A stretch of DNA of 63,983 nt, counting the filler, from Hydrolagus affinis (taxonomy: Eukaryota): the NCBI GenBank assembly GCA_012026655.1. It is 4 parts of 4 records of this genome, joined end to end, with 100 filler letters (N's around TTAATTAATTAA, not from the genome) between each part and the next. Parts side by side here need not be neighbours in the genome. Positions count along the whole stretch, not along the records: positions 24,300 to 39,651 come from JAAILG010018074.1; 3 more parts are not named here. One strand, given 5' to 3'. The position numbers and the translations under genes are program-made. The stretch's first letter is position 1. Each line of letters begins with the position of its first letter. This document shows positions 1 through 63,983 of the stretch, one piece after another. Below the pieces are notes generated by a model, which was not told where the DNA came from, ran no database searches, and worked only from the letters and a program-made list of their open reading frames with translations.

Positions 1-741
1 ATACAACAGGGGGAATTGACAACAAATTTGGATTGACTGAGTGTCTTTCGGGTCGAGAGGACAACTCAAGCTGAGATTTGAGGGATTGGGACGCAAGCTT
101 GGTGAAGGGACAGTTTAGGGGTGAGTTGAGGCAGAGAGGAGGGAGAGAACGGTGCATCAATGTGCATATTCTACAGCTTTTGAAGGGAAGAGAATGGTAG
201 CAGCGACAGACGTTTTGCATAGTCAAGCCTGACCACGATCAATAAAAGAAATGTTATAAGTAACTAATCAAAATGTAGATTGCAACTCCCCAAATCTTCC
301 CTCTTGCTAGTCTGCGCCCACAGTAACATTGGAAACCAACTAAGCATGACGTGTCCTCCAGGGAGCAAGAGAAAAGTCCTTTCCAAAGCCACATCGACAA
401 GCAGAGATGGCACATACAGGTGGAATTGATTTATGCGTTTTGGATCACATGCAGTGTCAGTGTACTTTACTACAGGTGTCAAACAACTGGCTGATAAAAA
501 AAAAAGGCAGTGATGGAAGGGAACCAATGTGGGAGCGAGATGATAGAACAGAATGCGTGACGCAAAATGAAACAGAGGTGGGTTTTAAAAATAATCCTCC
601 CACCTACTCTCTCGTAGCCCATGGCAACTTCTGTTTGCCGTTTCCTATTCAGCTCTCCACACCATACCTCACTGTCTCACAGCCAACATTCTCCAACTAC
701 ACCATCAACCCACTCTCAACTCGTCGAGAAATTAGATACGC

Positions 742-1761
742 ATGACAATGTACATATATGTGGCAGCATTTCTCATTGGCTTGTCAGGTAAGCCACAAGT
801 CACACTATATATATATAATATATATTTCTTTACCTATTCTTTTGCCTATACCTTACTCTACGCACACGCCCTTGTAGGAAGGAAACCGGCCGGCAATAAA
901 TTTGTGTATTGTGTTTCCGAACAGATTAATTCCTACTAATGTCACCATGAATAGATCACTCAATTCGGCAATGTTTGTGGGATTATGAGACACACAAAAG
1001 GGGCGGCCACGTTTTGATCAACCAATTGGCTTGATGCATATTCATGCTTCTGGCATCCACCTAGTCCCCCGAATCCATCCGCTCCTCCATCGTCGGCCGC
1101 GCCTTCAACCACTATGACCTGAGCATCCGGAACTCCCTTCATCACCCCCTTCGCCTCTCCCTCTCTCTTCCCAATTTTAGTTTCCTGCTGAAGACGTTTC
1201 TCTTCGATCGCACCTTTGTCACATTTTTCCCACTGTCCCCGGGATCCTTTATTGTGAAGCGCTCTGAGACGCCGTAGGTCGTGGAGGGCGCTCTAAAAAT
1301 GAAAGTTTTTCTTGTTTTGTCATACGAAGCGCAATGTGATTCCTCAAGTGCGAGAAAAGCTGTTGTACACATTTATTACTATTATTATCATTAATAGCAG
1401 TAATCACAGTAATGTTAGTACCCTATTAGACGCTGATGTGCGTTTGGTTCCCAGGACTTTGTGCAGGAGATGCTGTGACACAGCTCCAATCTACTGTGAA
1501 AGTGAAGGAAGCGAAGGATGTGCTTTTGCAGTGTAATTATACTACAAGCGACACCATGCCCTACCTGTTTTGGTACCGTCACTATCCCAACTCAGCTCCA
1601 GAATAAATCCTCAGCACATCCACCAGCAACAGACCACAATATGCTTACTTTGCCAAAGGACATTTCTCAGCAACAGTGGATAAAGTGGGGTGAACCGTGC
1701 CATTAAATATATCCCAAGTGAGAGTCACAGACTCGGCGGTGTATTACTGTGCACTGAGCCC
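742..1761 (+). pseudogene. TCR alpha/delta-type V segment V1 (family A), pseudogene
   Basis: Leader exon 742-787 (MTMYIYVAAFLIGLS, GT donor 788). V exon 1455-1761 reads GLCAGDAVTQ...QCNY...WYRHYP...VYYCALS, with in-frame stops TAA 1604-1606 and TGA 1691-1693. Confidence 0.93.
1060..1320 (+). mobile_element. L2-type LINE 3' end fragment
   Basis: Decayed GRAFNH...RNSL...LKTFLFDR C-terminus followed by the tail tgtgaagcgctctgagacgcc...gggcgctctaaaaat that recurs across the window. Boundaries approximate. Confidence 0.7.
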
Positions 1762-1800
1762 CACAGAGACACAGATCAGCGGTACCGCCCTACAAAAATT
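1762..1800 (+). other. 23-RSS of V1
   Basis: CACAGAG + 23 nt + ACAAAAATT. Confidence 0.93.
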
Positions 1801-1807
1801 TCCATGT

Positions 1808-2185
1808 GGAGTCCTGTAGCTCAGTGGTTACAGCATTCGACTCACAGGCAAGATGCAATGGTTTGAATTCACGCTTGAGCGAAATGTGGGGCAAGTTTCC
1901 TTACTCCACATATATGTGGCTGTTTACATGGCAGTAAGTCGGAACTATGTTGTTAGCGGATTAGTGATTCGCTATTCCGTGCGGAAGAATTCCTTCAGAA
2001 TATTGATAATATTAATAAATTGGTCATTCAATCCAATGGATCTCTGATGTGCAAACTTGGCTTTCGCGTTTCTCCCACACAATAAGACGTCAAAGTACAG
2101 TACATTTTACAGTACCTTCTGTAAAGCGCTTCATTGCACCTCTAAAATATGATATGGCGATCTATTAAAAGCAAGGAATATTGAT
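1808..2185 (+). mobile_element. tRNA-derived SINE directly behind the V1 RSS
   Basis: A box TAGCTCAGTGG 1817-1827, degenerate B box 1861-1870, and the body and tail (ctgtaaagcgct...gcaaggaatatt) shared with the other SINE copies. Confidence 0.8.
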
Positions 2186-2424
2186 ATTTTTATTAAACAC
2201 GGTATTGTCACAGAGATAACCTCAACGTTCTTGCCTTTTGGGGAGACCTTCACGATATAGAAGTTTTTCTGTGCTGTTCTAGTCGATTGCAAAACATCTA
2301 ATATAGTAAATAAATCAATAGCTTGCGTTTATACAGCGCCATTCAGAAAGGGAATTTTGAGCCTGGCTGGAAATCCTTTGCTATGAAATGTCTCCAATTG
2401 TGCACGTTCTGTACCTGCAATCCA

Positions 2425-2438
2425 CCGGCAGATGGCGC
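2425..2438 (+). promoter_or_regulatory. CTCF-type motif
   Basis: CCGGCAGATGGCGC matches CCRSYAGRKGGCRS exactly, with an upstream TGCAAT at 2416-2421. Confidence 0.65.
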
Positions 2439-2900
2439 ACTAAGCACATACAGTATCTAGCATGAGCTGCAACTGACATAACTTGCCTCATTCCTTTCTG
2501 TAACTAACTTCCTTGTGAGCTATAGCAGGTGCTTCCTGTAACAGCTGATGTTGGAGCTTCATACACACTATGGTCTCTGCAGCTGAAAAGTGCTAATGTT
2601 TGTTTGCTTAAACATGAATCGTGCTATTGTTTTTCCAGAATCAATTGACGTGACACGTTTTCTATCTTATTGTATTTCCCCCAAAATAATCTGCCACCAT
2701 TGAGTGGCTCTCACTCTGGTGTTCAACGTGTTAGGTTTTCTCAATGGCTGTATGGGCACTTTCTTTGCTTAATTGGGGAAGGAGAATAAAATTGTTCAGT
2801 TTAATTGTATTTTTGATTTAAAGAACTAATGATATTTCTTAATTTGCGCCGTCCTGCCTTGGATGCAGTTCCAAATCGAATCGCATAGCGATAATAATTA

Positions 2901-3665
2901 GAAGAATCCTTGCATTTTATAACATGCCTTCATATAAGAGATGCTAACAAAGCGTTTAATATGAGATAATGTGACAATACATGATTGCATTTTGAAGAGA
3001 AATACAATAGGTAATTTGAACACAGTAATTTTCCCACGAATATACATGAAGCGAACGTTGGCTCTATGTAAGCTTTGTTGACAATAACGCCCTGACACAG
3101 TCATCAATTTAAATTTCAGTCGAAGCGTCATCTCAGGGTGAGGTGGGGGGACTAATGATGATGCTTCAAATAGGAACGTTTTGAGTTCGGCCTGAAAGTC
3201 AGAATGTGACATGGGAATCCAATGTGAATCTCGGATGGAGTTCCTGAATTTGGGAGAGAATAGGCTGAAAGCCCATTTGTCAATTCTGGTGTTGGAAGTG
3301 CCGGGGACATGAAACACATTTAACATTCTGACTTTCAGGCCGAACTCAAAACGTTCCTATTTGAAGCATCATCATTAGTCCCCCCACCTCCCACTGAGAT
3401 GACGCTTCGACTGAAATTTAAATTGATGACTGTGTCAGGGCGTTATTGTCAACAAAGTACTAATGATATTTCTTAATTTGCGCAGTGAGCAACGTTACAT
3501 AGAGCCAACGTTCGCTTCATGTATATTCGTGGGAAAATTACTGTGTTCAAATTACCTATTGTATTTCTCTTCAAAATGCAATCATGTATTGCCACATTAC
3601 CTCATATTAAACGCTTTGTTAGCTTCTCTTATATGAAGGCATGTTATAAAATGCAAGGATTCTTT
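2901..3665. repeat. Inverted duplication (arms ~2901-3207 and ~3323-3665)
   Basis: The right arm is the near-exact reverse complement of the left. The same spurious peptide appears in ORF 2898-3326(-) and ORF 3519-3782(+). Confidence 0.92.
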
Positions 3666-5119
3666 CAATTTGATTTGGAGCTTTTCACGTCGTCTTGGCA
3701 TCCCATGGCTCCACATAAAATTGTATATGAACTGCGGCAACCAGTTTCACACAGCAGTGTCCTAAACACAGTCCTGATTTAAAATGACCCATGTAATGTT
3801 GGTTTTCTTAGGCATTGTTTTCAGTGGTGTGCGGATAGAAAGCTTTATACTCTCTGCAATTGGTTAGTTAGAATGCATTTTTTTCCATTGAGAGGGAGAG
3901 CACATTCCTTTCGAATATATGTGATATCCCATGTTTAGGTGAATTGCACAGAATTAGCAGGGATTTGTTTGGATTCTTTAAATATTTTGAGGTCCAATAG
4001 GAGACACAGTTGAGCACAATGTAAAACAGTTGATAGTTACATACACTTCGTGTAAATATTGAAGATTGAGATGGCCAGCAAAAAGGCGAGAATGGCGAGA
4101 AGATGGTTGTGTTGTTTGAGGATGCTGAGCGGATAAATGTAGGGGTGGGTGTACCTACGATTCTCTCCCCATTCATAATGACCTAGCGTCAGATTTTACA
4201 ACTGTGTCGAGCTCTGACACACTACTCTGTTTCAGCAGTGCTGTCTAAGTATATGCTTTTGTTGCTGTAATTCAAAATACACATAAGCAATTCAAACACA
4301 GAACGCACTGATGCGAATGACAAATGTGTGCTGACAGCAGGGATAAAAATATTTAGTTAAAATTCCGCAGTGAACCTTATTACCAGTTTCGTGATTCAAC
4401 CAATAAATGAAAGCAATACGGCACTGAATTTGGATTGGGGATGTGGTGGGGGAGGATGTGGTGGGGGTGGAGAGAGAATGCAATGTTCCCCAAGTCCAGG
4501 CAGATGGGCATTGACACGAATGTCTGTAGTACAACCATATGTCCAACAGTTGGCGGTGTTGCACTGTATTCACTCCTTGTGTTCACAAAACAATAACTGC
4601 CCAGTGGCTGAATGCGGTATCACAGCTCCAAGTGCATTCACTTCAGATGTTATTAATTTTTGTATGGGTTTCGTCATCACCGATTACGTAAGATCACGTT
4701 TTGAGTTTCTCCACAGTGTTCTATTGTAAAGGTCCAATAAATCTTCATTAGTTATCACTTGTTTTTATAATTAATCATGTCCCAATTGAATCCCAGGACA
4801 TTATTGTATTCATTATAACAAAAAATGGTGAATTGTTCACATACATCCATCCACGAATCTTTCTGGGTCCCTGCTTTGTTCAATTCTCTGACCAATTTCC
4901 CCACAAATGTACGGTTAATTCACTTTACAGTAAATTATGTGACGTCCCACAAGATATGTGGAGAATGTGGAAAAAGTTATATCAAATGTAATGATAATTA
5001 TTATTGCTTTGCGCCTCAATTCAGTTTAACACTATAAAATTTTAGAGAGACTTAAAGCCGAGATCCGATTTTCCTTTTTGTACATCTCCCCTGATGCTTG
5101 TATGCAGTTATTGTGTGTT

Positions 5120-5670
5120 CAATTAACGATAAAAAAAATCCTGCAGTACTGCATTACTACCGCCAGATGGTGGCCATGCGCTTTGTAACTGCCCACAAGT
5201 GAAATCCCTTGTTCTCGTTCAGCTGAGAAGAGAAAGTTTGACCAGACCTAATCTGCAGCTTGGTAACGCATTGTCAGAATCATGACAATAGCTTCATGGC
5301 TTCAAACCACCCCTCGCCTCACACTCCCAAAGCACCTGCGACAGTCTCTAGTCTGATTTCTGATCAATATATATCAGGTATACATTTATTTGTGGATTAC
5401 GGGATTGAGCGGTTATGGGGAGACAACTGGTGAATGGGATAGAATTGCTCTTTTCATAAGGCGGCACCCACTCAATGGACCGAATGGCCTCCTTTTTGTG
5501 TTCAAATTAACGATAATAATCTGCAGTACCTCATTACTACCGCCAGATGGCTGCGATACACTGTGTAAATTCTTATTGTGTTCTGAGTAAAATCCCTTGT
5601 CCTCATTTAGCAGAGGAGAACATGTATGAGCAGAGTTGATCTGTAGTTTGGTAATACATTGTCAGAATTC
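5120..5670 (+). repeat. Diverged direct repeat of a ~170-bp unit, each copy with a CTCF-like motif
   Basis: ctgcagtac...cattactaccgccagatgg...aaatcccttgt...cattgtcagaat at ~5120-5280 and ~5505-5670. Cores at 5160-5173 and 5540-5553. Confidence 0.75.
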
Positions 5671-6181
5671 TTCCCAGTGGTTCCCACTGCTGATGACAAC
5701 ACAGCCCGGCCTGGCTCATCGGCAGGACTGATGCAGAGGAGATCAGCCCAAATCTTCGAATCTTCACAATTTCTCCACTGCAGTTGTCCAGCTGTCAATT
5801 GACATCCAGCCTATTGCCTTGCTTGCTTGGATTCAATCAAGGAAATGTCCTTTACTTTAATGGTTGGAAAGCTTGCCTCTTAAGAATACGTGTGTCACCT
5901 TTCGAGCTGGGAGGACTATTCGGTGTGTTTTCGTCACAAACAAACATGCCTCTGTTTTAACAGCTGTAAGTGTTCACCCTAATCATTGTCGATTGACGAT
6001 TGAATGTAGCACAAGCCAACATACAGGAAGTGAGATGTCAGTGAAGCCGTCACCCAGAATATAGTTATAACCCGCACAGCTAAAAGTATTCGAGAAACAT
6101 TCATAATCCCTAAACAGCCTTTGGATGATTTCCCATTGCAATTCCCTGACAGATTTTCACTAGACGCAGCGACGAATAAGA

Positions 6182-6590
6182 ATGAAGCCATGTTACACTG
6201 CAATGCGTATCATTCTTAATTTAATGATTCCGTGCTTCTGTAAGTAAAGCCCCAGATTGGACAAACATATTCTTGTTTTCCTATCAACTACATTATAGTT
6301 GCAGCTTTTTCAAAGTTTCTTTGCTAGAATGTGCATGTCTGTTCCCCCAGTTGTGTTGGCTGACAACGAAGTGACACAGAGACCACTGTCCATGACAGAG
6401 AAAGAAAATGGAAATATATCTATGGAGTGCAGCACCACTACGATCGGCCCAACCTTTCAATGTTACGCACAGTATGGAAAGAGTTGAAGACGAAGGAGAG
6501 GATAAATGCTTTGACTGATGGAAAAAATAGCACGTTATCGATCCGAGAAGTGAGAGTGTCTGACTCCGCCACTTACTTCTGTGCGGAGAG
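6182..6590 (+). pseudogene. TCR V segment V2 (family C), pseudogene
   Basis: Leader 6182-6239, V exon 6351-6590. The conserved Trp is TGT (Cys), and a ~34-nt deletion relative to paralog V11 shifts the frame (TGA). The 3' part SATYFCAES is in another frame. Confidence 0.93.
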
Positions 6591-6629
6591 CACAGTGATG
6601 TGTGTTTACAAAGGACCTGTACAAAAACT
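6591..6629 (+). other. 23-RSS of V2
   Basis: CACAGTG + 23 nt + ACAAAAACT. Confidence 0.95.
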
Positions 6630-7143
6630 TGCTGGGTTGCTGCAGCTCAATGGTTAGTGCACCTGCTTTGGAAACAAGAGAACCTGAGCTGGAATCGCCG
6701 CAGGGTGACACACTCAGCAAACCGCCTTACTCCACACACATCTATTTACATTGAAATATGTAAGTACACGGTTTGTGAACAATTGGCTGAATCGATTTCC
6801 TGGGGACAAGAATTCCCGTGAAGAAGTTGTTCCTCTCCAACCCAAGCCAATTGTGGGACGCTGATGTGAGGAATTGGCTGCCGCATTTAGCGGCAAATAA
6901 CAATTTTAAAGTTTTGTATGAAATTACTTTTAACTCTTCTATATTCCTGAGAAACTACAACTACAGCCCTAATGCAGGTTTCCTTGATCGAGTGATCACG
7001 TGTGTCCCTGTGTAAGACGCAGATGAACAAGACGCTTCACACCAAAGCAGAATATGACCCGGGAGCAGGAGCAGGAGGAGGGTTGAGGTGGTGTCCAAAT
7101 CACTTTTGTGGGAAGAGCTTTGTCTGTGAGTGGCAGTGACTGA

Positions 7144-7316
7144 GTGGGCGGGGCCCCTTGTGGACGAGGTTATGTGTGGGCGGGGCTCCATGAGGGCAGG
7201 GCTATGTGTGGTTGGGGCTATCTGTGGGCGCGGCTCAGTGTGGGCGAGGCACTGTGTGGGCATAGCGTTGTCAATGTGGGCGTTTTTCCATGTGGGCAGG
7301 GCAGTGAGTGAGTGTC
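7144..7316 (+). repeat. 16-bp GC-box minisatellite (~10 units, consensus GTGGGCGGGGCTATGT)
   Basis: Units such as gtgggcggggctccat, gagggcagggctatgt, gtggttggggctatct, gtgggcgcggctcagt and gtgggcgaggcactgt. Lies just upstream of TATATAAA at 7339-7346. Confidence 0.8.
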
Positions 7317-7387
7317 TCAACATTTCATCCACATTCACTATATAAACAGCCACATGTTGGAGAGTTAATGTCAGAGACAGGATTAAG

Positions 7388-8277
7388 ATGCTCCTTTGGG
7401 TGAAGTGTGCTGTGCTATCAGTAACTCTCAGCTTATTTTCTCGTATGTCACATTCTTATCCTTTACTATTTTCCTATAATTTCTGCTAAAGGCTTCAGTA
7501 GTGCAAAACTAATAATAATATTAATGATAATTGGGATTCTTTGAAGCGCTTCTTCACAGATTTGAGACGTCTCAACGCGCTTCAGAATATACTGTAAAGC
7601 GAATTTACAATGTATTCTCTGGGTGCAACGTGACAGCCAATTTCGCTCAACTGTGCCCAAAAAAATTTCACGGATTCAGTGACGAAATTAATATTATTAA
7701 TATTAATGTTATTTATATTAATAATATTAGTTCTATTTATCTAAATTTATGAATGATTAGCTCCAGAGTAGCAATCCACTAACACCTGGATTTCTAGTTA
7801 CTAGTAGGATCACAGAGACATGAGGAGTAAATAATTTTAGATGAGGCATTGCACTGCCCAGGAAACGAATCTGGCTCTACTCTCTTATGTAGCCAGTGTT
7901 CTAACCATCGAGCAGCAGGATTCCTATGTAATACAAACTTGCTTCTCAATAACCTTGTCGATTTCAATCACAGGAAGCAGCCTACAGGAAATGGAGAAAG
8001 AACCGATGACTGAAATATCGATTCTGGAGGCACAAGATGTGAAATTGTCCTGCAGCTTCAAGAAAATCAGTGATGCGTATGCTCTCTTCTGGTACAGACA
8101 AGCTTCCAGCCACGCTCCTGTGTATCTATTTCGGGGTACAGCGACTAACGTTCACAGGAACCCTGACTTCTCAGCTCGATTTTCCTCCACTGTCAATAAA
8201 TCGAGTGAACATTTCGAACTGAGGATTGGCACAGTCCTGATCATGGACATTGCTGTGTATTACTGCGCCATGATGCC
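7388..8277 (+). CDS. TCR alpha/delta-type V segment V3 (family D, singleton), apparently intact
   Basis: Leader 7388-7442 (MLLWVKCAVLSVTLSLFS, GT 7443). V exon 7974-8277 is open: KLSCSF...FWYRQ...AVYYCAMM. Confidence 0.9.
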
Positions 8278-8316
8278 CACAATGCTGCTGTGCTATGGGG
8301 GCTCTGTACAAAAACA
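8278..8316 (+). other. 23-RSS of V3
   Basis: CACAATG + 23 nt + ACAAAAACA. Confidence 0.93.
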
Positions 8317-8404
8317 ACAACTGGTTATTTTGCTGCTAAACCGTGAGGGGGCATCCTTGCTTCAAGCAACAATAAGCAGCATTTACATATGTTTAAAGAT
8401 ATGT

Positions 8405-8760
8405 AGATAAGAATAAGGAGCAGGAGTAGGCCATTTGACCCCTCCAGCCTGTTCCGCCATTCAAAAAGTTTATAAATTACCATCTAATCTAACTCAAAAT
8501 GCCCCTGTCTAATCCCTGTATCTCTTAATCCCTTTTTCCATAGCAAATCTGTCAATTTCCGTCTTGCTGTGAGTTCAAGGACTGAGCATCTGCAGCTTTT
8601 GGGGGCGTCGAGACTTCCAAAAATTCACTACCATATGAGTGGTTTTATGGAATTCCACCTTCAGTCATCACTACCTTACGAGTGAAGAGATATGTCCTTA
8701 GCTCTGTGTGATAAGGCTTACCCCTAATCTTAAATCACTGACCCCCGAGTTACCCCCAGC
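8405..8760 (-). mobile_element. CR1-type LINE 3' end fragment
   Basis: Begins with ataagaataaggagcaggagtaggccatt..., the same tail as the CR1 fragment at 29.2-29.7 kb that encodes RT C-terminal residues. Confidence 0.65.
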
Positions 8761-10058
8761 AATAAATAAGAAACTTATTGTTATTGGATTGCTGAATCGC
8801 TTTTCTGTGGGTAACAGTTTGTTCAAAAATAATAAATAATAAGAACAAAGAGGACTTTCATGCAATTATACTGTTTGTGGTAGACTGGTGTGCGCAATTT
8901 TCTTGCAGATTTCGCCCTCAAGATATATGGGAAACTCACTCTAGAATATAATCAGTGAAGCGCTTCGAGTCCCCAAGAAGACATGATGAAGCGAACAATC
9001 CAATGCACGTATTCCCATTGTCACGACATTTATCGAAAATTTAGTCTTTGTAAGTAGATATTTCTACAGAGTCTCTTTCACTTAATGTTTCAGGAATCCT
9101 TTCCCTAATAATCTGCGTACACAGATTTAAGGTTAATTTAACTTGAAGGTGAGTGTCTTTCATTGAGTTTGTCAGTCTTGCTCTATTTACAGAGCATTTG
9201 CGTCTGAGTCAGATGATAGTAGGTTTAAACACTGATTCACGAATTGGAACCCATAGCATTTAATGTAATCCACCTAAATTATTCTTAATAACGGGCCTAA
9301 TTATTTGAATATGCCTTTCGCCTGGTACGACATCATCAAACAACAACAGGATTGCATTTATAGAGCGATTTTCATTTCACGGGGACGTCCCAAGGCGAGT
9401 CATCAAACAGAGACTGTTTCTGTCCATCAGGTGGATGGTAAACATCTAATGTTACTTTCACAGTAGAGCTGATGAAATAGACAAAACGGATCTGTTCAAT
9501 TTATTCGTTTCTCTTTCTGAGAAACTTTTGTGACAGACAGGCAAATAAACACATTTTCGTTAAAACAAAAAGTCCTAAATCAAAATTAGACCTAAGCTGA
9601 CATTTCATTTAAACAGGATTTTTTTGTGCATTCAAATGAATACCTTTACAATATAACGCAAAGCTACATATGTACCGTGGCTTTCACGTCAGGAGATCGT
9701 CCCAAGTTGCTGGACAGTCTGGTATTTGGGCAAATGCTGGTGGTCAAGATTGGGGAGGAAGTATTGCTGGGAGAACAAATTGGTTACCAAAGGTCCTGTC
9801 GAAGAGGAAGGCTTTGAGATGTGCCTTGAAGGTGGCAAGGGAAGGAGGCAAGGGGAGGCGGAGTTACTCTGAACAAAATGGAAAGTGATAGGAAGAGTCG
9901 TAACATGTCTGCAGCAATGAATACAGACAAGGTAATGACTCAGGGCTCATTGTCGACTCCACGAGTGAATACACATGTATAATTGAGGAACTCGCTTGCA
10001 GCTGATTTATTGTTGCATTTGGAACAATCACCTCGTCGTGAGTCGACGGCTGATGAGA

Positions 10059-10515
10059 ATGATGCAGAATTTCGCTGCAACATACGCTGTTTTTAATTTC
10101 TTCGTATTATTGTTGTGTAAGTGGATAATGTGTTTGAACAAAACCAGCTTCACTTTTCATTGCTGAATAAGTGCAAATTAGCTTTCCTGATACTATCCGA
10201 ATTTTTTTGAAAGATTGTTCATTTCTATTCCCCAGGTGCCTTGGCTGAACGTGAGGTATCACAGAATCCTCAGGCACTGAGAGTGAATGCAAATGGAAAT
10301 GTGTCTATGGAGTGCAGAACCACTGGATACGTCAATTACTTTCATTGGTACAAACAGTATGAAAATGGTTCCATCCAGTACTTGGTGATTGGAACCAGAG
10401 AGACGAAGGAAGGGGCGAGGTTTATTGCCTTGGCTGACACAAACAAGAAAAACAGCACACTATCAATCAAAGATGTGCAAGTGACAGACACCGCCACTTA
10501 CTTCTGTGCAACGAG
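10059..10515 (+). CDS. TCR V segment V4 (family C), intact
   Basis: Leader 10059-10116 (MMQNFAATYAVFNFFVLLL). V exon 10236-10515: AEREVSQ...MECRTT...HWYKQ...TATYFCATS. Confidence 0.93.
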
Positions 10516-10554
10516 CACAGTGCTGCGTGTCTCAGAGGAGCCTGTACAAAAACA
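10516..10554 (+). other. 23-RSS of V4
   Basis: CACAGTG + 23 nt + ACAAAAACA. Confidence 0.95.
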
Positions 10555-11656
10555 GGATGATGTCGCTGCAGACCAATGCGTAAAGAACCCGCAAGCAAGT
10601 AGAGCTGGGGTTCGATTCTTGGCTGGGCAAATTATTGCGCGATTTTCCTTATTCTAAAAGTCTCTGTTGATAATTGTAATTTATAGGGACATGTTTCTCA
10701 GTCGATTGAGGGATCGCTTTCCTGGAAAAGTCATAATAAGTATTAAAAGGAAACATGTTCAATTCAATCCGCGCCTGTTTATGAGACGCTGCTCTGCACA
10801 CATTGCCTGCTGCAATTAGCCCAACTTATCAGTTCAATTCAATTCACAGCAGATCTCTGAATAATGAATCAGGCACAATTTATGTTGCAAGGTTTATAAT
10901 TACACTAACGCAGAGCATTATGTAGTAAACCAGCTGCTACACGACTGGCCGATAGCCTTTCCTGGGGCAATATTCCAATAATAAAATGGATGACTGTCGA
11001 TTAAGTTTTGCTAGACAAGACTGAGTACAATTGGCTGCCGTGTATTTTATTGAGAAAATACATGATCGCTACACATGGAAGAGATTAGAGATGTTTTAAA
11101 GATGCGATAAGATGCTACATCAAACACAATAACATTTATTGTACATCAAATTTGGATACGTACGCTAGAAAGCATGAGATGTGTTCGTCACATGTTTACA
11201 CACTGGTTAGTAAAATACGAACTAAACCAAGTTTTGGCGAATAATTGTGCTAAAAAAATCTTGTGTTTTGTACACAAACGGCGGTAACCCAAAGCCTCTA
11301 GATGAAATGGGGCAGGAAGGAAACTTGCAAGTTACTAGGGCAGAGACATCAGAGAAACTGGTGATGTAACGTGTCTCCTGCCCATTGGCTCTCAACCCTC
11401 TCAATAAACCATTTCAGCTGTTTACCATAATAATGGTAATGAATCAATATGGGAGCAAGTTGGAAGAACAGAGTGAATGATGCAAAGTGACAAAGACATA
11501 AGTGTTGTGAATAACCTTCAGAACTGCTCTGTAAATTCTGTATGCCATATCTTGTTCTGCCTTCCATACCGCATCTATCTGTCTCCCAGCCAACGGTGTG
11601 GAACTCCACCATCAACGCTCCCTCGACACCACATGCCACTAAACACACATATCACA

Positions 11657-12490
11657 ATGTATATTTACCTGGCAGCAGCCATCGTTATCTTCGTAGGTAA
11701 GCCGCAAACTTATATGAATATATTCCTGCACATGTTACCCAATGCGTATTTTTTCTTATTCCATGAATTACCCAATAAACTACAGGACTTGACAAGCGGT
11801 AGCGTACTGTAACTCAGTGAGTAGGGAGGGCGAATCTACAGGTAAGTTTACTTGCGGCACACACGCGTCCATGTTTCAGTAGTTTTAGATATGAACCCTA
11901 CTGTAGGTAAATTTACTGATCGCGTCTCCGAAGCATTGAATTCCAAAAATTTAATCATATCTAAATCAATCAATTAACTAGTGTTTTGGGGAAACCGATA
12001 CGCGCAATTGGTTCTGTCGTTTTGCCCAGAAAATGTGCTAAATTAATGTTATGTGAAGCGCTTTGTGCTGTCGTGGATACGGGCTAAGGCGCTGTAGTAA
12101 ATGAAAGAAATACCAACATCAATATTTTAGTGATTATTATTATTAATCACATTATTATTATTTATCTACCTTGTTTCTAGGACATTGTGAAGGCGACGCT
12201 GTGACACAGCTCCAATAAATTATGACAGAAAATGTAGGGGAGGATGCAATATTGCAGTGTAATTATACAGCTACTAGTGACATCGGAATGTATCTGTACT
12301 GGTACCGTCACTATCCCATCTCAACTCCAGAATATATCCTCAGCACATCCACCAGCAATAGACCACAATATGCAGACTTTGCCAAAGGACATTTCTCAGC
12401 AACAGTGGATAAAGTGGGGAGAACCGTGCCATTAAATATATCCCAAGTGTGAGTCACAGATTCGGCGGTGTATTACTGTGCACTGAGCCC
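11657..12490 (+). pseudogene. TCR V segment V5 (family A), pseudogene
   Basis: Intact leader 11657-11696. V exon 12181-12490 has stops TAA 12216-12218 and TGA 12450-12452. Confidence 0.93.
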
Positions 12491-12529
12491 CACAGAGACA
12501 TAGATCAGCGGTACCGCCCTACAAAAACT
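12491..12529 (+). other. 23-RSS of V5
   Basis: CACAGAG + 23 nt + ACAAAAACT. Confidence 0.94.
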
Positions 12530-13157
12530 ACCATGTGGAGTCCTGTAGCTCAGTAGTTACAGCACTCGCCTCACAGGCAAGATACAAGGGTTTTAATACA
12601 CGGCTGGGCGAAATGTGGGGCAAGTTTCCTTACGCAACATATATGTGGCTGTTTACATGGCAGTAAGTCGGAACTATGTTGTTAGCGGATTAGTGATTCG
12701 CTATTCCGGGCGTAAGAATTTCTTCAGAATATTGTTGATATTAATAAATTGGTCATTCAATCCAATGGATCTCTGATTTACGAAATCGGCTTTCGCGTTT
12801 CTCCCACGCAACAAGAAGTCAAAGCGTTTACATTACATTCTGTAAAGCGCTATGCTGCACCTCTATGATATGATATGGTGATATATCAAAGGCAAATACA
12901 TATCAAAGGAAACTTGATATTTTTTATTAAATACGGTATTGTCACAAGAAAACCTAAATATTCTTGGCTTTTCGGAAGACCTTTACGATATAGACGTCTT
13001 TCTGTGCAGTTCTAGTCGATTGCTGAACATTTTAAAAAGTAAATAAATCAATAGCTTGCGTTTATACAGCGCCATTCAGAAAGCGAATGTTGAGCCTGGC
13101 TGGAAACCATTTCCTATGAAATGTCTCCAATTGTGCACGTTCTGTACCTGCAATCCA

Positions 13158-13171
13158 CCGGCAGATGGCAC
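13158..13171 (+). promoter_or_regulatory. CTCF-type motif
   Basis: CCGGCAGATGGCAC, exact match to CCRSYAGRKGGCRS; paralogous to 2425. Confidence 0.65.
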
Positions 13172-14179
13172 ACTGAGCACATACAGTATCTAACATGAGC
13201 AGCAACTTGCCTGTTTCCTTTGCGTAACTAACTTACTTGTCAGCTATTGCATGTGCTTCCTGTTACAGTTGGTGTTGGAGCTTCATACACACTATAGCCT
13301 CTGCAGCTGAAAAGTGCTAATGTTTGTTTGCCTAAATATGTTATTGTTGTTCCAGAATCAATTGGCGTATCGCGTTTTCTATCTTATCGTCTTACCCCCA
13401 ATATAATCAACCTCTATTGAGTAGTTCTCACTCTGGTCTTCAACATGTTAGGTTTTCTCAATGGCTATATGGGCACTTTCTTTGGTAAATTGGGGGAAGG
13501 AGAATACAATTTTTCAGTTTAATTTTAAATTGCAGAAGTAAAGCTATTCTTAATTTGGGCCATCCTGCCTTGGATTCAGTTCCAAACAAGACTGCAAAGC
13601 GATAAAAGTTATAAGAGTTCCAGCCTTGTACAACATGCCTTCATATAGGAGTTGAAATAAAGCGTTCAGTATGAATAATTAAAAAATATATGTCTGCACT
13701 TTGAAGACAAATACAATCTGCAATTGGAACACAGTGACTCGCACAGAAATATTCACGAATTGTGGCTCCAACCAAGTTTTCTTGATAATATACCCTTGAC
13801 ACAGTCATGATTTAGAATTTCAGTCCAAACCATCATCTCTATGTACAGTTTTCAACCTGGAACCAAAATCCTCCCGACTCATTAGGTGTAATACCAGCAA
13901 CACAGGCAGTTTGTCAACTTGATTAAAGGAAGTAAACCTTTATTTGTGCATGAGAAATACCTCTATTCCTTCCACTCTAGAGCTGATCACTTGTCGCCAA
14001 TCATCAGCTGATTAAGGCGGAGATACACTGGTTAGTGTGAAACGCCTACAATATTCTTGAATAACCCACTGCCTGCACACATCACATCAGCCGCTGCCTC
14101 ACTACTTGAAACTGAAGCAGCCGAACAGACATATAAAGAGGAAGAGATTCCACTATCTGCCCTCACCTCAGCAGCCAGC

Positions 14180-15051
14180 ATGACAGGTCACTGTCAGTTA
14201 CTGATAGCAATCCTCACGATAGCCAGTAAGTATGTGTGGACATGCCTAGTGCATGTGATTTGGTATTAAAAGATGCTAAAAGCGCTATATCACATGCCAG
14301 TATCATTATTATATAATATTCGGTAGTGTAGCAAATAGAGCAATCCAATTGAACAAGAAAGCACTTCAGCGTAACTCACGGCAGGGCTAATTGTTGGACA
14401 ATTTGCTTTACACCAACACACGATTTTGTGAGTCTACCAGTAATTAGGAACTGTATTCAACTTCCAGCTCGAATCTTCTCTCCAAGAATTATTGATAATA
14501 TCAATATTTTGAGCGGTCAATCTCGAACTTTTTATGGAACACTGTTGTGCACAATTAGCTGTGAGTTTCGCCTGAAAAGGCGATTGGAGGCAATTCATTT
14601 GATTTTATATTCATTGGGTATTTTATGTATATTTTTGTAACGTCTCATTGTTGTGAAAATTCGAGCACAAAAACTCGATAATAGTTGGTATTATTCGAAT
14701 TGCACATAAATCTTTGCCTTGCCTTGTGAAAAAAAGTGGATTTTTTATTGCAGAAGTTATCGGGAAAGATGTAATATACCAATATCCTCCTGAGATAATG
14801 GAGTTTGAAGGACAAGACGTGAGAATAAACTGCAATTATTCCACTATCTATGCTGCCTTCTGGTACAGGCAATATCCAGATGGAGCTCTTCAGTACTTGC
14901 TGATGATCTATACCTCGGGAAAGGTAGACAAAGCTCCTGGTATTCCCGACCGCTTCACTGCCAAGCTGGACAAGGAGAATAAAGTATTTAACTTGCAAAT
15001 ACTCAGGGCTGATGTGGGTGACAGCGCCTTGTATTACTGTGCACTGGAGCC
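14180..15051 (+). CDS. TCR V segment V6 (family B), intact
   Basis: TATA-like atataaa at ~14131. Leader 14180-14225 (MTGHCQLLIAILTIA). V exon 14754-15051: DVIYQYPP...INCNY...FWYRQYP...SALYYCALE. Confidence 0.93.
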
Positions 15052-15090
15052 CACACTGTGACAGGAAGCCAGATACACTGTACAAAAACT
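15052..15090 (+). other. 23-RSS of V6
   Basis: CACACTG + 23 nt + ACAAAAACT. Confidence 0.92.
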
Positions 15091-16272
15091 CAGCAGACAA
15101 TCGTGACTTCCTCTCACACATTCAGCTTGGTGCTGCCGACACACAGAGGTGGCTACACTAGTATAAAAGGGAGGGCGGTGTACAGAGGTTGTGGGGGCAT
15201 GTAATGCAGAGGTTGTAGTACTCGCCTTGCCATCGAGTGGACTTGTGTTTGAATCCCAAGCGTTGGGAATCCTGAGGCAGTTTTCCATAATCTGGAAGAA
15301 CATACATCTTTATTTAGCAGTTGCTCAGAACCTTCCTGTTAGTCCATGGGTGGATCGGTATACCTGGGTTTATAATCCGTTAGATCAACACGATAATATA
15401 AATGCAATCACTCTATCGACGTATGTATGTGGGACACGGCTCTACGGATCAGCATGCCCGTGTTTCTTTCACTAAGACACACGCTGTCAAGACACATTAC
15501 AGTAGATTCTGTGAAGCGCCTTGAGACGTGCGAAAAATGTCGCTTTATCAAGTCCAAAGATATTTTTAAAATTATTGTTGCAGTACCATATAATAATAAT
15601 CATACTTCTAACTTCCGCGTAATACACTTAAAATCGAATAAAATGCTGTATATGATATATTAGATTCCTGACGGATGTACTGGGCTTTCACTCTAGTGGA
15701 GGCTTGGGGAGATATCTTGAAATGTCAGAGAAGTTGACAATCTGTGGAACGACCAAACAGAGATCCAGTCGATTTGTAGTAAGGGTAGGTAATGATTCCA
15801 TGTCCCTGCTTGAGCAATAAGAGCGTTTCTCCAGGTGACTAGGCAGACATTCCATCAACACAACTGTTTGTTCACTTCACAGATGATTGGAGGAACACTG
15901 CGTCACATAAACTGAATGCTGACGTTGCCAAACACACAATCTCTGCCCTCAGAGAGAATAGCCTGCGTGGAGCAGTGAGAATCTTCCATCAATTGACTTG
16001 ATAAGGATGTATGCAAGCTATTTGTAAATCTAAATAACTCATTGAAGGAACATTTCGTCCGATAGTGCATTCCCTTAGAAACTTATAATAATAGTATGAA
16101 TAACAATAACAGCTATATTTGATTGAATTCGATGCAGCACTAGATAACGTAATTTCGTTGATTCAAAGAGAATGGAAGACAATTGTGAAAAGTGCAGTAA
16201 CTTCCTATCTTGTGGGCTAAACGAACTCTGTTGCTAACCGATTGCAGAATGAATGTCACACCAGCAAACATA

Positions 16273-16302
16273 CAGGAAATGAGACGTCATTCGAGGCGTC
16301 AC
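16273..16302 (+). promoter_or_regulatory. Ets + CRE-like promoter module of family C V genes
   Basis: CAGGAAAT-GAGACGTCA...GGCGTCAC about 150 bp upstream of the ATG. Conserved at 6024-6052 and 54436-54465, and partly near 61500. Confidence 0.55.
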
Positions 16303-16430
16303 CGAGAGTATAGTTTTAACCTACACGGTTAGCGGCATTCGACAAGCATTCATGAACGTTTATCAGCAGTTAGCTTGTGTCACCTTGCATTTCACCTTGA
16401 GTTTCTGACATTAATCGACGAGGATTGAGA

Positions 16431-16889
16431 ATGAAGCCAAGTTACCAATCAACGTGTATTATTTTTAGTTTATTGATTTCGCTCTTCTGTAAGTAGACTG
16501 GGAGTTTAGACAATCACATGCATGTTTTGCGCTAAATAGTTAGAAGTTTAGTTGGAGATATTTTCATCCAAATTCCTTTAAAACAATGTTCATATCTGTT
16601 CCCTAGGTGTCTTGGCTGACAGCGAAGTGTCACAGATACATCAGGCACTGACAGAGAATGAAAATGGAAATGTATCCATTGAGTGCAACACCACTGTTGA
16701 CGTACCCACCTTCCAATGGTACAAACAGTATGGAAACGGCTCCATCCATTTACTGGTGAAGGGAAGCAGAGAGATAAAGGTGGAGGAGAGGATAAGTGCT
16801 TTGGCTAATACAAAAGTGAAGAACAGCACACTGACAATCAGAGCCGTGCGAATGACAGACACCGCCACTTACTTCTGTGCAGCAGAGAC
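16431..16889 (+). CDS. TCR V segment V7 (family C), intact
   Basis: Leader 16431-16488. V exon 16607-16889: ADSEVSQ...IECNTT...QWYKQ...TATYFCAAE. Confidence 0.93.
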
Positions 16890-16928
16890 CACAGTGCTGC
16901 GTGTCTAAGAGGAGCCTGTACACAAACC
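16890..16928 (+). other. 23-RSS of V7
   Basis: CACAGTG + 23 nt + ACACAAACC. Confidence 0.93.
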
Positions 16929-18550
16929 TGCTGCTGTATGTTACTGTAGCTCACTGGATATACCACTCGCCTTTTCGATCAATGAGCGTTTGTGGAAAAC
17001 TGCTTCTGTGGAATTGTCTGTCACATACAGCCGGCGATATATACCGTTACCACACTTCACTGCACAACAAGTAAAGCGCTTTGTAATGTCTCATAGACTT
17101 CATAATGTGTTATATCAAATGCAAGTATTATTATTCTTATCAATCTTTCTCTGCCGTGCAGTAAATTGGATCCCGGGTGACACTCATTTGGTGGAGAGCC
17201 TTTCAGCGTGTAGTAATCCACGAAACAAAATTTTTCGCCTTGATCCGTCATTTTTTGTGAGACGATGCTGTGTGCAGTTCTCTGCCAAACAATACACGAA
17301 TGCTACACTTTACAGTATATCAAGTGAAATGTTTAGAGAAGTTTTGAAGACTTGAAATGGTGCCTTATCAAAATGAAGGAATATTCCGACACACAGCTTC
17401 ATGTAGAATCTCACAAATATTTCGATGGATTTCCCAATGTTTCACACACACGGTTTATAAATATGATTATTTTCATATGAAGCCGATTTCAGTGAAATAA
17501 AATGCGCAGTACATATCTTGCAGGCATCAGTTATGCTATAAAAATATATGTTTGTTGCCAAAACTACCCAGAAGCCTGGAGTGGAAACGGTGCAGGATTG
17601 GAAATGTTCAGCAATCTGGGAGAGACATTTGAGAAACTGCTCATGCCACGTGGCTCCTCCTCTTTGGCTTTGAAACCCTCTCAATGGCTGGTTTCACCTC
17701 GTTACCCAATTTCCAGCTGCCCCAGGGAATGTGAATCCAACAAACATTGGGACATTGTCTAGCCCTGTGCACATACTCAGTGGCTTCCACTGAATACCTC
17801 GGCCTGCCTTGTGACGTCACTAATCGCTTCATAGACTAATCTGTAAAATGTAGTGACTCGGTGATTTGCAGGCGAAACCATGCAGCCAAATGTGCACAGA
17901 AATGTCACACAGACAGTTCTGGATTCAGTTGCATATTCTATAAGGGATAATTAACTCTGGAAACCAACCAGATAAATTGATGTATAGATGAACTGGTACT
18001 TCTCAATGGGTAAACAGAAGTGGGCGTGTAGAGTAAGGAAATTTATCCAACATTTCGCCCAACCTGGATCAAACACAGGCACGTTGCTTGTGAGGAAACG
18101 TGAAGCGCTCTGAGACGCCGTCCGGCGTGAAGGGCGCTACATAAATCGAAGCTGTTGTTTTCTTGTTAGTGGGGTGAGTGTAGATATCATTTAGTTATAG
18201 GAATCCACAGATGGAACAGATAAATGAATATCATGTAACTTTTTGGACGAATTGTAAAAGGATTATTGGTGTAAGTTGCTGCATGTGTCAGACACCCGGT
18301 TGATCAAACACATGTCAGTGTTGGAGGAGAACCAATGGAGAAGAGCGAGGGCAGAGCAGAGAAAATGACGCTCAATGACATAGACAAATGTGGTTATACA
18401 TAAACATCAGACCAGCTCCCTCACAGTGTATGGCAACTTCTGTATGTCATTCGCTGTTCAGCCCTCCTCACGGTATCTTCCTGCCTCCCATACAACATTC
18501 GCCAATTACACTATCAAAGCTCTCACTACAAACCGTGCCAATAAATACAC

Positions 18551-19240
18551 ATGACAATGTATATCTATGTGGCGGCAGCCGTCATCACCTTGTCAGGTAA
18601 GCATTCTGTCTGTATTTCTTTCCGAAAATATTAACCAACGCCTATGTTTTATCGAATAAGTTACATAATAATACAGAAAGAGCTTGAGGAGTTGGATTAT
18701 TCATTATTTTAGTGATTATAGGACTGGCTTCAGAGCCGAGATGATCATGGTTCGATTCCCTGGCAGGACAAGGCGAAACGTTACACAAACTACACTGTTT
18801 TTGCAAATTTTATTCTGTGAATTGAATGGAGATGTATCATCGACTCGATAACGCGCCTTATGAAATACAAGAGGATGATTAGAATTGTTGCTGCTGTATT
18901 GAATAATGATGTATTTCTGGTTTCCAGGGCTTTGTGTCGGAGACTCTGTGACACAGCTCCAATCTACTGTGGCAGTGAGTGAAGGAGAATATGCCTATCT
19001 GCTGTGTAATTATACAGCTATAAGCGACAGCACTCCATATATATTTTGGTACCGTCACTATCCCAACGCAGCTCCAGAATATATCCTGATGGTGTACACC
19101 AGCACCAACAAGGAGTTTCGTGCAGAATTTGCAAAAGAACGTTTCTCAACAAATTTGGATAAAGTTCGGCGAACCGTTCCACTAAATATATCCCAAGTGA
19201 GAGTTACAGAGTCGGCCGTGTATTACTGTGCACTGAGCAC
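18551..19240 (+). CDS. TCR V segment V8 (family A), intact
   Basis: Leader 18551-18596. V exon 18928-19240: GDSVTQ...LLCNY...FWYRHYP...SAVYYCALS. Confidence 0.93.
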
Positions 19241-19279
19241 CACAGAGACACAGATCAGCGCTACCGCCCTACAAAAACT
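19241..19279 (+). other. 23-RSS of V8
   Basis: CACAGAG + 23 nt + ACAAAAACT. Confidence 0.94.
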
Positions 19280-20320
19280 ACCATGTGGAGGCCTGTAGCT
19301 CGGCAGAGAAAGCACGCGCCTCACTAATGAGATCCAAATGGGTTCGATTCCCGACAATGCGAAATGTTGAGCAAAATTGCTGACACCACACACGGGAATC
19401 GGTTTTCTGCGCAAAAATTAGGAAACCGTCGATAGTTGATCAGTGAATCCTTTTTCCAGGGGTATAACTTCCTTCGAAATAATACTACAACTACCACCAA
19501 TAATAAATTCAACATTCTGTCCAATGGATGACTGATGCGAGCAAATAGCTTCTGTGCTTCGCCCACAATATACGCAGTTAAATCGCTTAATATACATACT
19601 GTAGATTGCTTTGATGCATCTCGAAGATGTGATATAGCGTATTGTCAAATGTAAGGATTTAGTTTTGTTAAATATATATATTTTTTGAATTAAATAGCTT
19701 AAAATAGTCTTGCTAAAATAGCAATTTGGTGACGGATCATTAGTACGCATGTGGAGTAAGAAAATGTCCCGTAGGTTTCGCCCTGTACTACCTGGATTCG
19801 AAACAAAGGGCTCAAGATTTTAATGCAAGCGTTCTAACCACTGAACTACAGTAGGCCACATGATGTTTCCGGTGTAAATGGAGGCAAGGCGGAAGGATTG
19901 AACCAGAAAGTTACACATTTTCGGAGGCAATTATTATTGACAGCAAAGAATAATGGGAAATTGCAGAGAAATAAATTACATTGGGGGATCATATATAAGC
20001 AGATACACGTCAGGGAATGTACATAATAATGATAGTATTCCTCGAATTTGATATATCGCATTTTCCGTCTTCTAGACGCCTGAAAGCGCTTCGCAGAATA
20101 CAATGTACAGTCAATTGACTGTGTATTTTGTGGGCGAAACGCACAGCAGTTGGAATTGGATTGGAGACCAATTGCCCTCCAACCTGAAGTGTATGCAGGG
20201 AAATGAGACGAATGTATAACATTTCCAATGGAGGAGACAGGAACAGGGAAGTAAAGGCAGGCAGCAAACCAATTTGCGATCACATGTCTCCAATTGTACT
20301 CCTGCTGTTGCATCTACTCT

Positions 20321-20334
20321 CCAGTAGGTGGTGC
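20321..20334 (+). promoter_or_regulatory. CTCF-type motif
   Basis: CCAGTAGGTGGTGC (one mismatch), at the position paralogous to 2425 and 13158. Confidence 0.6.
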
Positions 20335-20539
20335 ACTAATGACACATGAAATCAAGTTACTTCCGTAACTAATGAAAATTGCACTACAGCAGGTGTTTCC
20401 TGTTACAGTTGGCATAGATTCCCTCATATAACCTTTTACAGCTTCAGCTTAGAATGTACAACCGTTTGTCTCACCAATGATTACTATTGATGAAGAAGCA
20501 ATTTTCATGCCTTTTTTCCCTATTTTATTATTTCTCCCT

Positions 20540-20852
20540 AATGAGCAGCCTCTTGAGGTGGCTGTATTTGAGGAAAAGAACGTGAGATTAACCTGCAGTG
20601 TTTCAGGATTGTGCACTGTCTACTGGTACAGGCAATATCCTGGAGGATCTTTTCAGTACTTGCTGAAGACCTATACCTCTGGAACTGAAGTCCAAGCTCC
20701 TGGTATTCCTGACCGTCTCACTGTCGCGATGAACAAGGAGAATCAATTCATTAACTTGCAGACGCTCAGGGTGTTGTGGAGGACGGCGCCGTGTATTACT
20801 GTGCCCTGGAGCCCACACGCTTACAGGAGGGCTGATACACTGCACAGAAACC
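20540..20852 (+). pseudogene. TCR V segment V9 (family B), 5'-truncated pseudogene with degenerate RSS
   Basis: RLTCSV...YWYRQYP..., with a 1-nt deletion at ~20771 just before the YYCALE frame. No leader upstream. RSS CACACGC + 23 nt + ACAGAAACC at 20814-20852. Confidence 0.88.
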
Positions 20853-21799
20853 CAGCAGACCATCGTGACTTCCTCTCACTCCCTTTCTTGTCGCTTTCCA
20901 GAAAACTGATGCCGTTAGACAAGCAACAAGCAGAGCTGACTGGGTGGTGTTCACAAGCTGGGGAGTCATGTGGATAGGTTGGAGCGATCAAGTTGCATTT
21001 GCCCTTTCTTTACACACAAATAAGTCTGTTTAGCCTGCGCACACTCAGAAGCACCATGGTAATTGTTATAGACGTCTTCAAGGCGACTCAAACAGCTTCG
21101 CAGAATGTACTCACCAGTGAGCTGGCTCCAGTTTTTTTTCTAACGCAAAACGCAGCAGCCAATTGCAGATAGCAGTATCCCACAAACAAACGTGGATTGA
21201 ATTGACAAATTTATTATGATTTCCTTTTTTTTACTTGAGGGATTATTTTCAGGCCCAAATAATAAAATGTGAAGCGTTATGAGACACAGTAATGCTCCAT
21301 GTGTTGATAGTAGTGTTATCACATGATTAGTGTTTTCTTTCTAACAATTTATGCTTAGGCTTGGAGAGTTAATAGGAGCTGAGAAGGAGGATTCACTCCT
21401 CCCCTTGACTGGTGATAAGATCCTGTTTAAAAGCCATAGGTTGCTGTATTTGAACCCCGTCATTGGTGTAAATCAGGTGACGTGAGACTGTGGACTTCGC
21501 CAATGACGCACAATCACTGTGGGATATCAGCAAACGCATGTTTGAGACTCAACCACACAGGCTGCAGACCAACAAATGCGGCTTTTTGTTGCGTGTCTTA
21601 TGCTGGGAACCTATACGGCATGTGAGGTCGATGTTGAGCTATCTCAGTGTTGGTGCTGTTTGCCAGCTCCATTTCTATGAGTCAAGCGATAAAACTTGGG
21701 TTCAATTCCCGGGCAGGGCGCAAATTTAGGTTGGTTTACCAACAGTAAACAGGCATGCGGCTGCTTGATCTCTGAGCTGAAACCAGGAGGTAATAATCG

Positions 21800-22130
21800 T
21801 AGAATCATAGAATTATATGGCACAAAAGGAGGCCATTCGGCCCATGTAGTCTGTGCTGGCTCTTTGCACAGACCAATTCAATCCCATTGCCCTGCCCTTC
21901 CCCATAACCTATGTTCTCCCTAAATAAAGAGCTAGTTTTTAAAAGCTGTTGTGTGCCTCCACCACATTTTCAGGCAATGCATTCCGAATTCTAACAACCC
22001 GCTGAGTGAAAACATTTATCCTCAGCTCCCCTCTGCTTCGTTTTGAAACTGTTTCAAATTTTTGACCACAAGTCACAATTTCCACAAATTTGGAAACCTT
22101 ACTACATGAACCCAAATCCAAATCATTAAT
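21800..22130 (-). mobile_element. CR1-type LINE 3' fragment
   Basis: Minus-strand RT C-terminal remnant (ELRINVFTQRVVRIRNALPENVVEA) and an agaatcatagaa tail. Confidence 0.7.
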
Positions 22131-22304
22131 AATAAGAAGAAGAATTTTTTTTTCAACTGAAAACTCTTCAGTGGATTGGCAGGTATATTTTTCGACGACA
22201 TTTAACGCTTAAAAAAAGCATCGCTGTTAATATAAGGAGTTTTGTAGCTCAATGGTTAGAGCACTTGCCTTAAAAAGCGTGAGACCTTCGTTCGAATCCT
22301 GGAC

Positions 22305-22975
22305 ACCTCGGCTATTAATGACCAGCTATGAGCGGAGTGCTGTGGCTTCCTGTAGAGCAGTGGTTAGATCGCTCGCCTATCAAGCGTGAGACCTGTGTTC
22401 GAATCCAGGCAGGTCAGGGCGAAACCTTAGGCACGTTTGCTTACTCCACACACACACGACTAATAATAATCCGTCCAAAAAATACAACAATAACAAAAAT
22501 TCGTCATTTCAATCCACGAATGTTTGTGGGGACGCTGCTGTGCGCTACTTCCTGCCACGTTTCGCCCACAAATGCTTTGAGACATCGGTAAGATGTGAAA
22601 CGCATTACATCAAATGCAAATATTATTATAACGCTTTCCATGTTTTCTAAACTGTGTCTCAAACCGCTTCATAGAATATACTTCAAAGTGAATTAACCAT
22701 ATATTTGTGGGCGAAACTCGGCAGCCAATTGCGAAAAGCAATGTCCCGAAAAACATCGTGGATTGAAATGATCAATTTTATTATTTTGATATTTATTGGA
22801 CAGAATATTATTAGGCTTGTGTGTGTGTGTGGAGTAGGTAAACTTGCCTAAGGTGTCGCCCTGACCTGCCTGGTATCGAGCACAGGTCTCACGCTTGATA
22901 GGCAAGCGCTCTAACCGCTGCGCTACAGGAAGCCACCTGACTCTGCTCATAGCTCGTCATTGATAGCCGAGTTGA
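22305..22975. mobile_element. Two tRNA-derived SINEs tail-to-tail forming an imperfect palindrome
   Basis: Plus copy ~22305-22628 and minus copy ~22630-22975. Both share a ~45-nt leader upstream of the tRNA head (tcggctat.aatgac.agctatgagc.gagt). Confidence 0.85.
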
Positions 22976-23178
22976 CGTGAAACTGTGGGCAATGTCGACA
23001 ATCACTTCGGGTAGTCAGCCAACTGATATCACAGAGACAAACGCAGAGACTGACGATGAGACTGTTTGCTGTGTGTCTCGTGTTGGGAACCTTTACGGCA
23101 GGTGAGGTCGTGTTTGGCTAATTCAGTGTCGCTGCTGATCAACAAATCCATTTCATCAAGAACTAGCGTTGAAGGGCA

Positions 23179-23250
23179 GTCCTGTAGCTCAGTGGTTAGA
23201 TTTCTCGCATTGTAAGCGCCAGGACCTGGGTTCGATTCCCGTACAGGGCG
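23179..23250 (+). pseudogene. 72-nt tRNA-like sequence (tRNA pseudogene or isolated SINE head)
   Basis: Acceptor stem GTCCTGT/ACAGGGC pairs 7/7; A box and B box (GGTTCGATTCC) present. D and anticodon stems are imperfect and no SINE body follows. Confidence 0.5.
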
Positions 23251-23869
23251 ACTTTCCTGAGAGCACACGCCCGCCTCTGTTCAGCATCACTAAACACCGG
23301 TTGAATCGCATCCAATCAATAATAATTTCGCGACTTAAATACTTTAATGGGTCTTTATTTTCGGAAGTGGGGGTGGGGTAATTAATCCCCTCAAATAAAT
23401 TTAAATGACTAATTTGTTATTTTATTCTAGGCCTGCAGATGTACGCAGTTGTCCGCTGGGTGTCGCTCACAGCAATACAGAACAATTCACATCACAATAT
23501 ACTCTGTGCAGCTGTTTCAAACTTGTCAGTACATTCAGATCTTTTAATTGAAAATTAAACTGTCACAATTTTATGTGGCTTTTGCCGTCGGCAGGGAGTC
23601 CAAAGGACCCCAAAAAACTTCAGGCAAATTGTGAGTAATATATTGCCGCGCTAATAATAATAATGTTACTGCTATTATTCTTTGCATTTCAAACAGCGCT
23701 TTTCGCATCTTATCGAAGTCTCAAAGCGCTTCACAGTGTTTACTGTAAATTACTTGTGGGCGAAATGCGGCAGCAATTAGTGAACGAGTTTCACGCACCA
23801 GGTACAGGTGCTGTAGATCTACTTCTGTTGTAAAATGATAAAAAATATATCATACCTGTTTTGCATTTA

Positions 23870-24199
23870 GAGATCCTGTGGCTCAGTGGTTAGGGCACTC
23901 ACCTTACGAGCGTGGCATCTGTGTTCGAATCCAGGCAGGTCAGGAAAGAATATTGGGCAAGTATCCCTTCCCACCCCCCAAACTCACCCACCCCCCTCCC
24001 CCCCTCCACACACACACACAAACACACACACCTAATAATTAACCCTACAAAAAAACACAAAATTAAATTGTTCTTTTCAAACCACAATTTTATGTAGGGG
24101 GACGCTGCTGTGTGCACTTGGCTGCCGCGTTTCGCTCAAAAACATACAGTCAAATCACTTTACCGTATCTTCTGTGAAGCGCTCTGAGACATAGTCGAC
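23870..24199 (+). mobile_element. tRNA-derived SINE running into the gap
   Basis: Head gtggctcagtggttagggcac...gttcgaatcc, then core gggacgctgctgtgtgcac.tggctgccgcgtttcgc, which from memory resembles Deu-domain SINE tails. Confidence 0.8.
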
Positions 24200-24299
24200 N
24201 NNNNNNNNNNNNNNNNNNNNNNNNNNNNNNNNNNNNNNNNNNNTTAATTAATTAANNNNNNNNNNNNNNNNNNNNNNNNNNNNNNNNNNNNNNNNNNNN
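24200..24299. other. Assembly gap (N44-TTAATTAATTAA-N44)
   Basis: Fixed 100-nt spacer; the same filler occurs at 39652 and 53690. Confidence 0.98.
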
Positions 24300-26799
24300 A
24301 TACCTATTTACTTCTCACACTCCAGGCTGGGATACCTTCCAGAATGCACTCACAAATGGAATTTACTGCTCAGGCGTAATTTTCAGGCTCCATTCGTTTT
24401 CTGTTGAAGCACAAATTTATTTCACGATGCTGACAATGAGTTACCAATCACATCATGCTCTGGCCCTCCCATAGCTAACTGTTTACACCCCACATCACTA
24501 CTAGCTGTGTGTACTCACTGGCTTTGGCCTCAACAACAACTATTTGAAATTTTGTATAGTCCCTCATGCAGGATAGCGTCCCAGAGAGAAGCAACATGGG
24601 TGTAGGAGACAGTTGACCAATAGGCGTGACCCAAAGGGGTTCATTGAAGAAAAGTATTCCACAGTTTCAGGCTCACGTCACTGAAATCGCGGCCACCGAT
24701 GTTGCAGCTCAGGGCAATGGGATATGAAGGAAGCTTCATGCTTGTCTCTGCCTCACTGGTCAACATCGATAGACTCGCTTTCAGCCACAACTCCTTGTGT
24801 GGAACACAACGCCCCATTCATTCCACCGTCCACCTCTTTATATTGCTTCAGAGCACACATGATATACTTTCACTACTCAGCGTATCTTTGTTCCACTCTT
24901 CTATTCCACAGCCTGGGCACCAAACAATATCTGCCTTGATACTGATGTGGGTGAAATGCGCGACATGAATGCAATTTGAGGCGTTGCTGATGTGATGATC
25001 ACTGTAACACTTTATCTTTTGTTCAGTCTGTCCTTGAGATATTTCTAGTGTTCGTCTGTTGCCTATTCTTCGTCTACTATTCGTCTACACTTCAGCCAAC
25101 CCTTGCGATATTTCGGTGATTGACAATCATAAATTGAAGGAATAATTCATCTGCAAGGAAAAATATTATTATGGTTATTATGTTTTCTTCGAATTTTAAC
25201 CTCACACTTGTGGGAAATCTCAAAACAATTCGTGTTTTCTATCTCAGCAAAACAATTAAAAAACATACCGAGTGTCTGTTCGATTGGGAACAGAGTGTAA
25301 TGCGAAGTTATCTGAACAACCCCCAACACCCCCCGATAACCCGGTCCTCATCCATTCTTATCCCCTATTTACATACAAATATCTTTATTTTGGCTTGAAT
25401 ATCGTCGTTCTGCCTTTCTCTGTGTTACCCGAATCCTCCGCTCCACCCTTGCGGCCGTGCTTTTAGACACTACTCCCCGATGCATAGTGATCCGCTGTTG
25501 CAAAGCGCTCTGAGACGCCGTCCGGCGTGGATGGCGCTATATAAATCGAAGTTGCTGTTGTTCTTCTGTTATTCAAACCATTTGAACGTGCAACACGCTT
25601 CTTTCCAGGATCATCCTGCACACCTCGATTCCAGCCCAGGTTTACCTGTTTTCTTGCTTCATTTGTGCAATCGGAGTGGAATAGCTAGTGGAATACTGGT
25701 AATCTAATGACTTGCAAGCAACATATTGGGGGGATACATCTCATCAACGACTTTAAATCTATTTGAATTTGAAAAGTAAAGAAAGTCCATTTTTGATTAA
25801 TTCTGTATTAGATAATAATCATAGAAGCAGCCTACAAAACTATTCCAACTATATATACGCTTTATATAATTTAATGTAAAGAGCAGTGACTGTATATGAC
25901 GTTGGGGAATACGGAATCCAAGTCACGAAGAAGGATTATTATTATCATTCTGATTTTCTTTCTTGACTAGAAATTTTAAAAATGTGCAGCTGACGTTTGT
26001 TTGTGATATTGTTTCAGATGATATGAGGTTGGTTAATGGAGGCAGCCCGTGTGCTGGGAGAGTGGAGGTTTATCACGGTGGTCAATGGGGCACAGTGGAT
26101 GGCGCTGGCTCTGGCAATCGTGGCTGGGATATGGAGGACGCGGCTGTGGTGTGTAAGGAGCTGGGCTGTGGAGCCGCCCTGTCAGCGACAGCAAGTGCTT
26201 AGTTTGGGTATGGCTCAGGTCCCATTGTGAAGTCTTCTGTTGAGTGCAAAGGCACTGAAGCTGCTCTGAGGGATTGCGAGTCAGAGAACTGGGTTAACCA
26301 TTCAGACTACTGGATTTCAAACTATTATGATGTCGGCGTCATCTGCTCAGGTAAATAATTCATTTCCTGTTCATTTTTCAGTTGTCATGATTTTGGTGAA
26401 CCAAAGTTTGAGAAAATCTGACGAAATTTGCATCCCAACCTATGCCGAAAAATCGCTCGTTGTCGGGCGTCAGGCTGCCCCAACCGCTATCACCAATACC
26501 GCCCCCGCAACTTACTACCGCGCACCACGCGCTCCATGTTGATTTGTTTCTTCTCCCTTTTTTCCTGCTCATCCGTTCTCACTGATTGAATCAGTTGATT
26601 TTTTCGCCCGAAACTAAAAAGTACTGAAGGAAGAAGTCTGTCCTTAAGGTAGCGATCAGTGTTTCTTCTAAAATAAAACATCAGTAGCTCAGCCTGACCG
26701 ATTCCATCCTGATTTGTAGTCACGTGTCTTTGCTATCTTCCAAACATTCACATAACCCCGGCTCCGGATCTGCCAATTTTAGCGCAGTGCTGCCTCTCC

Positions 26800-27600
26800 T
26801 CTCCCTCCTCAGACCCTGATTTCACAGCAGTTACTGTCTTCCCTCAACTTCTCAAACTCCGATAACTCTTTAGGTATTTTCCCTCCTCACTCAATCAGAC
26901 ACCCATTACACAGCAGGAAATGTCGCTCATCTATTTCTCAGACATAGTTTCTCTGCAAATACCGTCTCTCAGACCCTCATTATGGAGAAGCTCCTGTCGC
27001 TACTCACCTAAGCAGCAGCTGCTATCTCTCCGCCCTCACAGGCACCCATCATGCAACAGTTAATTTCCCTCCTAAATTTCTCAAAACTCAATTATACTGT
27101 AATTATTATCTCGCCTCGGACCTCCATTACACAGAAGATACTGTCTCCCCTCACATTCTCAGACGTTATTACACATCCGGATTTGTCCCTCCACAAGCTC
27201 TGAGAACCTCCTTACTCAGTAAGTGATGTCTCTGGTCGCCCTTTCAGAAAAATCATTGCAGCGAAGTTAATTTCCCTCATCATACCCTCAGTCGCATATT
27301 CGACAGCATGTACAGTCTGTTCTCATACCAACTTAGACTGCCATTACACAAAGTATAACACATCTCCACATCCTTTCGGAAACCCATCACAAAGCAGGTA
27401 GTGACTCTCACCAAACTCCCCTCCACCATTACACATCACCCATAGGACATCTTGATTCTCTTTACCCTCTTAGAACGCAACACGCGGAGCATAATGTCTC
27501 GACTGACCCTCACAGATACTAACTTTGCAGCAGATAATGTCTCTCCTCACCCTATGAACAACCCCTCCTCCCATTACACAGCAGTTTTTGTCGCTCACGT
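26800..27600 (+). repeat. Old degenerate ~43-bp minisatellite in SRCR intron 1
   Basis: Recurrent ccattacacagcag...tgtc.ct.ctca...tctcaga. Confidence 0.55.
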
Positions 27601-27789
27601 CTCCCTCTCATTCCCCACAAACACCCACGTCCACACTACATATCAGGTACTGATCCTGTTAAATAAATGTTACTTTTCATTTTAAAGTGATCATATTTTA
27701 TTTTAACCACAGGGTGGGAAACTTTGTTACTACTTGATATCCCATAATATATAACCATATATCAGTATTTTTAAGTACTATTATTAAAT

Positions 27790-28290
27790 CCCTAGATTGG
27801 GGCGTCACGCTTCCTCTCACCCTTCAAATCTCTCCACTTCAATGCACCACGCCCCCTCCCACCCCCCCCTTCCCCACCACCAGACAGACCTTGCTTCTGC
27901 CCAAACCAGCAAAGATCAAACATTTCACAGTTTCAAGCAACTTACTGTCCCGGAGAGGACCGATTTCAAGATCCTCAGTTTTCTCTCCAATTCTCTGCAC
28001 CCTCCTAACTCTGTGACCTCCTCCTCCGGTTCTGGTCTCCCACTTGTCCGCCGAATACCTCCATTCACTATGTCCCGAAGCTCTGGATTTCCCTTGCTCA
28101 CTCCCTTCGCCTCGATGGCTGACCTCCTACTTTCTGGTCTCTGCTGAAGACGTTTCTGTTGGACCGCGCCTACTGTTATCTTTTACGCCCTCACCATGCA
28201 TCTGGTCAGGGATCCGTTATTGTGAAGCGATCTGAGACTCCATCCGGCGTTGAGGACATTACATAAATCGAATTTGTGGTTGTTGTTGGA
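27790..28290 (+). mobile_element. L2-type LINE fragments
   Basis: Pyrimidine-rich decayed ORF ending in ctgaagacgtttctgtt and the tgtgaagcgatctgagac tail. Confidence 0.6.
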
Positions 28291-30060
28291 TATTGATTTT
28301 CTTTCTTCTCCCCTTTTCCTGCTCATCCTTTCCGAAGTTTGACTCCTTGAATCAGACTTGTTTGGGTTCCAAACGTAAAAATTACTGATGCACGCACTGA
28401 GTCCTCAGAGTATTGATTCGTGTTTCATCCAAAATAATTCCACAATCTCTCTACCAGGCCCACTTATGTAGCATGTTAGGTGACTTTGCTGTGGTATCCT
28501 CCACACCCACCGCACTCCCCGGTTTGGGTTCTTCCACTGGCCGTGCTACATAATTACTAGTTGCTGTTTTAGTTGAAATCTGTGTATTAATTCATTGTCT
28601 CAGACAATACACAGTCATTTCACTTTCCTTTGGATTTTTTGAAGGGCTGTGTGAAGTTATCCAGTCTTAAATGGTTCAACATCCCAAAATTGTATGTTAT
28701 TAGCAGCACAGAGAAGCGTTCACTATCACACCTGAAACGACGCACTTGGTTTGCTCTTCAGCGGTCCGACCTCTCTTTATCCCCACTAGCTTCGTGATGT
28801 CATACCTATTTTGTTCAACAACACAGTACAGAATCACAGAATAATATAAGATTTCCGGTGAAGAGTGTTTAGACATCAAGATGTTTCTGTTCGAACGCGC
28901 CTACAGTTAACGTTTACTCCTTCACCATGCCTCTGGCCTGAGATCTGTTATTGTGAAATGGACTGACACGCCATCCAGAATGGAGGGCATTACGTAAATC
29001 GAAGTTGTGATTGTTGTTGCATGTTGATTTTCTTTCTTCTCCCCTTTACCTGCTCATCCATTCCGAATTTTGACTCATTGAATTCGGCTTATTTTAGTTC
29101 CAAACGTAAAATATTCTGCTTCAGATGCTTCAGATTTTCGTGGAAATCAGTTCATTAGTTCACCTTCTCGGACAATACACAGTCATTTCAATTTACATTA
29201 GATTTTATGAACAAAAGATCATAAAACTATGGGCAGGAGTAGGCCATTCTGCCCCTCGAGGCTGCGGCGCCATTTGATAAGATCATGGCTGATCTTCTGA
29301 CTTAACTCTATTTACCTGCTTATCTCCATATCCTCTAATACCACTTTTAAAAAAACATCTATCAGTCTCAACTTTGAACATGTTCAAGGACTGAGCATCT
29401 ACAGCCTTCTGAGTGAAGAAATGTTTCCTTAATTCTGTTGTAAACGGCTGACCCTTAATTGTAGGATGATGACCCCCTGGTTATAAATTCTCCTACTATG
29501 GGAAATAATCCCTCAGTGTCTACTTTATCCAGCCCTTTAAGAAACTTATACGTTTCACTAAATTTTCCCCTAATTCTTATGTATTCTAGAGAATGCAGCC
29601 CTTGTTTATTCAACCTATCCTCATAGTTCAGTCCCCTCATCCCAGGTACTAACCCGTGAGTCTACGCTGCACCAGCTCTAAGGAAGTATGTTATTTACTA
29701 AATACGGAGACCAAAACTACGCTTTGTGAAGTGGTTTGTGAAGTCATCCATTAAATGTTTCAACATCAGCAAATTATTATTATTATTTTCTTAAATTAAT
29801 TTTGAATATGTTAATCACTTAGAATTGCTTAATGGATAATATGTTCAGCACAGAAAAGCGTTCACTCTCGCACATCAAACGAAGCACTTGATTTGCTATT
29901 AAAGGGACTGAACACCCTTTATCCCCACTAGTTTGTTGATGTCATACCTATTTTCTTCAATAATAAAGTACAGAGTCACCGAATGATACTTTCAATTCGG
30001 AGAAAAGCGTATAGACATCAACGTTTCTTAAAAGACCAAATATATGGAGTTATCCCTGAA
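28100..30060 (+). repeat. Intronic tandem duplication (~28100-28900 vs ~28900-30060); copy 2 interrupted by CR1
   Basis: Matching blocks at 28120-28390/28912-29120 and 28650-28880/29735-30020. Confidence 0.75.
29215..29720 (-). mobile_element. CR1-type LINE 3' fragment
   Basis: ORF 29455-29640(-) MRGLNYEDRLNKQGLHSLE..RIRG..ETYKFLKGLDKVD is a CR1 RT C-terminus; CR1 tail at 29215-29300. Confidence 0.85.
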
Positions 30061-32089
30061 ATTGCAGTCAACGTCATTCCGTGTACTTTACTGCCACAAC
30101 CGTTTGCCCTTTAAATGAATCAATTAGTAGCAAAAACGAGGCCATTTTATTGGATTGCGACGAACATCTATTTAGCTCTGCTTCAAATATCCAACACTTC
30201 ATATTAATGCAAGTTTTTATTGGTTTTCAATTGTACAAAATGTTGCAATTATCCCTGAATAATTATTAATTTTCTGTTATTGTCAGGAACTAAAAGTCCC
30301 AGACTGGTGAATGGAGGCAGCCGTTGTGCGGGTAGAGTAGAGCTGTATACCAACAATAATTGGGGGACAGTTTGTGGAGATACTCTGGACATGGAAATGG
30401 CAATACATTCCTGTAAATATATGGGATGTGGATCAGCTGTGTCAGTATCTGGTGATGGTCGCTTTGGAGAAGGATCGGGTCCAGTTGTTGGTCGGCCAGG
30501 TTGCGGCCATGAGCGAGATGGTGGCATATCCTGTTCAGGTAGAGTTTACATTAATAGTTCAACATATATTGTGCCAGAACTGGATCAATATTATCAAGTT
30601 CATGCTGTGTCTGCTTGATTCATAGCCACTATATAAGGTAAAATATCTGAATGCCCGATAGCAACAATATGTATCAAAGTGTAAGCAAAGCAACTCGTGG
30701 TTCAAAATAATTGATCAAGTTATTCTAGCAGGCAACGATACTAACCATCGTTCATATAATGCATTACACATGGCAGAGAACAAAACTGCTTCTGCCCATC
30801 TCCTCAGCCACACACAGATAGGAGGGACAAAAAATATAACAAAGAATTTCTCACACAATTTTTTTTCTGGGATTCCTGAGTTTATGCCGAGTGGGTGCAA
30901 ATTATAGATAAGTTAGAGCACGCAACTTAAACAAACTCGCAGGTTTCTCTGTTCCTTCACACCCCTTAAACTTGTACTCTCTAGCCTCTATTGTCTCCCC
31001 TTATTTCTCCTCCCAAAGTGCATCGCTTCACATTTCTCCACATTAAATTTCATCTGTCATTGGTCTGCCCATTTTACCATTCTGTCTATATCTTCTTACA
31101 CAGTGCTACTATCCTCCTCACTATTTACCTTTTTTCACCTAACTTTGCGTCATCGGCAAATTTAGCAAACTGTATTAATTTGCGCTTCGTTTTATGACTG
31201 TTGCATACTTATGGACTTCACTCTAACGTGTCACGTGCGATATAATTGAATATTGTACTATTTTGAAGCTGGACAAACACTTTTGAATAAGTTCAACACA
31301 AATCAAATTAACACTGGTGTAGCGCTCTCTACGCTGCGTTGCATCACCCAATGCATCCCGACTCCCCCCCCCACCCCCCACCCACCACACCATCCATCCC
31401 GCCATCCAGCTGAGGTCTGACACACTGACTGCCCAGCGACTTGGGACGCCCACCTGACGTGAAAGTCGCTATACAAGTATCATTTTGATGTTGTTGACTC
31501 ACAGCACTTAGTCAACGGTTGAATCACCTGCAACGTATTTAAATGTAGATTCATTTCATTCTACATTTCTGATCATTGCGTTACCTTGCGCTCGTTTGCT
31601 GTTAGTGGCTAATCTTTAAGTCAACCACAAATAGATCATCATGCTTTTAAATTATAAAAATTCATAGCAAGTTATTCTTCCATACAGAACACGATTCTCT
31701 GAAATTAACCGGTGGAAGCAACAACTGTTCTGGCAGAGTTGAGTTGCAGCGCGATTATAAATCAGGAAGCATCTGCGATTACTATTGGGGTATGCAGGAT
31801 GCCGATGTGCTCTGCAGGCAAATGGATTGTGGATTCGCTTTGTCAACTGGATCTGAAGCACAGTTTGGGAAAGGAACAGGTCTAATCTGGAAAGCTAACT
31901 TTAATTGTGTTGGTAACGAGACCCGAGTGCATGACTGTCCTGCGGAATTCTGGGAGGAGTTCAGCTGCACACATGACCATGATGTTACTGTAATTTGTTC
32001 AGTTAAGAGAAACAATAATAATAATATTAAAAATAATAATAATAATAATCATACCTGCATATGATACAGCAACTTACCACATCGTTGTG

Positions 32090-32450
32090 ACAACCACAAC
32101 AATGGCAACAAAACTACACTTGTATAGCGACTTTCACGTCCCACAGAGATGGATAGTCATAGATTCCGACGCGAGCTGTGATCGGGGAAGAGGATGGTGC
32201 AGGGAAAGGTGGACGTCCGTCAAAAGGGTGGATCTTGAGGCGGGTCTTGAAGGAGTCTATGTAGGAGTGAGTCATTCGGATTGTGGAATGGAGCTCCAGA
32301 AGTTGGGGGCAGCATCGCTGAGCCAGCACTGGCTCACCCTCCAATGATGGTCAGGTCGGGTACGTGGAGTAGGCAGCAAAGTGATCAGCGGAGGTCGAAG
32401 GCAGGTAAAGATAGGAATGGGAGGTGGCATAGGTAGAGCGATAGACGAAT
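32090..32450 (-). mobile_element. L2-type LINE 3' fragment
   Basis: Minus strand reads APNFWSSIP...SFKTRLK, followed by the tail. Confidence 0.7.
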
Positions 32451-35400
32451 AGCTCACAGAATATACTGTTAAGTGTACTTCCAGTGTTTTGTTATCCGAA
32501 ACCCAATAATTATAAAAAATAATTGAGACAATCTCTTTTAAGCTAAAACATTTATTCGAAATAACAAGCTGTCTGCTTTACAAAAGTTAGTATACTGTAA
32601 AAGTGAGATTGTGATGAGATATTGTTCAGTTTTCACGGGTCATAATAATCTAAATCTTTAAAACTAAGCAGAAACCAAATAACTGGCTTCCGTATAATTT
32701 GTAAAATATACCACTTTACTTGGAGGTAGCAAAAATACATCAATGCTCTTATTGCAAAAGAGAAGCAGCTCATATTGAATCCTGCGACACAGCAGTTATC
32801 TCTCGCTCCCACATTTTAGCATGGTATATATAACATATATACCTTTGAGCAAATTCGTCTAGTTTTAGGCTCTGAAGATAATGCTCTGCTGCTTTAATTC
32901 AAATGACTATCTACAATATTCTTTATTGGTAACGAATCCAGACTTACTACCACAATTGGAGCATTGTGCTTGGTTATCGGGCAGTAATCTGTCATTTTCT
33001 TAGTTAATGGTTTAAATCTGTAGGTTTGATTACTACTAACATCACAAACTGTGAAAGGTTGCTGGTACTTTCTATTTGATAGACGAGCTTTCTGTATCAT
33101 GAACTCATATTGTCACATTGGATCTGTGAATTGTTTAATAGGAATTCTGCAATTACATTATCTTCATCTCTCCCACTTTTGATTGAGTAATTATCAATTT
33201 AAATAATTGAAGGTAAACAGTGGCATTTACGTTTAGAGAACGGGGGCAGCCACTGTGATGGGAGAGTGGAGATTTATTACGATGGTACCTGGGGAAGATT
33301 GCTGGATGATTCCTGCGACGTATTAGATGCCGATGTCATCTGTCGACAGCTGAAATGTGGGTCAGTGATTTCAGACAACAACTCTTCCCATTATGGGGAA
33401 GGCTCTGGACCTGTGTGGATCAATAATGTTCAGTGTTTGGGAAATGAGACACACATCTGGAACTGCCCATATTCCACAGTGGCTCCATCATCCAATAGCA
33501 GCACTGATGCGCGTGTTCATTGTTCAGTTGAGAGCATTTTAATGATAAATATGTTAATATCACGCAATGAAATATCTAATAATATAATATGCCTTCCTGC
33601 CTCTGAATGGCTGCCACGTCATCGATGCAGCGAAGACCGGTAAGTTGAGTAATATTTATTTTTTGGATTGTGAATGTCATCAAAATACAAAGAAAAATCC
33701 CCAAGTGTAAGCTGTCGTTTCGTTTTATATTGGAAAAGGTAACAAACAGCATTAGTAAATCCAATCAACTGGGAATATAAGTGATTCTTCAGGTAAGTGA
33801 ATATTTACCAATAATTGAAATTTCACGGTTAGATTTATCTAGTAGCTCGTTGTTACTCGATTAGTGGATCACATTTTGGGAGTAATAGTTCCCCCAAATA
33901 AATAAAACAATATATTTGCTACTCAATGCAGGATTGTTTGTGCAATTTGCTGCCATATTTCGCACACAAATGCTACAATAAGTTTACATAAAGTTTATCA
34001 TATGAAGAGCATTTGTGCATCTTGTGAGATTGACGGTGATCATAGCGTAATATCCAGCACTATTTGAATGAAGTAGATTGGGCAGACGAGTGATGATCTG
34101 AAATTATTACGCTCTCTGATAATCTTTCCTACCTCCAGTTAATAATTCTATTAAAGTTTGTAAAATGGTTTATGCTTTATATTAAATTAATCTCTGTTCT
34201 TGTTCAAACGATGCTGCAAAGATCAGACTGATCGACGGTGAGAGTTCGTGTGCTGGGAGAGTGGAGATTTACTGCAATGGATCCTGGGGGACGGTGTGTG
34301 ATGACACCTGGGGATCACTAGAGGCGGATGTTGCGTGTAAACAGCTGGAGTGTGGAACCGCAGTCACTGTAACAGCTGCGGCCCCTTGCAGGAAGGCCTC
34401 AGAGCCAATTTGGTTGGATGAGGTGAAATGTTCATGGAACGAGTCAGCTCTCTGTGAATGTGCTTCGTCTCCATGGGGGCCTCATGACTGTTACCACAAA
34501 GAAGATGTCACCATCGTGTGTAAAGGTAAGAGATTGAATATCGCTTGTTGCACCATCACGAAGTACTGATATGGTGTATGTTTGCGCTGTCGATTCACAA
34601 GATTATAGGTTGATCTCCGCACATGGGATAGTCATTGTAAATGTCGACGAGCTAATGCAGCAGGGGATGCTGCCGAGGTGGTCACTAACTGTTCAGATTA
34701 CATGAAAGATGATGGTAACGCTGGAGAATCCAAATGACTATCTACTACCACCTGTCTTAATGAACTCTGTCACTGTTGCTTCTTAGGGCACAGGCAGGTG
34801 CGGCTGGTGAATGGTCAACATACCTGTGAGGGGAGAGTGGAAGTGATTTACAATGGGACCTGGGGCACAGTCTGCTTAAACTTCATGGGAAACAAAGCCG
34901 CTGAGGTCATCTGCAGACAGTTAGGTTGTGGCCAAGTAATCAGCGTCGATTATCGTGTAAATTGGGATAGGTTCTGGACCTATTTGGCTGGATGACATAG
35001 ATTACAATTCAAAGGGGTCCTTCTTGTGGCAATGTTCCTCAACACCTTGGGGTGAACATGAATGTCGTCATTTGGACGATGTGGCTGTAATTTGTACAGG
35101 TAATAATACTTTGATGGAGTAAACATTTCTTGGATTATAATTATTGTAATGATATTTCATCATAAGCATTTCACTTATAAATGTATGTTTAAAGCAGGGA
35201 AAGCAAAGAAAAAATCGGTCTTTTCGAAACAGTGCGAAGGACGCTCACACGATCTGGCCCATCATTTAGCAGGTACTGATTTAAAAGTGAAACGAATCAA
35301 CAAAGCTTGCATTTCATGTGAATTCACTCGCATCTGTAGGATTACTCAACGCAATTCAGATTATCTACTATAAAGCGGTAGTAGTAATGTATAGGACATA

Positions 35401-35604
35401 TGTATTTGACAGTAACAAGGATCATTTGAATTTTATGTATGTGAGTAATTGAGACGTTTCGAGACATCTAGAAGACCTGAAAAGCGCGATTTCAAATGCA
35501 AGGCTTATTTTATTAATTATTAACATGTGTGATTTGAATGTTTTCTATTCAGGACAGAAGTTGCGATTGGTTGGAGGAAGCACTGCTTGCTCGGGAAGAG
35601 TTGA

Positions 35605-35883
<279 letters not shown>

Positions 35884-36463
35884 TAGTTTACTATTTTCGT
35901 TGACAAATTCAGCTAACTTCTGGGATAACTTAAAGACAAAAATAGAATTAATGCTGGATTAAATTTGTCTGCATTATTTTGCAGGTTCTGCACTTCGCGA
36001 AGCAACAAGCCGTCCCACACCTTTAGGTAATTAACATAATTAATTGTCGTCTTGATAATATGTGCTAAACTTCGAAGAGATTATCACTGCAATTTCAATT
36101 TTGATACAATATAGTGAAAGTCATATTATTTGAAAGATACCTTGTCAGAATTTATCTTTCATTTAGAACGAGGAGGCTGTTTAACTCAAGAAAATAGTTT
36201 CATATGCACATCTGTAAAGCTGTTGTTGGCATTCCTCTGATTACACTGTCTAATGTGCCATGAACTGAATAACACGTGACCCGAGACAAAATAGTGAGAA
36301 GTGTTTGATTCAAGAAATTTTAAATAAAATTTCGAAATTCTGAGAACTGAATCATATCCAACAAAAAAAGACTAATGTTGAGTCTTTGATTTGCAAAGCC
36401 CATCTGATCAACATCCCATTGATCACCTGTATCGTGTTTGAATATTACTATGTCACAACTGGT

Positions 36464-36706
36464 GGTGATGTCACTGAGAGTGGTGATGTCACTGAGAGTG
36501 GTGATGTCACTGAGAGGGTGATGTCACTGAGAGCGGTGATGTCAGTGAGAGCGGTGATGTCACTGAGAGGGGTGATGTCACTGAGAGCGGTGATGTCACT
36601 GAGAGTGGTGAGGTCACTGAGAGCGGTGATGTCACTGAGAGCGGTGATGTCACAGAGCGGTGATGTCATAGCTGGTGATGATGTCACTGAGAGCGGTGTT
36701 GTCACT
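36464..36706. repeat. 18-bp minisatellite (GGTGATGTCACTGAGAGY, ~14 units) between duplicated TM-exon acceptors
   Basis: Direct read of the units. Flanked by a ~65-bp direct repeat at ~36377-36440 and ~36710-36775. Confidence 0.95.
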
Positions 36707-37654
36707 AATGTTGTGTCTTTGATTTGCAAAGCCCATCTGATCAACATCCCGGTGATTCCCTGTATCGTGCTTGTGTTCCTGTTATCAACAGTGCTGTTTG
36801 CACTGATGGTAGCGATGGACAGCAATTCTCTGGGAAGAGGTGAGCGTGGAGTCAGGTTACATAGCGCTGTGGTTAACTTTTTATTTAACAATTCAGAAAA
36901 TTTCAGATAATCTGATTGTTAACCCACTCTTCCAATTAAAGCGTTCATTAATATAACACATTGATCAGTTGTTAGTGTCTTTATTTCATTCTGTTAGGTG
37001 CACGTGCATTTATAAAGATACACTAAGGGAAAGTATAGATATAGACATAAAGATATAATCAGCGAACAGTGAACTACAGAAGCGTAAATGCATAAATACA
37101 CAAATATTTGCAAATGTAAACTAATCACATTGACATACTTTATACTCAGGAATACACAGACTTAGGTAATAATATACAGGGAAGTGAGTAAACCTTCCAT
37201 TTGATATAGTGCTTTTCAAATGTTCTAAATGTATCAAAGCACCTCAAAGCATATGCTGTAAAGTGAATGTACTGTACATGAAAGTGAAATAGTACATACC
37301 CATCCTTGCAATCGAAAAGTCGTATATACAGAGTTAATAAAGTACACAGAAAAATATGGACACTGATACAAAGATATACAAAGAAGCTATAGTGATCATG
37401 AAATACATTTTTGTTCCACTACGAAAACCCGCTTTACATAATCCAGATTTATTAATACCTCAATTTCAAGATGAATTGTGCAACGTCAGGATATTATTGT
37501 AATGTGTGCATGTAAACTTCCAACAGAGGAAAAATATCCCTCTGTTCGTTTCTATCAAGCAATTTATGATGAAATTGAGGATTTGCCAATCAGAAGAAGA
37601 TCACTTGGTGCTGGATCCTTCGGTATGTACATTATATTCATGTTGGTTCTATAC

Positions 37655-38015
37655 CTATCTCCCTCCCCTCCTACCTCTACCTCCACTCCTTACTCTCTCC
37701 CTCCGCTACTATAGCTCTCTCTACTCCTAACTCTCTCACCAACCTGTGACCTCTCTCCCTCCCCTCGTAACTCTCTCACTGCACTCCTAATTCTTCGGTT
37801 GCCTTCTAAATCTTCCTCCCCTACTAACTCCCTACCTACACCTCACTCCTCTCCAAACTCTCACTTTCCACCCTAAATATCTCCCTCGACACCTAAATTT
37901 CTCCTTCCCATCCCAACGATTCCTCCCTCCTACTTATTCTTCCCCTACTAAATCCATGCCTGCCTCGCTAACTCACTCGCTCCCCTCCTAACTCTCGTAC
38001 GTCCCTGCCTCCTGT
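37655..38015 (+). repeat. Polypyrimidine (CT-rich) low-complexity tract
   Basis: Nearly G-free ctccct/ctaact sequence. Confidence 0.7.
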
Positions 38016-38394
38016 CCTGCACATCTACATTGCAGAGAACATAAAGGAAAACATTTATGGAAAAATTTTACATTGTTGCGTATTAATTGTGCTATAATTT
38101 TATGGAACAACTATACCACCCTTCTGCAGAGTCCCACAAGCAGTCTCGGATTGATGGACTAACATTTTTCAACCACGAATATTAATCACTCGATAAGCAA
38201 TTATCAACTAACAAATGTTGTCCATCTTATTGCAAGTTAGTACTGCTTGAATGATGGATAGTTGCTCAAAACTTTACCCTGCTGGTAATCAAAGCAGGGT
38301 ATTCTCGCTTCCGAGGCGAATGTTCTAAGCATAAATCTGAGGTTGACTGAAATTGACTGTTGTTTCTGGATTCATTGAGCGTTAATATTGACTA

Positions 38395-38433
38395 GGTTTT
38401 TGTACAGGCAAGGCGTTGACTTGCAGCACTGTG
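38395..38433 (-). other. 23-RSS of V10 (perfect consensus)
   Basis: Minus strand CACAGTG + 23 nt + ACAAAAACC. Confidence 0.96.
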
Positions 38434-39345
38434 CTACTTGTTCTTAAACCACAATAATATGTGGCAGCGTCTGTGATAGTGAGGCTGGTTATGCTTAATG
38501 TGGTTTGTTTCTGACTCTTGTCAAGCTGTGAAGAAAAATGTCCTTTTGCAAAATCTGCAGAGTAGCTACGTTCATAAATATCTCTGTATAGAATGTATTG
38601 GGGAGGGTGTCCTCGGTAATGTCTGTACCAGTACAGAGCGGCAAAGGGCGAGCAGGTGGTATATGAGCAGCTAAGACTCGCCGTGTCTCCCTCTTGTTTG
38701 CTCAGCCTGGGAAACTGCTGTCTGATTGAATCTTCCAGCAGCACATCTGCAAACAGATAAAACGATCAGCGTCAAACTTTGTGCAATTATTGTACTGATA
38801 GACCACTAAGCTCAGACATGAGAAGGTTAATGGATAGGACAAACCATTCGGTTAGTTAACATGGTCAGCACATACATACGAGTTAACTGAGGAATAAGGA
38901 GGTACCAATCGTTTGTTCATTGCCGGATCGCCTTTGTGGAGACAGTAGCAATCTAAAATTACGGAAGTGCTCGCTCAATCCATTTCTGCTTTTGGGATAC
39001 TGGGCACAAAATATAAATCCTCCAAAAAAAGCACAATTATAAAATTGATCATTTCAATCCACGACTGTTTCTGGGGACGCTGCTGTGCGCAATTGGCTGC
39101 CATGTTTCGCCCATAAACGTACAGTCAATTCACTTGACAGTATATGCTGTGAAGCGCTATGAATGGTTGATAAAACGTGAAAATCGCAATATCAAATGGA
39201 AGGTTTATGATTATTATTGATGCCGGAACATTCAATAATCTTCAGAAGAAACAGGCGATATTTGCTTATCCATATGTATTGTATGGTACACAGCCTTACC
39301 TGATATAAAGCTCAATAAAAGAAGCGAAGCGATGAAAAGTCCCAT
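38434..39345 (-). CDS. Inverted TCR delta/alpha-type V segment V10 (family E) with extra CDR1 Cys, intact
   Basis: Leader 39345-39300 (MGLFIASLLLLSFIS, gtaagg donor). V exon 38746-38434: DVLLEDSIRQ...LSCSYTTCSPFAALYWYRHY...AATYYCGLRTS. Confidence 0.93.
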
Positions 39346-39529
39346 TGTCGCTCCTCAGGAGACTAGCTTTGCAGCTCAGTTTTATTATACAAATTTTACG
39401 TCGGCGATGAGGTGTTTCAGCATCACTTCCGTGACAGAAAAGCATTGCTTCATGACACAAGCCCTCCCTGTGACCTTGTGGTCAGGACGGTGTTGATCTG
39501 TTCATGTTCGATGACTTCAACAAAAGTGT

Positions 39530-39625
39530 GTGAGTGGGTGAGTGAGTGAGTGGGTGGGTGAGTGGGTGAGTGGGTGAGAGGGTGAGTGGGTGAGTGGGTG
39601 AGTGGGTGAGTGGGTGAGTAAGTGA
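39530..39625 (+). repeat. (GAGTGGGT)n simple repeat at contig end
   Basis: Direct read. Confidence 0.9.
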
Positions 39626-39651
39626 GCCAGCTATGCCAGGAGGGATAAATG

Positions 39652-39751
39652 NNNNNNNNNNNNNNNNNNNNNNNNNNNNNNNNNNNNNNNNNNNNTTAAT
39701 TAATTAANNNNNNNNNNNNNNNNNNNNNNNNNNNNNNNNNNNNNNNNNNNN
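39652..39751. other. Assembly gap (N44-TTAATTAATTAA-N44)
   Basis: Fixed 100-nt spacer. Confidence 0.98.
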
Positions 39752-39927
39752 CAAACTGGGCAGCAAATTTGTACGAAGTTTTGCCTCCAAAATATACAGT
39801 CAATTCACTTTACAGTATACTCTGTGAAGCACATTTCGAAGACCTGAAAAGGTGCTATATCAGATGCAAGTATTATTATTAAACTACTAATTTAAATAAA
39901 TTAAGATTAATCTGTATTCTTTGACAG

Positions 39928-41472
39928 GTTTACAACAAAAGATCAAGACACAAGAGGAAAAGGTAAAAAAGACTGAGAAAGAGAAAAATTACATGGATGA
40001 AACTATTGACAGTCTTAGAAAAGAGCTGAGTAAGACAGAATTAACAAGAAAAGAGCTCAGCATTAAGGTAAATAACATTTATTTGTAATTTTACTTCTTT
40101 TTTAGCACTTTGGAACGTTCTCTCGACATGAAAGATACAAATGTTATTCTGTATTTAATCGAGTTTTCACACCTAGCGGGAATTTTGTTTCCTTTAATTC
40201 TGCACTCACCAATCTAGTTTCCGGGTTTGTTCTCAGTTGCACATAAATTTTCTTTTGAAAAGATTGTGTGTACAGTAAAACCTCGATAATCTGACATTCC
40301 GAAAGCCGGTAACTCCCTAAAACTGGCAAGATTTAAAAATACATACAGCATTATTTTTTTCCAATGTCTGGCAAATCTTCCGAGGTTCGGAACAGCTGCT
40401 TGCAGTTCACACTGGCGCTGCTCTGTCGTCTGGCGCTGGGGGTGGAGCTCAAGCATTGTTTGGTTTCTAAATACCGGCAAACTCTGAAATCCGGTAGATG
40501 AATGGGCCCATTGTCGAGGTTTTACTGTGCTATAAATGGTATGGGTATGGACAACTCGCATATGCCACATCTGTAAAAATTGCTTAAGTTATGCATCTGC
40601 CCAAGTCCTGTTGAATTTCCTATTAAATGCAATTAAATTTATCTGGACTGGTTAATATGCTAGAAAGTAGTGTCCGGCGATGTATCAATATATCGGTTAT
40701 ATCGATATAATTTTTCATATCGATATGCCGATATTGGAAATTTGAATGCGCGTGCACCCCCTAAATGCACGCGCACCACCGAATACGCGAGTACCTCCGA
40801 ATGCGTGCGCATGCGCAGAATAAAATTCCACCTCCCTAAGCCAGTCAGGAACCTTGGTCTTGTTCGATCCTCAACTGTCCTTTCTCCCCCACATCCGCGC
40901 CATGACCGCTCTGCCTTCCCTCACCTCCGCATCATTGCCCGACTCCGCCACTACCTCACCCCTCGGGCCGCTGAAACTCTCATTCAAGCCTTCATCACGT
41001 CCAAGCTTGACTTTGCCAGCACCCTGCTTGTCAGCCTTCCCACCTCCTCCCTCCATTGGCTGCAGAACTCTGCAGCCCAGGTCCTCTCACGGACCAAGCT
41101 CCAGGACCCTTTCTTCCCCATTTTCGTCCAACCCCATTGGCTGTCCAGTACCTTGAGACGTCCTGCCGATGTGAAAGGCGCTAAACAAGTGTAATTTTGT
41201 TGTTGTTACTAGCCCTGGGGCCTCACTTTGTTCTCTGCCGACCTCAAACGGAACACCACGCATGTGCACCCATATATGTTTATTCTGTCTGTACCCCACA
41301 GGTTTCGTCCTTAGAGGTACAGAAATCACAGTTGGAGGGACGTTTGAATGAAAAGGAAACTCTTCTTAAAGTTCAAGAAGAGGAACTCGGCAAGCACTCG
41401 CACATGATAGCAATGATTCACAATCTGAGTGGTGGCAAAGTACCATCAAATGCTGTAAATATCAACCTGTAG
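39928..41472 (+). CDS. CIP2A: CIP2A (KIAA1524), last two coding exons
   Basis: Exons 39928-40067 and 41302-41472 splice in frame: ...[18 protein letters not shown]|[56 protein letters not shown]. This closely matches the human CIP2A C-terminus as I recall it (SSLEVQKAQLEGRLEEKE...[16 protein letters not shown]). Confidence 0.9.
40273..40527. mobile_element. Tigger/pogo-like MITE (255 bp)
   Basis: 14-bp terminal inverted repeat CAGTAAAACCTCGA...TCGAGGTTTTACTG with a TA on the left flank. Confidence 0.75.
40840..41210 (+). mobile_element. L2-type LINE RT fragment and tail
   Basis: [12 protein letters not shown]...[27 protein letters not shown]. Confidence 0.8.
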
Positions 41473-42636
41473 CCTTTGCTTTTTATGATGTTTTAATCTA
41501 ATTATTCATAGAAATAGAATTGATTTTGCCTCTCTTGCAGTAAGCTGACCGAATACACTTTTTCCTCTGGGATTTATTCTACATATTTATTCTCAGTCAA
41601 ATATTTGTAGTTAGTTCCTTAATGCTCTCATGAGAAAAATCGCCTCCTAATTTATCAGTAAACATATAGATCAGGAGAGAGATTCATTCAAATTTTTGGC
41701 TGTGCTTTTATTTTGATCAGTCAGGTGTCTGACAAATATGCAAACCCATCACCATGCTTAAGAGTATCCCACAAACACATAGATTCCAGAGATAGATTGT
41801 TGGACTGGACTGCATTTCTATTTCCCCCACAATCAATTTGGCGGTCTCTAAAAAACAATCTATGACCCGTCTCGGCAGTTCTGTGGACTTGGACTAACAA
41901 AAGACCAGGATGGACAGTCCCACCTCATTTTGCTAAGGAACCTCGCACTAGTCTTTGTTCTCTAAAATTCCTATTCTGGTCACCAAAATATTTTAATATA
42001 ACTGATGAATTACTGTGTAACAGCTACATTTTAAAAAAAAATAAAGATTATTTTGCACTATCTGTAGCGATGTATTTATACTTGGAAGTTGAGTTTTTCA
42101 TTAGAAGCACAGCGCTACAGCAGAGAACATTGGCAATTTGGCTTGTGCAAATTCATCTGGAGTTTAATTCATTAATCAGTTAGATCTGAATGGAAGTTTA
42201 TTTACAAAATCAGTAGATTAAAATCATCAGATTTATTGCAAATACAAAACCAAAATGCATGTTAAGGCATGATACAAAATAAAAATACATAAAACCATAA
42301 TATTATATACTCTGTACAGGTACTGTAAATTATTTTAATCTTCTTTGCTGCAAATGTTTCTATAAAGTGCTAATTGTTTAATTTAGTCATGTCCTTTATT
42401 TATTACTATTGAAAAACTATCAGAATTAAATTACATTATTATCACAAAAAGCAATTATTTTTGCAGTTAAGCGAAAGGGGTCTAGAGGGGGTAGTTGTGT
42501 GATTGCAATACAGATGAGAAATCTTTGAGATTTAATCCTTGATCATTGTTGAATTAGTTGATCTTAACCATGGGAATGAATAGTTGCTATAATCGGCCCC
42601 TGCGTTATGAAGGGAAAGTTAGCTAGTTTTCTTAAA

Positions 42637-42938
42637 ATAATCCTTGCATTTGATATAGCGCTTTTCACATCTTATTGACGTCTCAAAGCTTCACAGAATA
42701 TACTGTAAAGTGAATTGACTGTATATTTGTGGGCAAAACACAGCAGCCAATTGCGCACAGCAGCGTCCCCACAAACAGTCGTGGATTGAAGTGACCAATT
42801 TTATGATTGTTTTTTTTTGGAGGGATTATTATTAGGCATGTGGAGTAAAGAAACTTGCCCAAGGTTTCGCCCTGACCTACCTGGATTCGAACACAGCTTG
42901 CAAGGCGAGTGCTCTAACCACTGAGCTACAGGAGCTCC
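42637..42938 (-). mobile_element. Near full-length tRNA(Ala-like)-derived SINE
   Basis: Minus-strand head GGAGCTCCTGTAGCTCAGTGGTTAGAGCACTCGCCTTGCAAG...GTTCGAATCC, with core and (ATT)n tail. Confidence 0.85.
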
Positions 42939-43566
42939 GTGGTTTCACCTGATGGACACTCATTGGTCCTTGTTGGTTGGTGTATGTGTGGAAAAGGATT
43001 TGTGCCAACTGTAATGCTCCCACAAAGATCATATAGTTTGGTGCTATTTAGGAATAATAGCAAGCTATGGGAGGCAGCATATTTAATTGCCAGATTCTGG
43101 CATATTCAAGGCGAGCAATTCAAGTTGGAGTTAGAAACACATAAAAGATGTAATTTGGGAATAATTGGACTTCACCAATGGAATCGGGTAATATCGGTTT
43201 GGTTGAATCTTACTGTTTTAGTGTAACGTAATGAAATAATAAATTGTGTGTATTAAAAGTATTAACCTGTGAATTGTGTATGACATTAAACAATTTGTAA
43301 TCCACACCACCTGTATTGGGTAAAGTCTCTTTCTGGCGAACCTTACAGTATTCTGTAAGGGGTAATTCTGTTGGAGATCAACTAGCTTGATATTGTATAG
43401 CAATCTGGTAGGTTTTCTGCTGCTTATTAGGCTTAATAATAATAATCCTTGAATTTGATATAACGCTTTTCACATCTTCTAGATGTTTAATTAATTAAGA
43501 ATTTGGGGCTTGCGGGGTTTACAGAAGCTAAATGGATATTTGGCAACAACAACAACTTTGATTTAT

Positions 43567-46500
43567 TTAGCGCCGGACAGTCTTACAATAATGGATCACG
43601 ACAACAGCAAATGATAGCGCAAATGCAAGTACAATAGCAGCAATAAATGCAGAGTGATTCCTCTGTTGGATTTCTTCAGGTAACGTTTCTGAAACAGAAG
43701 AATATTCATTTTTTTTAGACCTTTATCAAGTTGAAATGCCTCAAAGTGATTCACAGTTAATTACTGTTGAAGTGTAGTGACAAAAGCTGACCTTCAACAG
43801 CCAAAGTACGTTTTGATCAACTGTAAACAAATGCTGAATAGACATGCACGTTTAAAACTGAACAGTTAATGATCCAAAAAACAAGTCGCTGCGAACACTC
43901 AGCAGGTCAGGCAGCATCTATAGTGAAAGGAAAGTGAGTCATCGTTTCAGGTCCACGACCCTTCGTCAGAACTGGCATGTTGGGGGAGAGAGATTTTTAA
44001 GGACTAAAAGAGATGGGGGGGGAGGCAGGGCAAGGAAGACACATGGGGTGGAGGGCAGGAGATGATGGGTTAAATAGGTGTTAGTGTTGTAAAACGGGTG
44101 ATTGCAACAAAACTGGAGAGAAGAGGTGTTAATAGCGTTAAAACAAAACGGGGGAGAAATTGCCAAAGAACAGGCGGATCAGATGGTCGCAGAAGAGGGG
44201 GAAGGTGAGCTGTAATGGCCTGAAATGATTGAAATCAATACTGAGGCCAGAGGTCTGTGAGGTCCCTCGCAGATAGATAAGGTGCTATACCTCAAGCTTG
44301 CGCTGCTGCTGATTGGAACAGCGCAGGAGAACGCAGGTGAGTGGATCAGACCGCGAGTGGGAAGGAGAGTTGAAACAGCACGAAGCCGGTAGGTCAGGGT
44401 TGTACTTGCGGAAGTGCTAACAATGAGCGTCTTGTTCGTTTAAAAAAAAGTAGTGCTTTGCAATTCAAGTTGCAAACATTAGTACTGTAATTACAAACAA
44501 CATTTTAAAACATGCACAAAATAAGGGGAAAGTTACAGTCACACACGGCTGAATTGTTATTAATCGGCCAGATACGGAGTCACTGGCATCTCAGTTATTG
44601 ACAGTGAATGCCGTCAGACTGGTCTGATTGGAAATGTGACATATTCAGAGGTAGACGTTTGTGGCAGGAAATCTTACCGCACCCAACTCAACAAGCAATC
44701 CAGCAATGTCAAAAATCTGAGCATTGAAACAAAACCTGTTCACGTTACGGCAAAAGGTGATTGAACTACTAAAATTTAAGGTACTTTTGCACACAGCGCT
44801 TGTCGTCCGTAACTACCAACAACCTGAATAGGGAGATAATCCTATTATGAAACGCCTCAAACAATCGATTGTTCAGACCACACCTGGAGTACTGCATACA
44901 ATTCTGGTCGCCAGGAAACGGCAACAAGCAAAATGACATTGATAGAGCGTCTCTTTCACATCGGCAGGAAGTCCCAAGGCGCTGAACAGTCAGGGGTCGG
45001 GGGGAGCACGGGGGAGGGGCAGGAGAGGTGGGAGGGGAGGGAGAGAGAGGTGGGAGGGTGACAGAAGGCCGAGAGGTAGCGTAGAGGAGAGCAATGGGAA
45101 TGGTCCCCAGTCTTAGGGGATTGAGCTTTGAGCACGGATTTGACAAGCTAGGGACTCTTCAATCATGAAAGGAGGCATCTCAGAGGAGACCTCAGTACTG
45201 TATGTAACATTAGGAGTATAGAAGTTCTGTACGTAACATTTTAAATGCGATTGAAAAACGAAACCTGTTTGCGATATCAATACTTCAGAAAGCAGCAAGA
45301 TGATAGAACGAGAGTATACACAACAACAACAACAACAAAATTACACTTGTATAGCCCCTTTCAAGTCATGGATAATAATAATAATAATCCTTGCATTTGA
45401 TATAGCGCTTTTCACATTTTATCAACGTCTCAAAGCGCTTCACAGAAGATGTCCCAAGGTGCAGGACAGTCATTGTTTCAGACCAGAGGGTCAGGGATGG
45501 GGAGGTTGGTGGGAAAGTGGAGGGGGGTGGGGGGGGGGTTTGGGGTGACGATGGGACAGTCGAAGAGGAGGGTCTTAAGGTGGGACTTGAAGGAGTCCAG
45601 GGGTGGGTGGTGAGGTGGAGGGACTGCGAGATGGAGTTCCAGAGGTTGGGAGGAGAGTGGCTGAAGGCTCGGACGTAAATGGTGGGGCAGGTGGGTCGGG
45701 GGATGTGGAGCAAGCTGAGCGGAGGGGGCGGGCAGGTTTTGGTAGGAGGTTAGGAGGTCGCAGAGGGAGGGTGGGGCAAGGCCATGGAAGGCTTTTTAAT
45801 TTCATACTCCCATCTACACAATTTACTAGTTTATATCCAAGTTTTTGCCATATATACGAATGACTTGGATAAAGGAATAGAAAGGTTTATATCCAAGTTT
45901 GCAGACAACACCAAGCCTTGTAGATTTTTTTTTCAAACATACTTTTTGCTCCTCCTATTACTTTCTTTGTATCCCTTTCTTGCCTTTTTGTAGTACAGGA
46001 CTCCCAGTCCTCTGCATTTCCCACTTTACCTTGCGTTTTTTTTTACCAAGACGACAGAACTGATCCAAGCAGAGAGCGACAGTATAATCAATTGTAAAAA
46101 TGATGGACAACTTACCTAGTATCAGAATGTTGGTGAATAGTTTTGTGAAACTCTTGGATTTGATTTCACACGTGTATTCTCCTGAATTTTCTACAGTGAC
46201 TTCGAGCAAATCAAGGAATGCATTCCATTCACTTTCTATTGTCGCCCGTTCGTTCCGACACTTTGCATTCCCTACCCTATCTTGGCCCGGCCAGCTGCAG
46301 ACGATTTCTGACGACGAGTTCTCTGTGTTCTTAAATCTCCACGCGATTGTCAAGTTCGAAGAATCAGCATCAGAATAAACGTGGTGAAGAGTGACGCTTT
46401 GCCCAACTTTTCCATCCTGTGTGCCTTCCCAACAGAAGAGGAATATTTAATACGTAGCAAAGTTGTTACATTGCATCACGCGAAACGGGATTTATATGCT

Positions 46501-48211
46501 TTCCCGAGTCTGGCGGTAGCCGAATATCATCAGTGATAATTATCACATCACGAGTCTCAGAGCTCGTCTTCCAATTAGATGTGGTGTTTCTCAACAGACT
46601 ACAGCCAGTACGGTTAATGAGACGTTTGAAAAGCATTCACAATAAATGATAACAACATATCAGCAAAACATATAGCAGTCAATAGCACTGGACTTTGAGT
46701 TAAGAGGTTCTGGGTTTAAATCAATTCACCCTTTTTCAAAATTTTGCAGATATCCTACAGTATAAAATATTTTGTCAACCAATTGAATTACAACTATATA
46801 TATATAATAATCCTTGCATTTGATACAGCGCTTTTCACATCTGATCGACGTCTCAAAGCGCTTCACCGAATATACTGTAAAGTGAATTGACTGTATATTT
46901 GTGGGAGAAACTATGAAACATTAAAAGCATTGTTTGGCCCAACAAGTCCAATAACTCCAATGAGTCTGTGCTGGTGCTGATAGTCCACATGATCCTGATA
47001 CCCCTTTTGATACTTCTCCAATAATTTTTTATTCCCTCTCTCTCAAGACTGTACGCAGTGAACCTGGATTTTTTTTACAAATAAGCATTAAGGAGTTAGA
47101 AGAAAATAACATGTTGTTTTTTCTAATCAACTCCCACGCAAATCCCAATACAGTGGCAGTTTTTTTTTTTTTACACACTTGAAAACAACCCTGAATGAAT
47201 ATTAAGTAAGTCAATACCTTGCATCTTCCAGGATCCAGTCCACAACTGATTTAGGAGATCGTTCTTAATATTGCATTTGTAGGTTTGATTTAATGCTGGG
47301 TTAATATTCAAATAGCTTTGAACCATAAAACGTCCATCTGTATCATTAGATATGTCGATGTATGAGCTGAAACTCTTCTCGTTCTTACTGTCGTTGGTTA
47401 CTATCTGCCATGACAGTATAGGCTTTGGATATCCCCCAGATCCTGAACAGTTAAGACGTACAGGCATAGTCTCAACAGAGAGCATATTCGGTGGGGTCAG
47501 CATCAAATTGCGATATTCCGCTGAAAGAAAATAATACAATTTTCATCTTGCGTGGGTATAATTGAGATACATTAGAATCTATCCATTGTCTTGGCCAACA
47601 ATCTCCCAAATGAAAGTGATCATTCACTCTAGCTCTGTTGGTGAGACATTGGCATGCGCAAATTGGCTGCCACATTTGCCCACATGAACACTCTACGTAC
47701 GCAGTGAAACATTTTAAGACATCCTCCTATATGGGAGAGATCCTATGCAAAATGCACTCGTTATTCATATTTGCCTGCACTCCTACTCCGGTAACATGCG
47801 GATGCAACCAAACCGGGATACGCAAGGTAGTATCAATGGTGCAATTTAAGTTCCCAAAGCTTTACTTCAGTATTCAATCGCATGCATTCTCACCTCCTAC
47901 TTTGAGGAAAACCTGGCTTTCGAATTTTCCAACTGGTGTGCTAACGTAACATTTGTATTCTCCTTCGTCGTTAATGTTAAGTCTTGAAAGAAGAAGGGAT
48001 CCATTGCCACCGGTGATTTCACTAGTGAACAGCTTGGTTCTTCCTCGGTAGGGTTGTTCTTGGTTGCCAAATTGATCTCTGCGTTGATAAAAGCTGTGGA
48101 CAACACTGTTCTTTCCCCGAGTCCAGTGAAGTATTATGTTGTCCAGCTTAGTCGGGGGAAATCCACAAGGTAGAACAATATCTTTGGAAATAACAGCAAC
48201 AATGTCGCCAA
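43567..48211 (-). CDS. HHLA2: B7-family IgV-IgC-IgV-TM protein, HHLA2 (B7-H7)-like; leader exon not located
   Basis: Phase-1 exons 48211-47894 (IgV: LPCGF...HWTR...VVHSFYQRRDQFGNQEQPYRGRTKLF...DEGEYKCYV), 47520-47218 (IgC: LNCSGSGGYPKPILSW...YKCNI), 46424-46116 (IgV) and 43688-43587/43567 (TM: AFIAAIVLAFALSFAVVVI). V-C-V architecture and convergence with CIP2A as in human 3q13. Confidence 0.8.
43880..44420 (-). mobile_element. Penelope-like element 3' fragment
   Basis: Minus strand LRCSNQQQRKLEV*HLIYLRGTSQTSGLSIDFNHF (endonuclease C-terminus), plus the ctcagcaggtcaggcagcatc terminus also seen at ~52950-53050. Confidence 0.65.
45390..45790 (-). mobile_element. L2-type LINE 3' fragment
   Basis: Minus strand RAFSHSPPNLWNSI...; tail at ~45390-45450. 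Confidence 0.7.
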
Positions 48212-48419
48212 CTGAAATAAATCAAGTCACACAAATTAACTCATAATAATAATAATAATCCTTGCATTTGATATGGCGCTTTTCACATCTTCTAGACGTC
48301 TCAAAGCGCTTCACGGAATGTACTGTAAAGTGAATTGACTGTACATTGGTGGGCGAAACTTCGGGAGCACACAGCAGTGTCCCACAGACAGCCGTGGATT
48401 GAAATGACCAATTTATTAT

Positions 48420-49690
48420 CGTATAGGAATACCGCACGAGACGGTGCGGGGGCTGGAAGAGAAACTGTTGGCGGAGACAAACTGGAGGCGGTGTGAGAGT
48501 TGAGACCTCAACCAGTCAAGCACAGGACCTTGAAGCTTGAGATGAGAGGAGAGGAGAGGCGCTGGAGGAGGATTGAGTGGTCCTGTTGTCGAAAGCAGCA
48601 TCGAGGAAAGATGAGGAGCCCTGGTCACAAATGGACAGGATCTCGTTTGTGACCTTGACCAGAGCAGTTTCCATGTTGTGAGATTGGAGGGCCTCGTGTG
48701 GAGGGAGTGGGAGGAAAGAGCAATGTATGGAAGCAACAACTGTTTCAAGGACCTTGGAAAGTAAAGGGAGGTTGGAGATGGGCCGGGTACTGAAAAACGG
48801 GGGATGTGTTCTGGGAAGGTTTCTTCAGGATGGGGGTGATTGTAGCTGTTGAGAGGGGAACGGGAAAGGTGCCAGATGACAAGGAGGGATTGATGATGTC
48901 GGAGAGTAGAGGGATGAGGAGGTGGAGCTCGGAGGTAAGGAGAGGGGTGGGATTGAGTCAAGGGAGTAAGTGATGAGCTTCATGGTTGATATGGTGGTGA
49001 AGACAGAGGAGTGGGAGACAGGTTTGAAAATGTGGAAGGAGGAATAGGTCGGGGTCGGAATGTGGGTGGGGGAGGTCTGCCAATTGGGAGCGCAGAGGCA
49101 GCTGAACGGATTCCCTCGATTTTGGAGTCGAGGAAATCCAGCATCTCCTCACGGTCAGAATTTGAGGAGAGAATAGGCGCACCTGACCCTTGGGAGAATG
49201 GAGGTGGCTGGTGAACTAGGGTGAGGTTCATGATTAGGAGGCAGTTCGGGAGGTGAGGGGGATAAGGGAATCGAGGATAGTGCAGGAGGTACTATGGAGG
49301 ATAGTGAGTGAGTGAGGAGGATAAGTCAGTGCGGGTGGTAGGCCAGAGGGGGTGGTAGACCAGAGGGGATGATTCCAGGGCTGCAGAGAGGAATTGTGGG
49401 GAGAATATCTTCTAGAGGCAGTAGAGGATGGAGGTGGGTTTGGTGGCGGTGGAGGAGAGGGATCGAGGAGTTGAAGACTATTAAGTTGTGGTCGGAGATG
49501 GCCTCATCGGTGGTGGTGATATCGGTGATGAGGACAATTTTGCGGAAAGATATTGGAGGGAAGGCAGAGGGTAAGGTGCTCGAATGAGTCAAATGAGCCA
49601 GAGGGGTTAGGGGGATAGAACGAGTGGCGCTCTGGAGATGAAGGCCACACCACCGCCACGGCAGACGGCACAATGGATAGTTAAACACAA
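48420..49690 (-). mobile_element. Decayed L2-type LINE ORF2 (endonuclease and RT fragments)
   Basis: Minus-strand fragments TTDEAISDHNLIVF, DFLDSKIEGIRS and GPVLDWLRSQLSHRLQFVSANSFSS.PRTVSCGIP, with frameshifts. Confidence 0.8.
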
Positions 49691-50189
49691 ATGTTGGGGA
49701 CCTGTGCGTTTACTCCATGAGGCTATCACTTTCATCTTTCTCATCTAGTTCCTGGTGTTTCATTATTATCTTAAGAGTTAACCAACCCTAGAAACGCTCG
49801 CCAAAACTTACACCGGGTGAAAGGTTGCACTCACCCGAACTTGAAATTCGCAAGAAAACGCAGATGGAAAATATATGATGGAACATTTCTCGGGTTCCTC
49901 CAGTTCACAATGTGTAGAGTCCGAATTCTAAAAGTGAAACAAAAAAAATAATGGTTCGGCTGAAATCCAACAGAAGAATGGAGATGTTTCAAAATACTCG
50001 ATGTGTTTGGCTTACACCTTATCAGCTGACTCCCAGAATATATTAGCTCTGCACAATGATTGGCATGAGAATCTGCAATGTTTTATCCGAGCCAAGTAAA
50101 ATGGAGCTTCAGGAAACTGAACACAAACTCAACCCTCGACAATGGAAGTTCCCTCAACATTGATCATTTAGCTCAAAATCCTCACAGCC

Positions 50190-50470
50190 TTCCGACTAAC
50201 AACAACAACACGATTACAGATGGACGTCCCAAGGCTCTGAACAGCGGGGGTGGGGAAGGGGCTGGGGGGAGCTGGGGGGGGAGGGGTGGGGAGGGTTCGG
50301 GATAGGGGGAAGGAGAGTAGGAAAGGGGGGAGAGTTAGGATGGGAGCAGAAGGCGCGGTCGAAGAGGAAGGTCTTGAGACCGGCCTTGAAGGAGGATAGG
50401 GAGGAAGCGAGGCGAAGGGATTGCGGGATGGAGTTCCAGACTAAGAGGCGAGAGCGCAATCGACCCATCC
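50190..50470 (-). mobile_element. L2-type LINE 3' end
   Basis: LLVWNSIPQSLRLASSLSSFKAGLKTFLFDRAF plus tail. Confidence 0.8.
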
Positions 50471-52089
50471 AGGCTGTCAACTAAAAGGTTTTCGTTGAAG
50501 TAAAATAGAGAAACCAAAGTTCTTACCATATCACAAAAAGAGCCCACAAAGTTGAAACATCGGCACCTCCCTTCTCAGTGCAGAGCAGAAGGTTGACTTC
50601 ACGAATCATCCTTCTGTTGAAGAGGCTCGTTATTTAATCGAAGCTGTGCAGCATTTCTGAATGAGAGACGTAAAATGACTCGGTGATTCTAAATTGAGCA
50701 AACAGACTTAACAGTAATTGATAAATAATCCTATCGTTTGCCATAACGCCTTATCGCCTCCTCACGTGAGGTGTCACTGAGTGCTTCGCAGGATATACTG
50801 TAAAGTGGTGAGATGTTGTATATGTTGTCGGCGAATTACTTTTGTCTAAAAAGGAGGGAGGAGAGAGTGAGAGGGGAGGGGGGAGTGGGGGAGGGAGAAG
50901 AGAGAGGCGGTTGGAGAAACATTGAGTGACTCACCTCCGTCCCCAAAGTATTTTATTCTAAGTCAAACCTATTTGCTAATAATAATCCTTCCATTTGATA
51001 GACCTTCAAAACAACTCAAAGTACTTAACAACCTAACTGATGGCAAGTGTAGTGACTGTGTATATGTAGGCAAGCGCAGCGGTCAAATGGCACACAAGAA
51101 GGTCCTTGGAAGATTGCCAGTGGTCCTCACAGCTCAGACCCCTGAAAGAAGTGAGCTGTAGATCGATTGGAGGGTGGGTGGGGAGGCTAAACATTCTCTA
51201 GTCCTAAGCCACCAACTGCCTTTACATAGGTTTCTCATGTCACTTTTACCAGAAATGACAGCAGATTGGTTTGTTTCCATCGTAATCTTGTGGAAACATT
51301 TTATTTGGCAAGTCCAATTAAAAATCAAAACACCAATTAACTAAGCAACAATGTCAACACTGCTTAAGGCATGAAGTATTACAAACCAAATGAATTCAAT
51401 ACGCGAGTTTGGAATTATATGACTTGACATTGATTTTATAGCCCCGTATCTTGTAAAACATTTTGTGGACATACCCTTAGAGCGGACTCGTTGGTATGTT
51501 CGTTCTGTTTAACCTAGATTAGATATTAACTTTAGGAAGCTTTAGAACGGCGAAAGGACAGGGTCTGAAAAGTCCAACCCGAATACTCATGCAATGCATG
51601 AGATTTTTAAGTTGGAAACTGAAATGTGTGCAACAAATATAATTTTATTTTACCGTACAGTAGCTATGGCAAGTGTTTCTGCTAAAAAAAAAATCTGCTT
51701 TTGTTCAAGTAAAACATTTATTAATATTGTTAATATTAATACAATTATTATTATTAATAATAACCAGGGCATTCTAATATTAGTAGTAATAATCCTTGCA
51801 TTTTATACAGCACCTTGTTAAGTTGTCGAAAGGTCTCAAAGTGCTTGAAGGATTTTACTATAGGATGTAGTAATTGTGTACGTGTGGATGAAATTATGGA
51901 TATATATTCACACAGTCAAGTTCGGTTTGTGATGTTTCCCTCGGATAAAAGGATACTTCTGCTCTGCACATCAGTCTTTCACTGACGTTCAGATTCTCGG
52001 GGAAAGAAATTTCACATTTCACACCCCGTTAAAATCCTTACAGTTAGTGCCACTACACTTGACAGCAGTATTAATGACAACGAATCGGA

Positions 52090-52790
52090 GGCAGTGGGGA
52101 GGAGATCGTAAGCCCAATTAAAAAGGAAGGTCTTTAGATGGGATTTAAAGGTGAGGAGGGAGTGGGCAAGGCTGGGGGGGATTGAGGGAGAGAGTTCCAG
52201 AGTTTCGTGGCGAGGTGGCTGAAGGGAATCTTGGTCACAGAGAGCGAGAGAGAGAGAGAGGACTTTATTTGTTACTTTGACCAGTGCTGTTTCCGAGCTG
52301 GATGATATCTGTTAGCGTTCAAGTCGGGAGTGGAGGGAGACGTGTGAGTGAAGTTGGTTTGCAATGAGGCATTTGCAATGAGAGCTTTGGCCAGGAAAGG
52401 CAGGTTTGAAAACGGACGGTTTGAAAATGCACGAGGTTGAAGGGATTAAGAGTAGTTTTTTTTAAGGAGGGGAAGTGATGACAGCTGGTTTGGATGGGAG
52501 TAGGACTGAGCCCGAGGAGATTTTCGTGTCTGCCGGACGGGGGCAGAAAGGCGATCCATTCCTTCAACTTGCTCCCTCCCTTGCCTCTCCTTCAAGACCG
52601 ATCTCAAGAGCCTCCCCTTTGACCGTGTGCCTTCAGCCGCCCTCGTACCTCTCTGCCCTCCCTCATCCCAACTGTGCCACCCCACACATATGCTCGGTTC
52701 CTAACCCCTGACTGTTCAGTGCCTTGGGACGTCCTACCGACGTGAAAGGCGCTCTCAAAATGTGATTCTGTTGCCGCTGTTGATGTTGTC
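52090..52790. mobile_element. L2 fragments (minus-strand RT piece followed by a plus-strand tail)
   Basis: Minus strand LKKTTLNPFNLVHFQTVRFQTCLSWPK-like RT motif; plus-strand tail gggacgtcctaccgacgtgaaaggcgct. Confidence 0.55.
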
Positions 52791-53689
52791 TCTGAGCACC
52801 AGTAAAACACTACAGCAACACAGCCTCTAGTACAACATTCCAGGCACCCCACCCCGTATTGTGAATCAAAATCAAGTGAAAAAGTTGTACTGCTACGTGA
52901 AAAGTTGTACACGACATTAAAAACTAATACATGTTTAACGTAAAACACAAAACAGAAGTTGCTGAGGGAAACTCAGCAGGTCAGGCAGCATCCATGGAGA
53001 GAGGAAAGTGAGTCAACGTTTCGGGTCCACAACCCTTCGTCAGGACTGGGGCTTGATGGGAGGGAGAGGTTTCTTAAGGACGTTAAAGTGGGGAGAGGCA
53101 GGACATGGAAGGCAATGGAGAGAAAGAAGACAAAGGAAAAGGAAAAAAGTGTGTGTTCACTGATGGGTTGAATCACATACACTGTTACTAAACACTATTT
53201 GAACATATTTTCTCTCCTGTACTTACATATTCAATCGTTGTCTTTTTCCCAAAGGTTCCTCGCAGCTCTCTTCCTCTTACTGTTTGTACTTTGGTCTACT
53301 GTACTGTATTCTGTATTGTCACGCAATCAGTGCATTGTGACTGCTGCTGCCAAACCAGTTTGGTGGAATTCTTTTGCTGAGCAATACGTTTACGATACTA
53401 CAGTATTTTTATTAGGAACTGTGCTAGCGTTTCACACAAAATGTTAGTTTTAGATAGGACACTGTACTGAGAGAGAGAGAGCCTACCTCTCACCCCCCTC
53501 CTCCCAACCCCCAACAAAAAAAAAGTCAATTCAATTTACAGTATATTCTGCAAAGCACCTCAGATGTCTCAAGAAGTGAAAAGACTATATCAAATTGTTA
53601 TTATTGGATGCGTTCATTCATTGTAATGTTGATCCATGGACAGTCAAGATTGGGACCCAAGCGGGGGGGTGGTGGGGGGGGGGGGGCGG

Positions 53690-53789
53690 NNNNNNNNNNN
53701 NNNNNNNNNNNNNNNNNNNNNNNNNNNNNNNNNTTAATTAATTAANNNNNNNNNNNNNNNNNNNNNNNNNNNNNNNNNNNNNNNNNNNN
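53690..53789. other. Assembly gap (N44-TTAATTAATTAA-N44)
   Basis: Fixed 100-nt spacer. Confidence 0.98.
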
Positions 53790-54593
53790 CTGCTGAAATG
53801 TTCAAAGGTTTGTCTAAGCCGTAACCATGACAATCGCAAGGCTTATTTTGCTCGAAAAGTAATGGGGATGTCATATATTCATGTTATTGTCTTTCTCCAA
53901 CATAAGCATCCGCATTCCAGCGGATCTAACTGTGTTAACAATTCCATTTAATTTTGTTAACTACAGTGAGGTAGTTTGGTTTAGTATAGATTGGGAACGC
54001 GATAAAACTGACAACATTTAATTTAACATAAGAATTATATTGTTTACATGCTTCAAGGCGTACAATTAATAACACAGATGACGGGACGGCAATATTATTA
54101 ATAATATTGGTAATACTGATAATATCAATAATACTACTGATTATTGTAGTGTTGCTTGCCTTTGAAGTGGAACATTTTGGAGATGGTGAATATTATCCAT
54201 AGCAAAGTGAACCACCATTGGATTAATCTGCGGTTTCCTCCTTATTCTAAGCTAAACTGAGGTGTGGGTGTGTGTATGGAATAAGGATATTTGCCCAAAA
54301 TATAGCCTGATTGGGAACCAATTAGGGTGGGAGAAACTTATGTCACGTTTGCTAACTTTACACACATGCAAACCTGCGCTAACCAGCAGCAAGTGGCTAG
54401 CCAATTAGCGAATGAATTCTGCAGAAGCAAACATACAGGAAGTGAGATGAGCGTGAAGGCATCACCGAGAATCTACTTATAATCTGCATAGTTAACTGCG
54501 TTCCACAAACATTTGTAAACATTTATCAGCCTGTAGCTGATTTCCCGCTGTACATCAATCAGACATTTTGACGCGAATCGAGGAGACTTGAAA

Positions 54594-55037
54594 ATGAAGC
54601 AGGATTTCAATGCACCATTTATTATTTTTTGTTTAATTACAACAATCTTGTGTAAGCACAGTATCAGATTGGACACACGCATCCTGGTTTTCCTGATACA
54701 TGGTTAAAAATTTTATTGCAGTCATTTTATGAATTGCTATCCAAGAATGTTCTATTTCTCCAGGTGTCTTGGCTGAAAGCGAAGTGTCACAGACACAGCA
54801 GGCTCTGGCAGAGAATGAAAATGGGAATGCAATTATGGAGTGCAGCACCACAGTGTCCAGCCCACGGTTTCAATGGTACAAACAGCATGGAAACGGCTCC
54901 ATCACTTACTTGGTGTTGGGATCGAGAGAGATGAAGGAGAAGGAGAGGATAAATGCTTTGACTGTTGGAAAAAACAGCACCTTATCGATCCGAGACGTGC
55001 GAGTGTCTGACTCCGCCACTTACTTCTGTTCGGAGAG
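54594..55037 (+). CDS. TCR V segment V11 (family C), intact; closest paralog of V2
   Basis: Leader 54594-54651. V exon 54764-55037: AESEVSQ...MECSTT...QWYKQ...SATYFCSES. Confidence 0.93.
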
Positions 55038-55076
55038 CACAGTGCTGTGTGTTTACGAAGGACCTGTACAAAAACA
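55038..55076 (+). other. 23-RSS of V11
   Basis: CACAGTG + 23 nt + ACAAAAACA. Confidence 0.95.
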
Positions 55077-55467
55077 TGCTGAGGTGACTGCAGCTCAATA
55101 GTTAGAGCACTAGGGTTGCCACATACAGGAAGTGGGTAGCCACATTTATACAGTAGCGAATCAAGTCAATTCACTTCTCAGTACAAACTGTGGCGGAATT
55201 AATTTGGGATGGATTTCCAGAGGTTGGGGGCAGAGTGGTTGAAGGCTCGCCCGCCGTTGGTTGGGCGGGTCGGTCGGGGGACGTAGAGCAGGTCAGATCC
55301 AGCCGAACGAAGTGGGCGGGCAGGTTGGTAAGGAGATAGGAGGAATAGGAAGTCAAGAATGTAGGGTGGTGCGAGATTATTGAGTGCTTTAGATGTGAGG
55401 ACTTGGATCAACACACATAAAGGAATTATCTAACCCGATACACACACACTGTGCGAGTTCCTCTGAC

Positions 55468-55622
55468 NNNNNNNNNNNNNNNNNNNNNNNNNNNNNNNNN
55501 NNNNNNNNNNNNNNNNNNNNNNNNNNNNNNNNNNNNNNNNNNNNNNNNNNNNNNNNNNNNNNNNNNNNNNNNNNNNNNNNNNNNNNNNNNNNNNNNNNNN
55601 NNNNNNNNNNNNNNNNNNNNNN
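55468..55622. other. Assembly gap (155 N)
   Basis: N run without filler. Confidence 0.98.
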
Positions 55623-56248
55623 ATGTAAAATGTACTTACTTTTCGTTTTGCAGGAGAAACGAGGCATTCAGTTCAGCACAACATTGTCTTATAAACAGAC
55701 ATGGGTCGAGTTCCCTATGTTAGGAGAGATTGTTTCCCTGGATAGTTGCTCTTTAGTCGATTATCAACCGTATTCCTACTTACTCTCGTTGAACCGAGGT
55801 CGGTGTGTGGAGTACGTAAACTTGACGAACATGTCGCCCTGGCAGGCATCAAAAGCCGGCAATGTGCTTGTAAGGAGAATGCTGATACCATTAAACTACA
55901 CGAGTCCACAGATGGTACAGATGTGTGGAACTCATGTATGTGTTCGGACGAAATAGAATGTATCTGTCGGTCTATCATGCTGCAGGTTTGTGCCATCCAG
56001 TTGATCAAAGGCATTTCAGTGTTGCAGGAGAACCAATGGTGCAGCGAGATGGTAGAGAAGTGAAGGTGACGCACAATGACAGAGACACAAAGGTTTACAT
56101 AAACCTCTGACCTGCTCACTCACAGTGTATGGCAACCTGTTTTTGTCATTGCCTGCTCAGCCCTCCTCACGATATCTTACTGCTTCCCAGCCAACTTTCT
56201 TCCACTAAACAACCAGCGCTCTCTCAACACATGATGCCATTAACACAG

Positions 56249-56294
56249 ATGTCAATGTACATATATGTGGCAGCCGCCATCATTACTTTCTCAG
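56249..56294 (+). other. Orphan family A leader exon (intact, no own V exon)
   Basis: MSMYIYVAAAIITFS + G|gtaag. The upstream region is homologous to the promoters of V1 and V8. Confidence 0.8.
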
Positions 56295-56882
56295 GTAAGC
56301 CAAAAACCAAATCCATATGGATATTTATTTACATGTTCTCCAAAGCCAACGTTTTATTGCATGGAATAACCAATACATTCTACCACTCGTGGAAACGTGG
56401 TATCCTGTGGCTAGTGATTAGCACACTCGCCTCGCATGCTGAAGGATCTGAGTTCGATTCCCGATGGGACAGCGCGAAACTGCAAGTGTAGTTTTTCCAC
56501 AGACCCACATATATATCTGCTTTCCGAACAGTGAGTAGATACACGGTACCTTTCAAGTTACTAGGGCAGAGACATCAGATAAACTGTTGATGTAACGTGT
56601 CTCCTGCCCATTGGCTCTGAACCCTCTCAATGAACCATTTCAGCTCTTTACCATATTAATGGAAATGAACCAATAGGGGAGAAAGTTGTAAGAACAGTGT
56701 GAATGACGCAAAGTGAAAGAGACATAAGTGTTGTGAATAACCTTCAGACCCGCTCAGTAAACTCTGTATGCCATATCTTGTTCTGCCCTCCATACCGCGT
56801 CTATTTGTCTCCCAGGCAACAGTGTGGAACTCCACCATCAACGCTCGCTCGACACCACATGCCACTAAACACACATATCACA

Positions 56883-57714
56883 ATGTATATTTACCTGGCA
56901 GCAGCTTCGTAGCTTCGTAGGTAAGCCGTAAACGTATATCAATATATTCCTGCACATATTACCCAATGCGTAATTTTTCTTATTCCATGAATTACCCAAT
57001 AAACTACAGGACTTGACAAGCGGTAGCGTCCTGTAACTCAGTGAGTAGGGAGGGAGAATCTCCAGGCAAGTTTACTTGCGGCACACACGCGTCCATGTTT
57101 CAGTAGTTTTAGATATGAACCCTACTGTAGGTAAACTTACTGATCGCGTCTCCGAAGTATTGAATTCCAAAAATTTTACCGTATATAAATCAATCAATTA
57201 ACTAGTGTTTTGGGGAAACTGATACGCGCAATTGGTTCTGTCGGTTTGCCCAGTAAATGTGCTAAATTAATGTTCTGTGAAACGCTTTGTGCTGTCGCGG
57301 ATACGGGCTAAGGCGCTGAAGTAAATGAAAGAATTACTAACATCAATATTTTTGTGGTTATTATTATTATTCACATTATTATTATTTATTTATCTTGTTT
57401 CTAGGACATTGTGAAGGCGGTGCTGTAACACAGCTCCAATATATTATGACGGCAAATGTAGGGGAGGATGCAATATTGCAGTGTAATTATACAGCTACAA
57501 GTGACATCGGAATGTATCTGTTCTGGTACCGTCAATATCCCAACTCAGCTCCAGAATATATCCTCAGCACATCCACCAGCAACAGATCACAATATGCAGA
57601 ATTTGCCACAGGACATTTCTCAGCAACAGTGGATAAAGCGGCGAGAACCGTGCCATTAAATATATCCCAAGTGAGAGTCACAGACTTGGCGGTGTATTAC
57701 TGTGCAATGAGCCC
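56883..57714 (+). pseudogene. TCR V segment V12 (family A): open V exon, broken proximal leader
   Basis: Leader 56883-56920 has a cttcgtag tandem duplication giving an in-frame TAG. V exon 57405-57714 is open (GAVTQ...QCNY...FWYRQYP...AVYYCAMS). Confidence 0.85.
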
Positions 57715-57753
57715 CACAGCGACACAGATCAGCGCTACCGCCCTAGAAAAACT
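57715..57753 (+). other. 23-RSS of V12 (degenerate)
   Basis: CACAGCG + 23 nt + AGAAAAACT. Confidence 0.88.
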
Positions 57754-58364
57754 AGCATGTGGTGTCCTGTAGCTCAGTGGTTACAGCACTCGCCTCACAG
57801 GCAAGATGCAAGGGTTTGAATTCACGGCTAAGCGAAATGTGGGGCAAGTTTCCTTACGCAACATATATGTGGCTGTTTACATGGCAGTAAGTCGGAACTA
57901 TGTTGTTAGCGGATTAGTGATTCGCTATTCCGGGCGTAAGAATTCCTTCAGAATATTGATGATATTAATAAATTGGTCATTCAATCCAATGGATCTCTGA
58001 TGTGCAAAATTGGATTTCGCGTTTCTCCCACGCAACAAGAAGTCAAAGCGTTTACATTACATTCTGTAAAGCGCTATGTTGCACCTCTAAGATATGATAT
58101 GGTGGTATATCAAAGGAAACTTGATATTTTTTATTAAATACGGTATTGTCACAAGAAAACCTAAATATTCTTGGCTTTTCGGAAGACCTTTACTATATAG
58201 ACGTCTTTCTGTGCAGTTCTAGTCGATTGCTGAACATTTTAAAAAGTAAATAAATCAATAGCTTGCGTTTATACAGCGCCATTCAGAAAGGGAATGTTGA
58301 GCCAGGCTGGAAACCATTTCCTATGAAATGTCTCCAATTGTGCACGTTCTGTACCTGCAATCCA

Positions 58365-58378
58365 CCGGCAGATGGCGC
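58365..58378 (+). promoter_or_regulatory. CTCF-type motif
   Basis: CCGGCAGATGGCGC, exact consensus match. Confidence 0.65.
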
Positions 58379-59388
58379 ACTAAGCACATACAGTATCTAA
58401 CATGAGCAGCACCTTGCCTGGTTCCTTTGTGTAACTAACTTACTTGTCAGCTATTGCAGGTGCTTCCCGTTACAGTTGGTGTTGGAGCTTCATACACACT
58501 ATGGCCTCTGCAGCTGAAAAGTGCTAATGTTTGTTTGCCTAAATATGTTATTGTTGTTCCAGAATCAATTGGCGTATCACGTTTTCTATCTTATCATCTT
58601 ACCCCCAAAATAATCAACCTCTATTGAGTAGCTCTCACTCTGGTCTTCAACATGTTAGGTTTTCTCAATGGCTATATGGGCACTTTTTTTTGGTAAATTG
58701 GGGGAAGGAGAATACAATTTTTCAGTTTAATTTTAAATTGCAGAAGTAAAGCTATTCTTAATGTGGGCCATCCTGCCTTGTATTCAGTTCCAAACAGGAC
58801 TGCAAAGCGATAAAAGTTATAAGAGTCCCAGCCTTGTACAACATGCCTTCATATAGGAGTTGCAAATAAAGCGTTCAGCATGAATAATTAACAAATATAT
58901 GTCTGCACTTTGAAGACAAATACAATCGGCAATTGGAACACAGTGACTCGCACAGAAATATTCACGAATTGTGGCTCCAACCAAGTTTTCTTGATAATAT
59001 ACTATTGACACAGTCATGAAATAGAATTTCAGTCCAGACCATCATCTCTATGTACAGACTTCAACCTGGATCCATAAACCTCCCGACTCATTAGGTGTAA
59101 TACCAGCAACACAGGCAGTTTGTCAACTTGATTACAGGAAGTAAACCTTTGTTTGTGCACGAAACATACCCCTATTCCTTCCATTCTAGAGCTGATCACT
59201 TGTAGCCAATCATCAGCTGATTAAGGCGAAGATACACTGGTTATTGTGGAACGCCTACAATATTCTTGAATAACCCACTGCCTGCACACATCACATCAGT
59301 CGCTGCCTCACTACTTGTATCTGAAGCAGCCGAACAGACATATAAACAGGAAGAGATTCCACTATCTGCCCTCACCTCAGCAGCCAGC

Positions 59389-60258
59389 ATGACAGGTCAC
59401 TGTCAGTTACTGATAGCAATCCTCACCATAGCCAGTAAGTAAGTGTGGACATGCCCAGTGCATGTGATTTGGTATTACAAGATGTGAAAAGCGCTATATC
59501 ACATGCCAGTATCATTATTATATAATATTCGGTAGTGTAGCCATTAGAGCACTCCAATGAAAAAGAAAGCACCTCAGGGTAACTCACGGCAGTGCTAATT
59601 GTTGGACAATTTGCTCTACACCAACACACGACTTTGTGAGTCTACCAGTAATTAGGAACTGTATTCAACTTCCAGCTCGAATCTTCTATCCAAAAATTAT
59701 TGAAATACCAATATTTTGAGCGCTCACTCTCGAACTGTTTATTGAACACTGTTGTGCACAATTAGCTGTGAGGTTCGCCTGAAAAGGCGATTGGAGGCAA
59801 TTCATTTGAAATTATATTCATTGGGTATTTTGTATATATTTTTGTAACGTCTCACTATTGTGAAAATTCGAGCACAAACACTCGATAATAGTTGGTATTA
59901 TTCGAATTGCACGTTCATCTTTGCCTTACCTAGTGAAAAACAAGTTTTTTTTTATTGCAGAAGTTATGGGGAAAGATGTAATATACCAATATCCTCCTGA
60001 GATACGGGAGTTTGAAGGAAAAGACGTGAGAATAAACTGCAATTATTCCACTATCTATGCTGCCTTCTGGTACAGGCAATATCCAGATGGAGGTCTTCAG
60101 TACTTGCTGAAGATTTATAACTCGGGAAAGGTAGACAAAGCTCCTGATATTCCCGACCACTTCACTGCCAAGTTGGACAAGGAGAATAAAGTATTTAACT
60201 TGCAAATACTCAGGGCTGATGTGGGTGACGGCGACATGTATTACTGTGCACTGGAGCC
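59389..60258 (+). CDS. TCR V segment V13 (family B), open ORF
   Basis: Leader 59389-59434. V exon 59961-60258 ends DMYYCALE. Confidence 0.9.
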
Positions 60259-60297
60259 CACATTGTGACAGGAGGACAGATACACTGTAAAAAACTC
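60259..60297 (+). other. 23-RSS of V13 (nonamer lost its C)
   Basis: CACATTG + 23 nt + AAAAAACTC, versus ACAAAAACT in paralog V6. Confidence 0.85.
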
Positions 60298-61649
60298 AGC
60301 AGACAATCGTGACTTACTCTCACACATTCAACTTGGTGCTGCCAACACACTGAGGTGGCTACACTAATATAATAAGGAGGGCGGTGTACAGAGGCTGTGG
60401 AGGCCTGCAGTGCAGAGGTTGCAGTACTCGCCTTGCTATCGAGTGGACCTGGTTTTGAATCCCAGGCGTTGGGAATCCTTAGGCATTGTTCCATAATCTG
60501 GAGGAGCATACAGTTTTGCTGAGCGTTTAGCAACTGCTCAGTAAACCTTTTGTTCTGCCCAGAACATTCTTGTTAGTCCATGGGTGAATCGCTTTCCATG
60601 GGTTTATAATCCGTTAAATAAACACAATAATATAAATGTGATCACTCTACCGACGAATGTTTTGGGACACTGCTTTTCCCACACGCACTGTCAAGACACA
60701 TTACAGGAAATTATGCGAAACACTTTCGGACGTGCGAAAAATGTTGCTTAAGCAAATCCAACGATATTTTTAAAAATATTGTTGCTGTACCATATAACAA
60801 TAATCAAACTTCCTTTATGTTTTATGTTTTAATTTCCACTTAATACATTCAAAAGCGACTTAAATGCTGTGTATGATATATTAGATTCGTGACGGATGTA
60901 TTGGGCTGGCACTCCAGTGCATGTCTGGAGGTGTCTAGAAATGTCAGAGAAGCTGTCCTTGTGTTGAACTACCAAACAAAGGTCCAGTCGGTTTGTAACA
61001 AAGGACGGTAATGATCCCATGTCCCTGCTAGAGCAATACCAGGGATTCTCCTGATGACTGGGCAGACATTCCATCAGCACAAATGTTTGTTCCCTTCACA
61101 TACGATTGAGGGAACAATGTGTTACATAAATTGACTGCTGTGGTTGCCAAACACACAATCTCTACCGCTCGAGAGTAAAGCCTGTGTGGAGCTGTGAGAA
61201 TCTTCCATGAATTGACTTGATAAGGATATATGCAAGCTATTTGTAAATCTAAATAACTCATTGAAGTGACATTTCGTCCGATAGTGCATTCCCTTAGCAA
61301 TTTATCATAATAATATGAATAGCAGCGACAGCTATATTTGATTCAATTCTATGGAGCACGAAATTATGTCATTCAGTTGACTCAAAGCGATTGAAAGACT
61401 ATTCTGAAAAATCCAGTCACTTCCTATCTTGAGGGCTAAACAAACGCTGCTGGTAGTCTCTTGCGAAATGAATTTGACACACGCAAAGACAGAGCAAATG
61501 ATAAGTCAGTGGAGGCGTCACCGAGACTGCAGGTATAAACAGCGCAGTTAGCGGCACTCGTCAAACATTCATGAAGGTTTATCAGCAGTTAGTTGGTGTC
61601 TGCTTGCATTTCATTTGGAGATTCCTACATGAATCTACGAGGATTGAAA

Positions 61650-62088
61650 ATGAAGCCAAGTTACCAAGCAACGTGTATTATTTTTAATTTCGTGATTTCT
61701 TTCTTCTGTAAGTAGAGTATGAGTTTGGAAATCTGCATTGATTTTTACCTATCTAATTACCAGTTTTGTTGCAGATATCTAAAAATGTTCATTTTATTTC
61801 TTCAGGTGACTTGGCTGAAAGCGAAGTGACACAGAGCCCTCAGGCACTGACACGGTATGAAAATGGAAATGTATCTATAGATTGCAGAACCACTGAGTAC
61901 GTCGAAAATTTTCAATGGAACAAACAGTATGGAAACGGCTCCATATGGTTATTGGTGCTGGGAAAAAGGGAGGTAAAGGCGGAGGAGAGGATAAGTGCTT
62001 TGGCTGATACAAAAGAGAAGAACAGCACATTAACAATCAGAGGCTTGCGAGTGACAGACACCGCCACTTACTTCTGTGCAGCAGAGAG
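61650..62088 (+). CDS. TCR V segment V14 (family C), intact
   Basis: Leader 61650-61707. V exon 61806-62088: AESEVTQSPQ...IDCRTT...QWNKQ...TATYFCAAES. Confidence 0.92.
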
Positions 62089-62127
62089 CACAGTGCTGCG
62101 TGTCTAAGAGGAGCCTGTACAAAAACA
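62089..62127 (+). other. 23-RSS of V14
   Basis: CACAGTG + 23 nt + ACAAAAACA. Confidence 0.95.
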
Positions 62128-63766
62128 TGCTGCTGTATGTTACTGTAGCTCACTGGATATACCACTCGCCTTTTCGATCCATGAGCGTTTGTGGAACACT
62201 GCTGTGTGCAGTTGGCTTTCACATACAGACGGTAACATATACAGTTACCTCACTTCACTGTACAATAAGTAAAGCGCTTTGTAATGTCTAAAAGACTTGA
62301 CAAGGTATGATATAAAAAGCAAATATCCGTTTTATTATTTCTGTTTCTCTGTCGAGCAATAAGTTGGATCCCGGTTCACAGTCGATTGGTGGAGAGCCTT
62401 CCAGGGTGTAGTAGTCCATTAAACAATAATTGGTACCTTGGTCCTTCACTTTTTGTGAGACGATGCTGTGTGTAATTCCCTGCCGCAAAATACATTAATG
62501 CCACACTTTACGGTATATAATGTCAAACGCTTAGAGATGTCTTGAAGAAACGATACGATGCTATATAAATATGGTTATAGATTGCATCTGCACACGGTTT
62601 GATGCAGATACTCACAAGTATTCGAGTGGATTTGAGATGGATTTCCCAATGTTTCAGACACACGGTTTACAAATATGAAAGTTCATATAGGAAGCCGAGG
62701 TCAGCGAACTAAAATGCACAGCAGATATCTTTCAGTCATGAGTTACCCTAGAATAATGTGTGTTTATTACCCAAACTGCTGAAACCCAGAACCCTCGAGA
62801 GGACACGGGGCAGGAAGGAAACTTTCAACCAACTGGAGCAGAGACATCTGACAAATTGCTGACGCCACGTGGCTCCTCCTCTTCGGCTTTGAAACCCTCT
62901 CAATGGCTAGTTTCACCTCGTTATCCAATTGCCAACTGCCCCAGGGAATGTGAAGCCAACACACATTAGGCCATTGTCTAGCCCTATGTACATTCTCAGT
63001 GGCATCCACTGAATACTTCGGCCTGCCATGTGACGTCATTAATCGCTTCATAGACTACAGTGTAAAATGTAGTGACTCGGCGATTTGCAGGCGAAACCAG
63101 GCAGCCAAATGTGCAAGCAATGCCACACAAACAGTTGTGGATTCATTTACATATTCTATTAGCGATAATTAACACTGGAAACAAACCAGATCAATTGATG
63201 TATAAATCAACTGCTACTTATTAATGGGTAAACAGAAGTGGGCGGGTAGATTAAGGAAGCTTATCCAACATTTCGCCCTACCTGGGTCAAACACAGGCAC
63301 GTTGCTTGTGAGGCAACTTGAAGCGCTCTGAGACGCCTTGCGGCGTGACGGGCACTACATAAATCGAAGTTGTTGTTGCTCTTGTTGTTGAGGTGAGTGT
63401 TGATACCATTAAGCTATAGGAATCCACAGATACTACAGATAAGTGAATATCATGCATGTGTTTGGACGAATTTGAATTGGATTTGGGGTGTAACTTGCTG
63501 CACGTTTCAGACACCTGGTTGATCAAAGACATGTCAGTGTTCATGGAGAACCAATGGAGGAGCGAGTTGGCAGAGCAGAGCAAATGACGCTCAATGACAT
63601 AGAAAACCTTGTTATACATAAACCGCAGACCAACTCCCTCACAGTGTGTGTCAACTTGTGTAAGTCATATACTGTTCAGCCCTCCTCACGGCATCTCACT
63701 GCTTCCAGACCAACATTTCCAACTGGAGCATCATCACCCTCTTAGCACTCCGGGCACTACATACAT

Positions 63767-63812
63767 ATGGCAATGTATGTTTACGTTGCAGCAGCCATCT
63801 TTACCTTGTCAT
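63767..63812 (+). CDS. Family A leader exon; its V exon would lie beyond the window
   Basis: MAMYVYVAAAIFTLS + T|gtaaga, at the position paralogous to the V8 leader. Confidence 0.75.
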
Positions 63813-63983
63813 GTAAGACACACTCTAATTATATAATATTACTGACTGGAGATATTATCCACCCCATCTTTTATTGTTAACTAACCATTATGTTGCATGG
63901 CACATGGATTTGTCGAGTCCTGTAACTGAGGGGTTAGAGGATTAGCCTCACGAGCGTGAGTTTCTGGGTTCGATTCACCAGTC

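Follow-up and report, generated by a model that had tools for sequence, protein, structure and literature searches.

A probable pseudogene of a CD163-type SRCR family adjoining an alpha/delta-like V gene in Hydrolagus affinis

Introduction

The WC1/SCART-type family is the source of gamma-delta T-cell co-receptors in cattle. SCART1, or CD163c-alpha, carries eight SRCR domains in the order m-l-b-c-n-d-e-d' and is associated with gamma-delta T cells in both mouse and cattle. Trypsinogen genes reside inside the TRB locus. On chicken chromosome 16, SRCR genes resembling WC1/CD163 show linkage to MHC-Y (PMC4988538), and in cod a CD163-like gene serves as a marker of one T-cell subset (PMC9276791). 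The motif Y-(Q/E)-(D/C/E)-(I/L) is common to WC1 and CD163c-alpha-like tails (Herzig 2010, PMC2906472).

The window considered here is a 63,983-nucleotide stretch of Hydrolagus affinis DNA (assembly GCA_012026655.1), of which positions 24300-39651 (record JAAILG010018074.1) hold an SRCR gene and a V gene. WC1 resembles the window gene in its group B SRCR exons, membrane-proximal d-e-d' cassette and TM, and resembles the window family in a tail spread over several small exons, in being multigene (Herzig 2010, PMC2906472) and in a tail tyrosine motif (YDEI in the window, YEEI in sharks, YEEL in WC1), downstream of which intact members have YYT and YDD(V/A). It differs in having 11 SRCR domains rather than seven, with a b-c-d-e-d cassette that is not repeated in the window gene, and in the position of the ID (inter-domain) segment, which lies between c and d in WC1 but between e and d' here; domain 1 of the window also stands outside the WC1 domain 'a' grouping in the domain tree described below, and the window copy, unlike WC1, appears to be dead. 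SCART1/CD163c-alpha is nearer in size (eight SRCR domains against seven) and its tail motifs, of the YEDI/YEEI type, resemble those of the window family, although bovine CD163c-alpha has two tail exons whereas the window family, as seen in Heptranchias, has at least four. A domain lacking Cys2 and Cys7 directly precedes d-e-d' in both, namely domain 4 in the window and sharks and, by its published description, domain 'n' in SCART1/CD163c-alpha (Herzig 2010). CD163A/M130 and CD163b/M160 agree with the window gene in their d, e and d' clades, the TM and a Y-x-E-hydrophobic motif, but their N-terminal h-i-j-k domains have no counterpart in it. Secreted proteins of the DMBT1/SSC5D type likewise have tandem group B SRCR domains, one exon each, while DMBT1 differs in its homogenised clades, its CUB and ZP domains and its lack of a TM or tyrosine tail. 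As in the window, both the trypsinogen/TRB and the chicken SRCR/MHC-Y arrangements place a gene of another family in or beside an immune multigene array, copied along with it; the window differs in that the lodged copy is apparently a pseudogene.

Organisation of the locus

Positions 24300-39651 contain no N letters. The + strand carries seven SRCR exons, one small ID exon, a TM exon and one cytoplasmic exon, while the - strand carries a V gene composed of leader, V-exon and a perfect 23-RSS. Exon borders were read directly from the sequence; all seven proposed SRCR exons are matched by Pfam SRCR (PF00530), and a scan of the full set of 872 six-frame pieces with an SRCR HMM found these seven, all on the + strand, and none besides. 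The core of the preliminary description, an SRCR gene of seven SRCR exons, TM and cytoplasmic exon linked without a gap to a V segment, is borne out by these matches, by the border reading and by the N-free sequence, and its distance of about 770 bp to the RSS is measured at 772 bp from the cytoplasmic-exon donor to the V nonamer. The 3' end of the SRCR gene points toward the RSS end of the V, the two genes lying tail to tail.

The first four SRCR exons differ considerably in their state of preservation. SRCR1 (26018-26350, 333 nt, phase 1/1) contains an in-frame TAG at 26200-26202 and lacks Cys2 and Cys7, a loss shared by domain 1 of elasmobranch homologues, to which it is sister (support 99/93). 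SRCR2 (30287-30538, 252 nt, phase 1/1) is short, the Cys5-Cys6 loop being missing; Scyliorhinus P0126 and Heterodontus P0232 and P0190 share this shortened form (FGEGSGPV-IGP..CGHQRD), and the domain reads as an old variant, not a lesion. SRCR3 (31688-32002, 315 nt) retains eight cysteines, has a donor G|TT in place of G|GT, and groups with elasmobranch domain 3 (88/88) within the b/c supergroup (98/98). SRCR4 (33213-33527, 315 nt) lacks Cys2 and Cys7 and has an acceptor ttgAAG and a donor G|TT where other copies have ttgCAG and G|GT, the corresponding differences 33210 A>C and 33528 T>G appearing in 4/4 public runs among contigs aligned to the window; its clade comprises domain 4 of elasmobranchs, tarpon and Bombina (99/93).

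The second half of the ectodomain begins with SRCR5, of 'd' type (34208-34525, 318 nt by the shark-like border), whose acceptor dinucleotide is AA, with a phase 0 AG acceptor available at 34221/34222, and whose sister groups are elasmobranch domain 5 (96/88) and the 'd' clade (98/85). SRCR6, of 'e' type (34787-35099, 313 nt), loses its frame at the T-run 34962-34963, the next stop in the old frame lying at 34993, has Tyr in place of Cys5, and falls inside the 'e' clade with CD163A-8, M160-11 and WC1-5/10 (95/96). The ID exon (35195-35272, 78 nt, phase 1/1), missing from the earlier exon inventory, lies between SRCR6 and SRCR7, holds one conserved Cys and aligns to the ID segments found in eight elasmobranch proteins; it is an exon of its own in Heptranchias L001 too. 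SRCR7, of d' type (35553-35863, 311 nt), is frame-shifted by a G-run (35625-35627) that is short by one base, a run that in other copies either has three Gs too or gains an extra T giving TGG TGA, and it falls inside the d' clade (100/92).

What had been taken for a linker at 36.4-36.7 kb is a 333-bp insertion (36441-36773, + strand) confined to this copy. An 18-bp minisatellite (36462-36706, by TRF) makes up one part of it, and copy 2 of a 70-bp direct repeat (36371-36440 and 36704-36773; repeat family D11), which duplicates the start of the TM exon, the other; contigs from other copies run from 36440 straight into the sequence past 36773. The TM exon (36732-36839, 108 nt, phase 1/1) takes its acceptor from repeat copy 2 and lacks the basic stop-transfer residues that follow the helix in sharks. 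The first cytoplasmic exon (37527-37622, 96 nt, phase 1/1) carries FYQAIYDEIEDL and is followed directly by a good donor, G|gtatgt. Against an elasmobranch tail HMM, these two exons score E 5e-4 and E 5e-5, respectively, and nothing else among the 872 six-frame pieces falls below E 1.7. Neither the tail HMM nor tblastn with later tail residues found a later tail exon as far as 39651, and no EYYT or YDDV exon lies within 2 kb past the cytoplasmic exon; in Heptranchias the next tail exon is 635 bp further on. The missing exons could sit past 39651, which would place the V within an intron.

Family assignment

Blastp and tblastn gave collinear matches to elasmobranch proteins with seven SRCR domains, P0051 (Pristiophorus), P0126 (Scyliorhinus) and P0155/P0178 (Heptranchias), which extend through the TM and tail. 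A tree of 119 domains, with references that include sheep WC1.1, marmot M130 and rhino M160 and no verified SCART1, CD5, CD6, SSC4D or SSC5D sequence, placed each window domain outside its same-rank counterparts in sharks and rays, as their outgroup, and assigned domains 5-6-7 to the respective d, e and d' clades formed with CD163, M160 and sheep WC1. In the tail, FYQAIYDEIEDL is a motif of the WC1 type, aligned with elasmobranch LYQAIYEEIENIP and with WC1 AVYEELDY / ALYQEIDD. By hhalign, elasmobranch tails matched WC1-type tails (97.1%, E 5e-11, 114 columns) far better than those of CD163A (69.9%, E 4e-5, 52 columns). A database-wide search with one shark tail matched elasmobranchs only, so that the link to WC1 tails comes from the profile comparison, partly from the TM helix. 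The d-e-d' cassette, the tyrosine motif and the tail profile match together support membership of the CD163 family, on its WC1/SCART (CD163c-alpha) side, as had been proposed.

The homologues suggest a chondrichthyan multigene family of CD163 type with a common plan. A signal exon would lie far upstream, followed by SRCR1-SRCR4, with SRCR1 and SRCR4 lacking Cys2/Cys7 and SRCR2 sometimes short; SRCR5 (d), SRCR6 (e), the small ID exon, SRCR7 (d') and the TM exon would come next, and the tail would comprise several small exons bearing YxEI, EYYT and YDDV motifs. The gene belongs to a multicopy family: public runs hold many copies 90-95% similar to it, some with defects in common, the preliminary description having thought further copies possible. 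Most contigs aligned to the window are of this 90-95% class, introns and the 37.6-38.1 kb spacer included, and their depths far exceed those of the near-identical contigs.

A decayed copy and its neighbourhood

The window copy reads as a pseudogene, as had been suspected. It appears unable to encode a protein of the family plan because of the stop in SRCR1, the frame losses in SRCR6 and SRCR7, the damaged splice sites, the TM insertion and the missing EYYT/YDDV exons. Splice sites are damaged at three exons, SRCR3, SRCR4 and SRCR5; a phase-0 path through SRCR3-4-5 keeps the frame, and these three changes may therefore be no lesions.

We consider it probable (about 0.75) that this is a pseudogene copy from the WC1/SCART side of the chondrichthyan family, physically adjoining a V, in which a fragment was copied together with the V array. 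Most economically, a gene fragment would have been caught in duplicating V-array DNA and copied along, a step suggested by short-contig depths rather than by a second assembled cassette. In intact members, by homology with WC1, the SRCR domains would bind ligand and Src-family kinases would phosphorylate the tail tyrosine, signalling beside the T-cell receptor; by this analogy a gamma-delta co-receptor role may be envisaged.

It is scarcely credible that the gene is instead of DMBT1/SSC type or from another non-CD163 SRCR group, even though elasmobranch homologues bear the source name 'DMBT1-like' as often as 'M130-like' or 'WC1.1-like' and individual DMBT1 SRCR domains from the PDB score equally with individual CD163 domains against those of the window. 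DMBT1 sequences with CUB/ZP form clades of their own, as do lamprey domains, and neither the window's domains nor those of sharks fall among the DMBT1 ones; the gene possesses a TM exon, its tyrosine tail is of WC1 type, CUB and ZP exons are missing, and its domain order d-e-ID-d' matches the CD163 family. An intact gene spoiled by assembly errors is most improbable. Homopolymer length change is the commonest long-read error type, two of the lesions (T-run 34962, G-run 35625) are of this kind, and the check could draw on few contigs almost identical to the window. The lesions are nevertheless not assembly slips, since base substitutions account for the TAG at 26200 and for the three altered splice sites, independent contigs show the identical 3-G run or a T that creates a stop there, and the later tail exons are absent; Cys5 of SRCR6 and the basic residues past the TM are gone as well.

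The neighbourhood of SRCR gene and V is real and physical. A mis-join of two unrelated sequences at 37.7-38.4 kb, the point at which the preliminary description had allowed for chimerism, is very unlikely, despite a CT-rich low-complexity repeat at 37658-37788, high-copy, mis-join-prone repeats nearby (depth to about 14,000 at 37070-37265) and the fact that, among the contigs listed, none reaches from the cytoplasmic exon to the V. The piece is free of N, every bin of 37462-38441 is covered in three runs without joints, and the region is tiled by short independent contigs, of which one (37850-38129) has 0 differences from the window and another (38180-38403) has 3. Functional coupling is a further reading, in which WC1/SCART-like genes would genuinely belong to the holocephalan TRA/TRD V array, with intact paralogues between V segments and chromatin opening or enhancers shared with TCR-delta rearrangement, the window holding one decayed member. 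The tail-to-tail arrangement 772 bp apart, the many further copies of gene, spacer and related V segments in public runs, the WC1-like tail and the cod (PMC9276791) and chicken MHC-Y (PMC4988538) cases lend it some colour. It is unlikely, however: the sole copy seen is dead and 3'-truncated, the piece has one V only, and neither a V nor a good RSS was found at the five elasmobranch homologue loci searched, which took in the gene and its 10-kb flanks (about 295 kb in total). A literature search found no published SRCR gene within a TCR V array.

The V gene segment

The V-exon (38747-38434, - strand) has an open frame, a Pfam V-set match of 4.6e-15 and the expected landmarks Cys (LSC), Trp (WYR) and Cys (YYC). 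It is followed by an RSS (38433-38395, - strand) comprising CACAGTG at 38433-38427, a 23-bp spacer and ACAAAAACC at 38403-38395, the sole good RSS-like site in the piece. A probable leader exon, read from sequence (39345-39300, - strand, MGLFIASLLLLSFIS, donor G|gtaagg, phase 1), resembles a signal peptide and is separated from the V-exon by an intron of 552 bp. The V gene looks intact and is best termed alpha/delta-like, its type being suggested by an atlas lead, mixed PDB matches and textbook sequence motifs. With a single V in the piece, an embedding in the TRA/TRD V region does not follow, and of the earlier interpretation this part and the gamma-delta co-receptor role are conjectural and the linker falls away, while the CD163 family, the dead copy, the further copies and the basal jawed vertebrate setting stand. 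The last of these agrees with the outgroup position of the window domains and with the V-exon, which is nearest to Callorhinchus and shares 62-71% identity with four Callorhinchus milii V proteins.

Anatomy of the SRCR gene

The piece of the window that carries the receptor gene (24300-39651, from JAAILG010018074.1) contains no N. Pfam recognises an SRCR domain in each of the seven exons named in the preliminary description, together with a V-set domain in a minus-strand ORF, and an SRCR profile run over all 872 six-frame pieces of 24300-39651 returns exactly those seven exons and nothing else. Reading of the borders places the exons, all on the plus strand, at 26018-26350 (SRCR1), 30287-30538 (SRCR2), 31688-32002 (SRCR3), 33213-33527 (SRCR4), 34208-34525 (SRCR5), 34787-35099 (SRCR6) and 35553-35863 (SRCR7), followed by a transmembrane (TM) exon at 36732-36839 and a 96-nt cytoplasmic exon at 37527-37622, which ends in a good phase-1 donor. 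Each SRCR domain is encoded by one exon with phase-1 borders under a shark-like reading, in which three splice dinucleotides are mutated. The single TM exon is followed by one cytoplasmic-tail exon, the remaining tail being absent from the piece.

SRCR6 and SRCR7 are separated by a small inter-domain (ID) exon of 78 nt (35195-35272, plus strand, border reading). Its sequence can be aligned with the ID of eight elasmobranch proteins, and Heptranchias likewise encodes the ID on an exon of its own. A linker had been proposed at 36.4-36.7 kb; this could not be retained as a coding linker, the stretch being an 18-bp minisatellite flanked by the two copies of a 70-bp direct repeat, which takes in the start of the TM exon. 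Contigs of other gene copies, drawn from public DNA runs, pass directly from 36440 to sequence after 36773, so this minisatellite/duplication insertion of 333 bp is private to the window copy.

SRCR2 is short and lacks the Cys5-Cys6 loop. Its interpretation as an internal deletion was rejected and the short form is not regarded as a lesion, because Scyliorhinus and Heterodontus have kept the same form. The short SRCR (GSGPV-IGP..CGHQRD) occupies 30287-30538 of the window and residues 1-42, 185-254 and 250-319 of the elasmobranch proteins P0126, P0232 and P0190, respectively. That two shark genera share it with the window suggests a variant domain that is old and has been maintained.

Repeats are present in the 5' flank and introns. 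Copies of a SINE-like element with the core ...GCGCTATATAAATCGAAG... are located at 25489-25565, 28211-28287 and 28942-29018, and the element is also found inverted at 31456-31490 / 32106-32140. Intron 1 harbours further repeat pairs of 246 nt and 156 nt, and an ORF fragment on the minus strand (29455-29640, …NYEDRLNKQGLHSLEYIRIRGKFSETYKFLKGLDKVD…) that is similar to the C terminus of a LINE ORF2.

Placement within the CD163 family

Homologues were collected by a search of representatives with SRCR4, which ranked long many-SRCR proteins first through their summed scores and was used as a pool only; the pool was then searched again domain by domain to yield collinear 7-SRCR proteins. These comprise P0051 (Pristiophorus japonicus), P0126 (Scyliorhinus torazame) and P0155 and P0178 (both Heptranchias perlo), with further 7-SRCR homologues in Heterodontus, Mustelus, Carcharodon, Rhinoraja and Mobula. 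Their automatic names vary between DMBT1-like, M130-like and WC1.1-like. As references, sheep antigen WC1.1, marmot M130 (CD163A) and rhino M160 (CD163b) were included under their source names, along with two DMBT1 proteins recognised by their CUB/ZP domains. The IQ-TREE phylogeny of 119 single domains (support given as ultrafast bootstrap / SH-aLRT) is based on 104 columns, has weak deep forks and does not contain verified SCART1, CD5, CD6, SSC4D or SSC5D.

Six of the seven window domains are sister to the elasmobranch domain of the same rank: S1 (99/93), S3 (88/88), S4 (93/77), S5 (96/88), S6 (99/84) and S7 (99/91), while the short S2 is unplaced. Wherever a domain clade is resolved, the window sequence branches as the outgroup to those of sharks and rays. 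Together with the matches of the V-exon to Callorhinchus milii, this makes a holocephalan (chimaera) the most likely source. At a deeper level, S3 falls within the b/c supergroup (98/98) and S4 forms a clade with domain 4 of tarpon and Bombina (99/93). S5 is sister to the “d” clade (98/85), S6 lies in the “e” clade with CD163A-8, M160-11 and WC1-5/10 (95/96) and S7 in the d' clade with CD163A-9, M160-12 and WC1-11 (100/92). S5-S6-S7 thus make up the membrane-proximal d-e-d' cassette of the CD163 family, and with the TM and tail exons they bear out the CD163-type architecture claimed at the outset. A grouping with DMBT1 or other non-CD163 SRCRs, named beforehand as the result that would speak against this, was looked for in the 119-domain tree and not found; DMBT1 domains and lamprey domains form their own clades, and none of the window domains falls in a DMBT1 clade. 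Apart from the seven SRCR exons, the TM exon and a single tail exon, six-frame scans of the piece with SRCR and tail profiles recover nothing. As a test of domain type, comparison with human CD163 (PDB) failed: the best-matching stretch does not discriminate, since S4 to S7 all select SRCR7 (718-818); S3 selects SRCR9 (928-1028).

Judged from the domain tree and from the tail (below), the gene is assigned to the CD163 family and to its WC1/CD163c-alpha side, short of being called WC1 or SCART proper. The diagnostic N-terminal domains are “a” for WC1 and “m”, “l” and “n” for CD163c-alpha; in the tree, window S1 stands apart from domain 1 of sheep WC1. The ID is located between e and d' in the window, whereas the long ID of mammals is found between c or n and d. 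Domain 4 of the window, like the “n” domain of CD163c-alpha, is without Cys2/Cys7.

Cytoplasmic tail

A Y-(Q/E)-(D/C/E)-(I/L) motif is common to WC1 and all CD163c-alpha-like tails, and WC1 is reported to potentiate T-cell activation only when its YEEL tyrosine is phosphorylated (Herzig et al., PMC2906472). The corresponding stretch reads EEKYPSVRFYQAIYDEIEDLPIRRRSLGAGSF in the window cytoplasmic exon, GLYQAIYEEIENIPP in elasmobranchs, AEAVYEELDY in sheep WC1, EALYQEI(D/E) in camel and degu WC1-like proteins and A(V/L)YEEI in tarpon, coelacanth, gar and Bombina. The window tail carries Y-D-E-I, with a D in second place that the published motif set does not include; in the elasmobranch relatives the motif is Y-E-E-I. 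The surrounding A-[IVL]-Y-x-E-[IL]-[ED] can be aligned with WC1. A profile of six elasmobranch tails matches the WC1-type tail profile at 97.1% (E 5e-11, 114 columns) across TM, YxEI, YYT and YDD, compared with 69.9% (E 4e-5, 52 columns) for the control match to CD163A tails. The link to WC1 is a profile-level result, as a whole-database search with one shark tail sequence finds matches in elasmobranchs only.

State of the window copy

The copy had been described as looking dead, and the lesions agree with this. SRCR1 contains an in-frame TAG at 26200-26202. In SRCR6 the frame is lost at the T-run 34962-34963, a stop follows at 34993 and Cys5 is exchanged for Tyr. In SRCR7 the G-run 35625-35627 is one base short. 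The donors of SRCR3 and SRCR4 read G/TT (the slash marking the exon border) and the SRCR5 acceptor AA, where shark genes have TCAG/gt at the donor. Basic residues after the TM helix are missing. On the piece, the elasmobranch tail HMM matches the TM exon (5e-4), the first tail exon (5e-5) and nothing more, and the later tail exons (EYYTS, YDDVE) were not found by tblastn in its remaining 2 kb; in Heptranchias the next tail exon is located 635 bp downstream.

Contigs of the public DNA runs are mostly paralogous and provide a check on part of these lesions only. Other copies in four runs have G at 33528, giving a canonical SRCR4 donor, and C at 33210, giving a better SRCR4 acceptor. At 35626, other copies carry either the same three-G run or a T that creates TGG TGA, so that an assembly slip is not the cause and more than one copy is dead. 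There is a high probability, on the sequence as read, that the window copy is dead.

The donors of SRCR3 and SRCR4 share an identical G>T change. Across 32001-34222, a phase-0 splice path (TCA/GTTAAG to acag/TGG, then TCA/GTTGAG to caaag/ATC) would hold the frame through SRCR3-4-5 despite mutation of all three canonical phase-1 sites.

The V gene and its linkage

The V gene, on the minus strand, has the features of a germline V segment: a leader exon (L-part1, 39345-39300, MGLFIASLLLLSFIS, donor G/gtaagg), a 552-bp intron, a V-exon with an open frame and Cys-Trp-Cys landmarks (38747-38434, Pfam V-set 4.6e-15) and an RSS (38433-38395) of heptamer CACAGTG, 23-bp spacer and nonamer ACAAAAACC. The piece has no other good RSS, and its 872 six-frame pieces contain a single V-like sequence. 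The only database matches of the V-exon are four Callorhinchus milii V proteins (62-71% identity). Leads to a putative TRA/TRD identity come from the atlas, whose closest named cluster is “T-cell receptor alpha/delta variable” (score 0.96), and from the PDB, where the TCR matches among those listed are alpha and delta chains, mixed with antibodies. A further lead is the stretch FSSQLDKSQKQTTLSI of framework 3, an LDK pattern, which resembles the “LNK” pattern of alpha/delta chains. J, D, C and a second V, as the context of a TRA/TRD array, are all absent from 24300-39651.

Within the leader intron, 69-101 bp at 38779-38896 are missing from contigs of related V copies, so the window V has extra sequence relative to its paralogues. 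Upstream of the leader, where the piece ends, there is an 8-bp microsatellite (AGTGGGTG, about 12 units, 39525-39619). An inverted repeat of 89 nt with 78% identity (arms 37189-37277 and 39119-39207) brackets the cytoplasmic exon and the V gene; its left arm lies in a stretch where run contig depth reaches ~4,000-14,000, and both arms are thus probably copies of a high-copy element.

The two genes are arranged tail to tail, with 772 bp and no N between the cytoplasmic-exon donor and the nonamer, in agreement with the gap-free distance of ~770 bp reported initially. A chimeric contig between 37.7 and 38.4 kb had been raised as an objection. Among the contigs listed, none spans the whole way from the cytoplasmic exon to the V; independent short contigs from three runs nevertheless cover 37.46-38.44 kb without a single joint, two of them nearly identical to the window, and a mis-join is unlikely.

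Genomic context and its meaning

The CD163 family has been traced to chicken and platypus (Herzig 2010, PMC2906472). In cod a CD163-like gene marks a T-cell subset (PMC9276791), and in chicken WC1/CD163-like genes are linked to MHC-Y (PMC4988538). Annotation pipelines already call shark proteins “WC1.1-like”. Our literature search turned up no account of this family from cartilaginous fish, nor any SRCR gene lodged in an array of TCR V segments, and a search for SRCR, WC1 or SCART genes at TCR loci of sharks, chimaeras or fish was likewise empty. The gene adds a new but dead member to an established family, and its genomic context, next to a V, is new as well. With its relatives, the locus shows that a 7-SRCR receptor predates the holocephalan/elasmobranch split and already had the d-e-d' domains and a tyrosine tail of WC1 type. 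The receptor is multicopy in at least one chimaera-like genome. This provides comparative immunologists with a candidate co-receptor family for shark and chimaera T cells.

Most contigs aligned to the window are 90-95% alike and reach depths well above those of near-identical contigs, across exons, introns and spacer, which indicates that the gene and its surroundings are multicopy. An SRCR gene fragment carried along by duplication of the V array would fit such surroundings and, as a single dead, truncated copy is present here, the adjacency is more likely that of a passenger. A bolder proposal is that the holocephalan WC1/SCART-like multigene family is scattered among TRA/TRD V segments, gene and V having been amplified together as a cassette, with intact members opened and expressed with TCR-delta rearrangement, as a trace of an ancient coupling of gamma-delta receptor and SRCR co-receptor that was later broken up in other vertebrates. 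Intact copies in the V array, if they also exist, would point to co-regulation with the TCR. No V or good RSS was detected near the elasmobranch homologues in five loci (gene plus 10 kb on each side, about 295 kb in total), so close SRCR-V linkage is not a conserved feature of the family, and we regard the cassette as improbable. One weak V match in L004, a shark homologue locus, was rejected, being within a LINE ORF.

The Heptranchias members XP_067857535, -552, -561, -563 and -002, together with P0178, are located on one 53-Mb chromosome, so the SRCR family is clustered in sharks too. Two of the homologue loci lie on this chromosome (CM068656.1), L001 at 11.95-12.02 Mb and L003 at 2.00-2.07 Mb. 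Member genes in Heptranchias span 45-49 kb, and the first coding exon of L001 is found about 16 kb upstream of SRCR1.
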